64,000 nt of DNA from contig JBAXGH010000002.1 in assembly GCA_037139515.1 (NCBI GenBank), positions 17,727-81,726 of the forward strand, read 5' to 3'. The stretch is from a bacterium. GTDB lineage: Bacteria > Patescibacteriota > Patescibacteriia > JBAXGH01. Below the pieces are notes generated by a model that saw only the letters and a list, made by a program, of their open reading frames with translations, made no database searches and was not told where the DNA came from. Of the stretch, positions 1-64,000 are shown one piece after another. The position numbers and the translations under genes were made by a program. The number at the start of each line of letters is the position of its first letter. The stretch's first letter is position 1.

Positions 1-1197
1 TCCCCCGCCAATCATAAAGGCATAGCCAAACATGGCAAGGTTCGGCTTGCGGACCGACTGGCGGGCTTTGACTTTCTCGACGTTATAACACAAGTCAAAA
101 GCTTCCTTGCTATACGTAGGACGCCTCATCTTCCAATATTCACGAAGCATCTTATCTTGCCAGTCGAAGACTTCGGGTATAACCGAGTAAAGCTCAGCTA
201 CCGTCAGAGCAGCATATTCATGCTCTTTAAAATACAGATCAGTGGTCTGCAAACCTGTCGATGTGTTCTTGTCATGCTGGCGATAGAAATTGGTTGCCCG
301 CACAGAATACGCAATCGCCCCGCCCCTCATAATATTGAGATAAAAAACCAAGTCACCACAAAACCTTAGCGACAACCACTTCTCGTCGCTCAAAAGCTTC
401 ATCGACCCAGGATTTCTAAATATCACGCTGCTCACGTTTGGAATAATATTTCTTTTACTCATCGCCGAATTAACAATCTGATGAGCAGATTCAATGAAAT
501 CAGATTTCCATTTATCAGGATCAATGTCTCGTAAATATGTTTCAATATCCCAAAAAGGCTCGCCATTCTTCACAAAAACCGTGCGACAATATGCGAGCAT
601 AATCGCTTCATTTGCAAAAAAAGGTACGAGTGAAGAGATTAAATTGGACGAGCAATAATCATCACTCTCAGCAATCCAAATCAATTCCCCTTTTGCCTCC
701 TCAATTCCTCGCTTCCATTGTCTGAATACGGAACCAGAATTTACTTCGTTAAAAATGCATCTTGTCTTTTCTTTATATTTCTCCGCATATTCTGACAATA
801 TCTTTCTGCTACCATCAGATGAGCAGTCATCCATCAAGATTACTTCATAATTTTCATAATCTTGCGAATATATTGAGTCTAGTCTCTGTTCTAAATATTT
901 TTCATGATTGAAATTCGGAACGATTATTGTAATCTTTGGCCTAAAATCACTCGCTGATTCTGATGATCTAAAAAGATTCAGATTTTTGTTAGAAACATCG
1001 CCCGCGCCTGGTGTGATTTTCCTATACATCGCATCAATGCCAGCAACTAGAAACTTAAAGGTTTTATTTACTGCGACAAATAGACCGTCTTTATTTACAA
1101 CACGCAAGAAAGACTTAACTAGAAACACGCCCGAGTTAATCTTATAAAGAATCTTCTTCTCAAGTAACCTCAGCCGATTTACTATTGTTGATTTCAT
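1..1197 (-). CDS. Family 2 glycosyltransferase (start codon at 1197; C-terminus runs off the window start)
   Basis: The reverse-complement frame starting at ATG 1197 is open through position 1. Translation is MKSTIVNRLRLL...IIVPNFNHEKYLEQRLDSIYSQDYENYEVILMDDCSSDGS...WIAESDDY, carrying the GT2 DxD and ExD motifs. The ORF track lacks it because there is no stop codon in the window. Confidence 0.75.
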   Translation of the reverse strand, partial: MKSTIVNRLRLLEKKILYKINSGVFLVKSFLRVVNKDGLFVAVNKTFKFLVAGIDAMYRKITPGAGDVSNKNLNLFRSSESASDFRPKITIIVPNFNHEKYLEQRLDSIYSQDYENYEVILMDDCSSDGSRKILSEYAEKYKEKTRCIFNEVNSGSVFRQWKRGIEEAKGELIWIAESDDYCSSNLISSLVPFFANEAIMLAYCRTVFVKNGEPFWDIETYLRDIDPDKWKSDFIESAHQIVNSAMSKRNIIPNVSSVIFRNPGSMKLLSDEKWLSLRFCGDLVFYLNIMRGGAIAYSVRATNFYRQHDKNTSTGLQTTDLYFKEHEYAALTVAELYSVIPEVFDWQDKMLREYWKMRRPTYSKEAFDLCYNVEKVKARQSVRKPNLAMFGYAFMIGGG

Positions 1198-1253
1198 AAA
1201 GCAAAAACCACCCACGAATACTCAACGAGTATAGCTCATTACTAGGGAAACGA

Positions 1254-2681
1254 TTAGCGAATCATTCGGTAAAGACGCTTCGCGATGGACCTCCGAATAG
1301 TGCCCACCGGCATAATTACATCCGCAATTTTTCTTGCAAACAATCCCGTCAGAATCCTTCCAGAAGTTAATCGCCCTTTAAGCTCTCTCAATTCGCTCTC
1401 AATTCTGCGATTTTCGACTTCGAGAATAAAGGTCTCCCTCTCCCTCCTTTCTTTTTCTGAACGCACTTGGTTTTCGAGCTCACTTTTATCTGCCGTCAGA
1501 GTCACCACTTTAGCGCCTGAAAGACCAACGCAATCTAACAGCACCTTCTCATTAATATCTCGATGCTGAATAAACGCACGAAATACTTCGCGCTTCTCCT
1601 TCGGGACCATCTCAGAATACCTGCTCGCAAACTGGTGCGCATCCAAAGCTCGCTTAGTAGCATCCAAACATCCAAAGCCATGCTTTTTATCCGGCTCAAG
1701 ATATGTGCCCTCAGCCCACTCATTCCAAGCATTCACAAAAACCAGTTGCTTCTCATCGCTAAAATTCTGAGCGGTGTGCCAAACTGCATTTCCAAGCCAG
1801 CTTTCATAGAGGCCTAACGAGAAATCCGAAAAGATAGTTGCATTATTTCCTTTGCGCGCTGTATTGTCCCAATTCAACATAACCGTCTTATGGAGCGGAA
1901 AATCTAGCCTTTGAGATGATTTTTCGACCCTAGCAATATCCTGATAGCTACAAATGTTTCCGTTGAAATCATGGTTATGTTTCTTGGCCATGTTCGTATT
2001 TACCACATCCGCCGAAGTGCCAAACGGTGGAAATTCAACACATGCATCAAAGCCATGTGCATCAGGCGCAGAAGTATCGCCAAAAACCTGACACTTACAT
2101 AGATACAAATCCTCAAAACCCGCCTCTTGTGCGATTTTTCGCCAAAGTCTAGTTGTTTGTAGGATATCCGGAAAAAGCAATGCCCTATATATAATCAAGA
2201 CCGGCTTGTTACCAACCTTTATGTATCGCGGATCCTTGAAAATCGGCAGCAGATCTCGTATGAACTTTTCATCATTTTCTCTCGAATGTTTCTGTTCCAT
2301 CAATATTTCTTGCTCCTTACCATCCCAGCGCCGAGTCCAATTTTCATTCGCATAGCAAAGGCAGAAAGGCAAATCAACCTTTGGATTCTCCAACATCTGG
2401 GTGAGGGGCCGATCCAATAACTTTTTGCCGTCGAACCAATAATAGTAATAACAAAAACCATGAATGCCAAACTTTTTTGCCATTTCAGCCTGCTCGATCT
2501 GAACCTCCGGAACACGGAGATCGTAAAAACCAAGATCCGCTGGCAAACGCGGTTGATCATGACCTGGAAAAAGTGGTTTCGCTCGAGTCACGTTTCGCCA
2601 CTCAGTAAAACCCTTTCCCCACCACTCATCATTTTCCGGTATCGGGTGAAACTGAGGAAGATAAAAGGCGATAACTTTCAT
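1254..2681 (-). CDS. WbsX-like glycosyltransferase (Glyco_tran_WbsX / GH99-like) with a C-terminal coiled coil
   Basis: N-terminus MKVIAFYLPQFHPIPENDEWWGKGFTEWRNV is the WbsX family signature. The C-terminus is a charged heptad-like coil. Confidence 0.8.
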   Translation of the reverse strand: MKVIAFYLPQFHPIPENDEWWGKGFTEWRNVTRAKPLFPGHDQPRLPADLGFYDLRVPEVQIEQAEMAKKFGIHGFCYYYYWFDGKKLLDRPLTQMLENPKVDLPFCLCYANENWTRRWDGKEQEILMEQKHSRENDEKFIRDLLPIFKDPRYIKVGNKPVLIIYRALLFPDILQTTRLWRKIAQEAGFEDLYLCKCQVFGDTSAPDAHGFDACVEFPPFGTSADVVNTNMAKKHNHDFNGNICSYQDIARVEKSSQRLDFPLHKTVMLNWDNTARKGNNATIFSDFSLGLYESWLGNAVWHTAQNFSDEKQLVFVNAWNEWAEGTYLEPDKKHGFGCLDATKRALDAHQFASRYSEMVPKEKREVFRAFIQHRDINEKVLLDCVGLSGAKVVTLTADKSELENQVRSEKERRERETFILEVENRRIESELRELKGRLTSGRILTGLFARKIADVIMPVGTIRRSIAKRLYRMIR

Positions 2682-2706
2682 AAATCTGAAACTCTTTAGC
2701 TGAGTA

Positions 2707-3564
2707 TTACACCGGCTTCAATACAACGATAGTCTGAAAGATGTCACCCTCATCTAGATAAGATTCCACAACCCCCCACTCTACCCAGTTAAGTTTTATG
2801 AACTCTAGAGACATCGATGCATCCCCATACGGAACATCTCCGTCGATGTTTGGCCTATTGTGCGGCGCATAGGCAAAACCCAGACTCTCATGACTACTCT
2901 TCATGACTCCAACATCACATCTGTTGTTTGAAAATTCCAAATGTCTGTCCCAATACTCTTTCGGCCTGATAGTCACAAACAATAGGCCATCTTTAGAAAT
3001 ATTTTGTCGGAGGACTTTAAGTATGGACTGACCGCATTTCTGCGACAAGTGAGTAAATAAGGAAAAAGCATAAATCAAATCGAACTTTACCGAAAAAGGT
3101 AAACTCTTTGGATATTCATCAACAAGCGCTGTTTTTTCAAGTAGCTTGCATTCGTTACAGATATTTATGGATTCCTGCCAAGCATCAACTCCATATAAGT
3201 TTCCGACAGGAACAAATTTATACATTAAGCGGGAAATTCTCCCCCAGCCGATACCATAATCCAGAACCTTGGATTCAGCCAGAGCTCTGCGCGAGTGTTT
3301 CTGATACTTCTCAACCATTGACCGAACAAAGATACAGCTTTGGGCTAGTAGAATATTGCCAAAACTTCCGGTCCACTGCGTTTGAATTTCATTCGATGGC
3401 ATTGCAGGAAAAAACTGCTTCATCCTTGGGTATTGATCAGGAATCATCAAAAGCAACTCGCCAAAGTCAGCAATATCGATTTCGTTAAAAAGCTCCGGAA
3501 TATTATTTGATGCGGCCGGTAGAATAGAATCCTCGATACACTGCAGCGTGGTTGCTGAAATCAT
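2707..3564 (-). CDS. Class I SAM-dependent methyltransferase
   Basis: VLDYGIGWGRISRLM (motif I-like) and Methyltransf_11/23-like spacing. Confidence 0.6.
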   Translation of the reverse strand: MISATTLQCIEDSILPAASNNIPELFNEIDIADFGELLLMIPDQYPRMKQFFPAMPSNEIQTQWTGSFGNILLAQSCIFVRSMVEKYQKHSRRALAESKVLDYGIGWGRISRLMYKFVPVGNLYGVDAWQESINICNECKLLEKTALVDEYPKSLPFSVKFDLIYAFSLFTHLSQKCGQSILKVLRQNISKDGLLFVTIRPKEYWDRHLEFSNNRCDVGVMKSSHESLGFAYAPHNRPNIDGDVPYGDASMSLEFIKLNWVEWGVVESYLDEGDIFQTIVVLKPV

Positions 3565-3565
3565 A

Positions 3566-5548
3566 TTAATCTTTATGAACAGATTCGATTATTGACTTTG
3601 TCTCTTCTAATACTGAGCATCGTAATAGCATCTCTTTAAGAGATTCTCTGTATGCATTCGTTAGTACATTCAAATCAGCTCCATTCGTAAAACGTTGGTT
3701 ATAGCTATTCTTGTGAATGCGCCAATGCGTCATTTTCTTATCCGCCAGACAGAATTCACCGCGTCGTGCAACTTGCGACCAAATCCACCAGTCAGTCCAT
3801 GCATCAAAGTCTCTGGGACAGAACTCGACCCCACTTAGCGCGCCCGTTCTAACCATGACACTCGAAAATGTTGGAATTGCATTTTCTTTAACAAACAACT
3901 CAATGGCATTGAAGGGCTGTGGATAATTACGAAACTTACGTACACAATTTTCCACATAACCTTGTTTATCAGGAACGTTTTCAGAGTCACCGAATGCCTC
4001 AATATCATTGAATACCAGAACAGCCTCTGGGAATTTCTTAAAAGCCGAGATTTTTTCTGAAAGCATCGAATAGCTCCACTTGTCATCATATTCCAAAAAA
4101 GCTACATATTCACCTTTTACTTCATTTATGGCGCTGGCCAGCGTAGCTGATAGGCCTCTATTAACGTGACCTGGATGGGTACGCAGTTTCACCCTTTCAT
4201 CGTTCAGATACCCAGAAATGACCTTTTCAGAGTTGTCGATCGACCCATCATCAAAGACAATCAATTCCCAATTCGTGTAATTTTGTGCCTTTACTGAGTC
4301 AATCGCTTCTTGTAAATACTTTTCACCATTGTAGTTAGCCATGATTATAGAAACTAATGGTGGTATTGGTGCGCATTGTGCTTGGGATGCTTTCTTCTCA
4401 ACGACAGACCGAATCAGCTTTATTATTTGCGGACAAACTACATTAGGAGCGTAGTGCCTTTCAACTTTTTCGCGACCGGCCAGACCCATGGCACGGGCCC
4501 TACCCTTGTGCTGCATCAAGAACAGAGCCTTACTTGCCATACTAGCTGCATCGCCATACGGCACCACAAAACCGACATCATCCGTCACAAACTCAGGCAT
4601 GCCACCCGCACCCTCAAAACAAATAATAGGCAAACCGCATCGAGCAGCTTCTAAACAGACCAGTGGAAATGGGTCCTCTCTGGACGGCAGCAAGAACAAA
4701 TCACCAGCAGCAAAGTACTCGCTCGGATTCTGCTTTTCTCCTAAAAACGTTACGCGATATTCTAGCTCTTTCTCTCTAGCCACCGATTCGATGTCCGCAT
4801 ATTCATTCTTTAAAATAGATCCAAGCCAGAAGAAATGAAAGTTTTTTACATGCATTTTACTCAATAGTTCTGCCGTCTCCACGAATATATCAGGACCCTT
4901 CCGCCAATCAACGGTTCCGCATCCAAAAACTAGAAAGTCATCCTCCGGCAGGCACAGCTTCTTCCTTAGTTCCGATGAAGGATCGCTATTTCTGACTTTT
5001 CTCTCACCAATAAACTCAGGAATCACAGCAATATTCTCTTCCTTTATTCCATGATTCTTCATCAGGTTTTGCTTTACTGGTCCTGAAACTACAATGTAGC
5101 AATCCATATTCAGCACTAACTCCCTCATCGCTTCTTTGCCGGCGAATTTTATGATGCTCTGTTCTAATTCATGAACACAACAAATCTTTGGCACATTTAA
5201 ATACTTGAAATACTCCAAATATTTACCGGCGACAACGGTATTAAAATACACCACGCCGACATTATCTCCACAGAACTCTTTTATCCCATTACGAGCATCG
5301 TGACTACTCTCAATAACATATACATCTGAAACCTCTTTGTATTCCCCAAGTAACACCCCACCATGACCAAGAACAACTTTGAAACGTATCGCGGTATTTA
5401 TCTTTATCCATTTTAATAAATCCAATAACACAATTTGCGCGCCAGCCCTGGCTGCGTCATGACCGAAAAAAATTATCGTAGAAGCTATTTTGCATCCGTC
5501 ATTTCCCCTTGCTATTGATGCTAATATTCTTTGAATAAATTGCATCAT
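3566..5548 (-). CDS. Bifunctional glycosyltransferase, GT4 (N-terminal) fused to GT2 (C-terminal)
   Basis: N-terminal half ends with the GT4 C-terminal motif GDLFLLPSREDPFPLVCLEAARCGLPIIC. C-terminal half begins with the GT2 N-terminal motif VSIIMANYNGEKYLQEAIDSVKAQNY..LIVFDDGSIDNS. Confidence 0.8.
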   Translation of the reverse strand: MMQFIQRILASIARGNDGCKIASTIIFFGHDAARAGAQIVLLDLLKWIKINTAIRFKVVLGHGGVLLGEYKEVSDVYVIESSHDARNGIKEFCGDNVGVVYFNTVVAGKYLEYFKYLNVPKICCVHELEQSIIKFAGKEAMRELVLNMDCYIVVSGPVKQNLMKNHGIKEENIAVIPEFIGERKVRNSDPSSELRKKLCLPEDDFLVFGCGTVDWRKGPDIFVETAELLSKMHVKNFHFFWLGSILKNEYADIESVAREKELEYRVTFLGEKQNPSEYFAAGDLFLLPSREDPFPLVCLEAARCGLPIICFEGAGGMPEFVTDDVGFVVPYGDAASMASKALFLMQHKGRARAMGLAGREKVERHYAPNVVCPQIIKLIRSVVEKKASQAQCAPIPPLVSIIMANYNGEKYLQEAIDSVKAQNYTNWELIVFDDGSIDNSEKVISGYLNDERVKLRTHPGHVNRGLSATLASAINEVKGEYVAFLEYDDKWSYSMLSEKISAFKKFPEAVLVFNDIEAFGDSENVPDKQGYVENCVRKFRNYPQPFNAIELFVKENAIPTFSSVMVRTGALSGVEFCPRDFDAWTDWWIWSQVARRGEFCLADKKMTHWRIHKNSYNQRFTNGADLNVLTNAYRESLKEMLLRCSVLEETKSIIESVHKD

Positions 5549-6447
5549 AAACCAATTAGCTTCTTAATTTTCACAACGATCTTGCGTCGTTTTGAATCCA
5601 CAGGAAACATGCGGTCAGCAAGCGTCAATAGGCTCTCCTCGAACTTATTTCGTAATGAAATAGGTTTCCCCGTCGTGTTTTTTGTGTTCGCCGAGTTTAT
5701 GCGCTCGGCACCTTTCTTAATAACATATAAATCCTGATGTTCCCACCACTCAGCCTCTTTAAAAAGAATTATTTCCGCACCAAGTTTATAACATTCGTTA
5801 AATACAAATTTCGGTAAAGTTATCGTGAGTCCATAGTCGTTCACATCGAGGTCATTCTGTTCACTACTTGGCTTAAACCAATAACCATCTCCATCTAAAA
5901 CCGATTCAGGAAAATGCTTTTTCAAACTCTGATTTCCATGCGCGGTAAATATAAGATATCCATCTTTTTTTAACCCACCCAATAAGGCGACAAGCCATCT
6001 CGACCATGTTTCTTTTGGCATATGGGAAAAGAACGAAAGCGTAAATATTACATCAAATGGTTTATTTACGCGAAAATCCTCAGGGCGTGTTTCAGAAAGA
6101 ATTACCGGCAACTTCATCGTGCTATTTATAAAATCGATAGTCCCCTTATGTATATCGCACGATGTCACGGAAATTTCAGGAATAGCATTCTTTAAATGCC
6201 TTGTCACGCATCCATACCCAGAAGCGAACTCCAACAGCTCTGTTGTCGGTTTCAACATTCCATAGTCCTGAAGGATACTCCGCAATTTTTCAGCTGACTT
6301 CTTTCCATCTTCGAAGTAATAACGCACCGCATGTTCATAATTAGCTATTGCGCCAATCACGAATTTAAATATCAAATCTTCCGGATGAATTTGCGGAACT
6401 ACGCCAACCCGCTTCGCTGCTTCGATAATAATCTGATTCGTGTTCAT
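5545..6447 (-). CDS. Class I SAM-dependent methyltransferase
   Basis: LEFASGYGCVTRHL (Gly-rich motif I), DVIFTLSFFSHM and IFTAHG motifs. ATGA overlap with the upstream gene. Confidence 0.65.
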   Translation of the reverse strand: MNTNQIIIEAAKRVGVVPQIHPEDLIFKFVIGAIANYEHAVRYYFEDGKKSAEKLRSILQDYGMLKPTTELLEFASGYGCVTRHLKNAIPEISVTSCDIHKGTIDFINSTMKLPVILSETRPEDFRVNKPFDVIFTLSFFSHMPKETWSRWLVALLGGLKKDGYLIFTAHGNQSLKKHFPESVLDGDGYWFKPSSEQNDLDVNDYGLTITLPKFVFNECYKLGAEIILFKEAEWWEHQDLYVIKKGAERINSANTKNTTGKPISLRNKFEESLLTLADRMFPVDSKRRKIVVKIKKLIGL

Positions 6448-6467
6448 ATTAGAATGCGCTCGGCTTA

Positions 6468-9284
6468 TTAATAGCTAATCATAAAAGTCTTTTTTCCAAT
6501 TCTACCGATTATCTTGATGTCCTTAATATCTATTTCTTTTTTTAAAGACAACACAAAATCAAAGCCGTTATTTTCTACGTTGTTTACTGAGAAATGCCTC
6601 GAAACATCGTCCCTGCTGACATTAGGCACATGCGAGTAAATCACATCATCGTTCAACAAAATATAAATATTATCAATAGCCCTACTATGTTCGAGGTTCG
6701 TCGCCCAACCAGATATCTTCAAACATCCTCCATCGATACTCACGCGCTCAACATTATAACTCGCCTCATCAACAACAAACACTCCCTTCAACGAAGAGCT
6801 GCCGCCTCCGCCATTTGATAACTCAATGAGATTATCCTCGCTGCGCACGCTGGATGTTCGATCAACTGCTCCAATCGAGGCAAGCAAACACCGTTTGTTT
6901 TCCGGAATAGCCATGCGCGACTTCCTAATGCGTTCGCGACTGAAAGACAGCTGACAGTCATTCATATCGACTTGCTTCATCCTATCATCCAACAGCACTA
7001 GATTAAAGCCGACCGCATCGCGCGTACCTTTAAAGTAATTATCGACATCGATGCGAGGAAGCAGCGTAGCAGAAACATCTCCAAAATTACCGCAACTAAA
7101 AATGACTCGATTGACTTTTGTGGACCCCTTGGGGACCGCTATCCATCCATTAATACTAACAAATACACCTAATTTTTCGCGCACACTCTCAATATTATAT
7201 AAGGCATCAGAAGCCGGAGTCTTCACCGAAGTAGATTCTCGGAAAAGAACCGTACCGCCGACACCAGATAAAGGACTTCCAATAACCGTCTTCAATTCAC
7301 ACATTGGTTTACCTTTACTATCCAGCTCATATGCCGAGACTATGTTTTTGCCATTCTGAAAAAATCTCTCGGGACTCATCGCTTGTAAATTCTGAGTTCT
7401 ATCTTTTTCAAATACTGCAGCAGATGAAGTAATAACTCCGTTCAGGCTAATCACAAGATTACTATTTGTTCTAGCAGTTAATGAACCAGTGACTAGAACC
7501 GGCAGAAACTGCGACAAAGTATTTACATTCTCAAAAAGAGAGCTATTTCCGAGCAAAAAGCTGCCTCCACACATCGGTAGGTCGTAATCAACCCTTTGTC
7601 CGACTAATTCATGCTGTTTTCTGAGCTCCGGAAAAGCGTCTTCGCCATATGTAAACAGCTCTAATTTCTTATCTAGAGCAGCAAAATTCATGGCTTCTTT
7701 CTGAAGTTTCTCATCGGCCGGAAAAGCATGGAGACGCTCGCATGACTCAAACAGCGAGCAGCTACTCATGTCATACGGCTTCTGTGCAGATAACAATTCT
7801 ACTATTGTCGGCACGATATCGAGGCTGGAAACAAACCGGTCATCTATATTTCCTTCTGCTTGATTTGGCTCTTTAACAAGTAAGGGAATCGGTAAAATCT
7901 CTGGAGCAGTCATGCTAGTTATGTTGCGTCGCGGTTCACCAGCCAAAAAAGAAACGCCGTGATCGGCTGTGATGATTATTAAGGATTTTTCATAAATCTT
8001 CTCATACTTGAGCTTTTGGATAAACTCGCCTAAGAGCTTGTCCGCAAACTGCGCCTGAAGAAGATACCGCTGATATCCCTGACTGACCAATTTCTCATTA
8101 TTTGCCCACCTGCCACTACTCATGTCAACGCCGTCAGGCAACAAAGTGTCAAAATTATAAATCTCACCGTTGGGAAGAAACCTATACGGCACGTGAGGCA
8201 GGAAGAAATGACCGAAATAAAAAGTATCTTTCCTACCATCGATTGAAGCTACGAAATTGCGAAAACGCACATCTTCACCATCACCATAATTTCTTGTATC
8301 AATAGCGCTCCGACGAAATTCTCCAAAACCACTCCAGCCACCATCAATATTAATCGCTCTATCTGCAAACAAGCCCGGAAGAACGGTGTTGAAATAGATT
8401 ACACCTGTATCGATCAGCTTCTCGCGCTTACTTAATCCGGCTGTCAGCGTACTGCTGCACTGATCCTGAGGACAGAGCGACGTGGCCCTTTCAAACCCCT
8501 TAACCTCATATTGACCCTTGAAAAATGTAAACAGATTATCAGGATAATTTTCGAGCACTGGAAGCTCAAATGGCGGAACTAACGACTTAGGCCTTATTCC
8601 AGTCAATATCGCCGGCACCGCAACTTCCGTGGTGCTGGCAATCGAAGTCGCCTTTCGAAACCAAATCGAATCATCCGCGAGCTTCGCAAAATTCGGATAT
8701 ATTTTTCTGTCGATATTTTTATCCTTATCAAGCAATGCAATCGTATTCATCTCATCAAAAACAATCAAAAACACCGGAAAGTCCTTGTCGATTTTAGCAC
8801 CGCTACTGCCAATCTCCACATGAGTAAGCAACATTTTAACCGGACTAAAGAACAAAAAGATAATCGGAAAAACCAAAATCGCGATCGATGAAATGGCGAC
8901 AATTCTTGAAATCGCATTTTTGCGCGTCAAATATCCAGCTACAAGACCGGCTAAAATTATCACCGCAAGTTCAGTCCGCGGAACCATCGCGAATCTCTTC
9001 AGCATCGGCGAAAATATCACCGAAAAAAGCGCCGCGGAAAACAAATAATGTGCGTATTTCCCAACCCAACCAAATAAAGCAAAAAACAATTCGATGATAA
9101 CCGCGACGAGCGCCGGCACAAAACCGATAATCAAAGCAAACCAAACAATACTCCAATCGCGCATTCCATGAGCCACGAAAAACGTACCGTTCTGCCCAAG
9201 AAGATTCAGAAGCGGCCCCGAGACGGCAAAACTCGCGAGCGCCGCCGATTGAAGTAAATATCGCTTATTCGGCTGAAACCTCAT
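6468..9284 (-). CDS. LtaS/MdoB-like membrane protein: N-terminal multi-TM domain, sulfatase (alkaline-phosphatase superfamily) domain, ~330 aa C-terminal extension
   Basis: N-terminus contains about 5 hydrophobic helices. The LIIITADHGVSF motif is typical of the sulfatase/LtaS/phosphoglycerol-transferase family. The long C-terminal Ser/Gly/Asn-rich region (GGGGSSSLKG...) is not explained. Confidence 0.65.
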   Translation of the reverse strand: MRFQPNKRYLLQSAALASFAVSGPLLNLLGQNGTFFVAHGMRDWSIVWFALIIGFVPALVAVIIELFFALFGWVGKYAHYLFSAALFSVIFSPMLKRFAMVPRTELAVIILAGLVAGYLTRKNAISRIVAISSIAILVFPIIFLFFSPVKMLLTHVEIGSSGAKIDKDFPVFLIVFDEMNTIALLDKDKNIDRKIYPNFAKLADDSIWFRKATSIASTTEVAVPAILTGIRPKSLVPPFELPVLENYPDNLFTFFKGQYEVKGFERATSLCPQDQCSSTLTAGLSKREKLIDTGVIYFNTVLPGLFADRAINIDGGWSGFGEFRRSAIDTRNYGDGEDVRFRNFVASIDGRKDTFYFGHFFLPHVPYRFLPNGEIYNFDTLLPDGVDMSSGRWANNEKLVSQGYQRYLLQAQFADKLLGEFIQKLKYEKIYEKSLIIITADHGVSFLAGEPRRNITSMTAPEILPIPLLVKEPNQAEGNIDDRFVSSLDIVPTIVELLSAQKPYDMSSCSLFESCERLHAFPADEKLQKEAMNFAALDKKLELFTYGEDAFPELRKQHELVGQRVDYDLPMCGGSFLLGNSSLFENVNTLSQFLPVLVTGSLTARTNSNLVISLNGVITSSAAVFEKDRTQNLQAMSPERFFQNGKNIVSAYELDSKGKPMCELKTVIGSPLSGVGGTVLFRESTSVKTPASDALYNIESVREKLGVFVSINGWIAVPKGSTKVNRVIFSCGNFGDVSATLLPRIDVDNYFKGTRDAVGFNLVLLDDRMKQVDMNDCQLSFSRERIRKSRMAIPENKRCLLASIGAVDRTSSVRSEDNLIELSNGGGGSSSLKGVFVVDEASYNVERVSIDGGCLKISGWATNLEHSRAIDNIYILLNDDVIYSHVPNVSRDDVSRHFSVNNVENNGFDFVLSLKKEIDIKDIKIIGRIGKKTFMISY

Positions 9285-10641
9285 ATTTCTTTCGCATCAA
9301 GTATATCCAGCGCAGAGAATTCTTCACCGCGACACGTTTTTCGATCGTAAAATACTCGCAAAACTCAGCTTCGAAAGCATTTTGATTATAATCCGTCGGA
9401 ATAATTCTAGTCCGCCCTAAAATCTGCACTTTCGAATCCTCGGCCGGAATAAACTCTATCACCAAGTTCGAAGTGAGACGACTAAAGTATTCCGCCATCA
9501 TGCGAAACGGAATATTATTTGAAATTCGCAAGTGATGAACGAGCGCCAAGGCCAGTACCAAATCCACCGGGCCGCGTTCGAAAAGCGACATTCGCTCTTC
9601 ATTCGCCCAGCCAATCGAAGGCGATGGATTGGTTAAATCCAAAACCAGCGGCAGCAACGATTTCTCTCCCAAAGCCCTTGCTTTCAAATAAGCTTTTTCA
9701 ATCGCAGCGCTATCGATATCAAAAGCCACAGTATCAATTCCCTTTCGCGATGCCAGCTCACTGAACTCCCCGGTATTCGCACCCAAATCCCAAACTGAAT
9801 GCGGCTTTAACTCGCTAATCATCAGCTCAACGGCCTCAAGTTTAGAATTCATCGCCACGGAATCATAATTCGTGTCAGAGTAATATTCCCCCCATTCTGT
9901 CCCCTTCGGCGCCCAGGTGAGCCCCTGAATGCCCATTTTCAGGCTTTCAACCACGGACAGAATCCGATCCTTACTCATACGAATATCATCATGTTTTGGC
10001 GCGCTGCTAGAATGTTTATTCTGAAACCAAGCGTGCAGATGGATATTCGCAAGCAGAGAGAGATTAAAATACGAGCTAAACGGCAATATGCGACTCGTAA
10101 GCGGCAAGGGCACGCCGTCCAAGAATACTTTCAGCAATTGATTGAGACGCGCGTCGGTTTTGCTCATCAAAGCAAGTGGCGCCAAAAAATGCTCACAAAA
10201 CTGGCGATAAGCGATCCACGGCTTGCCTTCTTCGTATATTTCAAATGATAAAGTATCAATCAAAATCGGTTTGCCGTTTTGAAATTGGATATTATATGCG
10301 CTGGCATCTTTAAGCGTCATGCCACAATTCAAGGCGAACTTCTGAATTTCGAGCGTCAAAAGCGCAGCATCTTTTAGCTGGCTAAAGCACCATTCGTACG
10401 GATACGAGATAAAATCAATCTTTTTTGGCTTGATGAGTTTATAAACATTCGCAGGAGCCACCTCTTCTTCATGAGAAATCAAAAAGCCGTTATCGGTAAG
10501 TTTTTTCAGCAAACCGGATGAAACCAATTTCTCGTAATGAAGTTTGTATGTAAACGAAATTTGGCGCCTCAAAACACCATCTTCGGTGAAAACGAAACCC
10601 GCCGGATCGCGAAACGAAGCTTTATTTAATTTCGGGTCCAT
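9265..10641 (-). CDS. Two-domain protein with a C-terminal class I SAM methyltransferase domain
   Basis: SVWDLGANTGEFSELASRKGIDTVAFDIDSAAIEKA (motif I) and LVLALALVHHL motifs. The N-terminal ~200 aa match nothing I recognise. Confidence 0.55.
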   Translation of the reverse strand: MDPKLNKASFRDPAGFVFTEDGVLRRQISFTYKLHYEKLVSSGLLKKLTDNGFLISHEEEVAPANVYKLIKPKKIDFISYPYEWCFSQLKDAALLTLEIQKFALNCGMTLKDASAYNIQFQNGKPILIDTLSFEIYEEGKPWIAYRQFCEHFLAPLALMSKTDARLNQLLKVFLDGVPLPLTSRILPFSSYFNLSLLANIHLHAWFQNKHSSSAPKHDDIRMSKDRILSVVESLKMGIQGLTWAPKGTEWGEYYSDTNYDSVAMNSKLEAVELMISELKPHSVWDLGANTGEFSELASRKGIDTVAFDIDSAAIEKAYLKARALGEKSLLPLVLDLTNPSPSIGWANEERMSLFERGPVDLVLALALVHHLRISNNIPFRMMAEYFSRLTSNLVIEFIPAEDSKVQILGRTRIIPTDYNQNAFEAEFCEYFTIEKRVAVKNSLRWIYLMRKKYEVSAE

Positions 10642-10846
10642 TCGAATCTTTTTTATCCTTTCTAAACTTCTTCACGATTCCGATAACACCATTTTTAATC
10701 TGACCGAAAAACCCGAGAGCAATCGCAAGCGACGCGACAACCGCCTGAATCACAAAACTTCCGGAGCCTGGGTCGATATAGGCCTGCGCCATGTTTGGAC
10801 GCACCAGAACCACTAACACAATTGCCAAAAATATCCTTAACTTCAT
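10622..10846 (-). CDS. Small secreted/membrane protein (74 aa)
   Basis: MKLRIFLAIVLVVLVRPNMAQA is signal-peptide-like. A second hydrophobic segment follows. It overlaps both neighbouring genes by 20 nt. Confidence 0.35.
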   Translation of the reverse strand: MKLRIFLAIVLVVLVRPNMAQAYIDPGSGSFVIQAVVASLAIALGFFGQIKNGVIGIVKKFRKDKKDSNGPEIK

Positions 10847-10853
10847 AAAGTGT

Positions 10854-11648
10854 TTATTTCTTTGTGCTAATCAAGACATCTAAATACTCACCGTCTAATC
10901 CGCGACTTTGATCTTTGACGCTTCTAATGACTGTAAACATCCCCGTGGCTTCAAAGATGATTACCGGCAAATCAGCTCCGTAATGATATGTTACAAGCGA
11001 ACCTTTCGAATCAATCGGATTGCCATGATACGAAGGCTCGCTAAGATGAACAATCTTGCCATTTTCCATCTTAGCTCGCTGAATAGATTTGAGCCACCCC
11101 TTTTCCATTGGTGCGGTAAAAATATGCATGCCGCCAGGCTTCAAGACGCGATGTATTTCTTTGAAAGCTTTGCGAATGTCAAAAATATGCTCGAAAACGT
11201 CTTGAGTTATTATCAAATCAAAAGTCTCATCGCCGAATGTCAGATTCTCTAAGTCTTCCGAACGATATCCATCTTTATATTCACCAAATTTTACATCATC
11301 ATAAAACTGCGAGCGAACATAGCCCGGGCAGCCCATCAAAACCGATTCAGTAGCGCCCCAGGCCGAAGGCTCGAGAATCTTCTTTTCCTTCCAATCAGGC
11401 ATCATTTCGCGAATCGTCGCCATCACCAGCCTTTGTCGCGGAATACTGCGACACTTATTGCAAAAATACTGGTCCCGAAGCCAGGGACCTTCTTCAACAA
11501 AATTCACTTCAACTTCACAAATCGGACAATAACTGCGTCGCAAACCAAAACTCCTTAGAACATTTTTAACCGCTAAACGTCGCGACGAACCGAGCGGCAA
11601 CGCGAAGTCAACAAGTTTACGGATCTTCGCTCTCGCTTTTGCTAACAT
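10854..11648 (-). CDS. Class I SAM methyltransferase with an N-terminal Cys4 zinc ribbon
   Basis: CPICEVEVNF...CNKCRS zinc ribbon. Downstream DLIITQDVFEHIFDIRKAFKEIHRVLKPGGMHIFTAP motif (Methyltransf_11). Confidence 0.7.
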   Translation of the reverse strand: MLAKARAKIRKLVDFALPLGSSRRLAVKNVLRSFGLRRSYCPICEVEVNFVEEGPWLRDQYFCNKCRSIPRQRLVMATIREMMPDWKEKKILEPSAWGATESVLMGCPGYVRSQFYDDVKFGEYKDGYRSEDLENLTFGDETFDLIITQDVFEHIFDIRKAFKEIHRVLKPGGMHIFTAPMEKGWLKSIQRAKMENGKIVHLSEPSYHGNPIDSKGSLVTYHYGADLPVIIFEATGMFTVIRSVKDQSRGLDGEYLDVLISTKK

Positions 11649-11725
11649 AATAATTATTTTCGCAGCTAATCATCCCATGCGGAGGACATATCTTCAATAG
11701 TTATTATCCACCCCTGCCAAGCATT

Positions 11726-13759
11726 TCATAACCCCGCGTTTGGAAATATATTTTTGAGTACATTCAAATACTCTTCAAAATACTGGCTTATTCGCACGCC
11801 ACCACGAACTTCGACCAGCTTGCGCCCAAACGCAATATCATAATATATCTGATATCCGGCAGATTCTGCATTTCGCAAATCAGATTCGGCTAAATCAAAT
11901 CTTCTGACTGCTAAATCCATAATCCCCCGCCTGAAATATATCAAACCAAGCGAGTTTTTGTCCGCGGTCATGAGTGCTCGGTTAAATTCCGCCGAGGCTT
12001 CTTCGTATCGCTTTTCTGCAGTTAGACTTTCCGCGAGTTCAAGCCTTAATTCCGGGCGTTTTAATGCTAATAAAATCCCTCGCGCCGCAATAGTTTCTGA
12101 TTTAGCGAGTCTTTCCGGCTCATAACCAGAAGCCATGCGATTCGCATAAGCCGCAAATAGTTGATATCGATAGTTCCCCGGATGCTCTTCCGCCGCTTTT
12201 TCTATCTCGCGAGTCGCGAAAAGTATCAATTCCCGACGCTCCGCTGGCACCCCAAGGCTTCTATCAAATACATATGCGATAACTTCGCTCATATTCACTC
12301 GGAGCGCCGTATTCGCAAAAGAATCGGTTCGCAAAGAGTTTTTAAATAATCTCGTCGACTCTTTCGGATCAATTAAAAGCAACGAATATGCTTTTCGATG
12401 CTCATATGTCTGCATCATCGGCAGAATATTAATAAAATATATCGCAGAAACCAGCGCAATTATAATAATACACAGAATTGGATAAGAAAAACTACGATTA
12501 TTTAAACCCTCGCGATTCTGAACATCGTCGCCTGCTTGAACCGCTAAAAAAGCCAAAACAGCATAAAAAATCATGGCGCCCGAAGCGATTTCAAATAGAA
12601 ATAACCCTTGAATCAAATATGCTAAAAATATACATAAAATCACCAAAGCGGTTTTCTTTTTTTCAAGAATTTGCGTTTTGTATATTTTCACCAAACTGGT
12701 GATGATCACAAAAAGCAGCGCAAGATAAGCGAGCAAGGAAAACGCGCCGCCGGCGACTAATATATCAAGAAAAATATTATGCGAATCGGTGTACCAAAAA
12801 TCATTGACGGACTTTTCTCCCGGCGCACAAAGCCTGTTAAAAACCGCATCAAAGTTGCCGATTCCATAACCGCTAATCGGTTTTGATTTAATGCCATCAA
12901 GAGCGATTTTCCAAACCGTAATTCGATCCTCGGCAAAGCCACTACCGGCAATTCTTGAAAACAACAAAGTTTTTGATGCCAAAGCAATAAATGCCAGCGA
13001 AATAATCGCAATCGCAAAACAGCAAATTGCCATCTTCTTTCGGCCAAACCCGCTGATTATCGGATACGCAATCACAAGAACTAGCGCCGAGATAATCAAA
13101 GCGACCAGCGGACCGCGACTGCCGGTCAAAATCAGAGCTGCTAGATTTGCGATAACCGTCAAAGCGCACAGAATTCGTAATCGCAAATCGGTCTCTTTCA
13201 CATAAACCAGAATCACGATAAAGATGTGCAATAGCGCATATAATCCAAGATAGGTCGGGTTTGTAAGTGTTGAAAAAATGCGCCCGTCGATCGTTAAAGA
13301 ATAGGCCGCTTGAAAATAGCCATAGGACGCCGCGCCAATTGAAACCACGCCTGACGTTATGAATAACCAGCGCCAAGAAACCCAGGTTTTGAAAACCGAA
13401 AATAGCACCATGAACCAAAGCCAATAGTGGACCAAATTTACGAGCCCCATCATCCGCGTCGGAAGCGACCAGAGTGATTGCTTAACATCAACGCTGAATA
13501 TCTGGGCGAGAGTTAGCGCTCCGGCAAAAATCACGAGCGCCACGAAGATTTTGTTTTTGAAATCAGGTCGATAATTCTTATCGAAAATCATGAGCAAAAG
13601 CCACGCCGCCACCATAATTTCAACCAAAATCTGAAAAAGCGAACTTTGCACGAAAATATTTGAATAAAAAGTATTGCCGGTGTTGATAATCGGCACTAAA
13701 AAAGCCAGCACGGCACAAACCCTGATCACCCAAAGCAAAATCTTACTTGAAGTTTCCAT
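11726..13759 (-). CDS. O-antigen ligase/polymerase-like (Wzy_C) polytopic membrane protein with a C-terminal TPR domain; candidate O-oligosaccharyltransferase
   Basis: At least 10 predicted TM helices. Central LTGSRGPLVALIISALVL Wzy_C-type motif. C-terminal ~220 aa are helical TPR-like (YEEASAEFNRAL..., FRRGIMDLAVRRFDLAESDL). Confidence 0.7.
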   Translation of the reverse strand: METSSKILLWVIRVCAVLAFLVPIINTGNTFYSNIFVQSSLFQILVEIMVAAWLLLMIFDKNYRPDFKNKIFVALVIFAGALTLAQIFSVDVKQSLWSLPTRMMGLVNLVHYWLWFMVLFSVFKTWVSWRWLFITSGVVSIGAASYGYFQAAYSLTIDGRIFSTLTNPTYLGLYALLHIFIVILVYVKETDLRLRILCALTVIANLAALILTGSRGPLVALIISALVLVIAYPIISGFGRKKMAICCFAIAIISLAFIALASKTLLFSRIAGSGFAEDRITVWKIALDGIKSKPISGYGIGNFDAVFNRLCAPGEKSVNDFWYTDSHNIFLDILVAGGAFSLLAYLALLFVIITSLVKIYKTQILEKKKTALVILCIFLAYLIQGLFLFEIASGAMIFYAVLAFLAVQAGDDVQNREGLNNRSFSYPILCIIIIALVSAIYFINILPMMQTYEHRKAYSLLLIDPKESTRLFKNSLRTDSFANTALRVNMSEVIAYVFDRSLGVPAERRELILFATREIEKAAEEHPGNYRYQLFAAYANRMASGYEPERLAKSETIAARGILLALKRPELRLELAESLTAEKRYEEASAEFNRALMTADKNSLGLIYFRRGIMDLAVRRFDLAESDLRNAESAGYQIYYDIAFGRKLVEVRGGVRISQYFEEYLNVLKNIFPNAGL

Positions 13760-13784
13760 AGCTCATCCCCAACTATAACTCAAA

Positions 13785-13819
13785 AGAAAAACAAAAACAC
13801 GGATTATGATTCCGTGTTT
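13785..13819 (-). terminator. Rho-independent terminator after the giant gene
   Basis: Hairpin CACGGA-ttatgat-TCCGTG flanked by A and T runs, directly 3' of the stop codon at 13820. Confidence 0.55.
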
Positions 13820-16800
13820 TTATGGTGTTGGCGTAGATTCTGCTGGTTCTGGAGCTGAACTTGGATCAGCGGGCGGAGCAGGTACTTCTTCCAACGTCGG
13901 AGCTGGCTCAAGAGGAGCTGGTTCAATCACAGGAGTAATAACCGGCTCAACCGCAGGCGCCGCCGGGGCCACTACAGGTTCGATAACCGGCTCGACGACC
14001 ACCGGAGTCGGCTCAACAACCGGAGGAGGCACAACTACTGCCGGATCGCTCACGATTACCTCTGCCGGTGCCGTAGGCGTGGTGGTTTCCGCTGGCACCG
14101 TAGAAACCGTAGACTCAGCCGGTGCTGTCAAAGTTGTCGTATTATTCTGAACCGGTTCCGAGGCGATAACCGGTGCCGGGTCCGCGACAATCGGCCGCTC
14201 ATCAACTAAGTCAACTATCCAATAACTCAGTTTAACCCCGGTCAATGTCGGCGAAGCGAGCTTTACCGAGAAAGACCCCTCATGCTTATCCTGAACCCAC
14301 GAAACCGAGCCTGGATTCCCCTGCCACGAAAGGAAAATCTCGCTATTTTCATGCGCCGAAGGGTTTGTGATCACAACCGTATCCACGCCAATCGGGAAAA
14401 TAACCGAGTCCAGCGTAGCTGCTTCCTGCGTCTTCGTAATGATGAGTCCACCGGTTTTCGTTGTCTTTACAGCCAGAGCTCCGGCTTCATCAATCGACCA
14501 GTTCTGACCGCGAATCGCCTTGATATTCGTAATCGAGAAGCCGCGGAAATCGATATCTTGATAAATTTGAAGGCCCTGATTCTGTGGCGCCGCAACTTCG
14601 GTCGCGATATTGATCGGCACCGCGTTTTCAGTTTTCACATAAACGATTACCAAGCCTTCAACAGAAGTCGCCGAAAGCGCATAACCGATGGTTTTTGTGG
14701 CTGAAGAAGTCGCTTTAGTGGCAAAGCCCGGGCGCGTCGGAGAAACCGTAAGCGCATCGCCAATCGCAATCGGACCGTTTTCAACCGTCACCTTGGTTGG
14801 TACGCGACCGGCAAGCGCTACCGGAACCTTCTTTTCAGTCTTATCCCACTCACCCGCAAGGAAACCTGGGCGAGTTGAAATGATACCCAAAAGTAGGTTT
14901 TGTTCGCTGGAAGTCGCTCGTTTTACGTGTTCGTTATAGAGCGGATCGATAGCGACGACTTCACCGGCACCCAAAGTTTCATCTTTCGTCGGGAAAAGCT
15001 CAGCAAAATCATATGAACCTGTCGCCCACCCGGCGGCATTCGTGCGCATATAGTCACTCGGCGAAGCATCTGAATCGTAGTATATGTACTTCGAATTCTG
15101 CGTCGAACCCTTATCTGATAAGTATAACTTTCCGGCGATTGAAACATCACCAGACTGGTTCACCGAGAAGACTTCCGCGCCGGCAGTATTCGCGATTGCG
15201 AGTTTCGAAGTCGAAGCGTTGGTTGTAACATTCGAAATCTTGAAAGACGTAGCGAGCGCCGCCGAACCGTCCCAACCGGAACCGGCAAAGTTGATATATT
15301 CAGAGTCATACCCCGGAACCAAAGCCGTAGCTGTATTTTTTGCCCGAGTCGTAACCGAATCGCCAAGATAAGTCAGAACTCCGTCGGACGTAAGCGTCGC
15401 GCCGATAAAGTATTCAGCCTTCGCAAAAACCATTATCGTACCAGCACCAGGACCGGCAAAAGCGCTTAGGGCGCGGCCGATAATCATGCCTGGCTTTGTT
15501 GATTTCATACCAACGCCAGCCGCTGAAGAAGATGTAATCGCATCGCCCACCGCAATCGGACCATTTTCATCGTTAACCTTAACGATAACGCGTCCGACAA
15601 GAGCGATCGGCATCGGGTTATCAGCCGTATCAATATTGTAACCAATCGAGTTAAAATCACCGGCTTTGGTTGGATCAGAAACTATACCGAAAAGCTTTGA
15701 CTCGTAAGTCGAAGAGCTTTTTACGAGCTGTTTGATGGTGTCGCCGTCAATCGTCGTAACATCATCTGCACCAATCGAAACGATATCGCCGCTCGCAATG
15801 CCAGCCGCGACCGGATATTGCTCGGCATAATCGGCAGCCGGAGTGCTGCTACAGTCACGAAGCTCATAAACTGAGGTCGCTGTCGGCGAAGTGGTGTTGC
15901 CGAGCGACGAACAGACCGCCGTAGTACTTGCGGTGCTTCCGAGCGCCACCGAAACCGTTCCAGCATTGCCGTTGATATTCAAACGCGTCGTACCGCCGGT
16001 ACCGCTAGTTTTAAATGTGATATCGCCAATTGCGCCATCTGATCCACCAAAACCTCCACCGGTACCTTTCACACCACCGGCAATAGTAACCGTTCCACCG
16101 TTTCCACCGTTCCCACCCGTACCACCAGTTATGCCGGTTGCATTGCCACCATTTCCACCGACAATCTGAATCATGCTTCCGGCACCGCCGTTAGCTCCGT
16201 TATTGCTGGTCGTCGTAGCACCACCAGCACCACCAGAAGCACCATTAATTTGGATTACGCTACCATTGCCACCCGCGCCCGGAGTCCCTCCGCCTCCTGG
16301 CTGAGTCATATCACCGCCCTTGCCACCAGCGGCTGCAGTAATCACGAAGGCGGATCCGTTTCCACCAGCATAACCAGGTATCAAGGTCGCCCCCGAATTC
16401 GCGCCGTCACCTCCGGCTCCAAGTGTAACCGTGAAAGCACCGCCATTTGTTCCGACGGAACCAGACCCAGCATAACCATTACCAGCCTTCAAAGTTACGG
16501 CATCGCCGTTATATGAAGATGATGTGCTGTTACCACCCTTAATCGTCAAAAGTCCATTACCGCCATTAATGTTGCCGATCGTATGGTTCGACATCTGAAG
16601 AAGATTCAAATCATCCAAAATCGTCGCGGTTACCGTAAGTTCATCAGCCGTAGCGTTACCTATAACCGTATTCCCGTTTGCATTCAAGCTGCCGGCAACA
16701 ACCGTGTTGCCCGCCGATGTAACGGTGAAGTTTGATGTCGCCCCGGTACCGACCGAGAAAAGCTGGGAAGGTGCGGTGGTGCCAATGCCAACATTGCCGC

Positions 16801-19800
16801 TCGGTAATATCGTCATTTTTATATCCGAATCAACATAATTGCCAGCACCAGAACTATTGACCGAGAAGTTCAAATCCCCGGTTCCTAACTGATCAAGGGT
16901 AATAGCGGCATTTCGAGTACCTATTTCGAGCCCAAAACCCGGAATAGCACCCGCAGGCGTGCCGACATTCAATACGCCCATTCCTAATTTCTTGTATTTT
17001 GTAGACGAAAGAACGTACTCAGCGACTGTCCCGTGAACCATGCCTGAACCATTCACAGCAAGTCTGCTTCCAACCACGGGAGACGAAGAGGATCCGACGC
17101 TGACGGTGCCATCATCGCGAACAAAGAAAAGCGAAGTATCAGCTGAGTCGGTCACATTAAGAGCAGATGTAGCGCTCGTAGTACTGGAACTCTTTACAAC
17201 AAGCTTTGATCCCGGTGAAGCAACGCCTCCGATAGAAACACGGCCGGTGCCGTCTGTGATCAAAAGCTGATTGACGCCGGAGTTAAAGAAGGAAAAATCA
17301 GCATTACTGCCGTTACGACCAGTGCCCACCAACCACTCATCTGAACCAGCGGTCGCGAATCTTATAGCAGCATCGTCGCTCACAGCACCGCGATCAAGTC
17401 GCATCGAAACAAAGTCCGGGGAATCAATAATGACGGCTGGGTCACCAGTCAAAGCTCCAGGAACAACCACGAGCTTAGCGCTCGGACTCGAAGTGCCGAT
17501 GCCGACATTGCCAGATTCAACCACCAAAGCCGCCGAATTCGTAATTGTCGCGTTTGTGCCGGCAACCGGAGCTCCGCTAATCGAAAGCGTGGCGGCATTT
17601 GTGATTGTTGAAGCGCCCACGAAGGCGTAAGTCGGAGCCTGAATCCGCATGGCACGCTGATTTGTGATTGCACCAGTTGCAAATTGAACTGTTCGTGCCA
17701 GGTTAAAATTGATATCAGTAGCTTCGGCGCTTGCAGTCAGGGCCGTATCAGCCGCACCCGTGACCGTAAGAATGCTCGGCGACAAACCGGTTCTGGCCGG
17801 AGGCGCCACAATCAAAGCACCGTCTGTTTTCAACGTCGAAACAGCAGAACGATAAAGATTCGTATCGGCAGATGCACCGAAAAATATACCTCCTTCGGCG
17901 CTCGTGATGTCATCACGAGATGAGACCCAAACAGTCTTAGCTCCAGTACCCTGCGCGGACTCAATAGCTATCCCCACGTTGGAAGACTGACCAATAGTCT
18001 GTTGTCTAATATAGACACCCGTCGCATTCGAAATATACCCCCCGCCCGATGCCGTCATTTCACCAGCCTCGACACCGATCATATCGCTAGGTCCAGCACC
18101 ACCTATAACATATGGCGTCGCCCGCACACCGACAACCGACCCACCAGAGCCGCTTGTTCGATATGGTCTAGCATCCATACCAATCATCGACATAACCGGC
18201 TGACCAACACCACCGCCGCCGGAGGATATATTAGAATCAATACCGCTAAAAGTATTTCCGTTGGCGCTCGAGTAAGACAGCGATGAATTCAACATCAAAG
18301 AAGCATAATCCCCATTTCCGAAACTCACATCAGAGGAAATGCTCATGATATTCTTAGAAGCAGACACCGGCTCACTTGTTCCAACCCTCAACGTCCCGTC
18401 ACCATGCACCACGAGATGAGCCGTAGCATCAACATCAGCAATATTCATGATCGGCCGTCTAACCGTGAACATGGCACCTGGGAAAAGTGGTGTATATGGC
18501 CCTTCGAAATATCCACCCACAACTGCTAAGGTATCTGTAACCACCCGCACGACGGTTTCGCTAGGCGCTAAAAAGCTTACAATAGTCATGACGTCACCAG
18601 GCCTAATCTCAGTCAAGAAAGCAGTTCCGCTTCCAGTAACCACATTATACGGATGTCGAACATTAATAGTTTGTGTCGACCCATCTCCAAGAGCGATGTC
18701 CGTCGCAAGCATCGTGTCTCCATAGATAGCTGTCACAACCGCATAGGTCGCAGGTGCCGAAGAGAACGAAATCTCATCTCCGACAACCAAAGAAGTAGAG
18801 AACGTCGTACTGGATCCAAAAATAAAGGTAGTCGCATTCGCATCTGTTGTGCCTCCAATATCAGATATAGACGCCCCTGTTTCAATCGTCCCGTTTCCGC
18901 CGGTTGCGACCGATCCCTTAACCGCCAAATTGGCAGTTGGAGTGGTGGTTCCAATACCGACATTTCCAGCCGCAGAATCCGCGATAAGCGCATAAGATGT
19001 ACCCGAAGTCACTGTCCCGCCGGTGATTTTGATACCGGTGGAAGTAAGTACTCCACCAGCTTGTGTGATATCCGGCATGGTCAAATCAAGCCCAGTCCAT
19101 GTTGGAGTACCCGATACACTCGCTACCGCCCCTGGAGACTCAATCGAGATTCCCTTGATTGCTTCTGTGCCAGTAGCCGTTGTTGCCCCTGGAAGTGTCA
19201 AAACCATTCCAGAAACACTTTGAGTGACGTTCGTGACACCGGTTTTTAAATCAAGCGCCGAACCAACCAGAGATCCGCTCAGAGTTGTCGCAGTGCCATA
19301 AGCGATATTCTGAATTGTGCCGGAGGTATTTTTGGAATTTAGATAAAGCAAGTTCGCCGAAGAAACGTTCGTACCGGTAAGGGTAAGCGCCACAGCATCA
19401 GACGAAGGCGTGGTTGAAATTAAGCCGGCCGAAGTCACCTGAAAAAGATCGCCGTCGCCCACCGTGAGCATCGCTGCCGGAGTAGTATCTCCAATACCGA
19501 CATTGGTCGATACGACTGCGCCATTAAAGCCATTAACGCTGCCAAGTACCATGCAGTTACCGCATCCAACTTGGGCTTGGTACCCAATTGCCGAAGCATT
19601 CATGAGGCCAGAAGAAGCCACATCAGCCCCGACACCTACAAAAGTATTGCGAGAACCAGTTGTGTTAGTAAGACCGGTGCTATAACCCACGCCGGTATTA
19701 TTGTCGCCAGTTGTATTGACAAGAGAATACGAACCTAACCCAGAATTAAACTCCCCGCTAGTGTTAGATTGCAATGCGTAACTTCCAATACCTGTGTTTC

Positions 19801-22800
19801 CACCACCGGCGTCATTAACGAGTAATGCGTTATAGCCAAATGCCGCATTATCTATTCCTACATCAAGGGCGTTCAAAGCATAGGCTCCGGTCGCCGTGTT
19901 TCTGTCTCCAGATGTAAGCGCGAGCATAGCATTGCCGCCAAGTGAAGCATTATTTGAACCAGATGTCAGTAAGGCGAAGGCTGAATTTCCGACCGCAATA
20001 TTATCGGTACCCGAAGCTGTAAAGTTGCCTGCTCCCGACCCGAGGAAGATGTTAGCACCATAGTCATGCAGGAATCGCGAGCCGCCAACAGTCACCACGC
20101 CAACGCTACTCGAAGTGGTCGTTGCCAAAGCTAAATTACCATCAAGACGAGCATCACCATCAACTTCTAAGCCGCCACCAATAGCTAACAAATTAGTTGC
20201 GCGTGTTGAACCAATCGTCGGACTGCCGATTCTAACTACCCCGTTTACCCCGGTTCCGCTTCCATTACCGCCAAGCAAAACAATGTCGCCACCATTAGAA
20301 GTCGCCGAGATGCCAAGGCCACCGGTAACCTCCACATTGCCAGCATTACCCGAATCACTACCCGAAGTTCCACCGTTCAAGACCAGATTGCCTCCGGCGC
20401 TATTTCCGTTCCCATTTCCAGGCCTAACGGTCAGTTGATTTCCAGCAACATCCGGATTGGCGGTAGTGATCCCTATTGTACGATCGGCACCATTTCTAAA
20501 ATACATGTCCGAACCGTATATCAAACTGCTTGCGTTAATCGTTACCTGATCAAGAGCTGAACCGATGTTGATAAAATCAGTGGCAGCATTGTTAGTACCG
20601 ATATTTATCGTGTTTCCAGCATTTCCATTGCCGATTCCAATCGTCTTAACGGCAGAGCCCGAGCCAATATTAATAGCCTCAGCGCTCCCATCATTACCAA
20701 TTTCTATATTTCCCGTGGTAGCACTATTCAACGTTAAAGTAGTATTTGTGCCGCCAGAAGAAAGTGTGACAGCCCCGGTACCAGAATACGACTGCGAGGC
20801 GCCAACAGAGACGCCCACCGTACCAGAAAGTAGCCCAGCTGAAGTGATGGTCCCTGAACCGGTTGAGGAGATATTCCCAGTTGTAGTAATCGCGCCAGCG
20901 GAAGTGAGCGAACCGGAAACGATATCGATAGCAGAACCGATACCAGCATTACTAATCTGCAGCGCATGAGCTGAAGATTCGTTGTTGCTCAATGCTATCT
21001 GAACCAATGTTCCGGTAGACAGATTTGCATGCGAGCTATCTTCCTGCACCGATAATACTGGCTCCGAACGTGCACCCCCTAAAACCGTCGCGAGTATTTC
21101 GAGTGTTTTATCATGAGCTCCATCAAAAGAATCTGATACATCCGAACGCAGGAATGACGCCGAATCAAGATCGTCAAAGGTATCGACGTTCAAGTTTGAA
21201 ACTTTGGTTGTGGATGCAACTACAAACGGAGCTGAACCGGTTGCGAGAGTCGATGTTAGTTGACCCGACATGCCGAGCGTCGTGATGCCGGAAAGGGCAC
21301 CGCCGGAAGAAACGTCCAATCCAGACGAATCAAGCTGGAAAGAGTCATCGTTTGCATTTCCGATTCGAATAACCTTAGTACCAATGTTCGCGCCGATATC
21401 AATAGCCTGTGCTCCAGTACCTCCGAGCGTAATCGAACCAGACGATGTTCCGGTCGCGATATTCACACCGAAGTCCGAGCTTGCGTTCAAATTAACCGTG
21501 GCACCGGTCACGTTGAGACCGAGATTTCCGGTGAGCAGTCCGGCTGATGTAATCGTACCAGAACCGGTTGAAGAAATATTGTTCGAAGTCGTAATCACGC
21601 CAGCGGAAGTGAGCGAACCAGAGATAATATTAAGAGCTGAACCGGAACCAGATTGAGTGATCTGAAGAGCGTGAGCGGATGAAGCCGTATCAAGCTGAAT
21701 AATCTCGGCTAAGACTCCGGTATTATTATTCGCTGCGTCATTAGCTTGCGAAACCGAAAGTACAGCGGCGGTTCGATTCCCTGCCGTGAGCGTTGAAAGC
21801 AGTGACAAAGTTTTGCTGTTAAGCCCATCAAAAGAATCCGAAGCATCAGAACGCAGGAATGACGCCGAATCAAGATCGTCAAATGTATCGACGTTCAGAT
21901 TTGAAACTTTGGTCGTTGACGCAACCACGAATGGCGCTGAACCGGTTGCGAGAGTCGAAGTGAGTTGACCCGACATGCCGAGTGTTGTGATGCCAGAGAG
22001 GGCGCCAGCGGAGGTAACATCCAGGCCTGATGAGTTGATAGCAAAGAAATCATCATTTGCATTGCCGATAGTGATGATTTTCGATGCCACGCCGGTACCA
22101 ATATCAATCGTCTGACCCATTGATCCACCGAGTGTAATCGTACCAGTCGATGTTCCGCCGGCAAGACTGACTCCGAAGTCAGAGCTGTCGTTTAAGCTCA
22201 CTGCGGCACCAGTCACAGTGAGACCGAGGTTTCCGGTTAAAAGCTGCGAAGACGTAAGCGCTCCATTCACCGTAGTCGTAATGCCGGAACGCGAAACCGA
22301 AACCGAAGTTGCGGCCACAGTTCCAAGGTTAAGCGCGCCAACCGAGTCGAGCGCCATAGTTCCGGAAGTCAAAGTCTGAATCGTAAGATTACCGCCGGCA
22401 TTGTTCCAAGAAGAAATTCCATTGGAAGCAATCGCCAAAGTCGATGAATTGATAGCCGTCGGATCGTTAACTCCGTTACCAATCGTGATAGTTTTAGCCG
22501 CAACTCCGGTCCCAATATCAATCGCCTGAGTGCCGGTACCGCCAAGCGTGATTGTGCCGGTTGAAGTTCCGGTCGCGATGTTCACACCAAAATCCGAGCT
22601 CGCATTCAAACTGACCACGGCGCCGGTCACGGTTAGGCCGAGGTTTCCGGAGAGCAGCCCAGCTGATGTAATCGTGCCAGCGCCGGTTGTCGAGATATTA
22701 TTAGTTGTGGTGATAGCACCGGCGGAAGTGAGCGAACCCGAGATAATATCAAGCGCTGAGCCAGATCCAGCTTGTGTGATTTGAAGAGCGTGAGCTGACG

Positions 22801-24046
22801 AGCCAGTATCGGACTGAACAATCTGCGCCAAAACTTCGGTATTATTATTCGACCCATCATTGGCCTGAGTAACAGAAAGCACGGGTGTTAAACGATTCCC
22901 TGCCGTAAGCGACGAAATTATTGATAAAGTTTGATTATGAACGCCATCAAACGAGTCAGAAACGTCCGAACGCAGGAATGCGGTCGAATCAAGGCTGTCG
23001 AGCGAATCCACGTTCAGATTTGAAACCTTGGTTGTTGAGGCGACGACGAATGGCGCCGAACCGGTCGCCTGAGTAGAAGTAAGTTGACCCGACATGCCGA
23101 GCGTCGTGATGCCGGAGAGCGCACCGGTGTTTGAAACGTCAAGGCCTGATGAGTTAATCGAGAAAGTATCGTCGTTGGCATTGCCGATCGTGATGGTTTT
23201 AGCCGCAATTCCCGTGCCGACATCAATCGTTTGCGCGCCGGTGCCACCAAGAGAAATCGTGCCGGTTGATGTTCCGGTACCAATATTAATCGCGAAATCA
23301 GAGTCATTATTTAAACTCACAATTGCCCCGGAAACCGTGAGACCCAGGCTTCCGGTCAAAAGACCGGCTGAGCTGACAGTTCCCGTGCCGGTTGCAGAAA
23401 TATTTCCGGTGGTTGTGATATTACCCGTCAAAGTCAAAACTCCGGCATTTGTAACCGGCACAAAATCCCCCGCTCCACCCGCTTGAGAAGTATTAAAACC
23501 ATCTAAAAGCGAAGCATTTCCGGCCTGAAGCGCAGTCGCCGAAGAAGCCATTTTTCGTCGCGGAGAAAGCGTTTCGCCGTTGACTGTGATTTCGAGCCAA
23601 CGCGAACTTGCGGTATTGAAAAGCGAATCTGGAAGCGCGTTCTGCGGAGCCGCGCCAAGTAGCACGTTGAATAATCCATCGGTCACAGAAACCGAAATAG
23701 CTGTACTTGGAAGATTGCCCGGGCAATCTACGGCTTGCGAAAAAGTCGTATCAACACCATCACCCGCATCATCACCGGCGCTCCACAAGCAGTTGCCGGC
23801 TGCTACCGCATCAAAAATAGCAAACTTTACATTTTGAGATCCATCAGCAACGGTAACTTTTTGCGCATCAGTCAAACGACCCTGATAAGAAAGAATTTGT
23901 GGGGTATCTAAAGTAGCGTGAGTTGCAGCCGGTAAAAATACCGCAAGCGAGGTAAATACAAGCACACCAGCCGCAACAGCTCTTGCGCCGGGATGCAATA
24001 ATAAAGATGAAATTGTATTTCTACCTCCGAGCATGGATATAGGCAC
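13820..24046 (-). CDS. Giant surface protein B (3408 aa): signal anchor, shared N-terminal module, 4 tandem ~235 aa repeats, Gly-rich beta-solenoid-like region, shared C-terminal ~650 aa module, Pro/Thr-rich tail
   Basis: Single open frame of 10.2 kb. N-terminal hydrophobic segment. LGLTVTGAxVSLN...GSAPFVVASTTKVSNLNVD is repeated 4 times. The N-terminus (LDTPQILSYQGRLTDAQKVTV...) and C-terminal ~650 aa are paralogous to the gene at 24147-31562. The C-terminus is PAPVIxEPV low complexity. Confidence 0.85.
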   Translation of the reverse strand: MPISMLGGRNTISSLLLHPGARAVAAGVLVFTSLAVFLPAATHATLDTPQILSYQGRLTDAQKVTVADGSQNVKFAIFDAVAAGNCLWSAGDDAGDGVDTTFSQAVDCPGNLPSTAISVSVTDGLFNVLLGAAPQNALPDSLFNTASSRWLEITVNGETLSPRRKMASSATALQAGNASLLDGFNTSQAGGAGDFVPVTNAGVLTLTGNITTTGNISATGTGTVSSAGLLTGSLGLTVSGAIVSLNNDSDFAINIGTGTSTGTISLGGTGAQTIDVGTGIAAKTITIGNANDDTFSINSSGLDVSNTGALSGITTLGMSGQLTSTQATGSAPFVVASTTKVSNLNVDSLDSLDSTAFLRSDVSDSFDGVHNQTLSIISSLTAGNRLTPVLSVTQANDGSNNNTEVLAQIVQSDTGSSAHALQITQAGSGSALDIISGSLTSAGAITTTNNISTTGAGTITSAGLLSGNLGLTVTGAVVSLNASSDFGVNIATGTSTGTITLGGTGTQAIDIGTGVAAKTITIGNGVNDPTAINSSTLAIASNGISSWNNAGGNLTIQTLTSGTMALDSVGALNLGTVAATSVSVSRSGITTTVNGALTSSQLLTGNLGLTVTGAAVSLNDSSDFGVSLAGGTSTGTITLGGSMGQTIDIGTGVASKIITIGNANDDFFAINSSGLDVTSAGALSGITTLGMSGQLTSTLATGSAPFVVASTTKVSNLNVDTFDDLDSASFLRSDASDSFDGLNSKTLSLLSTLTAGNRTAAVLSVSQANDAANNNTGVLAEIIQLDTASSAHALQITQSGSGSALNIISGSLTSAGVITTSNNISSTGSGTITSAGLLTGNLGLNVTGATVNLNASSDFGVNIATGTSSGSITLGGTGAQAIDIGANIGTKVIRIGNANDDSFQLDSSGLDVSSGGALSGITTLGMSGQLTSTLATGSAPFVVASTTKVSNLNVDTFDDLDSASFLRSDVSDSFDGAHDKTLEILATVLGGARSEPVLSVQEDSSHANLSTGTLVQIALSNNESSAHALQISNAGIGSAIDIVSGSLTSAGAITTTGNISSTGSGTITSAGLLSGTVGVSVGASQSYSGTGAVTLSSGGTNTTLTLNSATTGNIEIGNDGSAEAINIGSGSAVKTIGIGNGNAGNTINIGTNNAATDFINIGSALDQVTINASSLIYGSDMYFRNGADRTIGITTANPDVAGNQLTVRPGNGNGNSAGGNLVLNGGTSGSDSGNAGNVEVTGGLGISATSNGGDIVLLGGNGSGTGVNGVVRIGSPTIGSTRATNLLAIGGGLEVDGDARLDGNLALATTTSSSVGVVTVGGSRFLHDYGANIFLGSGAGNFTASGTDNIAVGNSAFALLTSGSNNASLGGNAMLALTSGDRNTATGAYALNALDVGIDNAAFGYNALLVNDAGGGNTGIGSYALQSNTSGEFNSGLGSYSLVNTTGDNNTGVGYSTGLTNTTGSRNTFVGVGADVASSGLMNASAIGYQAQVGCGNCMVLGSVNGFNGAVVSTNVGIGDTTPAAMLTVGDGDLFQVTSAGLISTTPSSDAVALTLTGTNVSSANLLYLNSKNTSGTIQNIAYGTATTLSGSLVGSALDLKTGVTNVTQSVSGMVLTLPGATTATGTEAIKGISIESPGAVASVSGTPTWTGLDLTMPDITQAGGVLTSTGIKITGGTVTSGTSYALIADSAAGNVGIGTTTPTANLAVKGSVATGGNGTIETGASISDIGGTTDANATTFIFGSSTTFSTSLVVGDEISFSSAPATYAVVTAIYGDTMLATDIALGDGSTQTINVRHPYNVVTGSGTAFLTEIRPGDVMTIVSFLAPSETVVRVVTDTLAVVGGYFEGPYTPLFPGAMFTVRRPIMNIADVDATAHLVVHGDGTLRVGTSEPVSASKNIMSISSDVSFGNGDYASLMLNSSLSYSSANGNTFSGIDSNISSGGGGVGQPVMSMIGMDARPYRTSGSGGSVVGVRATPYVIGGAGPSDMIGVEAGEMTASGGGYISNATGVYIRQQTIGQSSNVGIAIESAQGTGAKTVWVSSRDDITSAEGGIFFGASADTNLYRSAVSTLKTDGALIVAPPARTGLSPSILTVTGAADTALTASAEATDINFNLARTVQFATGAITNQRAMRIQAPTYAFVGASTITNAATLSISGAPVAGTNATITNSAALVVESGNVGIGTSSPSAKLVVVPGALTGDPAVIIDSPDFVSMRLDRGAVSDDAAIRFATAGSDEWLVGTGRNGSNADFSFFNSGVNQLLITDGTGRVSIGGVASPGSKLVVKSSSTTSATSALNVTDSADTSLFFVRDDGTVSVGSSSSPVVGSRLAVNGSGMVHGTVAEYVLSSTKYKKLGMGVLNVGTPAGAIPGFGLEIGTRNAAITLDQLGTGDLNFSVNSSGAGNYVDSDIKMTILPSGNVGIGTTAPSQLFSVGTGATSNFTVTSAGNTVVAGSLNANGNTVIGNATADELTVTATILDDLNLLQMSNHTIGNINGGNGLLTIKGGNSTSSSYNGDAVTLKAGNGYAGSGSVGTNGGAFTVTLGAGGDGANSGATLIPGYAGGNGSAFVITAAAGGKGGDMTQPGGGGTPGAGGNGSVIQINGASGGAGGATTTSNNGANGGAGSMIQIVGGNGGNATGITGGTGGNGGNGGTVTIAGGVKGTGGGFGGSDGAIGDITFKTSGTGGTTRLNINGNAGTVSVALGSTASTTAVCSSLGNTTSPTATSVYELRDCSSTPAADYAEQYPVAAGIASGDIVSIGADDVTTIDGDTIKQLVKSSSTYESKLFGIVSDPTKAGDFNSIGYNIDTADNPMPIALVGRVIVKVNDENGPIAVGDAITSSSAAGVGMKSTKPGMIIGRALSAFAGPGAGTIMVFAKAEYFIGATLTSDGVLTYLGDSVTTRAKNTATALVPGYDSEYINFAGSGWDGSAALATSFKISNVTTNASTSKLAIANTAGAEVFSVNQSGDVSIAGKLYLSDKGSTQNSKYIYYDSDASPSDYMRTNAAGWATGSYDFAELFPTKDETLGAGEVVAIDPLYNEHVKRATSSEQNLLLGIISTRPGFLAGEWDKTEKKVPVALAGRVPTKVTVENGPIAIGDALTVSPTRPGFATKATSSATKTIGYALSATSVEGLVIVYVKTENAVPINIATEVAAPQNQGLQIYQDIDFRGFSITNIKAIRGQNWSIDEAGALAVKTTKTGGLIITKTQEAATLDSVIFPIGVDTVVITNPSAHENSEIFLSWQGNPGSVSWVQDKHEGSFSVKLASPTLTGVKLSYWIVDLVDERPIVADPAPVIASEPVQNNTTTLTAPAESTVSTVPAETTTPTAPAEVIVSDPAVVVPPPVVEPTPVVVEPVIEPVVAPAAPAVEPVITPVIEPAPLEPAPTLEEVPAPPADPSSAPEPAESTPTP
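20820..23365 (-). repeat. Four tandem in-frame coding repeats (~700 bp unit) inside giant gene B
   Basis: Protein repeats start near aa 229, 464, 602 and 837. Near-identical plus-strand shadow ORFs recur at 20565, 21270, 22530 and 23094. Confidence 0.7.
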
Positions 24047-24146
24047 TCTGCGCCATTAGGAATTATATCACATACCGCCCTCTGCTTTATTGTTAATAAA
24101 AAATCAAAACGCCGCTTTGTGCGACGCTTTGATTCGTCTAAATTAA

Positions 24147-27100
24147 TTAAGTTGTTGGGGTACCGGAAAGATCAGCAACCGGAGCCACTAACCCACCATC
24201 GGTAGCTGGCACGGGTTCGACGGCTGGGGCTGGATCGCTGATTGGAGCTGGGGCTGGTTCTGGCGCAGGATCAGCTACCGGATCTGGTGCTGGTACCGGA
24301 TTAGGCACAGGATCGGTTACCGGAACTGGATCCGGTACCGCTGCTGGAGCTACTGGTTCGATCACCGCGGCTGGTTCTGTAGGCGTTGTTGTGGTAGCTG
24401 GCGCGGTTGGGACGGTTGATTCAGCGGGTACGGTTGGGGTCGTAGTTGGAGCTACCGGACCATTCGCAACCGGGTTTTGCGCGGTCACCGGACGAGTATC
24501 GTTCACATTAATAATCCAATACTCGAAACGAAGTTGCATCACAGCTGGACTGCTCAACCTGATTTCGAAGGACCCTTCAGCCTGATTATTAACCCAATAT
24601 CTAGCACCCGGGTCGCCACGGAAAGTTAAGAAGATGCGTGAATTTTCGTGGACAGATGCGTTTGTAATAACAACCATGTCTGAGTTCGCCGGGAAGTAGG
24701 CGGTGTCGATAGTCGCTTTCTCTTCGTTCACCTGAACTATATATTCATTGGACGAAACCGACTTAACCACGAGTGCGCCGTTTTCATCAATAGACCAGTT
24801 CTGACCGCGGATTGCTTTGATATTCGTAATCGAGAAGCCCCTGAAATCAACATCTTGGTAGATCTGGAAATTCTGAGTTTGTTGCGAGGTTGATTCGGTG
24901 GCTAAGTTAGTTGGGACGGCGTTTTCGGTTTTGACGTAGACGATGATGGAGGCATCAACCAGGGTGGCTTCGAGCGCATAGCCAATATTTTTTCTGGTCG
25001 AGGCTGTGGCTTTGGTGGCAAAGCCTGGGCGGGTCGGAGAAACCGTGAGGGCATCACCGACTGCGATTGGACCATTCTCAACCGTCACTTTAGTTGGAAC
25101 ACGACCAGCGAGAGCGACCGGGACCTTCTTTGAAGCCTTATCCCACTCACCCGCTAGGAAGCCAGGGCGAGTTGAGATGATACCGAGAAGGAGGTTAGGC
25201 GCCGAAGAGTCGGCTCGCTTCACGTGTTCTGGGTATAACGGATCGATTGCGACGACTTCACCGGCTCCGAGGGTTTCATCTTTGGTTGGGAAGAGTTCAG
25301 CAAAATCATAGGAACCGGTCGCCCAGCCGGCGGCATTGGTTCGCATGTAATCTGACGGCGACATGTCGGAGTCGTAGTAAATATACTTCGAAGTTTGTGC
25401 GACGCCTTTGTCGGATGGGAAGAGCTTGCCGGTAATCACGACATCACCGGATTGATTGACGCTAAAGACTTCAGCTCCAGCCGTGTTCGCAATCGCTAAT
25501 CTAGATGTTGCGGAATTGGTGGTGATATTCGAAAGCTTGAAATTCGTGGCTTGTGCAGCCGCACCATCCCAGCCGGAGCCGGTGAACGAGATCGCTTGGG
25601 AGTCATAACCTTCAACAAGCGCGGTTGCGGTGTTCTTGGCTTTTACGATTACGGAATCATTCAAATACGTAAGCGTGCCGTCGGTTGTGAGGGTGGCTCC
25701 GAGATAGTATTCAGTCTTAACAAAGACCATGACTGTGCCGGCGCCTGGACCCGCAAAGGCGGAAAGTGCGCGGCCAACAATCATGCCCGACTTTGTGGAT
25801 TTCATGCCTTCGCCGGCGGTTGAACTTGAAGTAATCGGGTCACCGACTGCGATCGAACCATTTTCGTCATTAACTTTAACTTTTACGCGACCAACGAGCG
25901 CGACTGGGAGCGGATTATCGGCCGGATTGATGTTGTAGCCGATAGAGTTAAAATCACCAGCCGTGGCAGGATCGGAAATGACGCCAATAAGTTTGGCTTC
26001 GTATGGAGCTGAAGATTTGATGAGCTCCTTAATTGTGTCACCTTGAGTCGTGGTGACGTCGGTTGTGCCAATCATGACTATGTCCCCCATCGCAGCACCG
26101 ACTTCGACCGGATACTGTTCGGCGTAGTCAGCCATTGGACCACCATTACAATCTTTGATTTCATCAATACCGGCTCCATTGGTATCGTGACAAAGTGCGT
26201 ACGGTCCAGTAATGCCAGTCGCAACAATCAAACTGACTGTGACGCGGCTATTGATGGCGACGGCCGGTTGGTTCATGCCAGCATAGCCTATGGTAATCGC
26301 TTTTGTATGAGAAGTTCCAATATTCACATCTCCATCATTTGCTGAAACGCCTGAACCGCCTAAGACGCTAATATTTCCTCCGGTTTCACCTGGAGATCCT
26401 CCGTTGCCGCCACGAAGCGTAACAGCTCCGCCGGTCGCACCGGTTCCACCATAAAGATTAACCGCTCCGCCGGAGCCATCGTTCGAGGCGCCACCAGCCA
26501 GGTTCAAAGCGCCTGCTGTGCCGAAGGCATTCGTTGTATTTCCGGAAGTAATCGTGAGATCTCTTCCATCAGTGGCAGTTGCACTCTCTATTGAAATATT
26601 GTGATTCGCGTTCTTGCCAAAAACTATTTCTCCCGCAGCATCAACTGAGAGCAGCCTGGCAGCAAAACTGTTCTGAAGCTCCATTAAATTTCCAGTTTGC
26701 GAAGCAGCACCGGTAAGCACAATACCCTTGTTTGCGGCGACCGAAACTTCAATGTCGAGCTCACCATCAGGTGTGCTGTCGGCTGGATAACCAATACTCA
26801 TGCCTCCGCCAGAAGCCTGGTTTTTTATCTTGAGACGACGCTGTTTCCCTAGTTCATCGATGTAATAATAATCATCAGTAGAGTCGTAGGCCATGACCCA
26901 GTCATTCGAATCAGTAGAATTGTGGAGGCGGACGTTGCCATCCTGAACAGTGAGCTTATCTCCCATAGGAGCCGTACCGATGCCTACGCGACCGGTCTGA
27001 TCGATCGTAAATTGGGAGTTAGCTGCTCCACCATAAATACTTACCGGACCAGTTACGTTCATACCGCGTCCAACCTGCATACCACCACGAATATCTAAAT

Positions 27101-30100
27101 CATTACCAACCTGAACGTTAGAACGCGTAGTGAGAGTTCCAGTTTCTATGCCACCCGCTTCGAGTTGTTGGATATAGGCACCACCCATATCAAAAACTTG
27201 GAGCGTAGCCGAGCTATAGTTAATTACGTAAGCATAGCGACCTTGGACATAGACGCTGTATGGATTAGTACCTGTGGTGACAGAGCCAACACTCGTTGGG
27301 CTACCCGGAGTTGAAACATCGAAGACTTGAAGTGAATTAGGAGAGACCCAATTGGTTAGATAGACATAGCGACCTTGGACAAATATTCCGGTAGAAACTG
27401 CTGCGGTGGCGATTGAACCGGCTGAAGATGGGCTTGCGGGATTTGAAATATCGAATATACGGAGCGTGGCGTCGGTAAAATCAGTTTCGTAGGCATATCG
27501 ACCCTGAACATAAAGGCCATATGGATTGATTCCTGAAGCAACTGAGTTGATGAACGTTGGGCTCGCAGGGTTCGAGACATCGTATATTTTTAAACTGCCA
27601 CTCATCGCCACATAAGCATAGCGACCTTGGACAGATACAACTCTAGGGAGAGATCCAGTTGCGACCGAGCCTACAACTACCGGACTCACAGGATTTGAGA
27701 CATCGAAGACCTGGAGAGTTCCGGCATCGCTATTAACTACGTAAGCATAACGGCCCTGAACATAAACGCTTTCCGGCGAGCTACCGGTTGCGACCGAGCT
27801 AATGGCTGACGGACTAGCTGGATTTGAAACATCAAAAATTTGAAGAGTCGCCGCGGTATTACTGACCACGTAAGCATAGAGACCCTGAACGTAAACACTG
27901 GACGGATTATTGTTGGCTGAAACCGAACCGATAGCCGCCGGACTCGCCGAATTGGACACGTCAAAAATTCGGAGGGTGTCAGAAGCCCCGGCGACGACCA
28001 CATAAGCATAGCGTCCCTGAACGTATACTCCGGTTGGGGTGGTGCCGGTGCTAATAGAGCCGGCGGCAGCGGACGGTACTTTGCCGGCTGCATGAAGTTG
28101 AGAAATTGGAGTTGCCGTGCCGATGCCGACATCGCCATTGCCAAGCACGGTTACGAAAGTTCCGCCAGAATCACCAATTTGAAGTACCTCATCGGTGGCG
28201 CCTAGATTGGTGGCAGTCGTGAAATTGAAGGCTGAACTGGTGGTGTTGCCGGATGGGAAATCTGAAGTTAGATTGATTTGACCGCCGGTCGCGGAGCCGT
28301 TTCTGGTTGTCGTAAGATTCAAAGCTCCGGCGCCGGTTGTGCCGATGAATTTTAATTCCGCCAGAACATCATTGGTTCCCCCACCTATCGCGGTGGTCGT
28401 GGAATACATCTTCAAACTTGCCGGACCGAGGTATAATTCGCGCCAACGTTTGGCCGCCGAACCCAAATCATAGGCTATATCAGTCGCCGGCGTTAAATCA
28501 CCAGTAAAAGAAACTGCGTCTGAGAAAACGAAACTCGCACCGGCTCCGGTGGCGTCAAAGGTAGTGGCACCGTTCGAGGCGGCACCCATCGTGGTGTAAT
28601 TTGAACCATCATATGCCATCCGTAACTGCGGCGAAGATGTGCTTAAGACCTCAAGTCGGCTATTTGGCGAGCTAGTCCCGATGCCAACATTCCCCGTCGA
28701 ATCAATGCGAACCTTTTCAGAGAGCGCGGCACCGGCGGCGCGAGTGATGAAGCGGAAAGAGCTATCCTCGCTTCCTTCGGTGGCGTCATCCAAAACCACA
28801 TTAAACTGCGCCACAGCGTTATTATTTCCATTTGCGTTTTCAATATAATAATCCGTTCCAAATCCGAGTCCATTTCCACCCACGGTAGCTGAATTCGTAA
28901 TCTCAAATCTTTGAGCTGCGCTAACTGCGTCGCTTGAGGCTGTAGCCGCTATCGTGAAAAGATGCGATGGAGCCGTGGTGCCGATGCCAATATTGCCATC
29001 CTTATCGATACTCATCTTTACTCCCGCGGTGGTTCCGTTCGCGGTCACAAAATCCATGCGCGCAGGAACATCAGCGCCAACAGCACCGGTCTGAACAACC
29101 TGAATCAAGCCTCCATTCAAGAATCCGGAGCCATCATTTCCCTGGAATCTGAATTGACCCAAGATATTGCCGTCCACCGTGGCGACATTGGTCGCTGAAG
29201 CGGAGTTAGATTTTTGCAAGTCGATACTTGAATAAAGAGATGCATTATCGTAAGTCGTGATGGCGGTGGTACCGTTTTCGGCGATTGTTTGGACTTGGAG
29301 TTTTGATGAAGGAGTCGTGGTGCCGATGCCGATGTTGCCGCTTACTATCAGACCATTAGCCGGAGCGGCGCTTGTGGCGGCGTAACTTCCGATTGCTACC
29401 CCTCCGTTTACATCGAGCCTGGACAATGGGGCGCCTGTGCCGATGCCGACGTTGCCGTTTTCAAGAATGCGCATTTTTTCAGATCCGGCGGTATTGAAAA
29501 TAACATCATCAGCGCCGGCGGTAGTGGTCGCGCTCAAAGTTAGCGCGCCAGTCGATTGCAGAGTGAAAGCACCATTCGCGACTGTCGACGATTCACCATA
29601 AGTAGTAGCTGCAAGAATGCCACCAGTTCCAGAGGTGAAGGAATTCGCGTAGACACTATCTTGGGCGGCAAAATCACCGTTCACGAAAGCATCATTGCCA
29701 TCCGGCACAAAACTCGCGTGGACACCAACGGGAACAGTGGTAACACCACCGGTCCAGAAATTTCCGGTTGAATCAAAGCGGCCACGCTCGACATTGTTGG
29801 TTTCAAAAGTCAGAGCAAAAGCATCATTTGTGCCAAGAATTGCATCGGCCGGGCCAAAGCTGTTTCCGCCCTGGATGAAAGCAAAACCCGAAACATCGCT
29901 CGACTGAATCGCGTTTGAGACAAAGTTAGTACCATCGCCACGGAGAAAATTGCCGGCAGTTGCGGCGTTCGCAATTCTAAAACCAGTCGCGGAATTAATA
30001 ATGCCGTTTACATCAAGCAAAGTTCCGGCCCCCGGCGCCGCGGTGCCGATACCAACTTGGCCAGTGGTTGTAATGCGCATCTTTTCGCTTTGACTCGCGG

Positions 30101-31562
30101 TTTTGAAAATGATTGCATCGGTAGTGCCGACTCCGGAGGTTGATTCAAGTGTGAGGATGGAAGCGGCCGCAGCTCCACCGATAAGAAGTGGCGTGGTGAC
30201 AGAGGTTCCGATTGTTGGCGCGTCTGAAAATGATGGGACGCCGGCATTGGCAATCAAAATCGAATTCGCTCCACCTTGAGCTGTAACCTGAATGGCTGAA
30301 GTAGTGTTGCCATAAAGTATGCCGTTTGGCGTAAAAGTCGTGGCTCCGGTACCACCATTCCCTACCGGTAGAGTGCCGGAAACTTCGGTAGCGAGTGCAA
30401 CAGCTCCGAAGCTTGGAACGGCGCCGCCATGAAGAATCTGAGACGAAGTGCCGGCGGTGGCTTGGGAGAGAGCGCCAGAACCATTGGTGAAGAGCGGGCC
30501 ACCATTTGATGAAAATCCACTGAAAGTGATAGTGCCGGAACTCGTGATGCCGGCGGCGGCTGCAATTATACCCGCAGAGCTGACTTGAAATTGACTAGTC
30601 GCGCCGACAGAGAAAAGGCTGGTGGGAGTCGTGGTGCCGATACCGACATTTCCGGTAGCTAAAATCCTGAGGCGTTCAATATTTTTGGTTTCGAGCGCGA
30701 GCGCATTTGCATCATTCGTGCCAAGAGTTGCGAGGGCGGCAAAAGAGTTGCCACTTTGAACAAAAGTGTTTGGATTACTCATGGAGACAAAGGCCGCTCC
30801 ATCATAAGCATAAAGTGTATTGCCGGTTGAATCCCAGACGACATCGCCCTCTTCCGTTCCGACGACAGCCGAAGGAGCTCCAGCATTGGTTGGGACTCTT
30901 AGACCCTGACTCGCTGAGTGCACTGGAGCTAGAATGCGACCACCGACGGCAAGATTTCTGGTGAGAGTCAAATGGCCACCAGAGTCGGTAACCGGCACGA
31001 AAGCCGCGGAGCCGCCGGACTGCGAAGTATCAAAACCATCTAAGAGAGAGGCATTTCCGGCTTGAAGGGCGGTGGCGCTTGAGCCGATGCGACGGCGCGG
31101 AGAAAGAGTTTCGCCATCAATTCTAACTTCCAACCAACGCCCTTCGGTGGTATTGAAAAGTGAATCCGGAAGCGCAATCTGTCCACTACCAGTATCGCCA
31201 AGAAGGATGTTGAAAAGCCCGTCAGCTACAGTAACGGAAACCGTGCCTGGAGAAGCACAGGTTCCGACAGCAGTCCATTTACAATTCGCAACCAAAACCG
31301 CGACTGGATCATTATAAATTATAAAACTTATCGATCTCACACCATCAGGAACCGTCACTTTTTGAGCATCAGTTAAGCGCCCTTGATAAGACAGAATCTG
31401 AGGCGTGTCGAGAGTGGCTTTAGAAACACTTGGCAATAAAACAGCGAGAGAAACAAAAACAAGCACGCCGATAGCAAGCATTCTTGCTCCGGGATGCAAT
31501 AACAAACCAAAAACTCTGGATTTTAGATTGCCTTCAAGCATGGACAAGGCAGACCTCACCAT
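24147..31562 (-). CDS. Giant surface protein A (2471 aa): signal anchor, shared N-terminal module, LVIVD-repeat beta-propeller region, shared C-terminal ~650 aa module, Pro-rich tail
   Basis: 7.4 kb open frame. About 7 repeats of VYVQGRYAYVV..ATLQIFDVSNPASP (LVIVD-type). The C-terminal region (PMADYAEQYPV...GSYDFAELFPTKDETLGAGEVVAIDP...) is ~75 % identical to giant B. Ends in a PVPxP tail. Confidence 0.85.
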   Translation of the reverse strand: MVRSALSMLEGNLKSRVFGLLLHPGARMLAIGVLVFVSLAVLLPSVSKATLDTPQILSYQGRLTDAQKVTVPDGVRSISFIIYNDPVAVLVANCKWTAVGTCASPGTVSVTVADGLFNILLGDTGSGQIALPDSLFNTTEGRWLEVRIDGETLSPRRRIGSSATALQAGNASLLDGFDTSQSGGSAAFVPVTDSGGHLTLTRNLAVGGRILAPVHSASQGLRVPTNAGAPSAVVGTEEGDVVWDSTGNTLYAYDGAAFVSMSNPNTFVQSGNSFAALATLGTNDANALALETKNIERLRILATGNVGIGTTTPTSLFSVGATSQFQVSSAGIIAAAAGITSSGTITFSGFSSNGGPLFTNGSGALSQATAGTSSQILHGGAVPSFGAVALATEVSGTLPVGNGGTGATTFTPNGILYGNTTSAIQVTAQGGANSILIANAGVPSFSDAPTIGTSVTTPLLIGGAAAASILTLESTSGVGTTDAIIFKTASQSEKMRITTTGQVGIGTAAPGAGTLLDVNGIINSATGFRIANAATAGNFLRGDGTNFVSNAIQSSDVSGFAFIQGGNSFGPADAILGTNDAFALTFETNNVERGRFDSTGNFWTGGVTTVPVGVHASFVPDGNDAFVNGDFAAQDSVYANSFTSGTGGILAATTYGESSTVANGAFTLQSTGALTLSATTTAGADDVIFNTAGSEKMRILENGNVGIGTGAPLSRLDVNGGVAIGSYAATSAAPANGLIVSGNIGIGTTTPSSKLQVQTIAENGTTAITTYDNASLYSSIDLQKSNSASATNVATVDGNILGQFRFQGNDGSGFLNGGLIQVVQTGAVGADVPARMDFVTANGTTAGVKMSIDKDGNIGIGTTAPSHLFTIAATASSDAVSAAQRFEITNSATVGGNGLGFGTDYYIENANGNNNAVAQFNVVLDDATEGSEDSSFRFITRAAGAALSEKVRIDSTGNVGIGTSSPNSRLEVLSTSSPQLRMAYDGSNYTTMGAASNGATTFDATGAGASFVFSDAVSFTGDLTPATDIAYDLGSAAKRWRELYLGPASLKMYSTTTAIGGGTNDVLAELKFIGTTGAGALNLTTTRNGSATGGQINLTSDFPSGNTTSSAFNFTTATNLGATDEVLQIGDSGGTFVTVLGNGDVGIGTATPISQLHAAGKVPSAAAGSISTGTTPTGVYVQGRYAYVVVAGASDTLRIFDVSNSASPAAIGSVSANNNPSSVYVQGLYAYVVSNTAATLQIFDVSNPASPSAISSVATGSSPESVYVQGRYAYVVNSDAGTLQVFDVSNPVSPVVVGSVATGSLPRVVSVQGRYAYVAMSGSLKIYDVSNPASPTFINSVASGINPYGLYVQGRYAYETDFTDATLRIFDISNPASPSSAGSIATAAVSTGIFVQGRYVYLTNWVSPNSLQVFDVSTPGSPTSVGSVTTGTNPYSVYVQGRYAYVINYSSATLQVFDMGGAYIQQLEAGGIETGTLTTRSNVQVGNDLDIRGGMQVGRGMNVTGPVSIYGGAANSQFTIDQTGRVGIGTAPMGDKLTVQDGNVRLHNSTDSNDWVMAYDSTDDYYYIDELGKQRRLKIKNQASGGGMSIGYPADSTPDGELDIEVSVAANKGIVLTGAASQTGNLMELQNSFAARLLSVDAAGEIVFGKNANHNISIESATATDGRDLTITSGNTTNAFGTAGALNLAGGASNDGSGGAVNLYGGTGATGGAVTLRGGNGGSPGETGGNISVLGGSGVSANDGDVNIGTSHTKAITIGYAGMNQPAVAINSRVTVSLIVATGITGPYALCHDTNGAGIDEIKDCNGGPMADYAEQYPVEVGAAMGDIVMIGTTDVTTTQGDTIKELIKSSAPYEAKLIGVISDPATAGDFNSIGYNINPADNPLPVALVGRVKVKVNDENGSIAVGDPITSSSTAGEGMKSTKSGMIVGRALSAFAGPGAGTVMVFVKTEYYLGATLTTDGTLTYLNDSVIVKAKNTATALVEGYDSQAISFTGSGWDGAAAQATNFKLSNITTNSATSRLAIANTAGAEVFSVNQSGDVVITGKLFPSDKGVAQTSKYIYYDSDMSPSDYMRTNAAGWATGSYDFAELFPTKDETLGAGEVVAIDPLYPEHVKRADSSAPNLLLGIISTRPGFLAGEWDKASKKVPVALAGRVPTKVTVENGPIAVGDALTVSPTRPGFATKATASTRKNIGYALEATLVDASIIVYVKTENAVPTNLATESTSQQTQNFQIYQDVDFRGFSITNIKAIRGQNWSIDENGALVVKSVSSNEYIVQVNEEKATIDTAYFPANSDMVVITNASVHENSRIFLTFRGDPGARYWVNNQAEGSFEIRLSSPAVMQLRFEYWIINVNDTRPVTAQNPVANGPVAPTTTPTVPAESTVPTAPATTTTPTEPAAVIEPVAPAAVPDPVPVTDPVPNPVPAPDPVADPAPEPAPAPISDPAPAVEPVPATDGGLVAPVADLSGTPTT
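27150..28070 (-). repeat. LVIVD-type repeat array (coding) in giant gene A
   Basis: YAYVV...L(Q/R)(I/V)FDVSNP(A/V)SP recurs about every 40 aa, 7 times. Confidence 0.65.
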
Positions 31563-31602
31563 TCGTAATTATACCATGAGGCTTTAATGCTGAGCTGCGA
31601 AT

Positions 31603-31646
31603 AAAAAAAGACGATGGGAACAAAGTTTACCCACCGTCTTTTTTTC
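31603..31646 (-). terminator. Rho-independent (bidirectional) terminator after the SPFH gene
   Basis: AAAAAAAGACGATGGG-loop-CCCACCGTCTTTTTTT immediately 3' of the stop codon at 31647. Confidence 0.6.
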
Positions 31647-32423
31647 TTATTTTAGGTTCAAGAAAGGCACCGTTCCGCTCAACATATATTGCGGCAGAAT
31701 CCCGTTCCATTTTTCAACCGCGCGCAACTGTACCAAATCTCGGTTTCGAGAAAGCGCGTCGGCCTGAATGCGGATGCTTTCTGCCGAAGCCTTGGCGGTT
31801 TCGATTTGCTGCTGAGCTTCGATCGAAATACGGGTCAAGTCATTCTTTGCTTTCAAAGCCTGCTGTTCGGCGACCTGCTTAGCTTCGACTGCTTCTTCAA
31901 ACTGATCCGAGAAAGAGAAATCCGTGACTGAGAATTCGTCCACGACCACATAGCGCGGCGAGAGTCTCTCGACCAAAGCTCCCTTAATCATATCTTTCAC
32001 CTCACCGCGGCGACTAATCAACTCTTCGGCGGTAAAATTAGCCATCGTCTGCTTCACCGCTTCTTCAATCGACGGAGTGATGATGCGACTCTCGTAGTCC
32101 AAGCCAATTTCCTTATAAAGCATACCGACTTGCTTCGGATCAAGGTGGAAGTTCAGAGCGATTTTAGTATCAACCGGCTGAATATCCTTCGAATACGCAA
32201 TTGTCGGATGCTCGACCTTCTGGGTCTGAACATCGATCGCGATTACGCTCTGTGCAATCGGCGTGCGCCAATGAATGCCGGGCTCCAAAACCGTGCCATC
32301 AAAAGCGCTCCAATTCAGAACCACGCCACGCTCACCGGCACCAACAATGACAAAAGGGGCTAAGGAAATCAAAACAATCAGCCCAACGATGCCAAGAACT
32401 GTAAAAACAATGATTTTCTTCAT
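31647..32423 (-). CDS. SPFH/band-7 (prohibitin/HflC-like) membrane protein
   Basis: N-terminal TM helix, then GERGVVLNWSAFDGTVLEPGIHWRTPIAQSVIAIDVQTQ typical of band-7 domains. C-terminal coiled coil. Confidence 0.8.
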   Translation of the reverse strand: MKKIIVFTVLGIVGLIVLISLAPFVIVGAGERGVVLNWSAFDGTVLEPGIHWRTPIAQSVIAIDVQTQKVEHPTIAYSKDIQPVDTKIALNFHLDPKQVGMLYKEIGLDYESRIITPSIEEAVKQTMANFTAEELISRRGEVKDMIKGALVERLSPRYVVVDEFSVTDFSFSDQFEEAVEAKQVAEQQALKAKNDLTRISIEAQQQIETAKASAESIRIQADALSRNRDLVQLRAVEKWNGILPQYMLSGTVPFLNLK

Positions 32424-32504
32424 ATGTCAGGCATCTTACTTGGACCGGGTAAAAAATCAAGAAATCAAAACGCAGCAACACAGAAAAGTACTACAGGATA
32501 AATA

Positions 32505-32530
32505 CGAAAAAACCGGCTTTTACAAGCCGG
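32505..32530 (-). terminator. Terminator overlapping the parB 3' end
   Basis: ACCGGCTT-ttac-AAGCCGGT hairpin followed by a T run on the minus strand. Confidence 0.45.
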
Positions 32531-33437
32531 TCATCTTCTTTTTCATCTCCATCAAATCAGTGCGCGAGAAATAATCGATAACGATTTTGCCGCGGCCATT
32601 TTTTTCCGTAATTTTTACCTTCGTACCAAGCGCCTGACGCAACTCGTTCTCATAAGCCATCAGATTCGGATCACGTCGCGAAGTCGAAATTCGAGTTTCA
32701 ATCGTAGCGTCTTCTGCCTGACGCGAAGTCATCCCCTCGTTCATGATTTTGTGAAATAGCGCGAGCTGTTCGGATTCTGATTTAAGCGCGAGGATTGCGC
32801 GCGCCTGACCAGCCGCGATTCTCTTTTCACGAAGCGCGGTTTGAATTTCGGTCGGTAATTGCAACAAGCGCACCGCGTTCGCAACCGCCGGACGCGATTT
32901 TCCGACTCGCTTACTCACCTCTTCTTGAGTTAGCGCGAATTCTTCCATTAATAATTGATAAGCCAAAGCTTCTTCAATCGGATTCAAATCCGAACGTTGC
33001 AGATTTTCAATCAAAGCAAGTTCAAGCTTAGTCCTATCATCAACCCACTCGCGAATCACGACCGGAATTTTAGTGAGTCCGGCGAGTTTTGAAGCGCGCA
33101 AACGGCGTTCGCCAGCGATCAGTTCGTATCGATTCCCCTGCTTCGTGACAACGAGCGGCTGCATGACACCGTGGATTTTGATTGAATCAACCAGTTCCTG
33201 AAGATCCTCGGGATTAAAAACGGTACGCGGCTGGAAGGGATTCGGATCAATCGCGTTGATATCAACTTCAAGCATGCCGGTTTTTGAGCTTTCTGGAACC
33301 TCAAAAGTTTTCGACATCATTTCGTTTGATGCCGAACCGGTACTCGAACTCGAACCCGCACCCACGCCCATCGCGGAAAGCGGGAGCATTGGTTTCTTTG
33401 GAATGAGCGAACCTAAGCCGCGACCTAAACCTGACAT
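32520..33437 (-). CDS. parB: Chromosome partitioning protein ParB/Spo0J
   Basis: MSGLGRGLGSLIP N-terminus, LIAGERRLRASKLAGL box, HTH. Confidence 0.9.
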   Translation of the reverse strand: MSGLGRGLGSLIPKKPMLPLSAMGVGAGSSSSTGSASNEMMSKTFEVPESSKTGMLEVDINAIDPNPFQPRTVFNPEDLQELVDSIKIHGVMQPLVVTKQGNRYELIAGERRLRASKLAGLTKIPVVIREWVDDRTKLELALIENLQRSDLNPIEEALAYQLLMEEFALTQEEVSKRVGKSRPAVANAVRLLQLPTEIQTALREKRIAAGQARAILALKSESEQLALFHKIMNEGMTSRQAEDATIETRISTSRRDPNLMAYENELRQALGTKVKITEKNGRGKIVIDYFSRTDLMEMKKKMTGL

Positions 33438-33448
33438 AAGTATATTGG

Positions 33449-34216
33449 TTACGAGCCTGCTCTTTTAATGACTTCCTGCGCTAAAAGTTGATAGGCCGCT
33501 GCGCCACGCGACATCGGATCGTAGCCGATAATCGTTTTTCCGTGTGACGGCGCTTCAGCTAATCGCACCGAGCGCGGAATCACGGTATCAAAAATCTTTT
33601 CCGGGAAATACTTTTGCAACTCGGAAACAACGTCGGAAGAAAGTTTGGTGCGATGATCAAACATCGTCACAACCGCGCCCATAATCCCGAGTTCCGGTTT
33701 CAAATGTTCGCGCACGAGTTCAACCGTCTCCATTAAATGCGTCAAACCCTCAAGAGCATAATACTCCGCCTGCACCGGAATCAAAAGCGTGTCTGCCGCG
33801 ACTAGCCCGTTTACCGTAAGCAAACCAAGTGATGGCGGTGAATCGATGATAATAAAATCATACTCGCTTCGAAGCTCAGAAAGCGCGTCATTCAAGCGAT
33901 ATTCGCGGCGTTCGAGCGAAACCAACTCGACGTTCGCACCCGAAAGCGCTGAAGTCGCCGGAGCCACAAATAAACCTTCGTGCTCAGTGCCCTGAAGAGC
34001 CTCGCGAATCTGTTTTTCACCAATCAAGACTTCGTAGATTCCGTGCGACAACTCGCGATGATCGACGCCGACACCGCTCGTGGCATTGGCTTGCGGATCT
34101 AAATCGATAAGAAGTACGCGCTTTCCGGCGCCAGCCAAAGCTGCGCCCAAATTCACAACCGTGGTCGTTTTCCCGACACCACCTTTCTGGTTCACGACTC
34201 CAATCACTGTGGCCAT
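33449..34216 (-). CDS. parA: Chromosome partitioning ATPase ParA/Soj
   Basis: VIGVVNQKGGVGKTTTVVNLGAALA deviant Walker A. Confidence 0.9.
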   Translation of the reverse strand: MATVIGVVNQKGGVGKTTTVVNLGAALAGAGKRVLLIDLDPQANATSGVGVDHRELSHGIYEVLIGEKQIREALQGTEHEGLFVAPATSALSGANVELVSLERREYRLNDALSELRSEYDFIIIDSPPSLGLLTVNGLVAADTLLIPVQAEYYALEGLTHLMETVELVREHLKPELGIMGAVVTMFDHRTKLSSDVVSELQKYFPEKIFDTVIPRSVRLAEAPSHGKTIIGYDPMSRGAAAYQLLAQEVIKRAGS

Positions 34217-34225
34217 AAAAATATA

Positions 34226-34292
34226 GAGATTAGAGGTTAGAGCTTAGGGCTTAGAGATATCACTAATCTCTAAACTCTAAGCTCTAAGCCCT
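34226..34292. repeat. Palindromic TTAGAGCTTAGAG-family repeat, copy 1 of 3
   Basis: AGAGATTAGAGGTTAGAGCTTAGGG...CCCTAAGCTCTAA forms a hairpin. Its 25-nt core is identical to the copy at 41971-42005. Confidence 0.6.
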
Positions 34293-34373
34293 TGCGATTC
34301 AGTAGTATACAAAAAAATTTCGATTCAAACAATCGTCGGCCGGAATGTTTCCCCTTCCTTCGCCTCGTGCCCC

Positions 34374-34479
34374 TGGTGACTGTCCCCTTGGTGACAGTCA
34401 CCTACTGTGGATATCATTTTTGACTTCGCTTATTCTGCACGATTAATTAAGAGTGACTGTCCCTTTAGTGACAGTCACC
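34374..34479. promoter_or_regulatory. Two direct copies of a palindrome GTGACTGTC-N8-GACAGTCAC in the parA upstream region (candidate operator or centromere-like sites)
   Basis: GGTGACTGTCCCCTTGGTGACAGTCACC at 34374-34401 and AGTGACTGTCCCTTTAGTGACAGTCACC at 34452-34479. Near-identical flanks. Confidence 0.4.
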
Positions 34480-34531
34480 CCCTGTGTATAACAAAGTTAG
34501 TACCCTCACAATCGTCGCTCATAAAAAAATC

Positions 34532-34939
34532 TTAACACGGCTTGAATCCTTGTTTTTTGAGTTCATTAATCGGCGAGAAACACGGTTGCGGCATCTCGTG
34601 CCACAGAACCCATTGCCAGCCACCACATTTTTCCGGCTCGCAGATCCGAGGTTCGCCGCTCTCCCATTCGCAAATAATAAATATTGTATTGTAATGTTTG
34701 CCTTCATCGCGAAATAAGTCATTGGTAACTCCGGCAAAGCGCAGATTTCTGACTTCAACCCCTGCTTCTTCCATGGTTTCGCGCGCTGCACATTCTGCCC
34801 ACGATTCCCACATTTCCAAATGCCCTCCCGGAAAACTCCAAGTCCCATCACCGTGAGCATTCAATCGCTTCCCCATCAAGATTTTCCCATCGCGAACGAC
34901 GATAGCCGCAACCCCGATTTTTGGCCTTTGAATTTCCAT
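34532..34939 (-). CDS. NUDIX hydrolase
   Basis: Nudix box GGHLEMWESWAECAARETMEEAGV. Confidence 0.8.
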   Translation of the reverse strand: MEIQRPKIGVAAIVVRDGKILMGKRLNAHGDGTWSFPGGHLEMWESWAECAARETMEEAGVEVRNLRFAGVTNDLFRDEGKHYNTIFIICEWESGEPRICEPEKCGGWQWVLWHEMPQPCFSPINELKKQGFKPC

Positions 34940-35082
34940 ATGCGAAGATGATAGCGCAGAGTTTAACAGCAGTCACCCCACCATGTTGTCATCCTCGACG
35001 GCCGAGGGATCTTTAACCCCCCGATACGGTTGACATCTCCGTGATTAAATGCCAACATTCATGCGACCAAAAGGAGGTCAAG

Positions 35083-35472
35083 ATGGACCCGAATTTCAAG
35101 CCACACGAAGGCGAGCTGCTCGCCGCATTCCGGGACTGCTGGAAGATTGAACGCGTCACGAGCGAGTCGTTCGTTTCAACCGAAACCCTGAAGCCGACCG
35201 ACTACGAAACCCTCGGCTACACCGCTGAACAAGAAACGGCGCAGCAATTCAAGAAGCGCGCTGGTGACAAACTCGGCCAATTCCGAGTCATGGCATGCAA
35301 GGGAATCGTCGCGGACGGGCGCATCTTCACCTTCGAAGAAGTCGTGCCTCTCACGCCCGACAAGGCCGACGAAGCGCTCGCCAAAGCTGCACTCGTCGGG
35401 CTCACGCCGTCGCAACTTACCTACGTCCACAAGGAGATGCTCCTGATTGCGAAGGAAAACCAGTCCGAGTAA
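35083..35472 (+). CDS. Hypothetical protein (129 aa), GC-rich orphan
   Basis: ATG at 35083 preceded by AAGGAGG. Strong terminator follows. Local GC is about 58-60 % against about 45-50 % in the neighbouring genes. I recognise no family. Confidence 0.5.
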   Translation: MDPNFKPHEGELLAAFRDCWKIERVTSESFVSTETLKPTDYETLGYTAEQETAQQFKKRAGDKLGQFRVMACKGIVADGRIFTFEEVVPLTPDKADEALAKAALVGLTPSQLTYVHKEMLLIAKENQSE

Positions 35473-35490
35473 CAACCAGTTCATCGAAGT

Positions 35491-35519
35491 CGCGCCGCCC
35501 GAAAGGTCCGGCGTTTTTT
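35491..35519 (+). terminator. Rho-independent terminator
   Basis: CGCCGCCCGAAAGGTCCGGCG followed by TTTTTT. Confidence 0.55.
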
Positions 35520-35589
35520 AAACGAAAAAATCACCCACTGTTTGCACTATTGATTGGAAGCAGCCACAAATATACTATGAACGCAAAAT

Positions 35590-36111
35590 ATGAAACATTT
35601 AACAATAGCCGTCGGCACAACTTCCGCTCAAAAAATTAGTTATCTCAAAGAAGCTTTAGATGAAATAGGAATTGAAGCCTCACTAAAGCCTATCGAAGTA
35701 AAAAGTGGTGTCTCTGAACAGCCAATAACATCCGACGAAACCCAAGAAGGCTCAATCAATAGAGCAGAGAATGCTCTCAAAGAAACTCTCGATGCTGATT
35801 TTTCCCTGGGCATTGAAGTTGGTTATCACAAAGGCGCCAAAGACAAATTCGAGATGTTCTGTTGGGCGACGATTCTTGACCGCAACGGACACCGGACATC
35901 TGGACAGTCTCATCGATTCTTGCTGCCAGAATATCATCAAGACATACTCGGAAGCGGCAAATATCTTGGCGAGCATCTGAACGACTACGCTAGTAAAGCT
36001 AATGACGCGGCAGGAGTATATATCGAAAATATGATCCGACATCGCAAACCGTTCATCGTGAGCGCAATAAAAGACGTCCTTATCCGATATCTGAGAAAAG
36101 AAGACTATTGA
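35590..36111 (+). CDS. Non-canonical purine NTP phosphatase, YjjX/DUF84 (inosine/xanthosine triphosphatase)-like
   Basis: MKHLTIAVGTTSAQKISYL...KPIEVKSGVSEQPITSDETQEGSINRAENA matches the YjjX N-terminal signature (V.SGV.EQP...ET..GA.NRA.NA). Confidence 0.6.
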   Translation: MKHLTIAVGTTSAQKISYLKEALDEIGIEASLKPIEVKSGVSEQPITSDETQEGSINRAENALKETLDADFSLGIEVGYHKGAKDKFEMFCWATILDRNGHRTSGQSHRFLLPEYHQDILGSGKYLGEHLNDYASKANDAAGVYIENMIRHRKPFIVSAIKDVLIRYLRKEDY

Positions 36112-36114
36112 TAA

Positions 36115-36148
36115 GAAAAAATCACCCGCACCGGGTGATCTTTTCTTT
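36115..36148 (+). terminator. Rho-independent terminator
   Basis: ATCACCCG-cac-CGGGTGAT hairpin followed by CTTTTCTTT. Confidence 0.55.
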
Positions 36149-36347
36149 GCCGCTCTGTGAGATGTCGAAGCTAAATTTTGATAAACAGTGGAAATCAAAA
36201 TTTAGCTCGCGACAAACCTCCCGGTTTTTCGCGTACTTTTCCCTCCGTTGCCGTGGGGAAACAAATGTTTCCCCTAACCCCTCCTAGTTCGACTCTCACA
36301 AATCTAGTAGCAAATAAAAATCCCGAGACGAGCTCGGGGTTTTTATT

Positions 36348-36427
36348 TGCCGCTGGTGAGAGTCGAACTCACATGGTTTCCCGCGCGATTTTGAGTCGCG
36401 TGCGTATACCAATTCCGCCACAGCGGC
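36348..36427 (-). tRNA. tRNA-Leu (anticodon CAA)
   Basis: Reverse complement GCCGCTG..GCGGAATTGGTATACGC..CGCGA-CTCAAAA-TCGCG..(11-nt variable arm)..GTGAG-TTCGACT-CTCAC-CAGCGGC-A folds as a cloverleaf. A terminator hairpin CCCGAG-acgag-CTCGGG with T run lies 3' of it at 36321-36346. Confidence 0.7.
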
Positions 36428-36431
36428 CTTC

Positions 36432-36505
36432 TAGCGGGGGCCGGATTTGAACCGGCGACCTAGGGCTTATGAGTCCCTCGCTCTTACCAACTGAGCTACC
36501 CCGCC
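36432..36505 (-). tRNA. tRNA-Met (anticodon CAT; elongator type, could be Ile2)
   Basis: Reverse complement GGCGGGGTAGCTCAGTTGGTAAGAGCGAGGGACTCATAAGCCCTAGGTCGCCGGTTCAAATCCGGCCCCCGCTA. G1:U72 pair. Anticodon loop CTCATAA. Confidence 0.7.
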
Positions 36506-36766
36506 ATATAGTTGAGTGAAGCAAAATGCTCAAATCGCGAAGCGATTAACTCATCGTGCTCAAGCGGAATCGAAAGTTTACTTTCGAGGCCGATTGAGCC
36601 GATGAGTCAAGGCGAGCATTTTGTGCATTTTATTTCCGAACGGTTGGCGGGGCACGCAGTACCCCGCGTATCACCCCGCTCTGCATATGGCGGACAGAAT
36701 GATATCAAAACCCCGTCATCTCGGCAAGCTCGCAATTCCCGCACAAATGAGCTACAATAGCGGCTT

Positions 36767-37162
36767 ATGACCAGAGTTTTCAAACTATTATTCAAGATTT
36801 TTTGGCTCCCGGCGCTCGTTTTAGCCCTCCAATTGTGTCGCCAGAAATTCCTTTACGGGCATGACGACATCGACCCGATTGCGCATTTTTTTGGCGGTCT
36901 TGCCATCGCCCATAGCGCCTTTATAGTTGTAAAAGCTATCTACGGAAAGCTCAAAATCCCGACTCTATTCATGGCCACGTTCCTGATAATGTCAGGAGTC
37001 TATATCGGAGTTTTCTGGGAATGGTACGAATATATCCGATTTCACAATGATCCGACGATGGTGAATTGGCCCTGGTGGCCAGATACGCTCTATGATTTAT
37101 TCATGGACATGATAGGCGCCGGATCCTATGCTCTCACAGCCGCAATCAGAAAAAGAATTTAA
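36767..37162 (+). CDS. Hypothetical membrane protein (131 aa)
   Basis: Four hydrophobic helices (LPALVLALQL, FFGGLAIAHSAFIVV, LFMATFLIMSGVYIGVF, IGAGSYALTAAI). Confidence 0.45.
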   Translation: MTRVFKLLFKIFWLPALVLALQLCRQKFLYGHDDIDPIAHFFGGLAIAHSAFIVVKAIYGKLKIPTLFMATFLIMSGVYIGVFWEWYEYIRFHNDPTMVNWPWWPDTLYDLFMDMIGAGSYALTAAIRKRI

Positions 37163-37203
37163 TTTCCCTTGACATATCAATCAATCAGGCGTAGCCTTGT
37201 GCT

Positions 37204-37280
37204 CGCGGGGTAGAGCAGCCTGGCAGCTCGTCGGGCCCATAACCCGGAGGTCGTTGGTTCAAATCCAACCCCCGCAACCA
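37204..37280 (+). tRNA. Initiator tRNA-fMet (anticodon CAT), CCA encoded
   Basis: CGCGGGGTAGAGCAGCCTGGCAGCTCGTCGGGCCCATAACCCGGAGGTCGTTGGTTCAAATCCAACCCCCGCAACCA. C1:A72 mismatch and three G:C pairs closing the anticodon stem mark it as an initiator. Position 33 is C rather than the usual U. A terminator-like hairpin CGTGG-ataaa-CCACG with T run follows at 37288-37313. Confidence 0.8.
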
Positions 37281-37315
37281 AAAACACTCGTGGATAAACC
37301 ACGGGTATTTTTGTA

Positions 37316-37343
37316 TTAAAAAACCGCCAGAAGCCCGGCGGGT
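37316..37343 (-). terminator. Terminator of paralog 1
   Basis: CCGCC-agaagccc-GGCGG followed by a T run on the minus strand. The same motif recurs after paralog 2. Confidence 0.45.
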
Positions 37344-37360
37344 AACTCGGAACCGAATCG

Positions 37361-38008
37361 CTATTTTTTCACCTTGAGCAGGATTTTCTCTTCTGGTCCA
37401 AGCACGAGCTCGGTGTCGCCAGGCTCTTCGAATCCGAAGTCGAAAGATGTCACGATTTGCGAGGGCATTCTTTTCCGCGTGATGACGGCGTAGAATCTCT
37501 CAAGGATCGACTTGTCGAAATCCGGCAAACCAGCCGCATGACGTTTCTGCTGATCAACGTGGGTATAAAACGCCTCAGGAAAGAATCTGAGATTCCTTCT
37601 ATCTATCGGCGCAATAACCCGAACATCGCCCTCTTCAATCGGCAGGAAATAACCGAAAAAGAAATCTAGAACTCCGAAACGAACAAACTCACTCTCGTTT
37701 TCGGAAACCTTTTTGATGAGCTCCCGAAGACTGCCGCCATTCGAAAAACCAAGCTCCGTCATGCTCGCGACCGCGAATTTGAAGCTCAAACCGCTGTAGT
37801 TGCGGATTTTTTCATTGCCCGCCTTTATCAGCTTGCTAAACGACACCTTCCGATTACAGAGTCTCGGCTTGGAAAGGTTTCCCCAATGGAGACGGTGCTC
37901 AAGACACCCGCAACTCAAGGGCAGCGCAAGGAGAGATAGCTGCAAATCTCCAAACATGGCTGTCTCTGTCTCACTCTCTTCATCAACCCGGGTCTCTTTC
38001 AGTAACAT
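37361..38008 (-). CDS. Hypothetical protein, tandem paralog 1 (215 aa)
   Basis: RBS AAAGGAG before ATG. C-terminal 120 aa are ~80 % identical to the next gene (GLPDFDKSILERFYAVITRKRMPS...LGPEEKILLKVKK). I recognise no family. Confidence 0.6.
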   Translation of the reverse strand: MLLKETRVDEESETETAMFGDLQLSLLALPLSCGCLEHRLHWGNLSKPRLCNRKVSFSKLIKAGNEKIRNYSGLSFKFAVASMTELGFSNGGSLRELIKKVSENESEFVRFGVLDFFFGYFLPIEEGDVRVIAPIDRRNLRFFPEAFYTHVDQQKRHAAGLPDFDKSILERFYAVITRKRMPSQIVTSFDFGFEEPGDTELVLGPEEKILLKVKK

Positions 38009-38162
38009 GAGGACTCCTTTTTGGCTGTTGGTCGTCCAAAGCTTGGCACCATAGAGCTATTCTGTCAAGCCGGAGACATCGGCTCTTATGCGTAGCAATT
38101 GCGTTGTGAAATAGGCTGGTTTGAACATGAAAGGATTCGGGGAACCACAGGAAATTTTACAT

Positions 38163-38192
38163 AAAAAAAAATCCGCCAGAAGCCCGGCGGGC
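38163..38192 (-). terminator. Terminator of paralog 2 (duplicate of the 37316-37343 motif)
   Basis: AAAAAATCCGCCAGAAGCCCGGCGG. Confidence 0.45.
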
Positions 38193-38209
38193 AACTCAGA
38201 ACCGAACCC

Positions 38210-38845
38210 CTACTTCTTCACCTTGAGCAGAATCTTCTCCTCTGGACCAAGCCTGAGCTCAGCATCGCCAGGCTCTTCTAACCTGATGTGAAAATGCGTT
38301 ACGATCCGCGACGGCATTCTTTTCCGCGTGATGACGGCGTAGAACCTTTCGAGAATGGACTTGTCGAAGTCCGGAAGCCCTGATTCTCGACGCTTTCTCT
38401 GATCTTCGACCGTGTAAAACGAATCCGGCGAGTATCTCAGACTGTCTCGAGTTATCGGCATGACAACCTGATCACCATCCTCCTCAATCGGAAAGACGTG
38501 ACCGAAGAACGAATCCGCTGACCCGAAAAGAGCGAACTCGCCTCCTCCCTCAGAAACCTTCCCGACCAGCTCCCGAAGACTTCCACCACTCGGAAAACCA
38601 AGCTCGGCCATGCTCACGACGGCGCACCTGACGCTATATCTGTCGAGCGTATTTTCTTTCACCCTCATGAGCTGGCTGAAAGAAATACTTTGCCCGCAAA
38701 GTCTTGGCGTAGGTGGCGTTATTCTGAGAAAATACTCAAGATCTTCACAGCCCATGGGTTTTGGAAAACAAGCCATAGGCACGATTCCGTAGGCAACCGC
38801 TTTACGAGCATTTTTCGCATCAACGAAGATTTCTTTCCGCAGCAT
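38210..38845 (-). CDS. Hypothetical protein, tandem paralog 2 (start set to the MLRKEI ATG with AAGGAGAG RBS; the ORF track allows 38911)
   Basis: Paralogous to 37361-38008. The proposed start has the same RBS context as paralog 1. Confidence 0.55.
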   Translation of the reverse strand: MLRKEIFVDAKNARKAVAYGIVPMACFPKPMGCEDLEYFLRITPPTPRLCGQSISFSQLMRVKENTLDRYSVRCAVVSMAELGFPSGGSLRELVGKVSEGGGEFALFGSADSFFGHVFPIEEDGDQVVMPITRDSLRYSPDSFYTVEDQRKRRESGLPDFDKSILERFYAVITRKRMPSRIVTHFHIRLEEPGDAELRLGPEEKILLKVKK

Positions 38846-38990
38846 GGACTCTCCTTTTTGGCTGTTCGGCATTGAAACCTTGGCACTACACAGCCATTTC
38901 GTCAAGTCCACAGCCTTGACTTCGGCCTTATTTCATGATAGCTTGCTGAGCATCCAAGTTAGGCCAAAAAACTAACCCCAGGAGGCACTT

Positions 38991-39203
38991 TTGGACTCAA
39001 ACGAACACGACGAAAACCTGGAAAACAAGTTGGAGTTCTTGTACGCCTGTCTGCACAAGAACTTCGCCCTCGGAGACAAGGTTCTCCCGAAGCTTCAAGG
39101 GACACTCACGGACCTCACGACCGTGAATCACAACTACAACCTCTACAAGTTGGACCCGACTTCGGAATACCTGACAATCATGCGTGATACGCTCATGAAG
39201 TAG
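38991..39203 (+). CDS. Small hypothetical protein (70 aa), TTG start
   Basis: AGGAGG 9 nt upstream of TTG. Elevated GC. No recognisable family. Confidence 0.35.
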   Translation: MDSNEHDENLENKLEFLYACLHKNFALGDKVLPKLQGTLTDLTTVNHNYNLYKLDPTSEYLTIMRDTLMK

Positions 39204-39271
39204 CCGTCGCGCCTCAAACAAAACGCTAGCCCGAGAAATCCGGACTGGCGCATTTTATTTAGTGATAATTA

Positions 39272-40453
39272 TTACCCCATCATCGCGCGGTGCAAGGCTG
39301 CGAGCGTCGCTTTAGCTGTTTTTTCCCAAGTGAATTCCGCCGCCCGTTTCTTCCCTACTTCTCCGAAGTGTTTTCGCGAAGTTTCATCGCGAAGCAGACG
39401 CGCCATACCAAGATACATCTCGTTCGTGAATTCCGGATCGACAAGAAGCCCCGCGTTCCCGACAAGCTCCGGAATCGCACCGCGGTTTGCGGCAAGCACC
39501 GGTGTCCCGACGCTCATCGCTTCCAAAACAGGTAAACCAAAATCCTCGAATAAAACCGGATACGCAAAAATCTCGGCGCGTTCAAGCAAATCCCACTTTT
39601 CTTCGGCGCTCACGTATCCCAAATAGCGAATCGCGCGCCGGCCGAGAATCCCCTGAAGTTCGTCGTTAAAGATTTCCATTTCTTCGAAAACAAAATCACT
39701 TCCCGCGCCCTTAGCGCCAGCAATCGCAAGTGACAAATCTGTCGAATCATTCGCATGTTCCCGACACTCGCGCACAAAAGCCGACATCAACCCGTGAAGA
39801 TTTTTGCGCGGTTCAATCGTGCCCAGGAAGAAAACAAATCTCTCCGGCAAACCAAATTTGATGCGCGAGTCATATGTACGGTTTTCAACATTCGGCGTCT
39901 CCTCGACCGTTCCGTCCGACAAAGTAAAGTGAAATTGCGGAGTCACGCCACACGGGATCACTTCGATTTTTTCCGGTTTGATTTTTAAAGCTTTCACCGC
40001 TTCGTGTTTTGCATATTCCGAAAACACAATCACCCGCGATGCTTTTGAAGCTGCGAAACCTTCTGGACTATGCGGCAATAAACCGTAGACTTCGTGTAAA
40101 ACCACAACCTTTTTGCCCATAAAACCTCCAGCAGCCGCTTCACCCGAAGGCTCAAGCAGAACATCCAGCCGCTCTTTCGCGTAGAGCGCCGGCAGAAAAA
40201 CTCCGGTATAAAAATCCGGCAAGTGCTTGCGATATTCGTGAAACGGAAAATGCTTGATCGTGACATTCGGCGCCGCACCCAAAAACTCTCGCACAGCAGC
40301 GAGCGAAACATTGGTATCAAAAAACAAAACGTAGCGATTCGCGGGATCGTTTTTAACGAGAGCCTCAACCAAACAATAAGTGTAATGCCCCACCCCGGCC
40401 GATTCACCAAAACCGGGATTCAAAATAGTCCGGCAATCAATACCGATTTTCAT
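39272..40453 (-). CDS. Family 4 (GT1-fold) glycosyltransferase
   Basis: EDFGLPVLEAMSVGTPVLAANRGAIPELVGNAGLLVDP C-terminal GT4 motif. Confidence 0.8.
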   Translation of the reverse strand: MKIGIDCRTILNPGFGESAGVGHYTYCLVEALVKNDPANRYVLFFDTNVSLAAVREFLGAAPNVTIKHFPFHEYRKHLPDFYTGVFLPALYAKERLDVLLEPSGEAAAGGFMGKKVVVLHEVYGLLPHSPEGFAASKASRVIVFSEYAKHEAVKALKIKPEKIEVIPCGVTPQFHFTLSDGTVEETPNVENRTYDSRIKFGLPERFVFFLGTIEPRKNLHGLMSAFVRECREHANDSTDLSLAIAGAKGAGSDFVFEEMEIFNDELQGILGRRAIRYLGYVSAEEKWDLLERAEIFAYPVLFEDFGLPVLEAMSVGTPVLAANRGAIPELVGNAGLLVDPEFTNEMYLGMARLLRDETSRKHFGEVGKKRAAEFTWEKTAKATLAALHRAMMG

Positions 40454-40516
40454 ATGCAGGTATTGTACCAGCTCCTAAACCAAAACTGGATCCCTCGGCT
40501 TCGAGATGACAACAAG

Positions 40517-41002
40517 TTAAAAAATCCTGATAAGCCCGAGGGTTGCAAAAGTCACAATCAGACCGGCGCCGACAATGCCGAGTATCATCGAAATAATGGT
40601 GATTCTTTTCGGCAAACCCATGACATGAGCGGCGGCAGCGCCAGTCCAGGCGCCGGTTAAAGGCAATGGAATTGCGATAAAAATAGCCAAACCAATTGCG
40701 CCATACTTCGCATGCGTACCAGCAAAAGACTTTCTGGCCCGCGCCAAATATCTTTGCACGATTAAGTTGCACGATGGCAATCTTTTAACGCAGAACGATT
40801 CGATCGGCTGAAGAGAATATAAAAACAAAATCGAAAGCGCAGCGTTCCCGATGATTGCCCAAAGAAACGCCGAAACCGCGCTCAGGTGCAAAACCTGCAT
40901 GCCGAATGGAATGCCAGCGCGCAACTCAACTACCGGAAGTCCGCTTAAAACCGCGGTCACAAGCTCCGGCGGAAAAAAATTCATTATGTCTGTGAGATTC
41001 AT
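40517..41002 (-). CDS. Small polytopic membrane protein (putative small multidrug export, PF06695-like)
   Basis: 161 aa with 4 TM helices. ELRAGIPFG motif. Family assignment from memory only. Confidence 0.4.
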   Translation of the reverse strand: MNLTDIMNFFPPELVTAVLSGLPVVELRAGIPFGMQVLHLSAVSAFLWAIIGNAALSILFLYSLQPIESFCVKRLPSCNLIVQRYLARARKSFAGTHAKYGAIGLAIFIAIPLPLTGAWTGAAAAHVMGLPKRITIISMILGIVGAGLIVTFATLGLIRIF

Positions 41003-41961
41003 AATTCCCAGGTAAAAGCATCAAAAGTCCAAACCGCGAGGGATTTTACTTCTTGAAACCTAAGCTCGTGAGCCGTCGCTCCAAGCACGATAATATCAAT
41101 CGTGTGTCCGCCGTACTTCACCGCCTGTGCCAGACAATATCCAGCCTCGTCTATAAAACCGGTTTTTCCACCGATGATTCCGTATGGCTTGCGATCCAAA
41201 AAAGTTCCGAGAAGCTCATTCGTCACGTCGACTTTATATTTTTTTCCGGCTTTTGAAACTATGCTGATGCTCGGCGAAGTGGTGGCGCGGCGAATATCAG
41301 CATATTGCATAGCCGCCCGCAGCATTTTTTCAACTCCGAGCGCGGTCGACTGATTTAGAGCGTTCAGCCCCGTCGGTTCCACAAAATTCGCGTCAATCCC
41401 CAGCTCTTCCGCCTTAGCATTCATGCGCGCCACAAAATATTCACGCGTTAAACCACTGGTTCGCACAAGCGCCGCAACCACATTGTTTGATGAAGCGCCG
41501 AGCGCCACCTGAAACAATTCACCGCGGGTAAAAACATCTCCAGGTTCAAAATGATACTTGCCGACCGACTGGCGGTCATCTTCGGACATCTCAATTTCCG
41601 TCTTCGGATTGAGCTTTAAATCCTCATAGACAAGCGCCGTCATGAGTTTTGTGAGACTCGCGAGCGTGCGCTTTTCACCGATATTCTTTGAAAATAATAC
41701 TCGACCGGTATCAGCATCGACCACAATTGCGGAAGGCGCCGTAAGCTCAATCCCCAAACGACGCGGATCTTTTTTATGCGGCAAAACACTGTCAGCCATC
41801 GGAAAACTGTTTCTAAAAGCAGCTTTAAAAATCGAAGTTTGCGGGGTATCCACGACAAAATCGACACGCGCGAGTTCCGCCTGGGCATCATAAACCTGCG
41901 CGCCCTGAGCAATCAGGACGAAAAGCGCTGCGATTGCGATGTGGCGCAGATGATGACGCAT
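40999..41961 (-). CDS. D-alanyl-D-alanine carboxypeptidase (peptidase S11, PBP5/DacA-like)
   Basis: SLTK (SxxK), SSNN (SxN) and GGKTGF (KTG) motifs in the correct order. Signal peptide. Confidence 0.8.
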   Translation of the reverse strand: MRHHLRHIAIAALFVLIAQGAQVYDAQAELARVDFVVDTPQTSIFKAAFRNSFPMADSVLPHKKDPRRLGIELTAPSAIVVDADTGRVLFSKNIGEKRTLASLTKLMTALVYEDLKLNPKTEIEMSEDDRQSVGKYHFEPGDVFTRGELFQVALGASSNNVVAALVRTSGLTREYFVARMNAKAEELGIDANFVEPTGLNALNQSTALGVEKMLRAAMQYADIRRATTSPSISIVSKAGKKYKVDVTNELLGTFLDRKPYGIIGGKTGFIDEAGYCLAQAVKYGGHTIDIIVLGATAHELRFQEVKSLAVWTFDAFTWEL

Positions 41962-41965
41962 GGGG

Positions 41966-42010
41966 TGGGGGTTAGAGCTTAGAGATTAGAGGTTAGAGCT
42001 TAGGGAAACA
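41966..42010. repeat. TTAGAGCTTAGAG-family repeat, copy 2 (overlaps the scpB 3' end)
   Basis: GTTAGAGCTTAGAGATTAGAGGTTAGAGCTTAGGGAAACATTTTT. The reverse complement of the copy at 56745-56783 carries the same AAAATGTTTCCCTAAGCTCTAA module. Confidence 0.6.
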
Positions 42011-42594
42011 TTTTTCGGGCCTTCATTTTCGGGTACGGCTTTCAGTTCGCTCAGCGCTCTTTCCAAATCCGGATGATGACGCAGCGTTTCGTATTCCGGC
42101 AAAGTCGCGACCCCGGTCACGCCCAAGTGCCCAAGGAATGCATGCGTCACCTGATAGGTCAGTTCCCCGTTCGCATTTTGAATCTCTTCAATCAGCCCAC
42201 GTACAAGCAGGTTTCGAATGATGAGCGCGCAGTTCACGCCGCGGATTTGTTCCATTTCCGGCTTCGTGACCGGACCTCGATAGCTTATGACGGCAAGTGT
42301 TTCGAGCGCCGGTCGCGTGAGTTCCCCGTGTTCATCGGCGCGCAAAAACTTTTTTACCACTTCCGCTGATTCCGGCGCCGTACCGAGCGACAGCTTATCA
42401 GCGTGCAAAATCAATCTTAAACCGGAATTTTCTTGATTATATTTCTTTTCGATTTCGATAATCGCTGCGTTCACCGCGTCTATTTCAGCACCCAAAATTC
42501 TCACTAACTCAAAAGGCGAAACCGGTTTAACGGCGACAAATAAGATCGATTCGATTTGAGATGAGAGAGACATACCCGGTTCGTCATCCTGCAT
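41986..42594 (-). CDS. scpB: Segregation and condensation protein B
   Basis: Tandem winged-helix ScpB pattern (ILFVAVKPVSPFEL...PLETLAVISYRGPVTKPEMEQIRGVN). Confidence 0.8.
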   Translation of the reverse strand: MQDDEPGMSLSSQIESILFVAVKPVSPFELVRILGAEIDAVNAAIIEIEKKYNQENSGLRLILHADKLSLGTAPESAEVVKKFLRADEHGELTRPALETLAVISYRGPVTKPEMEQIRGVNCALIIRNLLVRGLIEEIQNANGELTYQVTHAFLGHLGVTGVATLPEYETLRHHPDLERALSELKAVPENEGPKNVSLSSNL

Positions 42595-42664
42595 TCAGTG
42601 TTGTCATCCCGAAGCCGAGGGATCTTGGCGTTCTTGATGTTTCGCTGTGCTCAACATGACAACT

Positions 42665-43426
42665 TTAGTGTTCTGACTTTTTTATTAAGATATCACAAAA
42701 CGCCGCTTCCTGCTCGACATGCACGACCCGTTGTTTAACAAGTTCAAGAAGTGCCAAAAAGCTCACTACGACGTCGCCCTTCGATTCCGCATCACTCAGA
42801 TACTCATGAAAAGCCATGGTGGTGCGCTCATGAATCATGCGTTCGAGTTGTTCCATTTTTTCGGCGAGCGAAACCACCCGACGCACCCGAGTTTCTTCAA
42901 GATTCGCAAATGGTTTCAAGCGCGCTACGACGGCCGCGAAAGCTTCGCGCAAAGTCGCTGCCGTTGAGTTATTCGACGGCGCGAATTTCGGACCTTCGTC
43001 GAGCACAAAAGTTTTCTCACGCGCAAAAAGTCTGCCATCTTTCTTCCACATCTGCTCAAGCTTTTTCGAAGCCGCCAGAAAATCACGATAAATCTTGAGT
43101 TGGGTTTCCAAGTCGAAACCGGATTCAGCTTCCAACTCCGGATCCGGCAATAACAATGATGACTTTAAATACAATAAACGCGTGGCGACAACCAAAAAAT
43201 CAGCCATCTCATGAGGCATTTTCTCCTCAATAGAATTCAGATGCGCTAAATACTCTTCGGTCACTTTTGCAAGCGAGACTTTGGTAATATCAAGCTTCTC
43301 CTTGTCGATTAATTCAAGGAGAAGTTCGAGCGGACCCGAAAAATGTTCGTGCGTGAATTGATATGGCACAAAAACTGACGACATCGTGTAACTTGTATCC
43401 TGTATCGATGACAGTTGACGATACAT
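42665..43426 (-). CDS. scpA: Segregation and condensation protein A
   Basis: FSGPLELLLELIDKEKLDITKVSLAKVTEEYL kleisin N-terminal motif. Confidence 0.8.
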   Translation of the reverse strand: MYRQLSSIQDTSYTMSSVFVPYQFTHEHFSGPLELLLELIDKEKLDITKVSLAKVTEEYLAHLNSIEEKMPHEMADFLVVATRLLYLKSSLLLPDPELEAESGFDLETQLKIYRDFLAASKKLEQMWKKDGRLFAREKTFVLDEGPKFAPSNNSTAATLREAFAAVVARLKPFANLEETRVRRVVSLAEKMEQLERMIHERTTMAFHEYLSDAESKGDVVVSFLALLELVKQRVVHVEQEAAFCDILIKKSEH

Positions 43427-43444
43427 GATGCACGATACACGAAG

Positions 43445-44893
43445 TTATTTTTTCTCCTGAGCGCGAACCGCGGCCTGAGAAAGTCTGATATGAACCTCAT
43501 CGAGCGCCTTGTCTGGCATCGGAGCTGGAGCATTCATCATCAAATCCTTAGCATCGCCGGTTTTTGGGAACGGAATTACTTCGCGAATATTTTCTTCATT
43601 CGCGAGAATCATAATCATTCGGTCAATGCCGGACGCGATTCCGCCGTGTGGCGGCGCTCCAAATTCAAAGGCCTCAAGCATATGTCCGAACCGTTCACGA
43701 ATTGTAGTTTCATCGAGTCCGAGAATCTGAAAAACCTTATTCTGCAATTCGCGTTTGTGAATGCGCATCGATCCACCAAAAACCTCATTCCCGTTCAAAA
43801 CCAAATCATAAGCATTAGCGCGAGCCCTCAGAGGCTCGGTCTCGAGAAGATGAGCATCTTCCGGAAGCGGCGAAGTGAACGGATGATGAACCGCCTGAAT
43901 AGAACCATCATCGGCTTTTTCAAACATCGGAAAATCAACCACCCATTCAAAAGCGAGCAAGTTTTTATCAGCTTTATCTGCGCGGAAATCAGGCTTATCA
44001 TTGCCGTATTTTTCCATCGCATCTTTATACGTGATGCGTGGGAATGGCGCCGACTGGATTTTCTTTTCCGGTGCCACAGTTTTAACAAGCTCAAGCACCA
44101 TTTCCTCGACGAGCTTCAAGATATCCTCTTGCGAAGCAAAAGAAAGCTCCATATCGAGCTGGGTGAATTCCGGCTGACGGTCGCCGCGCTGATCTTCGTC
44201 ACGAAAACAACGCGCCACTTGAAAATATCGCTCGACACCTGCCACCATCAATAGCTGCTTGAATTGCTGCGGCGATTGCGGCAACACATACATCGAACCG
44301 GGATGGATACGCGACGGCACCAAAAACTCGCGCGAACCTTCCGGCGTGCCTTTTGTAAGATACGGAGTCTCGATTTCGATGAAATCTTTTTTATGCAAAT
44401 AATCGCGAAAGAAAGTTTCGACTTTATCACGAAGCTTCAAATTTTTAAGCATTCTTTCGCTTCGCAAATCCAAATAGCGATATTTCAAACGCAATTCTTC
44501 GCCGACAAGCTTGGTATCTTTGTCGACTTCAAAAGCCGGGGTCTTCGACTCGTTCAAAACTTCAAGTTCGAGTGCGAGCATTTCAACCGTGCCGGTAACC
44601 ATATCCGGATTCACCTGCTTTGCCGGACGAGCATTGATTTTGCCTTTGATGGCCACGCAAAATTCGGAACGCAAAACGTTCGCAGAAGCTAGCAGTTCTT
44701 TATTATCGGGCGCAAAAACAACCTGAATCAAACCTGAGCGATCGCGTAAATCGATAAAAATCAACTTACCCATGTCGCGACGGCGATTGACCCAGCCCTT
44801 CAGCAACACTTCTTCGCCAACTTTTCCAACCGTTTCCGAGACAAAAATACGTTCCATATCATGATGGTTATATGCTCGAAAGTCTATCAACAA
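43445..44893 (-). CDS. aspS: Aspartyl-tRNA synthetase, short (GAD-less, archaeal/non-discriminating-type) form
   Basis: OB-fold N-terminus. Motif 2 FRDEDQRGDRQPEFTQLDME. Motif 3 GGIASGIDR. 482 aa. Confidence 0.85.
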   Translation of the reverse strand: MLIDFRAYNHHDMERIFVSETVGKVGEEVLLKGWVNRRRDMGKLIFIDLRDRSGLIQVVFAPDNKELLASANVLRSEFCVAIKGKINARPAKQVNPDMVTGTVEMLALELEVLNESKTPAFEVDKDTKLVGEELRLKYRYLDLRSERMLKNLKLRDKVETFFRDYLHKKDFIEIETPYLTKGTPEGSREFLVPSRIHPGSMYVLPQSPQQFKQLLMVAGVERYFQVARCFRDEDQRGDRQPEFTQLDMELSFASQEDILKLVEEMVLELVKTVAPEKKIQSAPFPRITYKDAMEKYGNDKPDFRADKADKNLLAFEWVVDFPMFEKADDGSIQAVHHPFTSPLPEDAHLLETEPLRARANAYDLVLNGNEVFGGSMRIHKRELQNKVFQILGLDETTIRERFGHMLEAFEFGAPPHGGIASGIDRMIMILANEENIREVIPFPKTGDAKDLMMNAPAPMPDKALDEVHIRLSQAAVRAQEKK

Positions 44894-44905
44894 AAAATCA
44901 AAAAA

Positions 44906-45961
44906 TCAAGAAATCAAAGCTTCCCACGGGAAACCTTCGCGACCGAAATGCCCATATGCTGAGGTTTTTTGATAGATTGGGCGGCGCAAATCAAGCCGCT
45001 CGATAATCGCCCGCGGCTTGAAGTCGAATTCACTCAAATATCGCGATAAATCTTCGCCATTTTCGTTAATCGCCGTAACCATCACCGGTTCCGCGCGACC
45101 GATTGCGTAGCCGACCGAAACCAGACATCGTTTTGCGAGTCCGCGCGCCACCAAGTTTTTTGCGACAAATCGGCACATGTAAGCGGCCGAGCGGTCAACT
45201 TTTGTCGGATCTTTGCCGGAGAAAGCTCCGCCACCATGAGGTGCTAATCCGCCATAAGTGTCAACCATGATTTTGCGTCCGGTTAAACCGGTATCGGCCT
45301 CAAAGCCGCCAAGCACAAACAAACCCGTCGGATTCACTAAGATTTCGACACCGCTCAAATCACCGACCACGGGCGCAATTAGCTTTTCGATAAGCGTGCG
45401 CTTGATTTCTTCCTGCGAAACCGCGGCATCATGCTGAGTACTCACGAGAACGCTCGTCACGCGATCGCCGTCAATCACCACCTGAGTTTTTCCATCTGGC
45501 TTGAGCCACCCAAGTTCGCCAGATTTTCGCAATCGCTCCAATCCGGCCGCTAGTTTCTGCACCAAAACCACCCCGCACGGCAAAAACTCCGGCGTTTCAT
45601 CACAGGCATATCCGTACATAATCCCCTGGTCGCCGGCGCCACCAGTATCGACGCCCTGCGCGATATCCGGCGACTGCTCGACGACACGCGTGATGATTTC
45701 AAGCGGCTCAAGATAACCAATCTCGTCGTAAACCGAGCGCGCGATTTTTTCATAATCCGGCTTCGCGAGTGTCGTAACTTCCCCGCCGACAATGAGTAAC
45801 CCGTGGCAACCAAAACTCTCGATTGCGACACGACTCTTCGGATCCTCACGCAAACAAGCATCCAAAACCGCATCGGAAATTTGATCGCAAACTTTATCAG
45901 GATGACCGGACGTAACACTTTCGACGGTATAAATGCGCGGCGAGTACATAAGCCAAAACAA
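44906..45961 (-). CDS. metK: S-adenosylmethionine synthetase
   Basis: ESVTSGHPDKVCDQISDAVLD and GGGAFSGKDPTKVDRSAAY motifs. Confidence 0.9.
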   Translation of the reverse strand: MFWLMYSPRIYTVESVTSGHPDKVCDQISDAVLDACLREDPKSRVAIESFGCHGLLIVGGEVTTLAKPDYEKIARSVYDEIGYLEPLEIITRVVEQSPDIAQGVDTGGAGDQGIMYGYACDETPEFLPCGVVLVQKLAAGLERLRKSGELGWLKPDGKTQVVIDGDRVTSVLVSTQHDAAVSQEEIKRTLIEKLIAPVVGDLSGVEILVNPTGLFVLGGFEADTGLTGRKIMVDTYGGLAPHGGGAFSGKDPTKVDRSAAYMCRFVAKNLVARGLAKRCLVSVGYAIGRAEPVMVTAINENGEDLSRYLSEFDFKPRAIIERLDLRRPIYQKTSAYGHFGREGFPWEALIS

Positions 45962-46028
45962 AAAAATTCTTCCGCAGAGAAAGAATGGTTAATAATTATC
46001 TTTCCTCTCGCGAGGTGAGAATTAGCAC

Positions 46029-46203
46029 ATTACGCGAGTAAGTCTGTTGCCATTTAAGCTTCTTGACCAAAATGATAGATTTCGAGCAAAGTCGACGGCT
46101 ATAAATATTTTTGTTTAGCCCGAGCTAAGCCAAAATATTTTTGCCTAGAGTTTGCCGAAAGATATCGCTTTGGTCTGGAGATTAAATGGCAACAGACTTA
46201 ACG
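46029..46203 (-). promoter_or_regulatory. metK 5' leader enclosed by a 20-bp perfect inverted repeat (candidate structured RNA or riboswitch-like element)
   Basis: GTAAGTCTGTTGCCATTTAAG at 46029-46049. Its reverse complement CTTAAATGGCAACAGACTTAC is at 46183-46203. Internal hairpins GCTTAGC-tcgg-GCTAA and AAAATATTTT in between. Confidence 0.3.
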
Positions 46204-46276
46204 AACCGCGTACGCTGCCAGCAGGTCATAGGGCTCAATCCCTCGCTGCTTCTTGATATATTCAGTTGTCCGAACA

Positions 46277-47005
46277 CTATATCACAGGCTTGCTTCCCTC
46301 TTCAAATTCCGCGCCGTTTCCGGGAATATATTTCGGATGATAGATAAACACATCAAACCAAGCACGATAAAGCGCCGCTATTTCACGCACATACCGCATG
46401 AAATCGCCTTGATAGTCGCGCAGCGAAGCCGAAACGCCGACCGAATCGATGCCTGATTTTTCGCATAACCAAAGCGAACGATAAAGATGATAAGTCTGCG
46501 TCACAATGATAGCCTCATCGACTTTCCAAACCCGCTTCAAACGCAGACAGCTGTCATAAGTGCGGCGCCCGGCATAGTCGCGCAGAATCGCCGACTCCGG
46601 CACGCCGTTTGCGACAAGATATTTCGCCATCGCGACCGGTTCATTATAATCAACCGTACTATTATCGCCGGACACGATAATCTTTTTGATTTTATTATCT
46701 TTGTACAGTTTTACGGCTACATCCAAACGATCAGCGAGCATATCCGAAGGTTCGCCGCTCCGGTTGAGTCCAGCACCAAGTACGAGCGCATATTCGCGAG
46801 CCGAAACCGCACTTTTATCAACTATCCTGTCACGCGAAAAAATCACGATAAAAATCGGTGTAATCAGAAAAGCAACGAATAAACCGGCCGCGACGATTGC
46901 TAAGGCTATAATTTTATTGCTGATTTTTTCAAACATATAAAAATCATGACATAAAAAGACCGGTCTTTCAACCGGTTTCGCGAACCTTACGCATGATGAG
47001 TTCAT
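46277..47005 (-). CDS. SanA/YdcF-like DUF218 membrane protein
   Basis: N-terminal TM. LVLGAGLNRSGEPSDMLADRLDVAVKLY...IIVSGDN DUF218 pattern. Confidence 0.65.
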   Translation of the reverse strand: MNSSCVRFAKPVERPVFLCHDFYMFEKISNKIIALAIVAAGLFVAFLITPIFIVIFSRDRIVDKSAVSAREYALVLGAGLNRSGEPSDMLADRLDVAVKLYKDNKIKKIIVSGDNSTVDYNEPVAMAKYLVANGVPESAILRDYAGRRTYDSCLRLKRVWKVDEAIIVTQTYHLYRSLWLCEKSGIDSVGVSASLRDYQGDFMRYVREIAALYRAWFDVFIYHPKYIPGNGAEFEEGSKPVI

Positions 47006-47483
47006 CCGGACAGAATGACCGCTTCATGACGCGGACGCGCTTGAACCCGCACTTCTCGTAGCAGCGAATCGCCCGAGTATTCAGCGTAAAAACGCCAAGC
47101 TCGAGCTCGAACTCGTCTGGGAACATGCGGAAAAACCAATCGCAGGCCTTCAGGGTAGCGATCGTGCCGACGCCACGTCCCCAGAAATCCTTGTCGTGAA
47201 TCGCGATGTATATTTCGTAACGCCTGTGATGCGGCTTCAACTGGACGACGATGTGCCCAGCGATTTCCCCATCAACCAGAATCACAAAATCATGCATCTT
47301 CGGATTCGTGAGATGCTCCTCGAGCTTCGCAAAAACCTCCTGACTTGTGAGCTGAAATTGCCGCTCGGTTGTGAGCCTCATGATTTCCGGATCATTCCAG
47401 GCCGGAATGAACGCAGAGAAGTCCGCGCGCCGAAGCTTCCGAAGCCTCACTCGGCTCGGTTTTACTCTCTCACCTTTTTCCAT
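46968..47483 (-). CDS. GNAT family N-acetyltransferase
   Basis: HDKDFWGRGVGTIATLKACDWFF acetyl-CoA binding motif. Confidence 0.7.
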   Translation of the reverse strand: MEKGERVKPSRVRLRKLRRADFSAFIPAWNDPEIMRLTTERQFQLTSQEVFAKLEEHLTNPKMHDFVILVDGEIAGHIVVQLKPHHRRYEIYIAIHDKDFWGRGVGTIATLKACDWFFRMFPDEFELELGVFTLNTRAIRCYEKCGFKRVRVMKRSFCPDELIMRKVRETG

Positions 47484-47497
47484 ATCTCCTCCGTGGG

Positions 47498-48097
47498 TTA
47501 AAGTACTTCGTGGGAATCGCCGAGGGCGAATACCGCCTGACCGTCAGCGATTGCGATAACAGGATAATCTACCTGTTGCGAGAATTCATCAACCTCGGCC
47601 GCAAGACTTGGCTTGAAATGCGGAAAAACCGCGATGTTGGTGAAACCAAAACCGGTTAAATCTTCAAGCGCGATTTCGTTTTCGTCGCCTTCGGAACCAA
47701 AGCCGGCGAGTTCAATCGACCCGCTCGCGAGAATACTGCCGGCGCTCACGCCGATATACAAAGCTCCAGCTTTCACACGAGCCTGGATTTTTTCAACCCA
47801 ACCATGTTCGCGGAGCGCCGCGAGAATCGAAAAAGTATTTCCGCCGCAAACGAAAATCAGGCCGGCATCATCGAGCGCCGCGGCGCCGTTACCATTCGAG
47901 AGATTCACAATTGCAGTGTTGGTGATCCCCGCTTCCGCTAGCTGGTCTTCAATCAAAGCAAGCCAAGGGATTGACTCCGGCGTCACTCCGGAAGTAACAA
48001 TCGCCGCCCGACAGGTCTTCGGATCCGCGATAGATTTTTTGACCGCAGCAATAAGCGCTGGTTTATCGAGTCCCGATGATGTGAGAAGAAGTTTCAT
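47498..48097 (-). CDS. Peptidase S51 family (dipeptidase E-like)
   Basis: GLIFVCGGNTFSILAALREHGW...LYIGVSAGSILA (catalytic Ser in GxSAG). Confidence 0.7.
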   Translation of the reverse strand: MKLLLTSSGLDKPALIAAVKKSIADPKTCRAAIVTSGVTPESIPWLALIEDQLAEAGITNTAIVNLSNGNGAAALDDAGLIFVCGGNTFSILAALREHGWVEKIQARVKAGALYIGVSAGSILASGSIELAGFGSEGDENEIALEDLTGFGFTNIAVFPHFKPSLAAEVDEFSQQVDYPVIAIADGQAVFALGDSHEVL

Positions 48098-48100
48098 AGT

Positions 48101-49477
48101 TTACGGCTCGATACGATTCATAAGTCGCGGGAACGGAATCGTTTCGCGGACATGATGAGTGCCGGTAATCCAGGCGACCGTGCGTTCCAGGCCCAAACCG
48201 AAGCCCGAGTGCGGCACTGAACCATAGCGGCGCAAATCCAAATACCATTTGAAAGCCGAGAGTGGCAAACCGTGACCTTTGATGCGCTCTTCAAGAAGCG
48301 CTAAATCATCGATGCGCTGCGAGCCACCGGCGATTTCACCATACCCTTCCGGCGCCAGCATATCCGAATTCAAACAGAATCCAGGATCGTTCGCGTCCGG
48401 CTTCATGTAAAAAGCTTTGACTTCAATCGGATAGTGATGCACGAAAATCGGACGGTCGTACAAATTCGTGAGAATCGTTTCATCATCGGCACCAAAATCG
48501 TCGCCCATTTTCATGTCGCTTCCAAGCTCGCGAACTTTTGCAACGGCATCGCGATAATGAACCCGCGGGAAATTTCCTTCCACGGTTTTTTCGAGCTTCG
48601 TGATATCGCGACCGAGTAATTTTAAATCCTCAAGCGAAGCGCCGAGAACATGCTTCACGACCGAAACCATCATATCTTCCTGAAGCTGCATGTCGCCGCT
48701 CAAATCCATGTAGCTAGCTTCAGCTTCAAGCATCCAAAACTCGGTTAAGTGGCGACGAGTTTTTGATTTTTCAGAGCGGAAAGTCGGACCAAAACAATAA
48801 GTTTTGCCGAGAGCCGCCGAAGTTGCTTCCTGATAAAGCTGGCCGGACTGCGAAAGATAAGCTTTGGTATCAAAATAAGTCACTTCGAAAAGCTCGCTGG
48901 TGCCTTCGCAAGCGTTCGGCGTGAAAATCGGCGAATCCTGCAAAATAAACTGGCGCTCATAGAAAAACTTACGCAAAGCAAATTCGATTTCGTTACGAAC
49001 ACGCATCATCGCCGCTTGAGTTTCACTTCGAAGCCAAAGATGGCGCATATCGTGCAAAAACTCCGGACCATGTTCTTTTTTGCCAATCGGATATTCTTCC
49101 GACTTCGACACAAGCGTGATATTTTTTCCCATGACTTCAAAACCCGACGGCGCACGAGGCTCAGCTTTAACCGCGCCTTCAACAATCACCGAAGATTCGA
49201 TGGTGGTATTCTGAATTGCTTCCCAGGTTTTTTCATCGACTTCGGCCTTGGAATAGACAGCCTGAACGCGACCGGAACCGTCGCGAAATTGCACAAAAGC
49301 AATCTTGCCGGACGAGCGGATATTATAAGCCCAGCCCTTCAAAGTAACGGTTTCGCCGACATGTTTTGATAGGTCTTTTACTGATATTTCCATATAGTTT
49401 GAGTTGACAAGAACTCTATCAAATATGACTAAAACAAAAAAGACCCCCATCACGAGGGTCAGAGAATCCCGAGACAC
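48101..49477 (-). CDS. asnS: Asparaginyl-tRNA synthetase
   Basis: Class IIb aaRS. Motif 2 FRSEKSKTRRHLTEFWMLEAE. Motif 3 GFGLGLERTVAWITG. Confidence 0.85.
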   Translation of the reverse strand: MSRDSLTLVMGVFFVLVIFDRVLVNSNYMEISVKDLSKHVGETVTLKGWAYNIRSSGKIAFVQFRDGSGRVQAVYSKAEVDEKTWEAIQNTTIESSVIVEGAVKAEPRAPSGFEVMGKNITLVSKSEEYPIGKKEHGPEFLHDMRHLWLRSETQAAMMRVRNEIEFALRKFFYERQFILQDSPIFTPNACEGTSELFEVTYFDTKAYLSQSGQLYQEATSAALGKTYCFGPTFRSEKSKTRRHLTEFWMLEAEASYMDLSGDMQLQEDMMVSVVKHVLGASLEDLKLLGRDITKLEKTVEGNFPRVHYRDAVAKVRELGSDMKMGDDFGADDETILTNLYDRPIFVHHYPIEVKAFYMKPDANDPGFCLNSDMLAPEGYGEIAGGSQRIDDLALLEERIKGHGLPLSAFKWYLDLRRYGSVPHSGFGLGLERTVAWITGTHHVRETIPFPRLMNRIEP

Positions 49478-50010
49478 ATCGCTTTCCCGATCGCGAAGAC
49501 CGTCTTGCCGTCGTCGATCAGACCGTTCCCGATCATTTCTTTGACTGCGAAGATCGGCAACACCAAGTTTTCAATCATGCCTTCGTCGTGCGGATCAAGC
49601 GTCGGATTCGCGACCGAAGAAAGCCTCCGAGCCACGAATATCTCGCAGAAAAGATCGGAGCGACCATTGCTCGCATACACCCGTCCGAGTTCTTGCCAAT
49701 CTTCCGCCCGTAGCCTCGTCTCCTCCTCCAGTTCGCGCTTCGCAGCGGCGAGCGAATCCTGCCCGTCAGTACCACCCATCGGCAGCTCAATCGTGAACTT
49801 GTTAATTGAGTAGCGATGCTGTTTCACGAGGCACAGGCAGCCATCATCAGTGATAGGGATGATGACGACAGCGTGACTCGAAGACCGCACGATCGAGTAA
49901 ACGCCGTCTTTCCCCGCCGGAGTCATGACCTTGTCGGTCGTGACCTGAAAATATCCGCCAAAATCATGAGTACTGACACGCGAGACCTTAGTCCATGGTT
50001 TAATTCCCAA
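49459..50010 (-). CDS. NUDIX hydrolase (ADP-ribose pyrophosphatase-like); start set at TTG 50010 with GGGAGG RBS (ORF track ATG is at 50097)
   Basis: Nudix box GGTDGQDSLAAAKRELEEETRLRAED. Confidence 0.7.
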   Translation of the reverse strand: MGIKPWTKVSRVSTHDFGGYFQVTTDKVMTPAGKDGVYSIVRSSSHAVVIIPITDDGCLCLVKQHRYSINKFTIELPMGGTDGQDSLAAAKRELEEETRLRAEDWQELGRVYASNGRSDLFCEIFVARRLSSVANPTLDPHDEGMIENLVLPIFAVKEMIGNGLIDDGKTVFAIGKAMCLGIL

Positions 50011-50156
50011 AGAACACCTCCCTGTGGTTGACCCGCAAAACCTTAGCCGAAAATGCTCGGATAAGCAAATATTAAATGAACACCAATTCTGAACCACGCA
50101 GACCTTGACAAGCTAGGTAAAACATGCTAATTTAGCCAAATCCACGAGGAGGAAAG

Positions 50157-50609
50157 ATGATCACGAAAACAAACTTCATTTTCGGAGTTTACGAGCGCCG
50201 ACTTCCAAGTCACGAATTGCCAGAAGAGGTAAAAAAAGAAATCGATCGCCTCGCGTCAACACCACTGATTTGGCCAAAAACAGAGCACATTGGCCCATGC
50301 GGCTGGAAAAAAGACCTGAAGAGCGAATGCCACTATCCACCATGCGATGACGACCGACTAGAGATTCTGCAAAAGACCCATCACTTTCCACACAAAAATC
50401 ATCTCGGCGGAAAAGTTCCGTTTGTCTATCGAATTCAGGACGAAATCACGCGAGATCGAAAAACCGGAGAGATCCTTGAAAGAAGTATCGGCAATGTAAC
50501 GGTGAATTATGCTCCGCATAGCGATACAATGTGCCCAATCTGTGGAGCGGATTACGGAATTGAGAGCGAAAACAAATGGGGATCTTGTTGGCGCTGTTAC
50601 GCAAACTGA
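50157..50609 (+). CDS. Hypothetical Cys-rich protein (150 aa)
   Basis: GAGGAGG RBS. C-terminal MCPICGADY...WGSCWRCYAN zinc-ribbon-like motif. Confidence 0.5.
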   Translation: MITKTNFIFGVYERRLPSHELPEEVKKEIDRLASTPLIWPKTEHIGPCGWKKDLKSECHYPPCDDDRLEILQKTHHFPHKNHLGGKVPFVYRIQDEITRDRKTGEILERSIGNVTVNYAPHSDTMCPICGADYGIESENKWGSCWRCYAN

Positions 50610-50738
50610 AGAGTGTTATATCCGCGAGTCCTAACGGCCTCGCTTTTTAAATTATAATCATCCGTATTCACTTGGTTAACTTTTTTTCACGGATGATATA
50701 ATCAAGCTCAAGCACACTAATAAACTTCAATCCCAAAT

Positions 50739-51779
50739 ATGTCAGTGACTGAACATAGCCATACAGAAATAAATCAAGGCGCTTTAATGGAATCATCAAA
50801 TCTCGAAAAAGAATACTTTGAAAAATCCCGTGAAACTCTTCGCTATGGGATCATGGAATTATCAAGAACTCTAGACGAAATCCTCAACCGAGACCACGAG
50901 CTACCAACCGCGATCATTTTTCCAGAAACAACTTCACGCCCACTTAGGTATGCAATTGAACCAATCATCGAGCACGTCTACCGAAAAGCGGGCCAAGCAA
51001 AGCCAAAGGAATATTTCTTCAAAACTTTCTCCGCGCATCACGAAGATGATGATTTTCGTGAACTTGCAAAAACCACCTCAGCAGAATTCTCTAAATACGA
51101 AGCCGAGCGCAACAAGTTAGAGGCTATTAGAAAACAAGAGCTCAAGCGCGTGAGCTCGTTGAACCTAGACAAAAATGCAAGCAAACGCCACAGCGACAAT
51201 CTTCAGGATCTTCAAGAAAGCATAAATGTTTTGACGACCAAAATCGGTAAAATGCGAAACGAATGGAGTGAGTTAGAAAAAATTGGCGCTACAGGCAAGA
51301 TACATAACGAACGCATGAAGGAAATACTACAGCGCACCAAGACAGGTTCGCTACTTATTGTTGACGACGTTTTTATCAGAGGAAGAACGTTTAATACTAT
51401 TCGATCTAGCTTAATCGATAATGCCGCGGAAAAACGAGCAAATTATTTTGCCTTTCTTGGCACCGCACATACTTTTGACGAATCATATTTATCGCCAGAT
51501 CAGCTTTCGATAGGAGTTTTACTTGGCGAACCAAAGCACCACATGGATCGAGTCGGCAAAAAGATTCCCTGGAAAGATTATTCGGAAGCATGGTTAATGA
51601 TGCAGAACCTAGGTTTTCCATTTCGTTATAACAAAGAAGCCTCAACCGGCGTCATTAAGAATCAAGCTTCAACCTCGCGATATGTTGAAATTTCCAAGGA
51701 AGCTGATCCAAAAAAAATGCGTGAAGTACGCGAACAATACCGAAAATTAGGCGAAACGGCAGCCGCGAAACTCAAATAA
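50739..51779 (+). CDS. Hypothetical protein with coiled-coil N-terminal half and PRTase-like motif
   Basis: LLIVDDVFIRGRTFNTIRS resembles the phosphoribosyltransferase PRPP-binding loop. -10-like TGATATAAT sits upstream. Confidence 0.45.
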   Translation: MSVTEHSHTEINQGALMESSNLEKEYFEKSRETLRYGIMELSRTLDEILNRDHELPTAIIFPETTSRPLRYAIEPIIEHVYRKAGQAKPKEYFFKTFSAHHEDDDFRELAKTTSAEFSKYEAERNKLEAIRKQELKRVSSLNLDKNASKRHSDNLQDLQESINVLTTKIGKMRNEWSELEKIGATGKIHNERMKEILQRTKTGSLLIVDDVFIRGRTFNTIRSSLIDNAAEKRANYFAFLGTAHTFDESYLSPDQLSIGVLLGEPKHHMDRVGKKIPWKDYSEAWLMMQNLGFPFRYNKEASTGVIKNQASTSRYVEISKEADPKKMREVREQYRKLGETAAAKLK

Positions 51780-52479
51780 AAATACTCGGGTAGGCAATCT
51801 CCAATCGAAATTGAAAATGCTCCGCAAGTGCATGAGAAAACTCCGCGAGTTCGCGCCCATTCCAGTTTCCTGTATACGGTTTGCCTAAAAATCCGCGCAA
51901 CGAATCGCTCGCCGACGTGCCGCGGCTCTTAGCACAGGTTTCGCAGAAAAAAGTTCCGGCCATCGGTACAAATCTCGCCGTACCGGTGAAATTTTTGTGA
52001 CAGGCACTGCATTTTTCAAGTGAGCCGTTATAGCCAAGCTCACCGAGCAGTGACCAATAAAAATGAATCTCGCGCGCAAACAAAGCCGTCGTCGTATCTG
52101 ATTGATGCGCCGCAATATCAAATAATAATTTCTTGAGCATTTCAAAAATCTCGCCCTCACCTTCTTCCTCGCGCATAATCCGGGCGATGGTTTTTCGCGC
52201 CGCATCCGCAAGCAGTCGCGCTTCAAGAGTCGCGATCCGCAAAGGTTCGACCATCTCGGCCGAAGCCAAAATATAACCGGCGCGCCCGCGAACCAGCATG
52301 ATATCGACGACGCCGAACCCCTCAACGTGAGGTCGAACTTTAGCCTTAGGCTTAGATGCCCCGCGAGCCCGAGCGCGTATCAGGCCATGTTCCAAAGTAA
52401 GCAAAGTATACAAACGATCGTGCTCCTCATAAGGAACACGATCAAGGACAATGGCAGTAACGCGTTCTGTCTGCGCCAT
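51772..52479 (-). CDS. recO: DNA repair protein RecO
   Basis: N-terminal OB fold (TERVTAIVLDRVPYEEHDRLYTLLT). C-terminal Cys4 zinc finger (CSACHKNF...CETC). Confidence 0.75.
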   Translation of the reverse strand: MAQTERVTAIVLDRVPYEEHDRLYTLLTLEHGLIRARARGASKPKAKVRPHVEGFGVVDIMLVRGRAGYILASAEMVEPLRIATLEARLLADAARKTIARIMREEEGEGEIFEMLKKLLFDIAAHQSDTTTALFAREIHFYWSLLGELGYNGSLEKCSACHKNFTGTARFVPMAGTFFCETCAKSRGTSASDSLRGFLGKPYTGNWNGRELAEFSHALAEHFQFRLEIAYPSIFI

Positions 52480-52622
52480 GTGTGTGTTTTTTCTTTTTCC
52501 CTCTCAACCGGAAGCGCCGAAAAAGTAGTACAGCTTCTGAATGAATCACTTGCCGCCGGGCTATGCGCCCCCCTCTAGCCCGCCGGCAAGTGATTCTTCG
52601 AAGCTGTGCTATGTGCCCATCC

Positions 52623-53045
52623 CTATGCTTCCGCCTCTTCCCCTTCTTCATTATCGAATTCGCCATCGCCAGATGAAAAATATTCATCGAGTATCATAGC
52701 TGCCGCAACCGCATCAGTGTCCCCGCCGGAAATGCGCGTCACACCCGCCGCCGCCTTGGTTGTAAGATATTCATCAACCGTTGCGACCGGAACTTCAACC
52801 CGCGATTTCAAATCTTTTACGAATTCTTCCACCTTCTTGGACTGCATGGTTTCCTCGCCGTTCTCGTTCAGTGGCAAACCGACGATTACCTTCGTGATAT
52901 CTTCCATCTCAATCAAATCCAGCAACTCGCCGATCAAATCTTCGCCCGTCGAAGTGAGCGTATCCATCGGAGTTGCGATTTTCGTAACCGTGTCGCCGAG
53001 CGCTAGACCAGTACGTTTCCCGCCGTAATCAATTCCAAGAATCAT
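52623..53045 (-). CDS. ruvX: Holliday junction resolvase-like YqgF/RuvX
   Basis: MILGIDYGGKRTGLALGD N-terminus. Confidence 0.85.
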   Translation of the reverse strand: MILGIDYGGKRTGLALGDTVTKIATPMDTLTSTGEDLIGELLDLIEMEDITKVIVGLPLNENGEETMQSKKVEEFVKDLKSRVEVPVATVDEYLTTKAAAGVTRISGGDTDAVAAAMILDEYFSSGDGEFDNEEGEEAEA

Positions 53046-53157
53046 ATGAAAGAAAGAAATTTAGAGCTTCGCGGGAGCTACAAAAAACGTCCCCCTGAAA
53101 CAGTTCGAAAGATAGCAGATTATTAGAAACAAGCAAGCCTGTGGATAGGTCTATACC

Positions 53158-53934
53158 TTATACCACAAAAGGTGTCAAAAGTTCGTATCCGTCGTCCGTG
53201 ACTACGATTGTAACCTCAAAATGCGCAGAAGGCGTGCCGTCGCGAGATACCACCGTCCAGCCATCGTCCAAATGATCGACGCGCGAATCACCGCCCATGA
53301 TAATCATGGGCTCGATGGCAATTGTCATGCCAGTTTCAAGCTTTCCCTTCGCACCCGGTTCATCATAATTCGGAATACTCGGGGCCTCGTGCAAATCATT
53401 TCCAACGCCGTGCCCGACATAATCGCGCACGATTCCGTAACCGAACGGTTTTAGATTTTCCTGAATAGCTTTGCCGATGGCGCGCACCGAAGCTCCGTTT
53501 TTGATTTGAGCTAAACCGACGCGCAGAGCTTCGTAGGTTCGCGACATCAAAAGCTGTTTTTCGCGCGAAACTTTTCCGCATGGAACCGTGACCGCCATGT
53601 CAGTCGCCATGCCTTCAAACCAGGCACCGATATCAAGCCCGACGATATCGCCTTCCTCAAGCACAATTTCGCGATTCCCGGGACCATGAATTACTTCTTC
53701 GTTCACCGAAACACAAACCGTCGACGGAAAACCGGCTTGATGCGCCACTTGGGTATAGTTCAAAAACGAAGGCATAGCGCCGAGCGAGCGCATCTTGGCT
53801 TCCGCTGCCGCATCAACCTCCTTAAGCGTCGCCCCGGGCTTCACAGCGCGAACAGCGGCACGCAAAGACTCGGCGAGGATGGCCCCACCGTGCTTCATGG
53901 CTGTGATTTCTTTCGTGGTTTTGATTTTCCCCAT
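53158..53934 (-). CDS. map: Methionine aminopeptidase type I
   Basis: DYVGHGVGNDLHEAPSIPNY and metal ligands. Confidence 0.9.
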   Translation of the reverse strand: MGKIKTTKEITAMKHGGAILAESLRAAVRAVKPGATLKEVDAAAEAKMRSLGAMPSFLNYTQVAHQAGFPSTVCVSVNEEVIHGPGNREIVLEEGDIVGLDIGAWFEGMATDMAVTVPCGKVSREKQLLMSRTYEALRVGLAQIKNGASVRAIGKAIQENLKPFGYGIVRDYVGHGVGNDLHEAPSIPNYDEPGAKGKLETGMTIAIEPMIIMGGDSRVDHLDDGWTVVSRDGTPSAHFEVTIVVTDDGYELLTPFVV

Positions 53935-53963
53935 AATGTTTTCCTGCGGCCTACGGCCTTTTT

Positions 53964-54644
53964 CTATTCCCGAGCCTTCTCGATTCCGCAGCTCCGTTTA
54001 AGTTCAAGCACGATTGCTTCGTGCACCTCAACGATAGGCTGCTCGCCGTTTACACGAGCCACAATACCCTGTTTCTGGTAATAGTCAATAATCGGTTCAG
54101 TCTCTTTGTGATAGGTCTGTAAACGATCGCGAATCGCATCCGGTTCGTCATCTTTTCGCTTCGTTAAAGCAGCGCCGTCTTTATCACAAATTCCCGCCGT
54201 AGCCGGAGGCAGTGAAACCTCGTTATAATTTTTTCCGCACTTCGAACAAACCAAGCGACGCGAAAGTCGGTTCACCGATTCGATGTCGGAAATATCAATC
54301 GCAACGAGAGCATCAACATGCGCGATTTCATCAAGCGCTTCGGCCTGAATCAGATCGCGCGGATAGCCATCTAAAATAATACCGTCGGCGTGCTCCGGTT
54401 GCTTCAACTGCGCGGCGATAATTGCATTTGTAATATCCTGATTAACTAGCTTCCCGGAATCAACATCAGCGGCAATCTTTTTGCCGAGCTCAGTTCCGGC
54501 TTTGATTTCCGCACGCAAAAGCGAGCCGATGGAAACGCTCGGAATTCCGAAGTGATCGGTCAGATACTCGGCCTGAGTTCCCTTTCCGGCGCCCTGGGGA
54601 CCAAGCAGAACCATGATGATTTGTTTCATACTTATTTTAGACAA
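53964..54644 (-). CDS. adk: Adenylate kinase with zinc-binding LID
   Basis: LLGPQGAGKGTQA P-loop. LID CSKCGKNYN...C.D. The true start is probably the internal MKQIIM. Confidence 0.85.
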   Translation of the reverse strand: MSKISMKQIIMVLLGPQGAGKGTQAEYLTDHFGIPSVSIGSLLRAEIKAGTELGKKIAADVDSGKLVNQDITNAIIAAQLKQPEHADGIILDGYPRDLIQAEALDEIAHVDALVAIDISDIESVNRLSRRLVCSKCGKNYNEVSLPPATAGICDKDGAALTKRKDDEPDAIRDRLQTYHKETEPIIDYYQKQGIVARVNGEQPIVEVHEAIVLELKRSCGIEKARE

Positions 54645-54675
54645 AATAAAAAAGTGACCTGTACTTGTATCACAT

Positions 54676-55497
54676 CTAGAACAATACCGCGAGCACCGTG
54701 CAGACAGTAATCCCCAGCATCAAAAATGGCAGCGCCGGAAGAGGATGTTGCTTTTTTCCGGATAAAAACGTCGCAACCAGCACCAGAAAACCGGCCAGAG
54801 TTCCAACTATCACCGCGGCCGCCAAATTGGTGGTCGGCGCTGTTGCAACCAGAATCGCCGGCAACGCGATATCTCCACCACCCAGAAAAACAGCCGAGGA
54901 GCCGGGTTCGAATCTGGCTACATGCTCGAAGTTCGCCGTGAGCCTATGCGGCATTACAAATACCACCGGCAAGTGCTTGCTAATAACAGTCTTAGCCATC
55001 GCGACCATGTGATGTGTGATATTAACCGCCACAATATCGTAAACCGCAAGAATCGCGAGCAGTCCAAAAGCCACCGGGAAAGAAATCATCGATCCGAATT
55101 GCGCGGCGACCCCGGCGAGCGCGAGCGCCAAAACCAAGTTTTGAGAAAAAACCCGTGGCGAGAAAAATAGCAGACTGGCGGCGAGCGGAATCATCATGAA
55201 AGCCGCCGGCAATGGCCAAATCATCGAAAACAGCGAGAAGGTTCCGTAAATCAAAGCAAAATAAACCAACCCCGAGTACACCCGAATGAAAGCCTTCACT
55301 TTTGCGAGCAATAACACGAACAGCGTAGCAAGCGCGAAAGCCGAAAGCGCCACAAGTCCAGCATAAGCCTCGCGACCGTCAGCCACCGGAATCAAATGCC
55401 CGCGAGTCGCGAAAACGAAAAGCGCCGTGGTCAAAAACCACCCGGCAGTTTGAGTATAAAACGAGACACCGATAGAAACAGCCTCCTCCCGAGTCAT
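54676..55497 (-). CDS. Presenilin/signal-peptide-peptidase-like GxGD intramembrane aspartyl protease (A22-like)
   Basis: Polytopic protein with LAVYDIVAV (YD), FLGGGDIALP (GxGD) and HPLPALPF (PAL) in the canonical order and spacing. Confidence 0.5.
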   Translation of the reverse strand: MTREEAVSIGVSFYTQTAGWFLTTALFVFATRGHLIPVADGREAYAGLVALSAFALATLFVLLLAKVKAFIRVYSGLVYFALIYGTFSLFSMIWPLPAAFMMIPLAASLLFFSPRVFSQNLVLALALAGVAAQFGSMISFPVAFGLLAILAVYDIVAVNITHHMVAMAKTVISKHLPVVFVMPHRLTANFEHVARFEPGSSAVFLGGGDIALPAILVATAPTTNLAAAVIVGTLAGFLVLVATFLSGKKQHPLPALPFLMLGITVCTVLAVLF

Positions 55498-55504
55498 GAC
55501 ACCA

Positions 55505-55921
55505 TTATATCAAACCACGGAAACGCCGACGCTCTATCTTCAAAATCCGCTCGTGGAACTCATCAAATTTTTTATAAACTTGGTCAGTAATCATCTCAGA
55601 GGCTCGATATCGTTCATCAATCACATCAAATCGATGTTCGAACTCATCGAATCTTTGATCAATATCACGAAACCGCTCGTCGTTTTGGTCGAAGCGCCGG
55701 TCATGCTCCGCGAGCTTTGCGTGAACTTTCACAAACTCACCATCGTGCTCCTCCAGTTTCTTGAATATCAAAGCATGCTCCACGTCGTTTTTATCAAAAC
55801 GCTCGTGCATGTGCGAGAAGCCCTGTTCCATCAGACTTGCCAAATCATCAACCTTGCTACCAAGATTGTTTAAATTATAAGCCAAGCCTTCGATCTTAAC
55901 CGCCACGTCTTCAATTTTCAT
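55505..55921 (-). CDS. Coiled-coil protein with RFD/ERFD repeats (hypothetical)
   Basis: AAGGAGGG RBS before MKIEDV. Repeats HERFDKND, DRRFDQNDERFRDIDQRFDEFEHRFDVIDERYR. Confidence 0.45.
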   Translation of the reverse strand: MKIEDVAVKIEGLAYNLNNLGSKVDDLASLMEQGFSHMHERFDKNDVEHALIFKKLEEHDGEFVKVHAKLAEHDRRFDQNDERFRDIDQRFDEFEHRFDVIDERYRASEMITDQVYKKFDEFHERILKIERRRFRGLI

Positions 55922-56068
55922 TTTTCCCTCCTTCATATTTATGATTATGGGAATATATTTTTCCCTCGGTCAAGAGTCACATTTGCGAGCGTTTTCAAAA
56001 TCGTGTGGATAAAAAATGACGCGATGCTGACTTGCAACACCACGCCGCCTAAACACCATCATTACTCG

Positions 56069-56575
56069 CTACGGAGACTTCACTGGAGCTGATTTCGAGT
56101 CGTACGCAATGATTCTCAGAGTCATGCCGAGCGTGAGCCCCATTCCAGCCAGAACATTCCTGATTTCTCGAAGTTTCTTACGGCCAAGGTTTTTGGTTTT
56201 AAGGACTTCAGTCTCAGTCATCACCACGAGTTGATGAACCACTTTGATGTCTCTGTACTCAAGAGCGTTTGTAATGCCAATCGAGAGCTCAGTATCCTTA
56301 ATGCTCCTAAAGAGCAGATCACCCAATTGAACTCCTGGTTTGACGCAGAAAATTTCGGCCAATGGCCCCTCGCCCTCAGGAAACTCGAACTGAACGTTGG
56401 GAAGCTCGGTGGACGAACCAAGCCGGTTCTCCATGAACAACTGGTTCGCGCGAATCAACTGCTTCACCATCCAGATTTCACGCTCGCTCCGGCTCACATG
56501 CATCAGGTTTGTGGCCTGAAGCAAAGCGAGTTCCGCGAACATCGATGTGACTTCTTTGCTGAGATTCACCGCCAT
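56069..56575 (-). CDS. Free-standing protein with an RNA polymerase alpha-subunit C-terminal domain (alpha-CTD, HhH)-like domain
   Basis: C-terminal 60 aa TELSIGITNALE...TETEVLKTKNLGRKKLREIRNVLAGMGLTLGM align with bacterial RpoA alpha-CTD (ELTVRSANCLK...[32 protein letters not shown]). The N-terminal 100 aa are unrelated to alpha-NTD. Start chosen at MAVNL with GAGGAGAGGG RBS. Confidence 0.6.
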   Translation of the reverse strand: MAVNLSKEVTSMFAELALLQATNLMHVSRSEREIWMVKQLIRANQLFMENRLGSSTELPNVQFEFPEGEGPLAEIFCVKPGVQLGDLLFRSIKDTELSIGITNALEYRDIKVVHQLVVMTETEVLKTKNLGRKKLREIRNVLAGMGLTLGMTLRIIAYDSKSAPVKSP

Positions 56576-56744
56576 AGCCCTCTCCTCTCTTCGTATAAAC
56601 ACTCACATGTTTCGGCGACCTGCACGCCGATCGTATCCGCCCACCCGGGGCGAAACTTCCGCTAATATCAACATGTTTAACGACGCTTGTCAACTGCACG
56701 CCTATAACAAAACCGCCCGAAAGGCGGCTTTGTGTTTTGTTCGA

Positions 56745-56783
56745 AAATGTTTCCCTAAGCTCTAATCTCTAAGCTCTAGACCT
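56745..56783. repeat. TTAGAGCTTAGAG-family repeat, copy 3 (abuts and overlaps the secY stop)
   Basis: AAAATGTTTCCCTAAGCTCTAATCTCTAAGCTCTAGACC. Confidence 0.6.
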
Positions 56784-58068
56784 TAGAGTATGAATCGTAT
56801 TCCGCGGTCTTGAGCTGAGACTCAACCTGTTTCACCGTTTCGATAATCACCGAGACGACGATAAGGAAGCTCGTACCACCAACCGCGATTTGCGTTGAGT
56901 TGGAATATTGCTGCAAGACGTGAGGCAAGACAGCGATAACGGCGAGGAACAAGCCGCCAGCGAGCAAGATTCGGCTCGTCACCTGCGAGATGTATTCCGC
57001 GGTCGGTTTACCCGGGCGAATGCCAGGAATAAACGCTGACTGCTTCTGCAGATTCTCGGCGATTTTTTCCGGCTGGAAAACAATCGAGGTGTAGAAGAAC
57101 GTGAAGAAGAAAACCAGCAAGAAGTACGCGACCGAATAGAAGATCTGGTTATTGAAGATGCTTACAACCCAGTGCGCGATATCCGAAAGCCAAATCGAGC
57201 GCACATTAAAGAAGAAGCGCGCAATCATCGGCGGGAAAAGCATGACCGAAATCGCAAAGATGATCGGGATGACCCCGGCCATGTTCACACGAAGCGGAAG
57301 ATGGTTCGAGAATCCCGGAACGCTTGAATACTGCGTCGCCTGGCGGGCATGCGCGATCGGAATATTGCGCTGAGCTTCGTTAATCATGACAACTCCGACG
57401 ACCATGAGAAGCGCGATCGCGACGAAAAGAATCGCCGTGAAGAGCTGCGAGCGGTCAAAGGTCACGAGGAACTGCGTGAGCGAAACCGGCATGCTCGCAA
57501 TGATACCAGCGAAGATAATAAGCGACATTCCGTTACCAATCTTCTTCTCCGAAATCAGTTCACCGAGCCACATCAGGAATACCGTTCCGGCCGTCATCGT
57601 GGTCATCGCGAGCACCATTTCTAGTGGTGTGCTCAAGACCTCTCCGCGAGCCGCAAGCGGCCCAGAAGACTTGAGAAGTGCAATCAAACCATAGGACTGC
57701 AGAAGCGAAAGCGGAATCGTGAGCCAACGCGTCCAACGGTTGATTTTCTGCTTGCCGAATTCCCCTTCCTTCTGAAGCTCATCAAGCGCCGGGAAAATCA
57801 TGCCCAAGAGCTGGAAGATAATCGAAGCTGTGATGTACGGAGCAACGCCAAGCGCGACCACGGAAAATTGCGCAATCGTGCCACCGCTGAAGATATTCAA
57901 AAGACCAAGAACCTGGTTCTGTTCAAAAAACTGACGCAAAACCGTGGCGTCAACTCCAGGAATCGGAATATGCGCGATTACCCGGAAGAACGCGAGCACT
58001 CCGACGACAAACAAAACACTCTTCCGCAGTTCCGGAATATTCCAGATTCGCTTAAGGGTATCAATCAT
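56776..58068 (-). CDS. secY: Preprotein translocase subunit SecY
   Basis: 10-TM SecY pattern. GGTSFLIVVSVIIETVKQ C-terminus. Confidence 0.9.
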   Translation of the reverse strand: MIDTLKRIWNIPELRKSVLFVVGVLAFFRVIAHIPIPGVDATVLRQFFEQNQVLGLLNIFSGGTIAQFSVVALGVAPYITASIIFQLLGMIFPALDELQKEGEFGKQKINRWTRWLTIPLSLLQSYGLIALLKSSGPLAARGEVLSTPLEMVLAMTTMTAGTVFLMWLGELISEKKIGNGMSLIIFAGIIASMPVSLTQFLVTFDRSQLFTAILFVAIALLMVVGVVMINEAQRNIPIAHARQATQYSSVPGFSNHLPLRVNMAGVIPIIFAISVMLFPPMIARFFFNVRSIWLSDIAHWVVSIFNNQIFYSVAYFLLVFFFTFFYTSIVFQPEKIAENLQKQSAFIPGIRPGKPTAEYISQVTSRILLAGGLFLAVIAVLPHVLQQYSNSTQIAVGGTSFLIVVSVIIETVKQVESQLKTAEYDSYSKV

Positions 58069-58096
58069 ACGGAATTTAGCTTTAGCAAATAGCTAA

Positions 58097-58281
58097 GAAC
58101 CTGTTTAGAATCTCATGCTTAGGCGAAAGACTCAAATTTCGAGGCGGAAATCGCTCAGCCTGAGGAGGAATATCTAGATATGCTGACGATGGATGGGCGA
58201 TTTGCGACCGAAATTTGAGTCTTTCGACAAGCAAACAGCTCATTTGAGCATATCGTGCTGTGGTGAGATTCTGAACAGGTT
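58097..58281. repeat. ~185 bp nested palindromic (MITE-like) element filling the rplO-secY spacer
   Basis: Outer arms AGAACCTGTTTAGAATCTCA and TGAGATTCTGAACAGGTTCT (19/20). Inner arms GAAAGACTCAAATTTCG and CGAAATTTGAGTCTTTC (17/17) separated by 66 nt. Confidence 0.55.
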
Positions 58282-58289
58282 CTGACAGC

Positions 58290-58760
58290 CTATTTGTGCT
58301 TGTGAACCTTTTTCGGTTTGATAGCAGCAACCGAACCGCCGGCTTTTTCAATCAAAGCCTTGGCGCTCGGAGAGCATTTGATATCAAAGACGTGAAGCGG
58401 CACATTAATCGAACCGGTCGAGACGATTTTTGCGGTTCGCTGCGACTTGTTCAAGAATTTCTTCTCGTGCAGAGCTTCAAGGTTTACCTTGCATTCCTTC
58501 GGGAAAGCTTCCACGAGTGCGGTCAAGGTAATTGTAACATCTTTCGTGTACTGGCTCGTGAAACCACGCGCCTTTGGCATCGAAAGCATGAGAGCACGCA
58601 TACCTTTCAACCGAAGACCGGACACACCCGAACGGGCGGCCTGACCTTTGGTACCACGACCGGAGGTTTTACCCATACCGGAACCGTGACCACGACCGAT
58701 GATGAACGGGCGCTTCGCAGAACCCTTCGCCGGTTTTAGATTGTTGAGTGAGAGTGCCAT
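58290..58760 (-). CDS. rplO: 50S ribosomal protein L15
   Basis: GRGHGSGMGKTSGRGTKGQ. Confidence 0.9.
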   Translation of the reverse strand: MALSLNNLKPAKGSAKRPFIIGRGHGSGMGKTSGRGTKGQAARSGVSGLRLKGMRALMLSMPKARGFTSQYTKDVTITLTALVEAFPKECKVNLEALHEKKFLNKSQRTAKIVSTGSINVPLHVFDIKCSPSAKALIEKAGGSVAAIKPKKVHKHK

Positions 58761-58764
58761 AAGT

Positions 58765-59349
58765 TTATACGGTTACCGGCAATTTCTTGGCTTCCAATTC
58801 CTTTGCCTTTTTGTGATCGACGCGCTCCTGAGCCTTCTTGGAATATCGTTCAAGATATTTGATGGCGAGGAAAGCGGCGCGAACGTTGTTGATTTTGTTG
58901 CTGGCGCCAAGCATCTTTCCGGTGACGTTCGGGACTCCTGCGAGTTCCAAGACGACACGGAGCGGACCGCCGGCTTTGATACCGTTACCGCGGGAAGCTG
59001 GCTTAAGCATCAAGACCGCTGAACCAAACTTCATGGTGACTTCGTGAGGAATCGTTTCATCAACGATCGGCACCTGAATCACGTTCTTTTTGGCCTTCGT
59101 GAAAGCCTTCTGAATCGCGAGCTGGACGTCCAGGCCCTTCGCGACGGCGTAACCGACGCGACCCTTGCGGTCTCCAATCACAAGACAGGTGCGGAAGCGC
59201 ATACGCTTACCACCGGCTGTGACACGGGTAACGCGGGCGAGTTCCAAAATCTTTTGGTCAAACTCTTCCTTCGGACGCTCATCGCGTCCACCTTCGCGGC
59301 GTCCACCGCCACCTTTTCCACCACGGCTGTTGTTTTGAGAAAATGCCAT
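58765..59349 (-). CDS. rpsE: 30S ribosomal protein S5 (N-terminal Gly/Arg extension)
   Basis: VTRVTAGGKRMRFRTCLVIGDRKGRVGYAVAKG. Confidence 0.9.
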   Translation of the reverse strand: MAFSQNNSRGGKGGGGRREGGRDERPKEEFDQKILELARVTRVTAGGKRMRFRTCLVIGDRKGRVGYAVAKGLDVQLAIQKAFTKAKKNVIQVPIVDETIPHEVTMKFGSAVLMLKPASRGNGIKAGGPLRVVLELAGVPNVTGKMLGASNKINNVRAAFLAIKYLERYSKKAQERVDHKKAKELEAKKLPVTV

Positions 59350-59353
59350 AGGT

Positions 59354-59710
59354 TTAGAATTCTAGTCCGTTTTCACGCGCACCCTCGGCGAGTGCTTTGA
59401 CACGTCCGTGATAGGCACGACCTCCGCGGTCAAAAACGACCTTGGTGATACCGGCGGCCTTTGCAACCTTCGCGAGTTCGACTCCAACTTCCTTTGCGAC
59501 GCCAACCTTTCCGCCTTCCTTCGTCTTCTTGACCTTGAGGTCCGAAGCTGCGGCCAAAGTCTTACCAGAATCATCATCGATGAGCTGGGCGTAGACGTGC
59601 AAAAGAGTTCGACGCACCGAAAGACGCGGGCGAGCACTCGTACCAAAAACGCGAGCACGAATGCGTGCCTTTCGACGAGCCATGATGCGTTGTTTATTTT
59701 TTGGTGTCAT
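59354..59710 (-). CDS. rplR: 50S ribosomal protein L18
   Basis: [28 protein letters not shown]. Confidence 0.9.
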
Positions 59711-59715
59711 ATGGT

Positions 59716-60276
59716 TTAGGAGGCGGCCTTCGTGGCGGCTTTACCGGCCTTTCGGCGAACTTGTTCATCGATGTATCGGATACCTGTGCCCTTATAAGGT
59801 TCCGAAACCTTGAAACGTCGGATGCGGGCGGCGGTCTCTCCAACGAGCTGTTTGCCGATGCCCACGATTGTGATGATGTTCTTATCAACTGTGATCGTAA
59901 CGCCATCCGGAATCTCGAAGTTGATATCGTGTGAGAAACCGATTTCGAGTTTCAGGATTTTGCCCGTGACATTGACTTTGAAACCAATGCCGTTCACTTC
60001 GAGCTGTTCCTTATACCCTTCCGTCACACCCTTTACCATGTTCGTCGCGAGCGCCCGGGAAAGTCCCCAGAGCGAGCGGTCGTCACGGTTTTCTTCATCT
60101 TTGACGGTGAAGTTAATCACCTTTCCGCTTTCCGAAGTCTCAATCTTGCACATAACGTGAGGATGGATCTTCTCGGAGAGAGTTCCCTTCGGACCTTTGA
60201 CAGTGAGCGTAGGACTCGTGAAAGTCACCTCGACGCCGGCCGGAACCACTACTGGTTTTTTTCCAATACGCGACAT
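59716..60276 (-). CDS. rplF: 50S ribosomal protein L6
   Basis: [18 protein letters not shown]. Confidence 0.9.
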
Positions 60277-60286
60277 AGAGTTTTAG

Positions 60287-60679
60287 TTAGAAGATTTCAC
60301 AAATTACCTCACCGCCAAGGCGACGCTTGCGCGCTTCCTTGTTGGTCATAACGCCGCTAGGGGTCGAAATCACGGCAACGCCGAGACCGGAAAGCACGCG
60401 AGGAAGCTCATCGGCTTTCACGTACATACGATGACCCGGAGTTGAAACTCGCTTGATGTTTCTAATCTTAGGACCGTCAGATTCGTATTTGATGCCAATC
60501 GAAAGCTTCAAGAATTTGCCATCTTCAAGCTTTTTGACTTCACCGACGAAGCCTTCACCTCCGAGTACTTTTGCGACTGCGAATTTGAGATTCGAGTATG
60601 GCAAAACCACTTCGGCGTGACCTGCAGCCGAGGCATTACGAATCCGTGTGAGCATGTCTGAAATTGGATCGGTAATCAT
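60287..60679 (-). CDS. rpsH: 30S ribosomal protein S8
   Basis: MITDPISDMLTRIRNA. Confidence 0.9.
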   Translation of the reverse strand: MITDPISDMLTRIRNASAAGHAEVVLPYSNLKFAVAKVLGGEGFVGEVKKLEDGKFLKLSIGIKYESDGPKIRNIKRVSTPGHRMYVKADELPRVLSGLGVAVISTPSGVMTNKEARKRRLGGEVICEIF

Positions 60680-60685
60680 AATGGT

Positions 60686-60871
60686 TTACCAGCTTGATTT
60701 TGTAATACCCGGAATCTCACCGCGGTTGGCGAGTTCTCGGAAACAAATGCGACAGAGGTCGAAGTCCCGCATGAAACCTCGAGTACGACCACAGCGCCAA
60801 CAGATGCGTGTGATGCGAGTCGAGAACTTAGGCTTTTTGTGCGCTTTCGCGACGCGTGCTTTAGTAGACAT
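60686..60871 (-). CDS. rpsZ: 30S ribosomal protein S14 type Z (zinc-binding)
   Basis: 61 aa. CWRCGRTRGFMRDFDLCRIC. Confidence 0.9.
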   Translation of the reverse strand: MSTKARVAKAHKKPKFSTRITRICWRCGRTRGFMRDFDLCRICFRELANRGEIPGITKSSW

Positions 60872-60876
60872 AGCGG

Positions 60877-61413
60877 TTATTTCTTAAACGGGAATCCGAG
60901 AGCTTTAAAGAGTGCTAATCCGCGCTCTTTAGACTCCGCATTCGTCGCCATCGTTACTTCGAGACCGTGGAGGTTTTCGATTTCATCCGAACCAACCTCC
61001 GGGAAAGCGAGCATTTCTTTGAACCCGATCGACATATTTCCGCGATCATCAACCGACTTCAATGAAAGACCTTGGAAATCTCGGACACGCGGCAAGGTGA
61101 TGTTCACGAGCTTTTCGAGGAAAGCTTCCATGCGACGACCTCGGAGCGTAACCATCATACCGACCACCATGCCTTCGCGAATCTTGAAGTTTGAGATAGA
61201 AGCTTTCGACTTCGTTTTGACCGGCTTCTGACCCGTGATACGTGTGAGCGTGGATTCGACCGCGTCTGTGAACTTGGCGTCCTTCAAACCGCGGGAGAGA
61301 CCGGCGTTCAGCGTCACTTTGAGAATCTTCGGGAGCGCGTTGACATTCTTAAGCTTGAGCTCAGTCATGAGCTCAGCGTTGGCCTTCTTTAATTGTTCTC
61401 GGAACATCGTCAT
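60877..61413 (-). CDS. rplE: 50S ribosomal protein L5
   Basis: Conserved L5 core. Position between S14 and L24. Confidence 0.9.
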   Translation of the reverse strand: MTMFREQLKKANAELMTELKLKNVNALPKILKVTLNAGLSRGLKDAKFTDAVESTLTRITGQKPVKTKSKASISNFKIREGMVVGMMVTLRGRRMEAFLEKLVNITLPRVRDFQGLSLKSVDDRGNMSIGFKEMLAFPEVGSDEIENLHGLEVTMATNAESKERGLALFKALGFPFKK

Positions 61414-61419
61414 AAGCGT

Positions 61420-61731
61420 TTATTCGATGGTTTCGGAACACTGTTTACAAACTCGGGTGCGTTTTCCGTTCTCAAGCGTCTTATGCCCGACTCGGGTCCC
61501 CTTTTTGCACTTCGGACATTCGAGGATCACGTTCGAAACGTGGATTGGACCGAAGAATTCAATCTTCTGACCCTGCTGATCCTTCGAACGAGCCTTCAAA
61601 AACTTTTGCATCTTATTGACTCCCTCGACCACGACGCGGTCTTCCGCGCGAAGTACCTGGATGACCTTTCCAATTTTGTTTCGATCACGGCCGGCAAGCA
61701 CCTTAACCATGTCATTTGTTTTGATTTTCAT
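61420..61731 (-). CDS. rplX: 50S ribosomal protein L24 with C-terminal Cys4 zinc-ribbon
   Basis: KOW motif VKVLAGRDRNKIGKV. C-terminus CPKCKKG...RVCKQC. Confidence 0.85.
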   Translation of the reverse strand: MKIKTNDMVKVLAGRDRNKIGKVIQVLRAEDRVVVEGVNKMQKFLKARSKDQQGQKIEFFGPIHVSNVILECPKCKKGTRVGHKTLENGKRTRVCKQCSETIE

Positions 61732-61743
61732 AGTTTTGGTGTT

Positions 61744-62115
61744 TTAGATAACTTCCGGTGCGAGCGAGATAATCTTCTGGAAACCGCGGGTGCGGAGTTC
61801 GCGGGCAATCGGGCCAAAGACGCGGGTTCCACGCGGATCCTTCGTCTTCTTATCGATGACGACGGCGGCGTTTTCATCAAATCTGATGTAGCTGCCATCC
61901 GGGCGTCGCACTTCCTTGCGGGTGCGCACGAGAACTGCGTGGACCACGTCAGACTTTTTGACGGTCTGGTGCGGAGCTGCTTCTTTTACGACAGCCGTCA
62001 CGACATCGCCGATACACGCATATCGTTTGCCGCCACCGCCGTGTACGCGAACAACCTGAAGCTTTTTAGCTCCCGAGTTATCGGCGACTTTTAGCATTGC
62101 ACGATGTTGAACCAT
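61744..62115 (-). CDS. rplN: 50S ribosomal protein L14 (start trimmed to [18 protein letters not shown])
   Basis: [22 protein letters not shown]. The ORF track extends 24 codons upstream, overlapping rpsQ. Confidence 0.85.
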
Positions 62116-62122
62116 ATGAGTG

Positions 62123-62464
62123 TTATTTAACGGCCTTCTCGACCTTAGCATTTCCCTTAGAGGAAACGACTTCGGTAAGAACAGCATCTTCCGCGAGAGC
62201 GACGTGCTTCGGAGCGACTTTTAGAATCTCCGAGAGCTTGCATCGCTTGTCTTTTGAAATCGGGCTGCATTCTTCAAAACGGACCAAATCTCCGATGTGA
62301 GCTTCACCCTTCTCGTCGTGTACCTTGTACTTCTTCGAGATGGCGAAACGCTTTCCGTAACGCTCGTGCATCTTGGTGCGGTCTACGCGAACCACTATCG
62401 TCTTCGACATCTTGTCGCTTGTGACGATTCCTTCAAATGTTCTTTTGTTGATTGAGGTTTCCAT
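62123..62464 (-). CDS. rpsQ: 30S ribosomal protein S17 (with ~25 aa C-terminal extension)
   Basis: [20 protein letters not shown]...[30 protein letters not shown]. Confidence 0.85.
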
Positions 62465-62470
62465 AGTGGT

Positions 62471-62680
62471 TTATTTTTTGACTGGCGTTGCGGCACGCTT
62501 CTTATCATTCTTCAAGGTAAGAATGCGCGCAATCGTACGCTTGGCTTTCTTAGCCGCACTCGTATCTTTGGTTCGACCAAAAATACGGCTGAAAGATCCG
62601 GTTGCGACCTCGGCCTCGAGCTCGCGAAGCATAGTCTCGAGTTCGGCATCGGTTTTGAGTTTTATTTCTTTCATCTTCAT
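62471..62680 (-). CDS. rpmC: 50S ribosomal protein L29
   Basis: MKMKEIKLKTDAELETMLRELEAE. Confidence 0.85.
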   Translation of the reverse strand: MKMKEIKLKTDAELETMLRELEAEVATGSFSRIFGRTKDTSAAKKAKRTIARILTLKNDKKRAATPVKK

Positions 62681-63096
62681 ACGGCGTGTCGTTCAACTGT
62701 TTTTGTTTGAGCACCGATTTTGTGGGAAGCGAGGCGCAGGGCTTCCATCGCGTCAACCTTCGGGATGCCTCCGATTTCGAAGAGCACGGTTCCCGGGCGG
62801 ACGACGGCAACGAAGTGATCAGGAGCACCTTTACCTCCACCCATCGGAACTTCCGAACCCTTGATGGTGACGGCACGATCCGGGAAGACGCGAATCCAGA
62901 TTTTGCCTCCGCGCTTTACAAAACGGGTCATGGCGCGACGGGCGGCTTCAAGCTGGCGAGACGTAATCCAGGCTTCCGACATCGCTTTCAAACCGTATTC
63001 ACCGAAAGCGAGCGAAATTTTTTGCGAAGCAATACGTAAGCCGCGAGCGCGTCCCTTGTGTTGTTTGCGATGTTTTACCTTCTTTGGCATGAACAT
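62677..63096 (-). CDS. rplP: 50S ribosomal protein L16
   Basis: MPKKVKHRKQHKGRARG. Confidence 0.9.
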   Translation of the reverse strand: MFMPKKVKHRKQHKGRARGLRIASQKISLAFGEYGLKAMSEAWITSRQLEAARRAMTRFVKRGGKIWIRVFPDRAVTIKGSEVPMGGGKGAPDHFVAVVRPGTVLFEIGGIPKVDAMEALRLASHKIGAQTKTVERHAV

Positions 63097-63107
63097 ATGT
63101 TTGTTGG

Positions 63108-63195
63108 GGTAGACCGTAGGTTATAGGCCGTAGGCCGTAGTTTAGTCATTCAAGACATTACTACGCCCTATGGCCTACGCCCTACGGCCTCACCT
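63108..63195. repeat. Imperfect ~30-bp-arm hairpin built from tandem CCGTAGG units in the rpsC-rplP spacer
   Basis: AGACCGTAGGTTATAGGCCGTAGGCCGTAG...CTACGCCCTATGGCCTACGCCCTACGGCCT. About 24 of 30 positions are complementary. Confidence 0.5.
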
Positions 63196-63900
63196 TTACG
63201 CTTTCGCGGGCGCCGCGACTTCCGCGCGCACCGGTTTCGTCTCCGTCGAATGGCCTTCGGCTTTACCAAAGACTTCACCGCGATAGATCCAGACTTTGAC
63301 ACCTATCGTGCCCATCATGGTCTGTGCGAAGTCCTGACAGTAGTCGATATCGGCACGGAGGTTGTGAAGAGGAATTTTTCCGGAAACGAGCTGTTCGCGA
63401 CGTGCGATTTCAGCACCGTTCAAACGTCCGGAAACGCGCACTTTGACGCCGAGAGCACCGGCCTTGAAAGCGCGTTCAATGGCGCCCTTCATGGAACGAC
63501 GATACGGCATGCGCTTTTCGATGTCAGCGATGATCTGCTGAGCAACGACCGGGGCGGAAAGTGCCGGTTTCGAGATTTCCTCGACGGAAATCGAGAGCTG
63601 GACACGGCGTCCACGGAAGAACTTGTTCATGATCTTTTTCTTCAAGTCTTCAGCACCGACGCCTGAGCGACCGATGACGAGACCCGGCTTAGCCGTGCGG
63701 ATAATCACGTTGATTCCCTTGGCTTTGCGTTCGATCATGACTTCCGAAACCTGAGCCTCGCGCAAATCCTTCAAAAGAAAAGCGCGCACCGTAACATCTT
63801 GCTCGAGGTTCTTCTTGAAATCGCGACCAGCGAACCACTTAGAGCTCCAGGTCGTTGTGACGCCCAGTCGGAAAGCTTTTGGATGTACCTTATTTCCCAT
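63196..63900 (-). CDS. rpsC: 30S ribosomal protein S3
   Basis: MGNKVHPKAFRLGVTTTWSSKWFA. KH domain. Confidence 0.9.
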   Translation of the reverse strand: MGNKVHPKAFRLGVTTTWSSKWFAGRDFKKNLEQDVTVRAFLLKDLREAQVSEVMIERKAKGINVIIRTAKPGLVIGRSGVGAEDLKKKIMNKFFRGRRVQLSISVEEISKPALSAPVVAQQIIADIEKRMPYRRSMKGAIERAFKAGALGVKVRVSGRLNGAEIARREQLVSGKIPLHNLRADIDYCQDFAQTMMGTIGVKVWIYRGEVFGKAEGHSTETKPVRAEVAAPAKA

Positions 63901-63907
63901 AGGAGTT

Positions 63908-64000
63908 ATTTAGTGGTTTTCTTCGCGGCCGGTTTTTTGGCGATTTTAGTCTCTTGCTTTCTTGCTTCTTCGCCTTCTTGTTTTGCTTCCGATCCCTTGA
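63908..64000 (-). CDS. rplV: 50S ribosomal protein L22, C-terminal fragment (gene continues beyond the window end)
   Basis: Lys/Ala-rich C-terminal tail ...KQEGEEARKQETKIAKKPAAKKTTK ending at TAA. Position upstream of rpsC. Confidence 0.6.

Follow-up and report, generated by a model that had tools for sequence, protein, structure and literature searches.

The C-terminal domain of the RNA polymerase alpha subunit (RpoA), here referred to as the alpha-CTD, has a well-described role at UP elements. The cryo-EM structure of the rrnB P1 complex places R265 and N294 of this domain in the UP-element minor groove, with phosphate salt bridges formed by K291 and K298 (PMC7822876). R265 is the classical UP-element determinant and is required for UP-dependent activation (PMC3828302). 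Phylogenomic marker sets include the corresponding Pfam family, PF03118, as a single-copy member (PMC3663571). Judged from profile matches, alpha-CTD domains detached from RpoA are a common class in databases, and our literature searches found no paper characterising free-standing alpha-CTD proteins. The protein described here, encoded next to secY in the genome of an uncultivated member of the Patescibacteria (Candidate Phyla Radiation), adds to this known but uncharacterised class of non-RpoA PF03118 proteins and is unusual in combining a single alpha-CTD, an orphan N-terminus and a glycine at the position of R265.

The gene and its sequence signals

The coding sequence of the alpha-CTD-like protein occupies positions 56069..56575 on the minus strand of the window, which is the whole stretch of 64,000 nucleotides that was analysed. 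As given in the ORF list, it starts with ATG, encodes 168 amino acids and ends with a stop codon at 56071..56069, coinciding precisely with the interval of the original prediction. The product is identical to GenBank entry MEI7741035.1, which carries the PGAP name 'DNA-directed RNA polymerase subunit alpha C-terminal domain-containing protein'. An in-frame GTG at 56602, located 27 nt upstream of the ATG at 56575, would yield a protein of 177 amino acids. The ATG was taken as the start because it is preceded by the Shine-Dalgarno region GAGAGGAGAGGGCT (56576..56589, minus strand), which was read from the sequence and directly adjoins the start codon, its AGGAG core ending 6 nt before the ATG.

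Upstream and downstream signals suggest separate expression of the gene. A sigma-70-type promoter-like site (TTGACA-18 nt-GATATT; 56664..56693, minus strand) with 10/12 consensus matches precedes the start codon by about 90 nt. Five promoter-like sites were counted in the region, compared with 2.2±1.4 in shuffled sequences, a count that is based on consensus matches alone, and the assignment of this site as the promoter of the alpha-CTD gene is suggestive. Further upstream, 50 nt past the secY stop codon, a GC-rich palindromic hairpin (CCGCC-5 nt loop-GGCGG; 56713..56727, reported by the scan on the plus strand) is followed on the minus strand by the T-run TTTTGTTAT, as read from the sequence. 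Hairpin and T-run together therefore represent a likely secY terminator, and this element likely keeps the ribosomal-protein/secY transcript separate from the alpha-CTD gene. At the other end, 23 nt after the stop codon, a consensus scan identified a terminator-like hairpin (56018..56046, minus strand) with 12 pairs, 6 of them G-C, followed by ATTTTTTATC. Based on the promoter-like site and this terminator-like hairpin, the alpha-CTD gene looks monocistronic and autonomously transcribed.

The GC content of the gene is 0.50 and its GC3 is 0.61, compared with 0.47-0.54 and 0.45-0.66, respectively, for neighbouring genes. Its codon-bias score is low at 0.018 versus 0.08-0.15 in housekeeping genes, and similar to that of other lineage-specific ORFs.

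A canonical alpha-CTD in a free-standing protein

The original prediction assigned the last ~60 residues of the protein to an alpha-CTD and suggested comparison with PF03118. The match is real, with the difference that the domain comprises about 70 residues (residues 84-153; 56117..56326, minus strand) and is followed by a basic tail of 15 residues, RIIAYDSKSAPVKSP (residues 154-168; 56072..56116, minus strand; pI 9.7), which is modeled with low confidence. Assignment of the domain to the helix-hairpin-helix-type alpha-CTD fold is based on Pfam, NCBIfam, phmmer, AlphaFold2 and Foldseek. PF03118 (RNA_pol_A_CTD) was matched significantly by residues 87-143, which align with profile positions 10-66 of 67 (E=4e-13; 49.3 bits, above the gathering cut-off of 23.8). 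The NCBIfam rpoA equivalogs align by their C-terminal ends only (the last ~70 positions) and score far under their cut-offs. Specifically, residues 83-154 align with positions 249-320 of NF003513 at 69.7 bits versus a cut-off of 302, and TIGR02027 reaches 48.9 versus 227.8. Searching the PDB with phmmer returned E. coli alpha-CTD chains as the best matches (E=1.7e-12), and tblastn with E. coli RpoA gave 47.8% identity over 67 amino acids, corresponding to alpha residues 252-318. Only one significant alpha-CTD domain is present per chain, a second 'domain' having an i-Evalue of 1.7e+03.

An AlphaFold2 model was generated from a 25-sequence alignment including 24 alpha-CTD-containing sequences and reached a pLDDT of 93-96 over residues ~90-150. 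When compared using Foldseek with solved alpha-CTDs (for example 3n4m_C, 9zum and 1lb2), this part of the predicted model superimposed with an rmsd of 0.6-1.2 Å and a target TM-score of 0.8-0.96. The single-sequence AlphaFold2 model had a pLDDT of only 39 and was unusable. The domain is more basic than its E. coli counterpart, with a pI of 9.9 for residues 87-153 versus 8.1. Residues ~84-153 are hereby confirmed as a canonical RNA polymerase alpha-CTD.

The gene is neither rpoA nor a fragment of rpoA

The part of the protein preceding the alpha-CTD had been predicted to be unrelated to the alpha dimerisation domain. This holds, although the region is ~83 residues long and not 100. Residues 79-153 are the only part aligned by a profile derived from 15 full-length RpoA sequences, and a search of residues 1-86 with the full-length RpoA HMM, with filters off and at E<=1000, detected no RpoA similarity. 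Likewise, the Pfam families of the dimerisation/core-assembly domain, PF01193 and PF01000, have no match in the protein. A role as a core RNA polymerase subunit is excluded because the alpha N-terminal assembly domain is missing.

The gene is also not an rpoA pseudogene. The reading that had been singled out as fatal to the original prediction, namely that a frameshift in rpoA left the gene as its 3' half, was rejected, as only the CTD is found and no remnant of the alpha N-terminal domain could be detected when all six reading frames of 55900-56800 and every ORF across the 64-kb window were searched using tblastn with E. coli RpoA together with the full-length RpoA HMM. The next gene upstream, secY (56776-58068), ends 200 bp from the alpha-CTD gene. 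A full rpoA is absent from the window and from an extra ~7.7 kb of the contig, which contains glycosyltransferase and methyltransferase genes as well as two ORFs without a Pfam match.

N-terminal region and linker

Residues 2-52 (56420..56572, minus strand) form a predicted helical region in the AlphaFold2 models. They are modeled as one long helix when the alignment is used and as two helices (residues 7-27 and 31-51) in the single-sequence model. Confidence in the N-terminal helix is soft because the N-terminal alignment columns hold no real homologs. Indeed, an exhaustive HMMER search of 1.84 billion representative proteins identified no N-terminal homolog. Neither heptad nor amphipathic periodicity of the helix was significant in hydrophobic-moment and heptad tests. 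Coiled-coil dimerisation via the N-terminus was considered and discarded on the outcome of these periodicity tests, and for the same reason self-association of the helix is a guess.

Between the helical region and the alpha-CTD lies an acidic linker (residues 53-83; 56327..56419, minus strand), which is modeled with low confidence (pLDDT 51-56) and is presumably flexible. Residues 56-86 have a pI of 4.05 and contain 6 D+E and 1 K+R.

Detached alpha-CTD domains in sequence databases

The exhaustive HMMER search returned 3039 proteins at E<=1e-3, all of them matching via residues ~83-154 only. Where an alignment reaches back to residues 28-60, as happens in a few cases, it has run on into the RpoA linker of a fragmentary or chimeric protein. 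The possibility of a conserved family with whole-protein homologs was rejected on the basis of this restriction to residues ~83-154. A word-indexed search of 5.8 billion clustered proteins retrieved nothing but the protein itself, making it a singleton over its full length. An RpoA N-terminal domain is present in 13 of the best 150 of the 3039 matches. Also among these best 150, the non-RpoA matches include tandem alpha-CTD arrays of 2-12 domains, sigma-70 region 4 fusions and SF2 helicase fusions. The RpoA linker motif is still present in many of the short single-domain matches, which probably represent rpoA gene fragments.

DNA-contact and surface residues

The conservation of DNA-contact residues, proposed as a check on the original prediction, stands only in part. 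Based on alignments, N268, G296 and K298 of E. coli alpha are kept as Asn103, Gly131 and Lys133, as are K291 (Lys126) and N294 (Asn129), but R265 is replaced by Gly100, whose GGC codon was read from the sequence at 56276..56278 (minus strand), and S299 by Lys134. C269 corresponds to Ala104. R265, N268, C269, G296, K298 and S299 together form the '265 determinant', in which R265 is the residue of greatest importance. Further substitutions relative to E. coli are L260T, L289V and D258 to Lys, and the kept fold and hairpin residues are L262, L270, I275, L281, G296, L300, L307, L312 and L314. Also retained are T285/E286/E288 and the acidic patch D259/E261. In E. coli, positions 259/261 and T285/E286/E288 are part of the sigma region 4 and activator-contact surfaces.

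Loss of R265 sets the protein apart from most detached alpha-CTDs. Arginine is found at this position in 244 of 297 non-RpoA alpha-CTD domains (82%). Among the best 150 of the 3039 matches, every single-domain protein apart from the one described here has R or K at position 265, and the other domains lacking R265 are degenerate repeats in multi-repeat proteins. Many of these repeats also lack the hairpin motif at 294-298, which this protein retains as NLGRKK. Canonical UP-element competition is unlikely because R265, which provides the minor-groove-inserting side chain, is Gly100, and the replacement of a residue that is arginine in most non-RpoA domains weakens the original proposal that the protein competes with or mimics RNA polymerase alpha at UP elements. 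Judged from these residues, it is unlikely that the alpha-CTD-like protein reads UP elements in the canonical manner.

Genomic neighborhood and distribution

On the minus strand, the genes run L6-L18-S5-L15-secY, followed by the alpha-CTD-like protein, a 143-aa coiled-coil ORF, a presenilin/SPP-type protease and adk-map-ruvX-recO. Another promoter-like site is present at 55973..55944, ahead of the gene following the alpha-CTD gene. The gene is thus located outside the rpsM-rpsK-rpsD-rpoA-rplQ context, with secY on one side and the coiled-coil ORF, the SPP-type protease gene and adk on the other. The best secY relatives share <=59% identity and come from MAGs labelled Falkowbacteria, Kerfeldbacteria, Uhrbacteria and Moranbacteria. 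The gene is carried by two contigs with 100% identical DNA, which probably come from the same sample. The ENA and Logan assemblies yield an identical sequence, within a 92-kb Patescibacteria contig.

To place the gene among its relatives, 80 secY loci, ~50 of them from Patescibacteria, were analysed using tblastn and a 304-domain alpha-CTD HMM. No alpha-CTD ORF was found near secY in the ~50 related Patescibacteria loci except for the true rpoA in one locus (L054). Across the full set of loci, the only alpha-CTD ORFs detected were true rpoA genes. The gap from secY to the next gene is shorter than 160 bp in 16 of the 45 measurable related loci, the next gene being adk in 15 and map in one. The remaining loci of those 45 contain 0.4-6.3 kb of unrelated ORF families after secY, and none of the ORFs in the secY-adk gaps of relatives is related to the alpha-CTD-like protein. 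Of the ORFs between secY and adk in this genome, the one for the SPP-type protease recurs in three loci, and the other two, the alpha-CTD and the coiled-coil ORF, are confined to this genome. In these relatives, the junction between secY and adk is a generic and variable hot spot of insertion.

These results bear on the position of the gene, which had been described as the place where the rpoA neighborhood normally begins. The gene sits at the secY-adk junction, and in this clade map is succeeded by ruvX, with no rpoA within 10 kb. In the Lachnospiraceae loci examined, rpoA is found ~4 kb further downstream. The positional argument is weak because rpoA is not within 10 kb in this clade and the secY-adk junction is an insertion hot spot.

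An origin from a mobile element, phage or defence system was considered and rejected. PHROG and PADLOC models gave no family at E<=0.1, and no flanking repeats of note and no nearby Rfam element were found. Where phage or plasmid tblastn matches list a gene, it is in all cases rpoA, mostly in misfiled chromosomal records, and many of the matches carry no gene annotation under the match.

With respect to sequence origin, the CTD is 48% identical to that of E. coli and 52% identical to that of P0145, both of them non-Patescibacteria RpoA CTDs. Its median identity to 115 Microgenomates RpoA is 29%. The RpoA search, which was seeded from L054, yielded Microgenomates proteins, and these lie outside the clade of the organism, whose relatives are Falkowbacteria, Uhrbacteria and Kerfeldbacteria. 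Because the CTD is nearer to E. coli-type than to Microgenomates RpoA CTDs, there are hints of a foreign origin, the comparison set being Microgenomates and not RpoA from the organism's own clade.

Possible functions and alternative explanations

We tentatively favor, with somewhat less than even confidence, an alpha-CTD-type interaction module that acts in trans by contacting the DNA backbone and/or alpha-CTD partners, with the N-terminal helix used for self-association or docking. The reasons are that the second hairpin, the positive charge and the protein-contact positions are kept, whereas R265 and the assembly domain are lost. Under this proposal, the gene would encode a small accessory protein composed of a unique helical N-terminus (~2-52), an acidic linker of ~30 residues, an alpha-CTD (~84-153) and a short basic tail. 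Through its alpha-CTD module, it could bind the DNA backbone, either with low or with changed sequence preference, and/or proteins that are usual contacts of the alpha-CTD; self-association or partner docking might be the task of the N-terminal helix. Such a protein would probably modulate transcription or DNA organisation in a lineage-specific and non-essential manner. The wide reuse of the alpha-CTD outside RpoA, in arrays and in sigma-70 region 4 and SF2 helicase fusions, supports the use of the domain as a portable module. Counting against the proposal are the singleton status of the protein, the lack of significant periodicity in its N-terminal helix, the consensus-based nature of the promoter and terminator assignments and the low codon-bias score.

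Alternatively, though we regard this as unlikely, the gene, whether expressed or silent, may be a by-product with little or no function, in which a captured or duplicated 3' piece of rpoA type was fused to a de novo or diverged N-terminus. Such an origin would be in line with a singleton protein with an orphan N-terminus, with its absence from ~50 related loci whose secY-adk junctions gather unrelated lineage-specific ORFs, with the loss of the otherwise conserved R265, and with the low codon-bias score. The identity values of the CTD (48% and 52% for E. coli and P0145, respectively, versus the Microgenomates median of 29%) are compatible with the foreign origin that a captured piece could have. 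It is countered by the intact frame, the strong Shine-Dalgarno sequence and the promoter-like and terminator-like sites, as well as by the retention of most fold and hairpin residues (L260T and L289V being the exceptions) and the confident predicted fold. The composition of the gene also matches that of the host genome and the gene is for this reason not a very recent arrival.

It is distinctly less probable that the protein acts as a competitor, with a detached alpha-CTD binding A/T-rich UP elements or activators and thereby rivaling RNA polymerase alpha. The canonical alpha-CTD fold with its kept N268, K291, N294, G296 and K298, the kept D259/E261 patch and T285/E286/E288, and the basic character of the domain would all suit such a role. 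The glycine at position 265 does not, given that R265 is needed for UP-dependent activation (PMC7822876, PMC3828302). Competition for proteins, the other half of this explanation, is conceivable. The protein is conserved in no relative examined.

A further possibility, improbable at present, would be an endogenous 'mini-alpha'. Here, a self-associating helix would tether alpha-CTD modules that have given up UP-element reading but keep the protein-contact surfaces of the domain. In trans, these could titrate or bridge sigma region 4 or regulators whose usual contact is the alpha-CTD of RNA polymerase, making the protein a built-in anti-activator or adaptor.

A split alpha subunit is very improbable. 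Under this scenario, the resident rpoA would encode the N-terminal domain only and the protein described here would provide the CTD in trans via its N-terminal helix. The helix-linker-CTD layout does resemble the C-terminal part of alpha, and no resident rpoA is seen in the window or the ~7.7 kb of extra contig. However, the split of an essential subunit should be clade-wide, yet the protein is a singleton that has lost R265, and a CTD is present in 120/120 of the listed Patescibacteria RpoA retrieved, which belong to Microgenomates and not to the organism's own clade. Finally, an rpoA pseudogene arising by frameshift or truncation, or an artefact of assembly, can practically be dismissed, its sole supporting point, the RpoA-like CTD, being outweighed by the lack of an N-terminal domain remnant in any frame, the end of secY 200 bp upstream, the gene's own translation and transcription signals and the identical sequence in two assemblies (ENA and Logan) of what is probably one sample.

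Significance

If functional, the protein would represent a natural use of an alpha-CTD away from RNA polymerase, and R265G would be a natural 'mutation' separating the protein-contact role of the domain from UP-element reading. Should the 'mini-alpha' proposal be true, it would offer the first functional handle on the large uncharacterised class of detached alpha-CTDs and imply an anti-activator or adaptor in a member of the Patescibacteria with a reduced genome. As a singleton from one metagenome sample, the protein is of limited weight by itself; it draws attention to the many detached alpha-CTD proteins, which comprise arrays and fusions with sigma region 4 or with helicases. Detached copies of PF03118 could also be counted as duplicated markers and may thus distort MAG contamination estimates or marker trees.

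Comparison with known systems

The closest known system is the alpha-CTD of RpoA itself (E. coli; PDB 3K4G, 1LB2 and 3N4M), with which the predicted model of the protein shares the same fold at an rmsd of 0.6-1.2 Å. Sequence identity is 44-48% to proteobacterial alpha-CTDs (E. coli, Caulobacter and Vibrio) and 35-36% to Bacillus subtilis. In RpoA, the alpha-CTD is likewise preceded by a flexible linker, and N268, K291, N294, G296, K298, D259, E261, T285, E286 and E288 are common to both. Differences in the domain are the replacement of R265 by Gly, S299 by Lys, L260 by Thr and D258 by Lys and a more basic character overall. Unlike RpoA, the protein lacks the alpha N-terminal domain and thus cannot be incorporated normally into core RNA polymerase.

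The non-RpoA PF03118 proteins share the detached alpha-CTD with the protein described here. Their best-scoring members are arrays and fusions that mostly keep R265, whereas this protein is single-domain and without R265. Tandem alpha-CTD repeat proteins contain at least two domains per chain, compared with one in this case. A 95-residue 'hypothetical protein' family, NCBIfam NF005841 (PRK07758), is matched weakly by residues 97-148 (E=1.6e-4). At 21.9 bits versus a cut-off of 115 the protein is not a member of that family, and it is longer by its N-terminal region. Other helix-hairpin-helix modules, HHH_5 and RAD51D_N, have a related architecture and also match alpha-CTD arrays. The matches of this protein to such modules are below threshold, the RAD51D_N match being weak (E=0.039), and the alpha-CTD surpasses them by a wide margin at the level of sequence as well as structure.

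The secY-adk junction and its inserted genes

Relatives of Falkowbacteria, Uhrbacteria and Kerfeldbacteria among the Patescibacteria have a hot spot for insertions between secY and adk. This was seen by comparing the region past secY, from locus coordinate ~11,270 onward, in the Patescibacteria among loci L003-L082. Insert length between secY and adk ranges from 0 to 6.3 kb across these loci and the inserts encode many unrelated ORF families, specifically, 11 families found in at least two loci as well as many singletons. In loci related to the same three groups, ruvX is located 3' of map, replacing the usual infA-rpmJ-rpsM-rpsK-rpsD-rpoA-rplQ.

In the window, the secY-adk interval encodes a homolog of presenilin/signal-peptide-peptidase (SPP)-type intramembrane aspartyl proteases (54676-55497, minus strand). 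The protein matches PF06550 (E=1.2e-19) and NF041679 (E=1.4e-25), the latter at 90.4 bits and thus under the cut-off of 125. An equivalent gene occupies the equivalent position in three related Patescibacteria loci (L016, 11369-12187; L042, 1683-2537; L012, ~2057-2461). A presenilin/SPP-type protease gene is an unusual neighbor for a ribosomal-protein cluster.

Immediately 3' of the detached alpha-CTD gene, a 143 aa coiled-coil ORF (55505-55936, minus strand) with many RFD/ERFD repeats is preceded by its own promoter-like site (55973..55944, minus strand). It could be assigned to no family, PHROG searches returned only weak matches to families of unknown function, and no counterpart was found in the related loci.

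Other ORFs in the window

Two giant ORFs adjoin each other on the minus strand, one of 3408 aa (13820-24046) with zero Pfam matches and one of 2471 aa (24147-31562) containing LVIVD/beta-propeller repeats. Further, a pair of paralogous minus-strand ORFs of 215 and 233 aa (37361-38008 and 38210-38911), sharing a conserved C-terminal stretch of ~130 residues and matching no Pfam family, adjoins three tRNA genes (36348-36427, 36432-36505 and 37204-37277).

Alpha-CTD architectures elsewhere

An alpha-CTD-like stretch is located at 15949-16185 of a small 16.5 kb plasmid of Yoonia sp. BS5-3 (NZ_CP150953.1), with no annotated gene beneath it. It may represent a plasmid-borne detached alpha-CTD or part of a gene spanning the record start. 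Unusual alpha-CTD architectures, for which literature searches turned up no characterized example, were seen in the representative protein library (P0011, P0034, P0286, P0003, P0002, P0009, P0010, P0119, P0007 and P0008). They include RpoA-like proteins of ~400 aa carrying two tandem CTDs, repeat arrays with up to 10-12 alpha-CTDs per protein, and fusions of the alpha-CTD to sigma-70 region 4 or to SF2 helicase domains.
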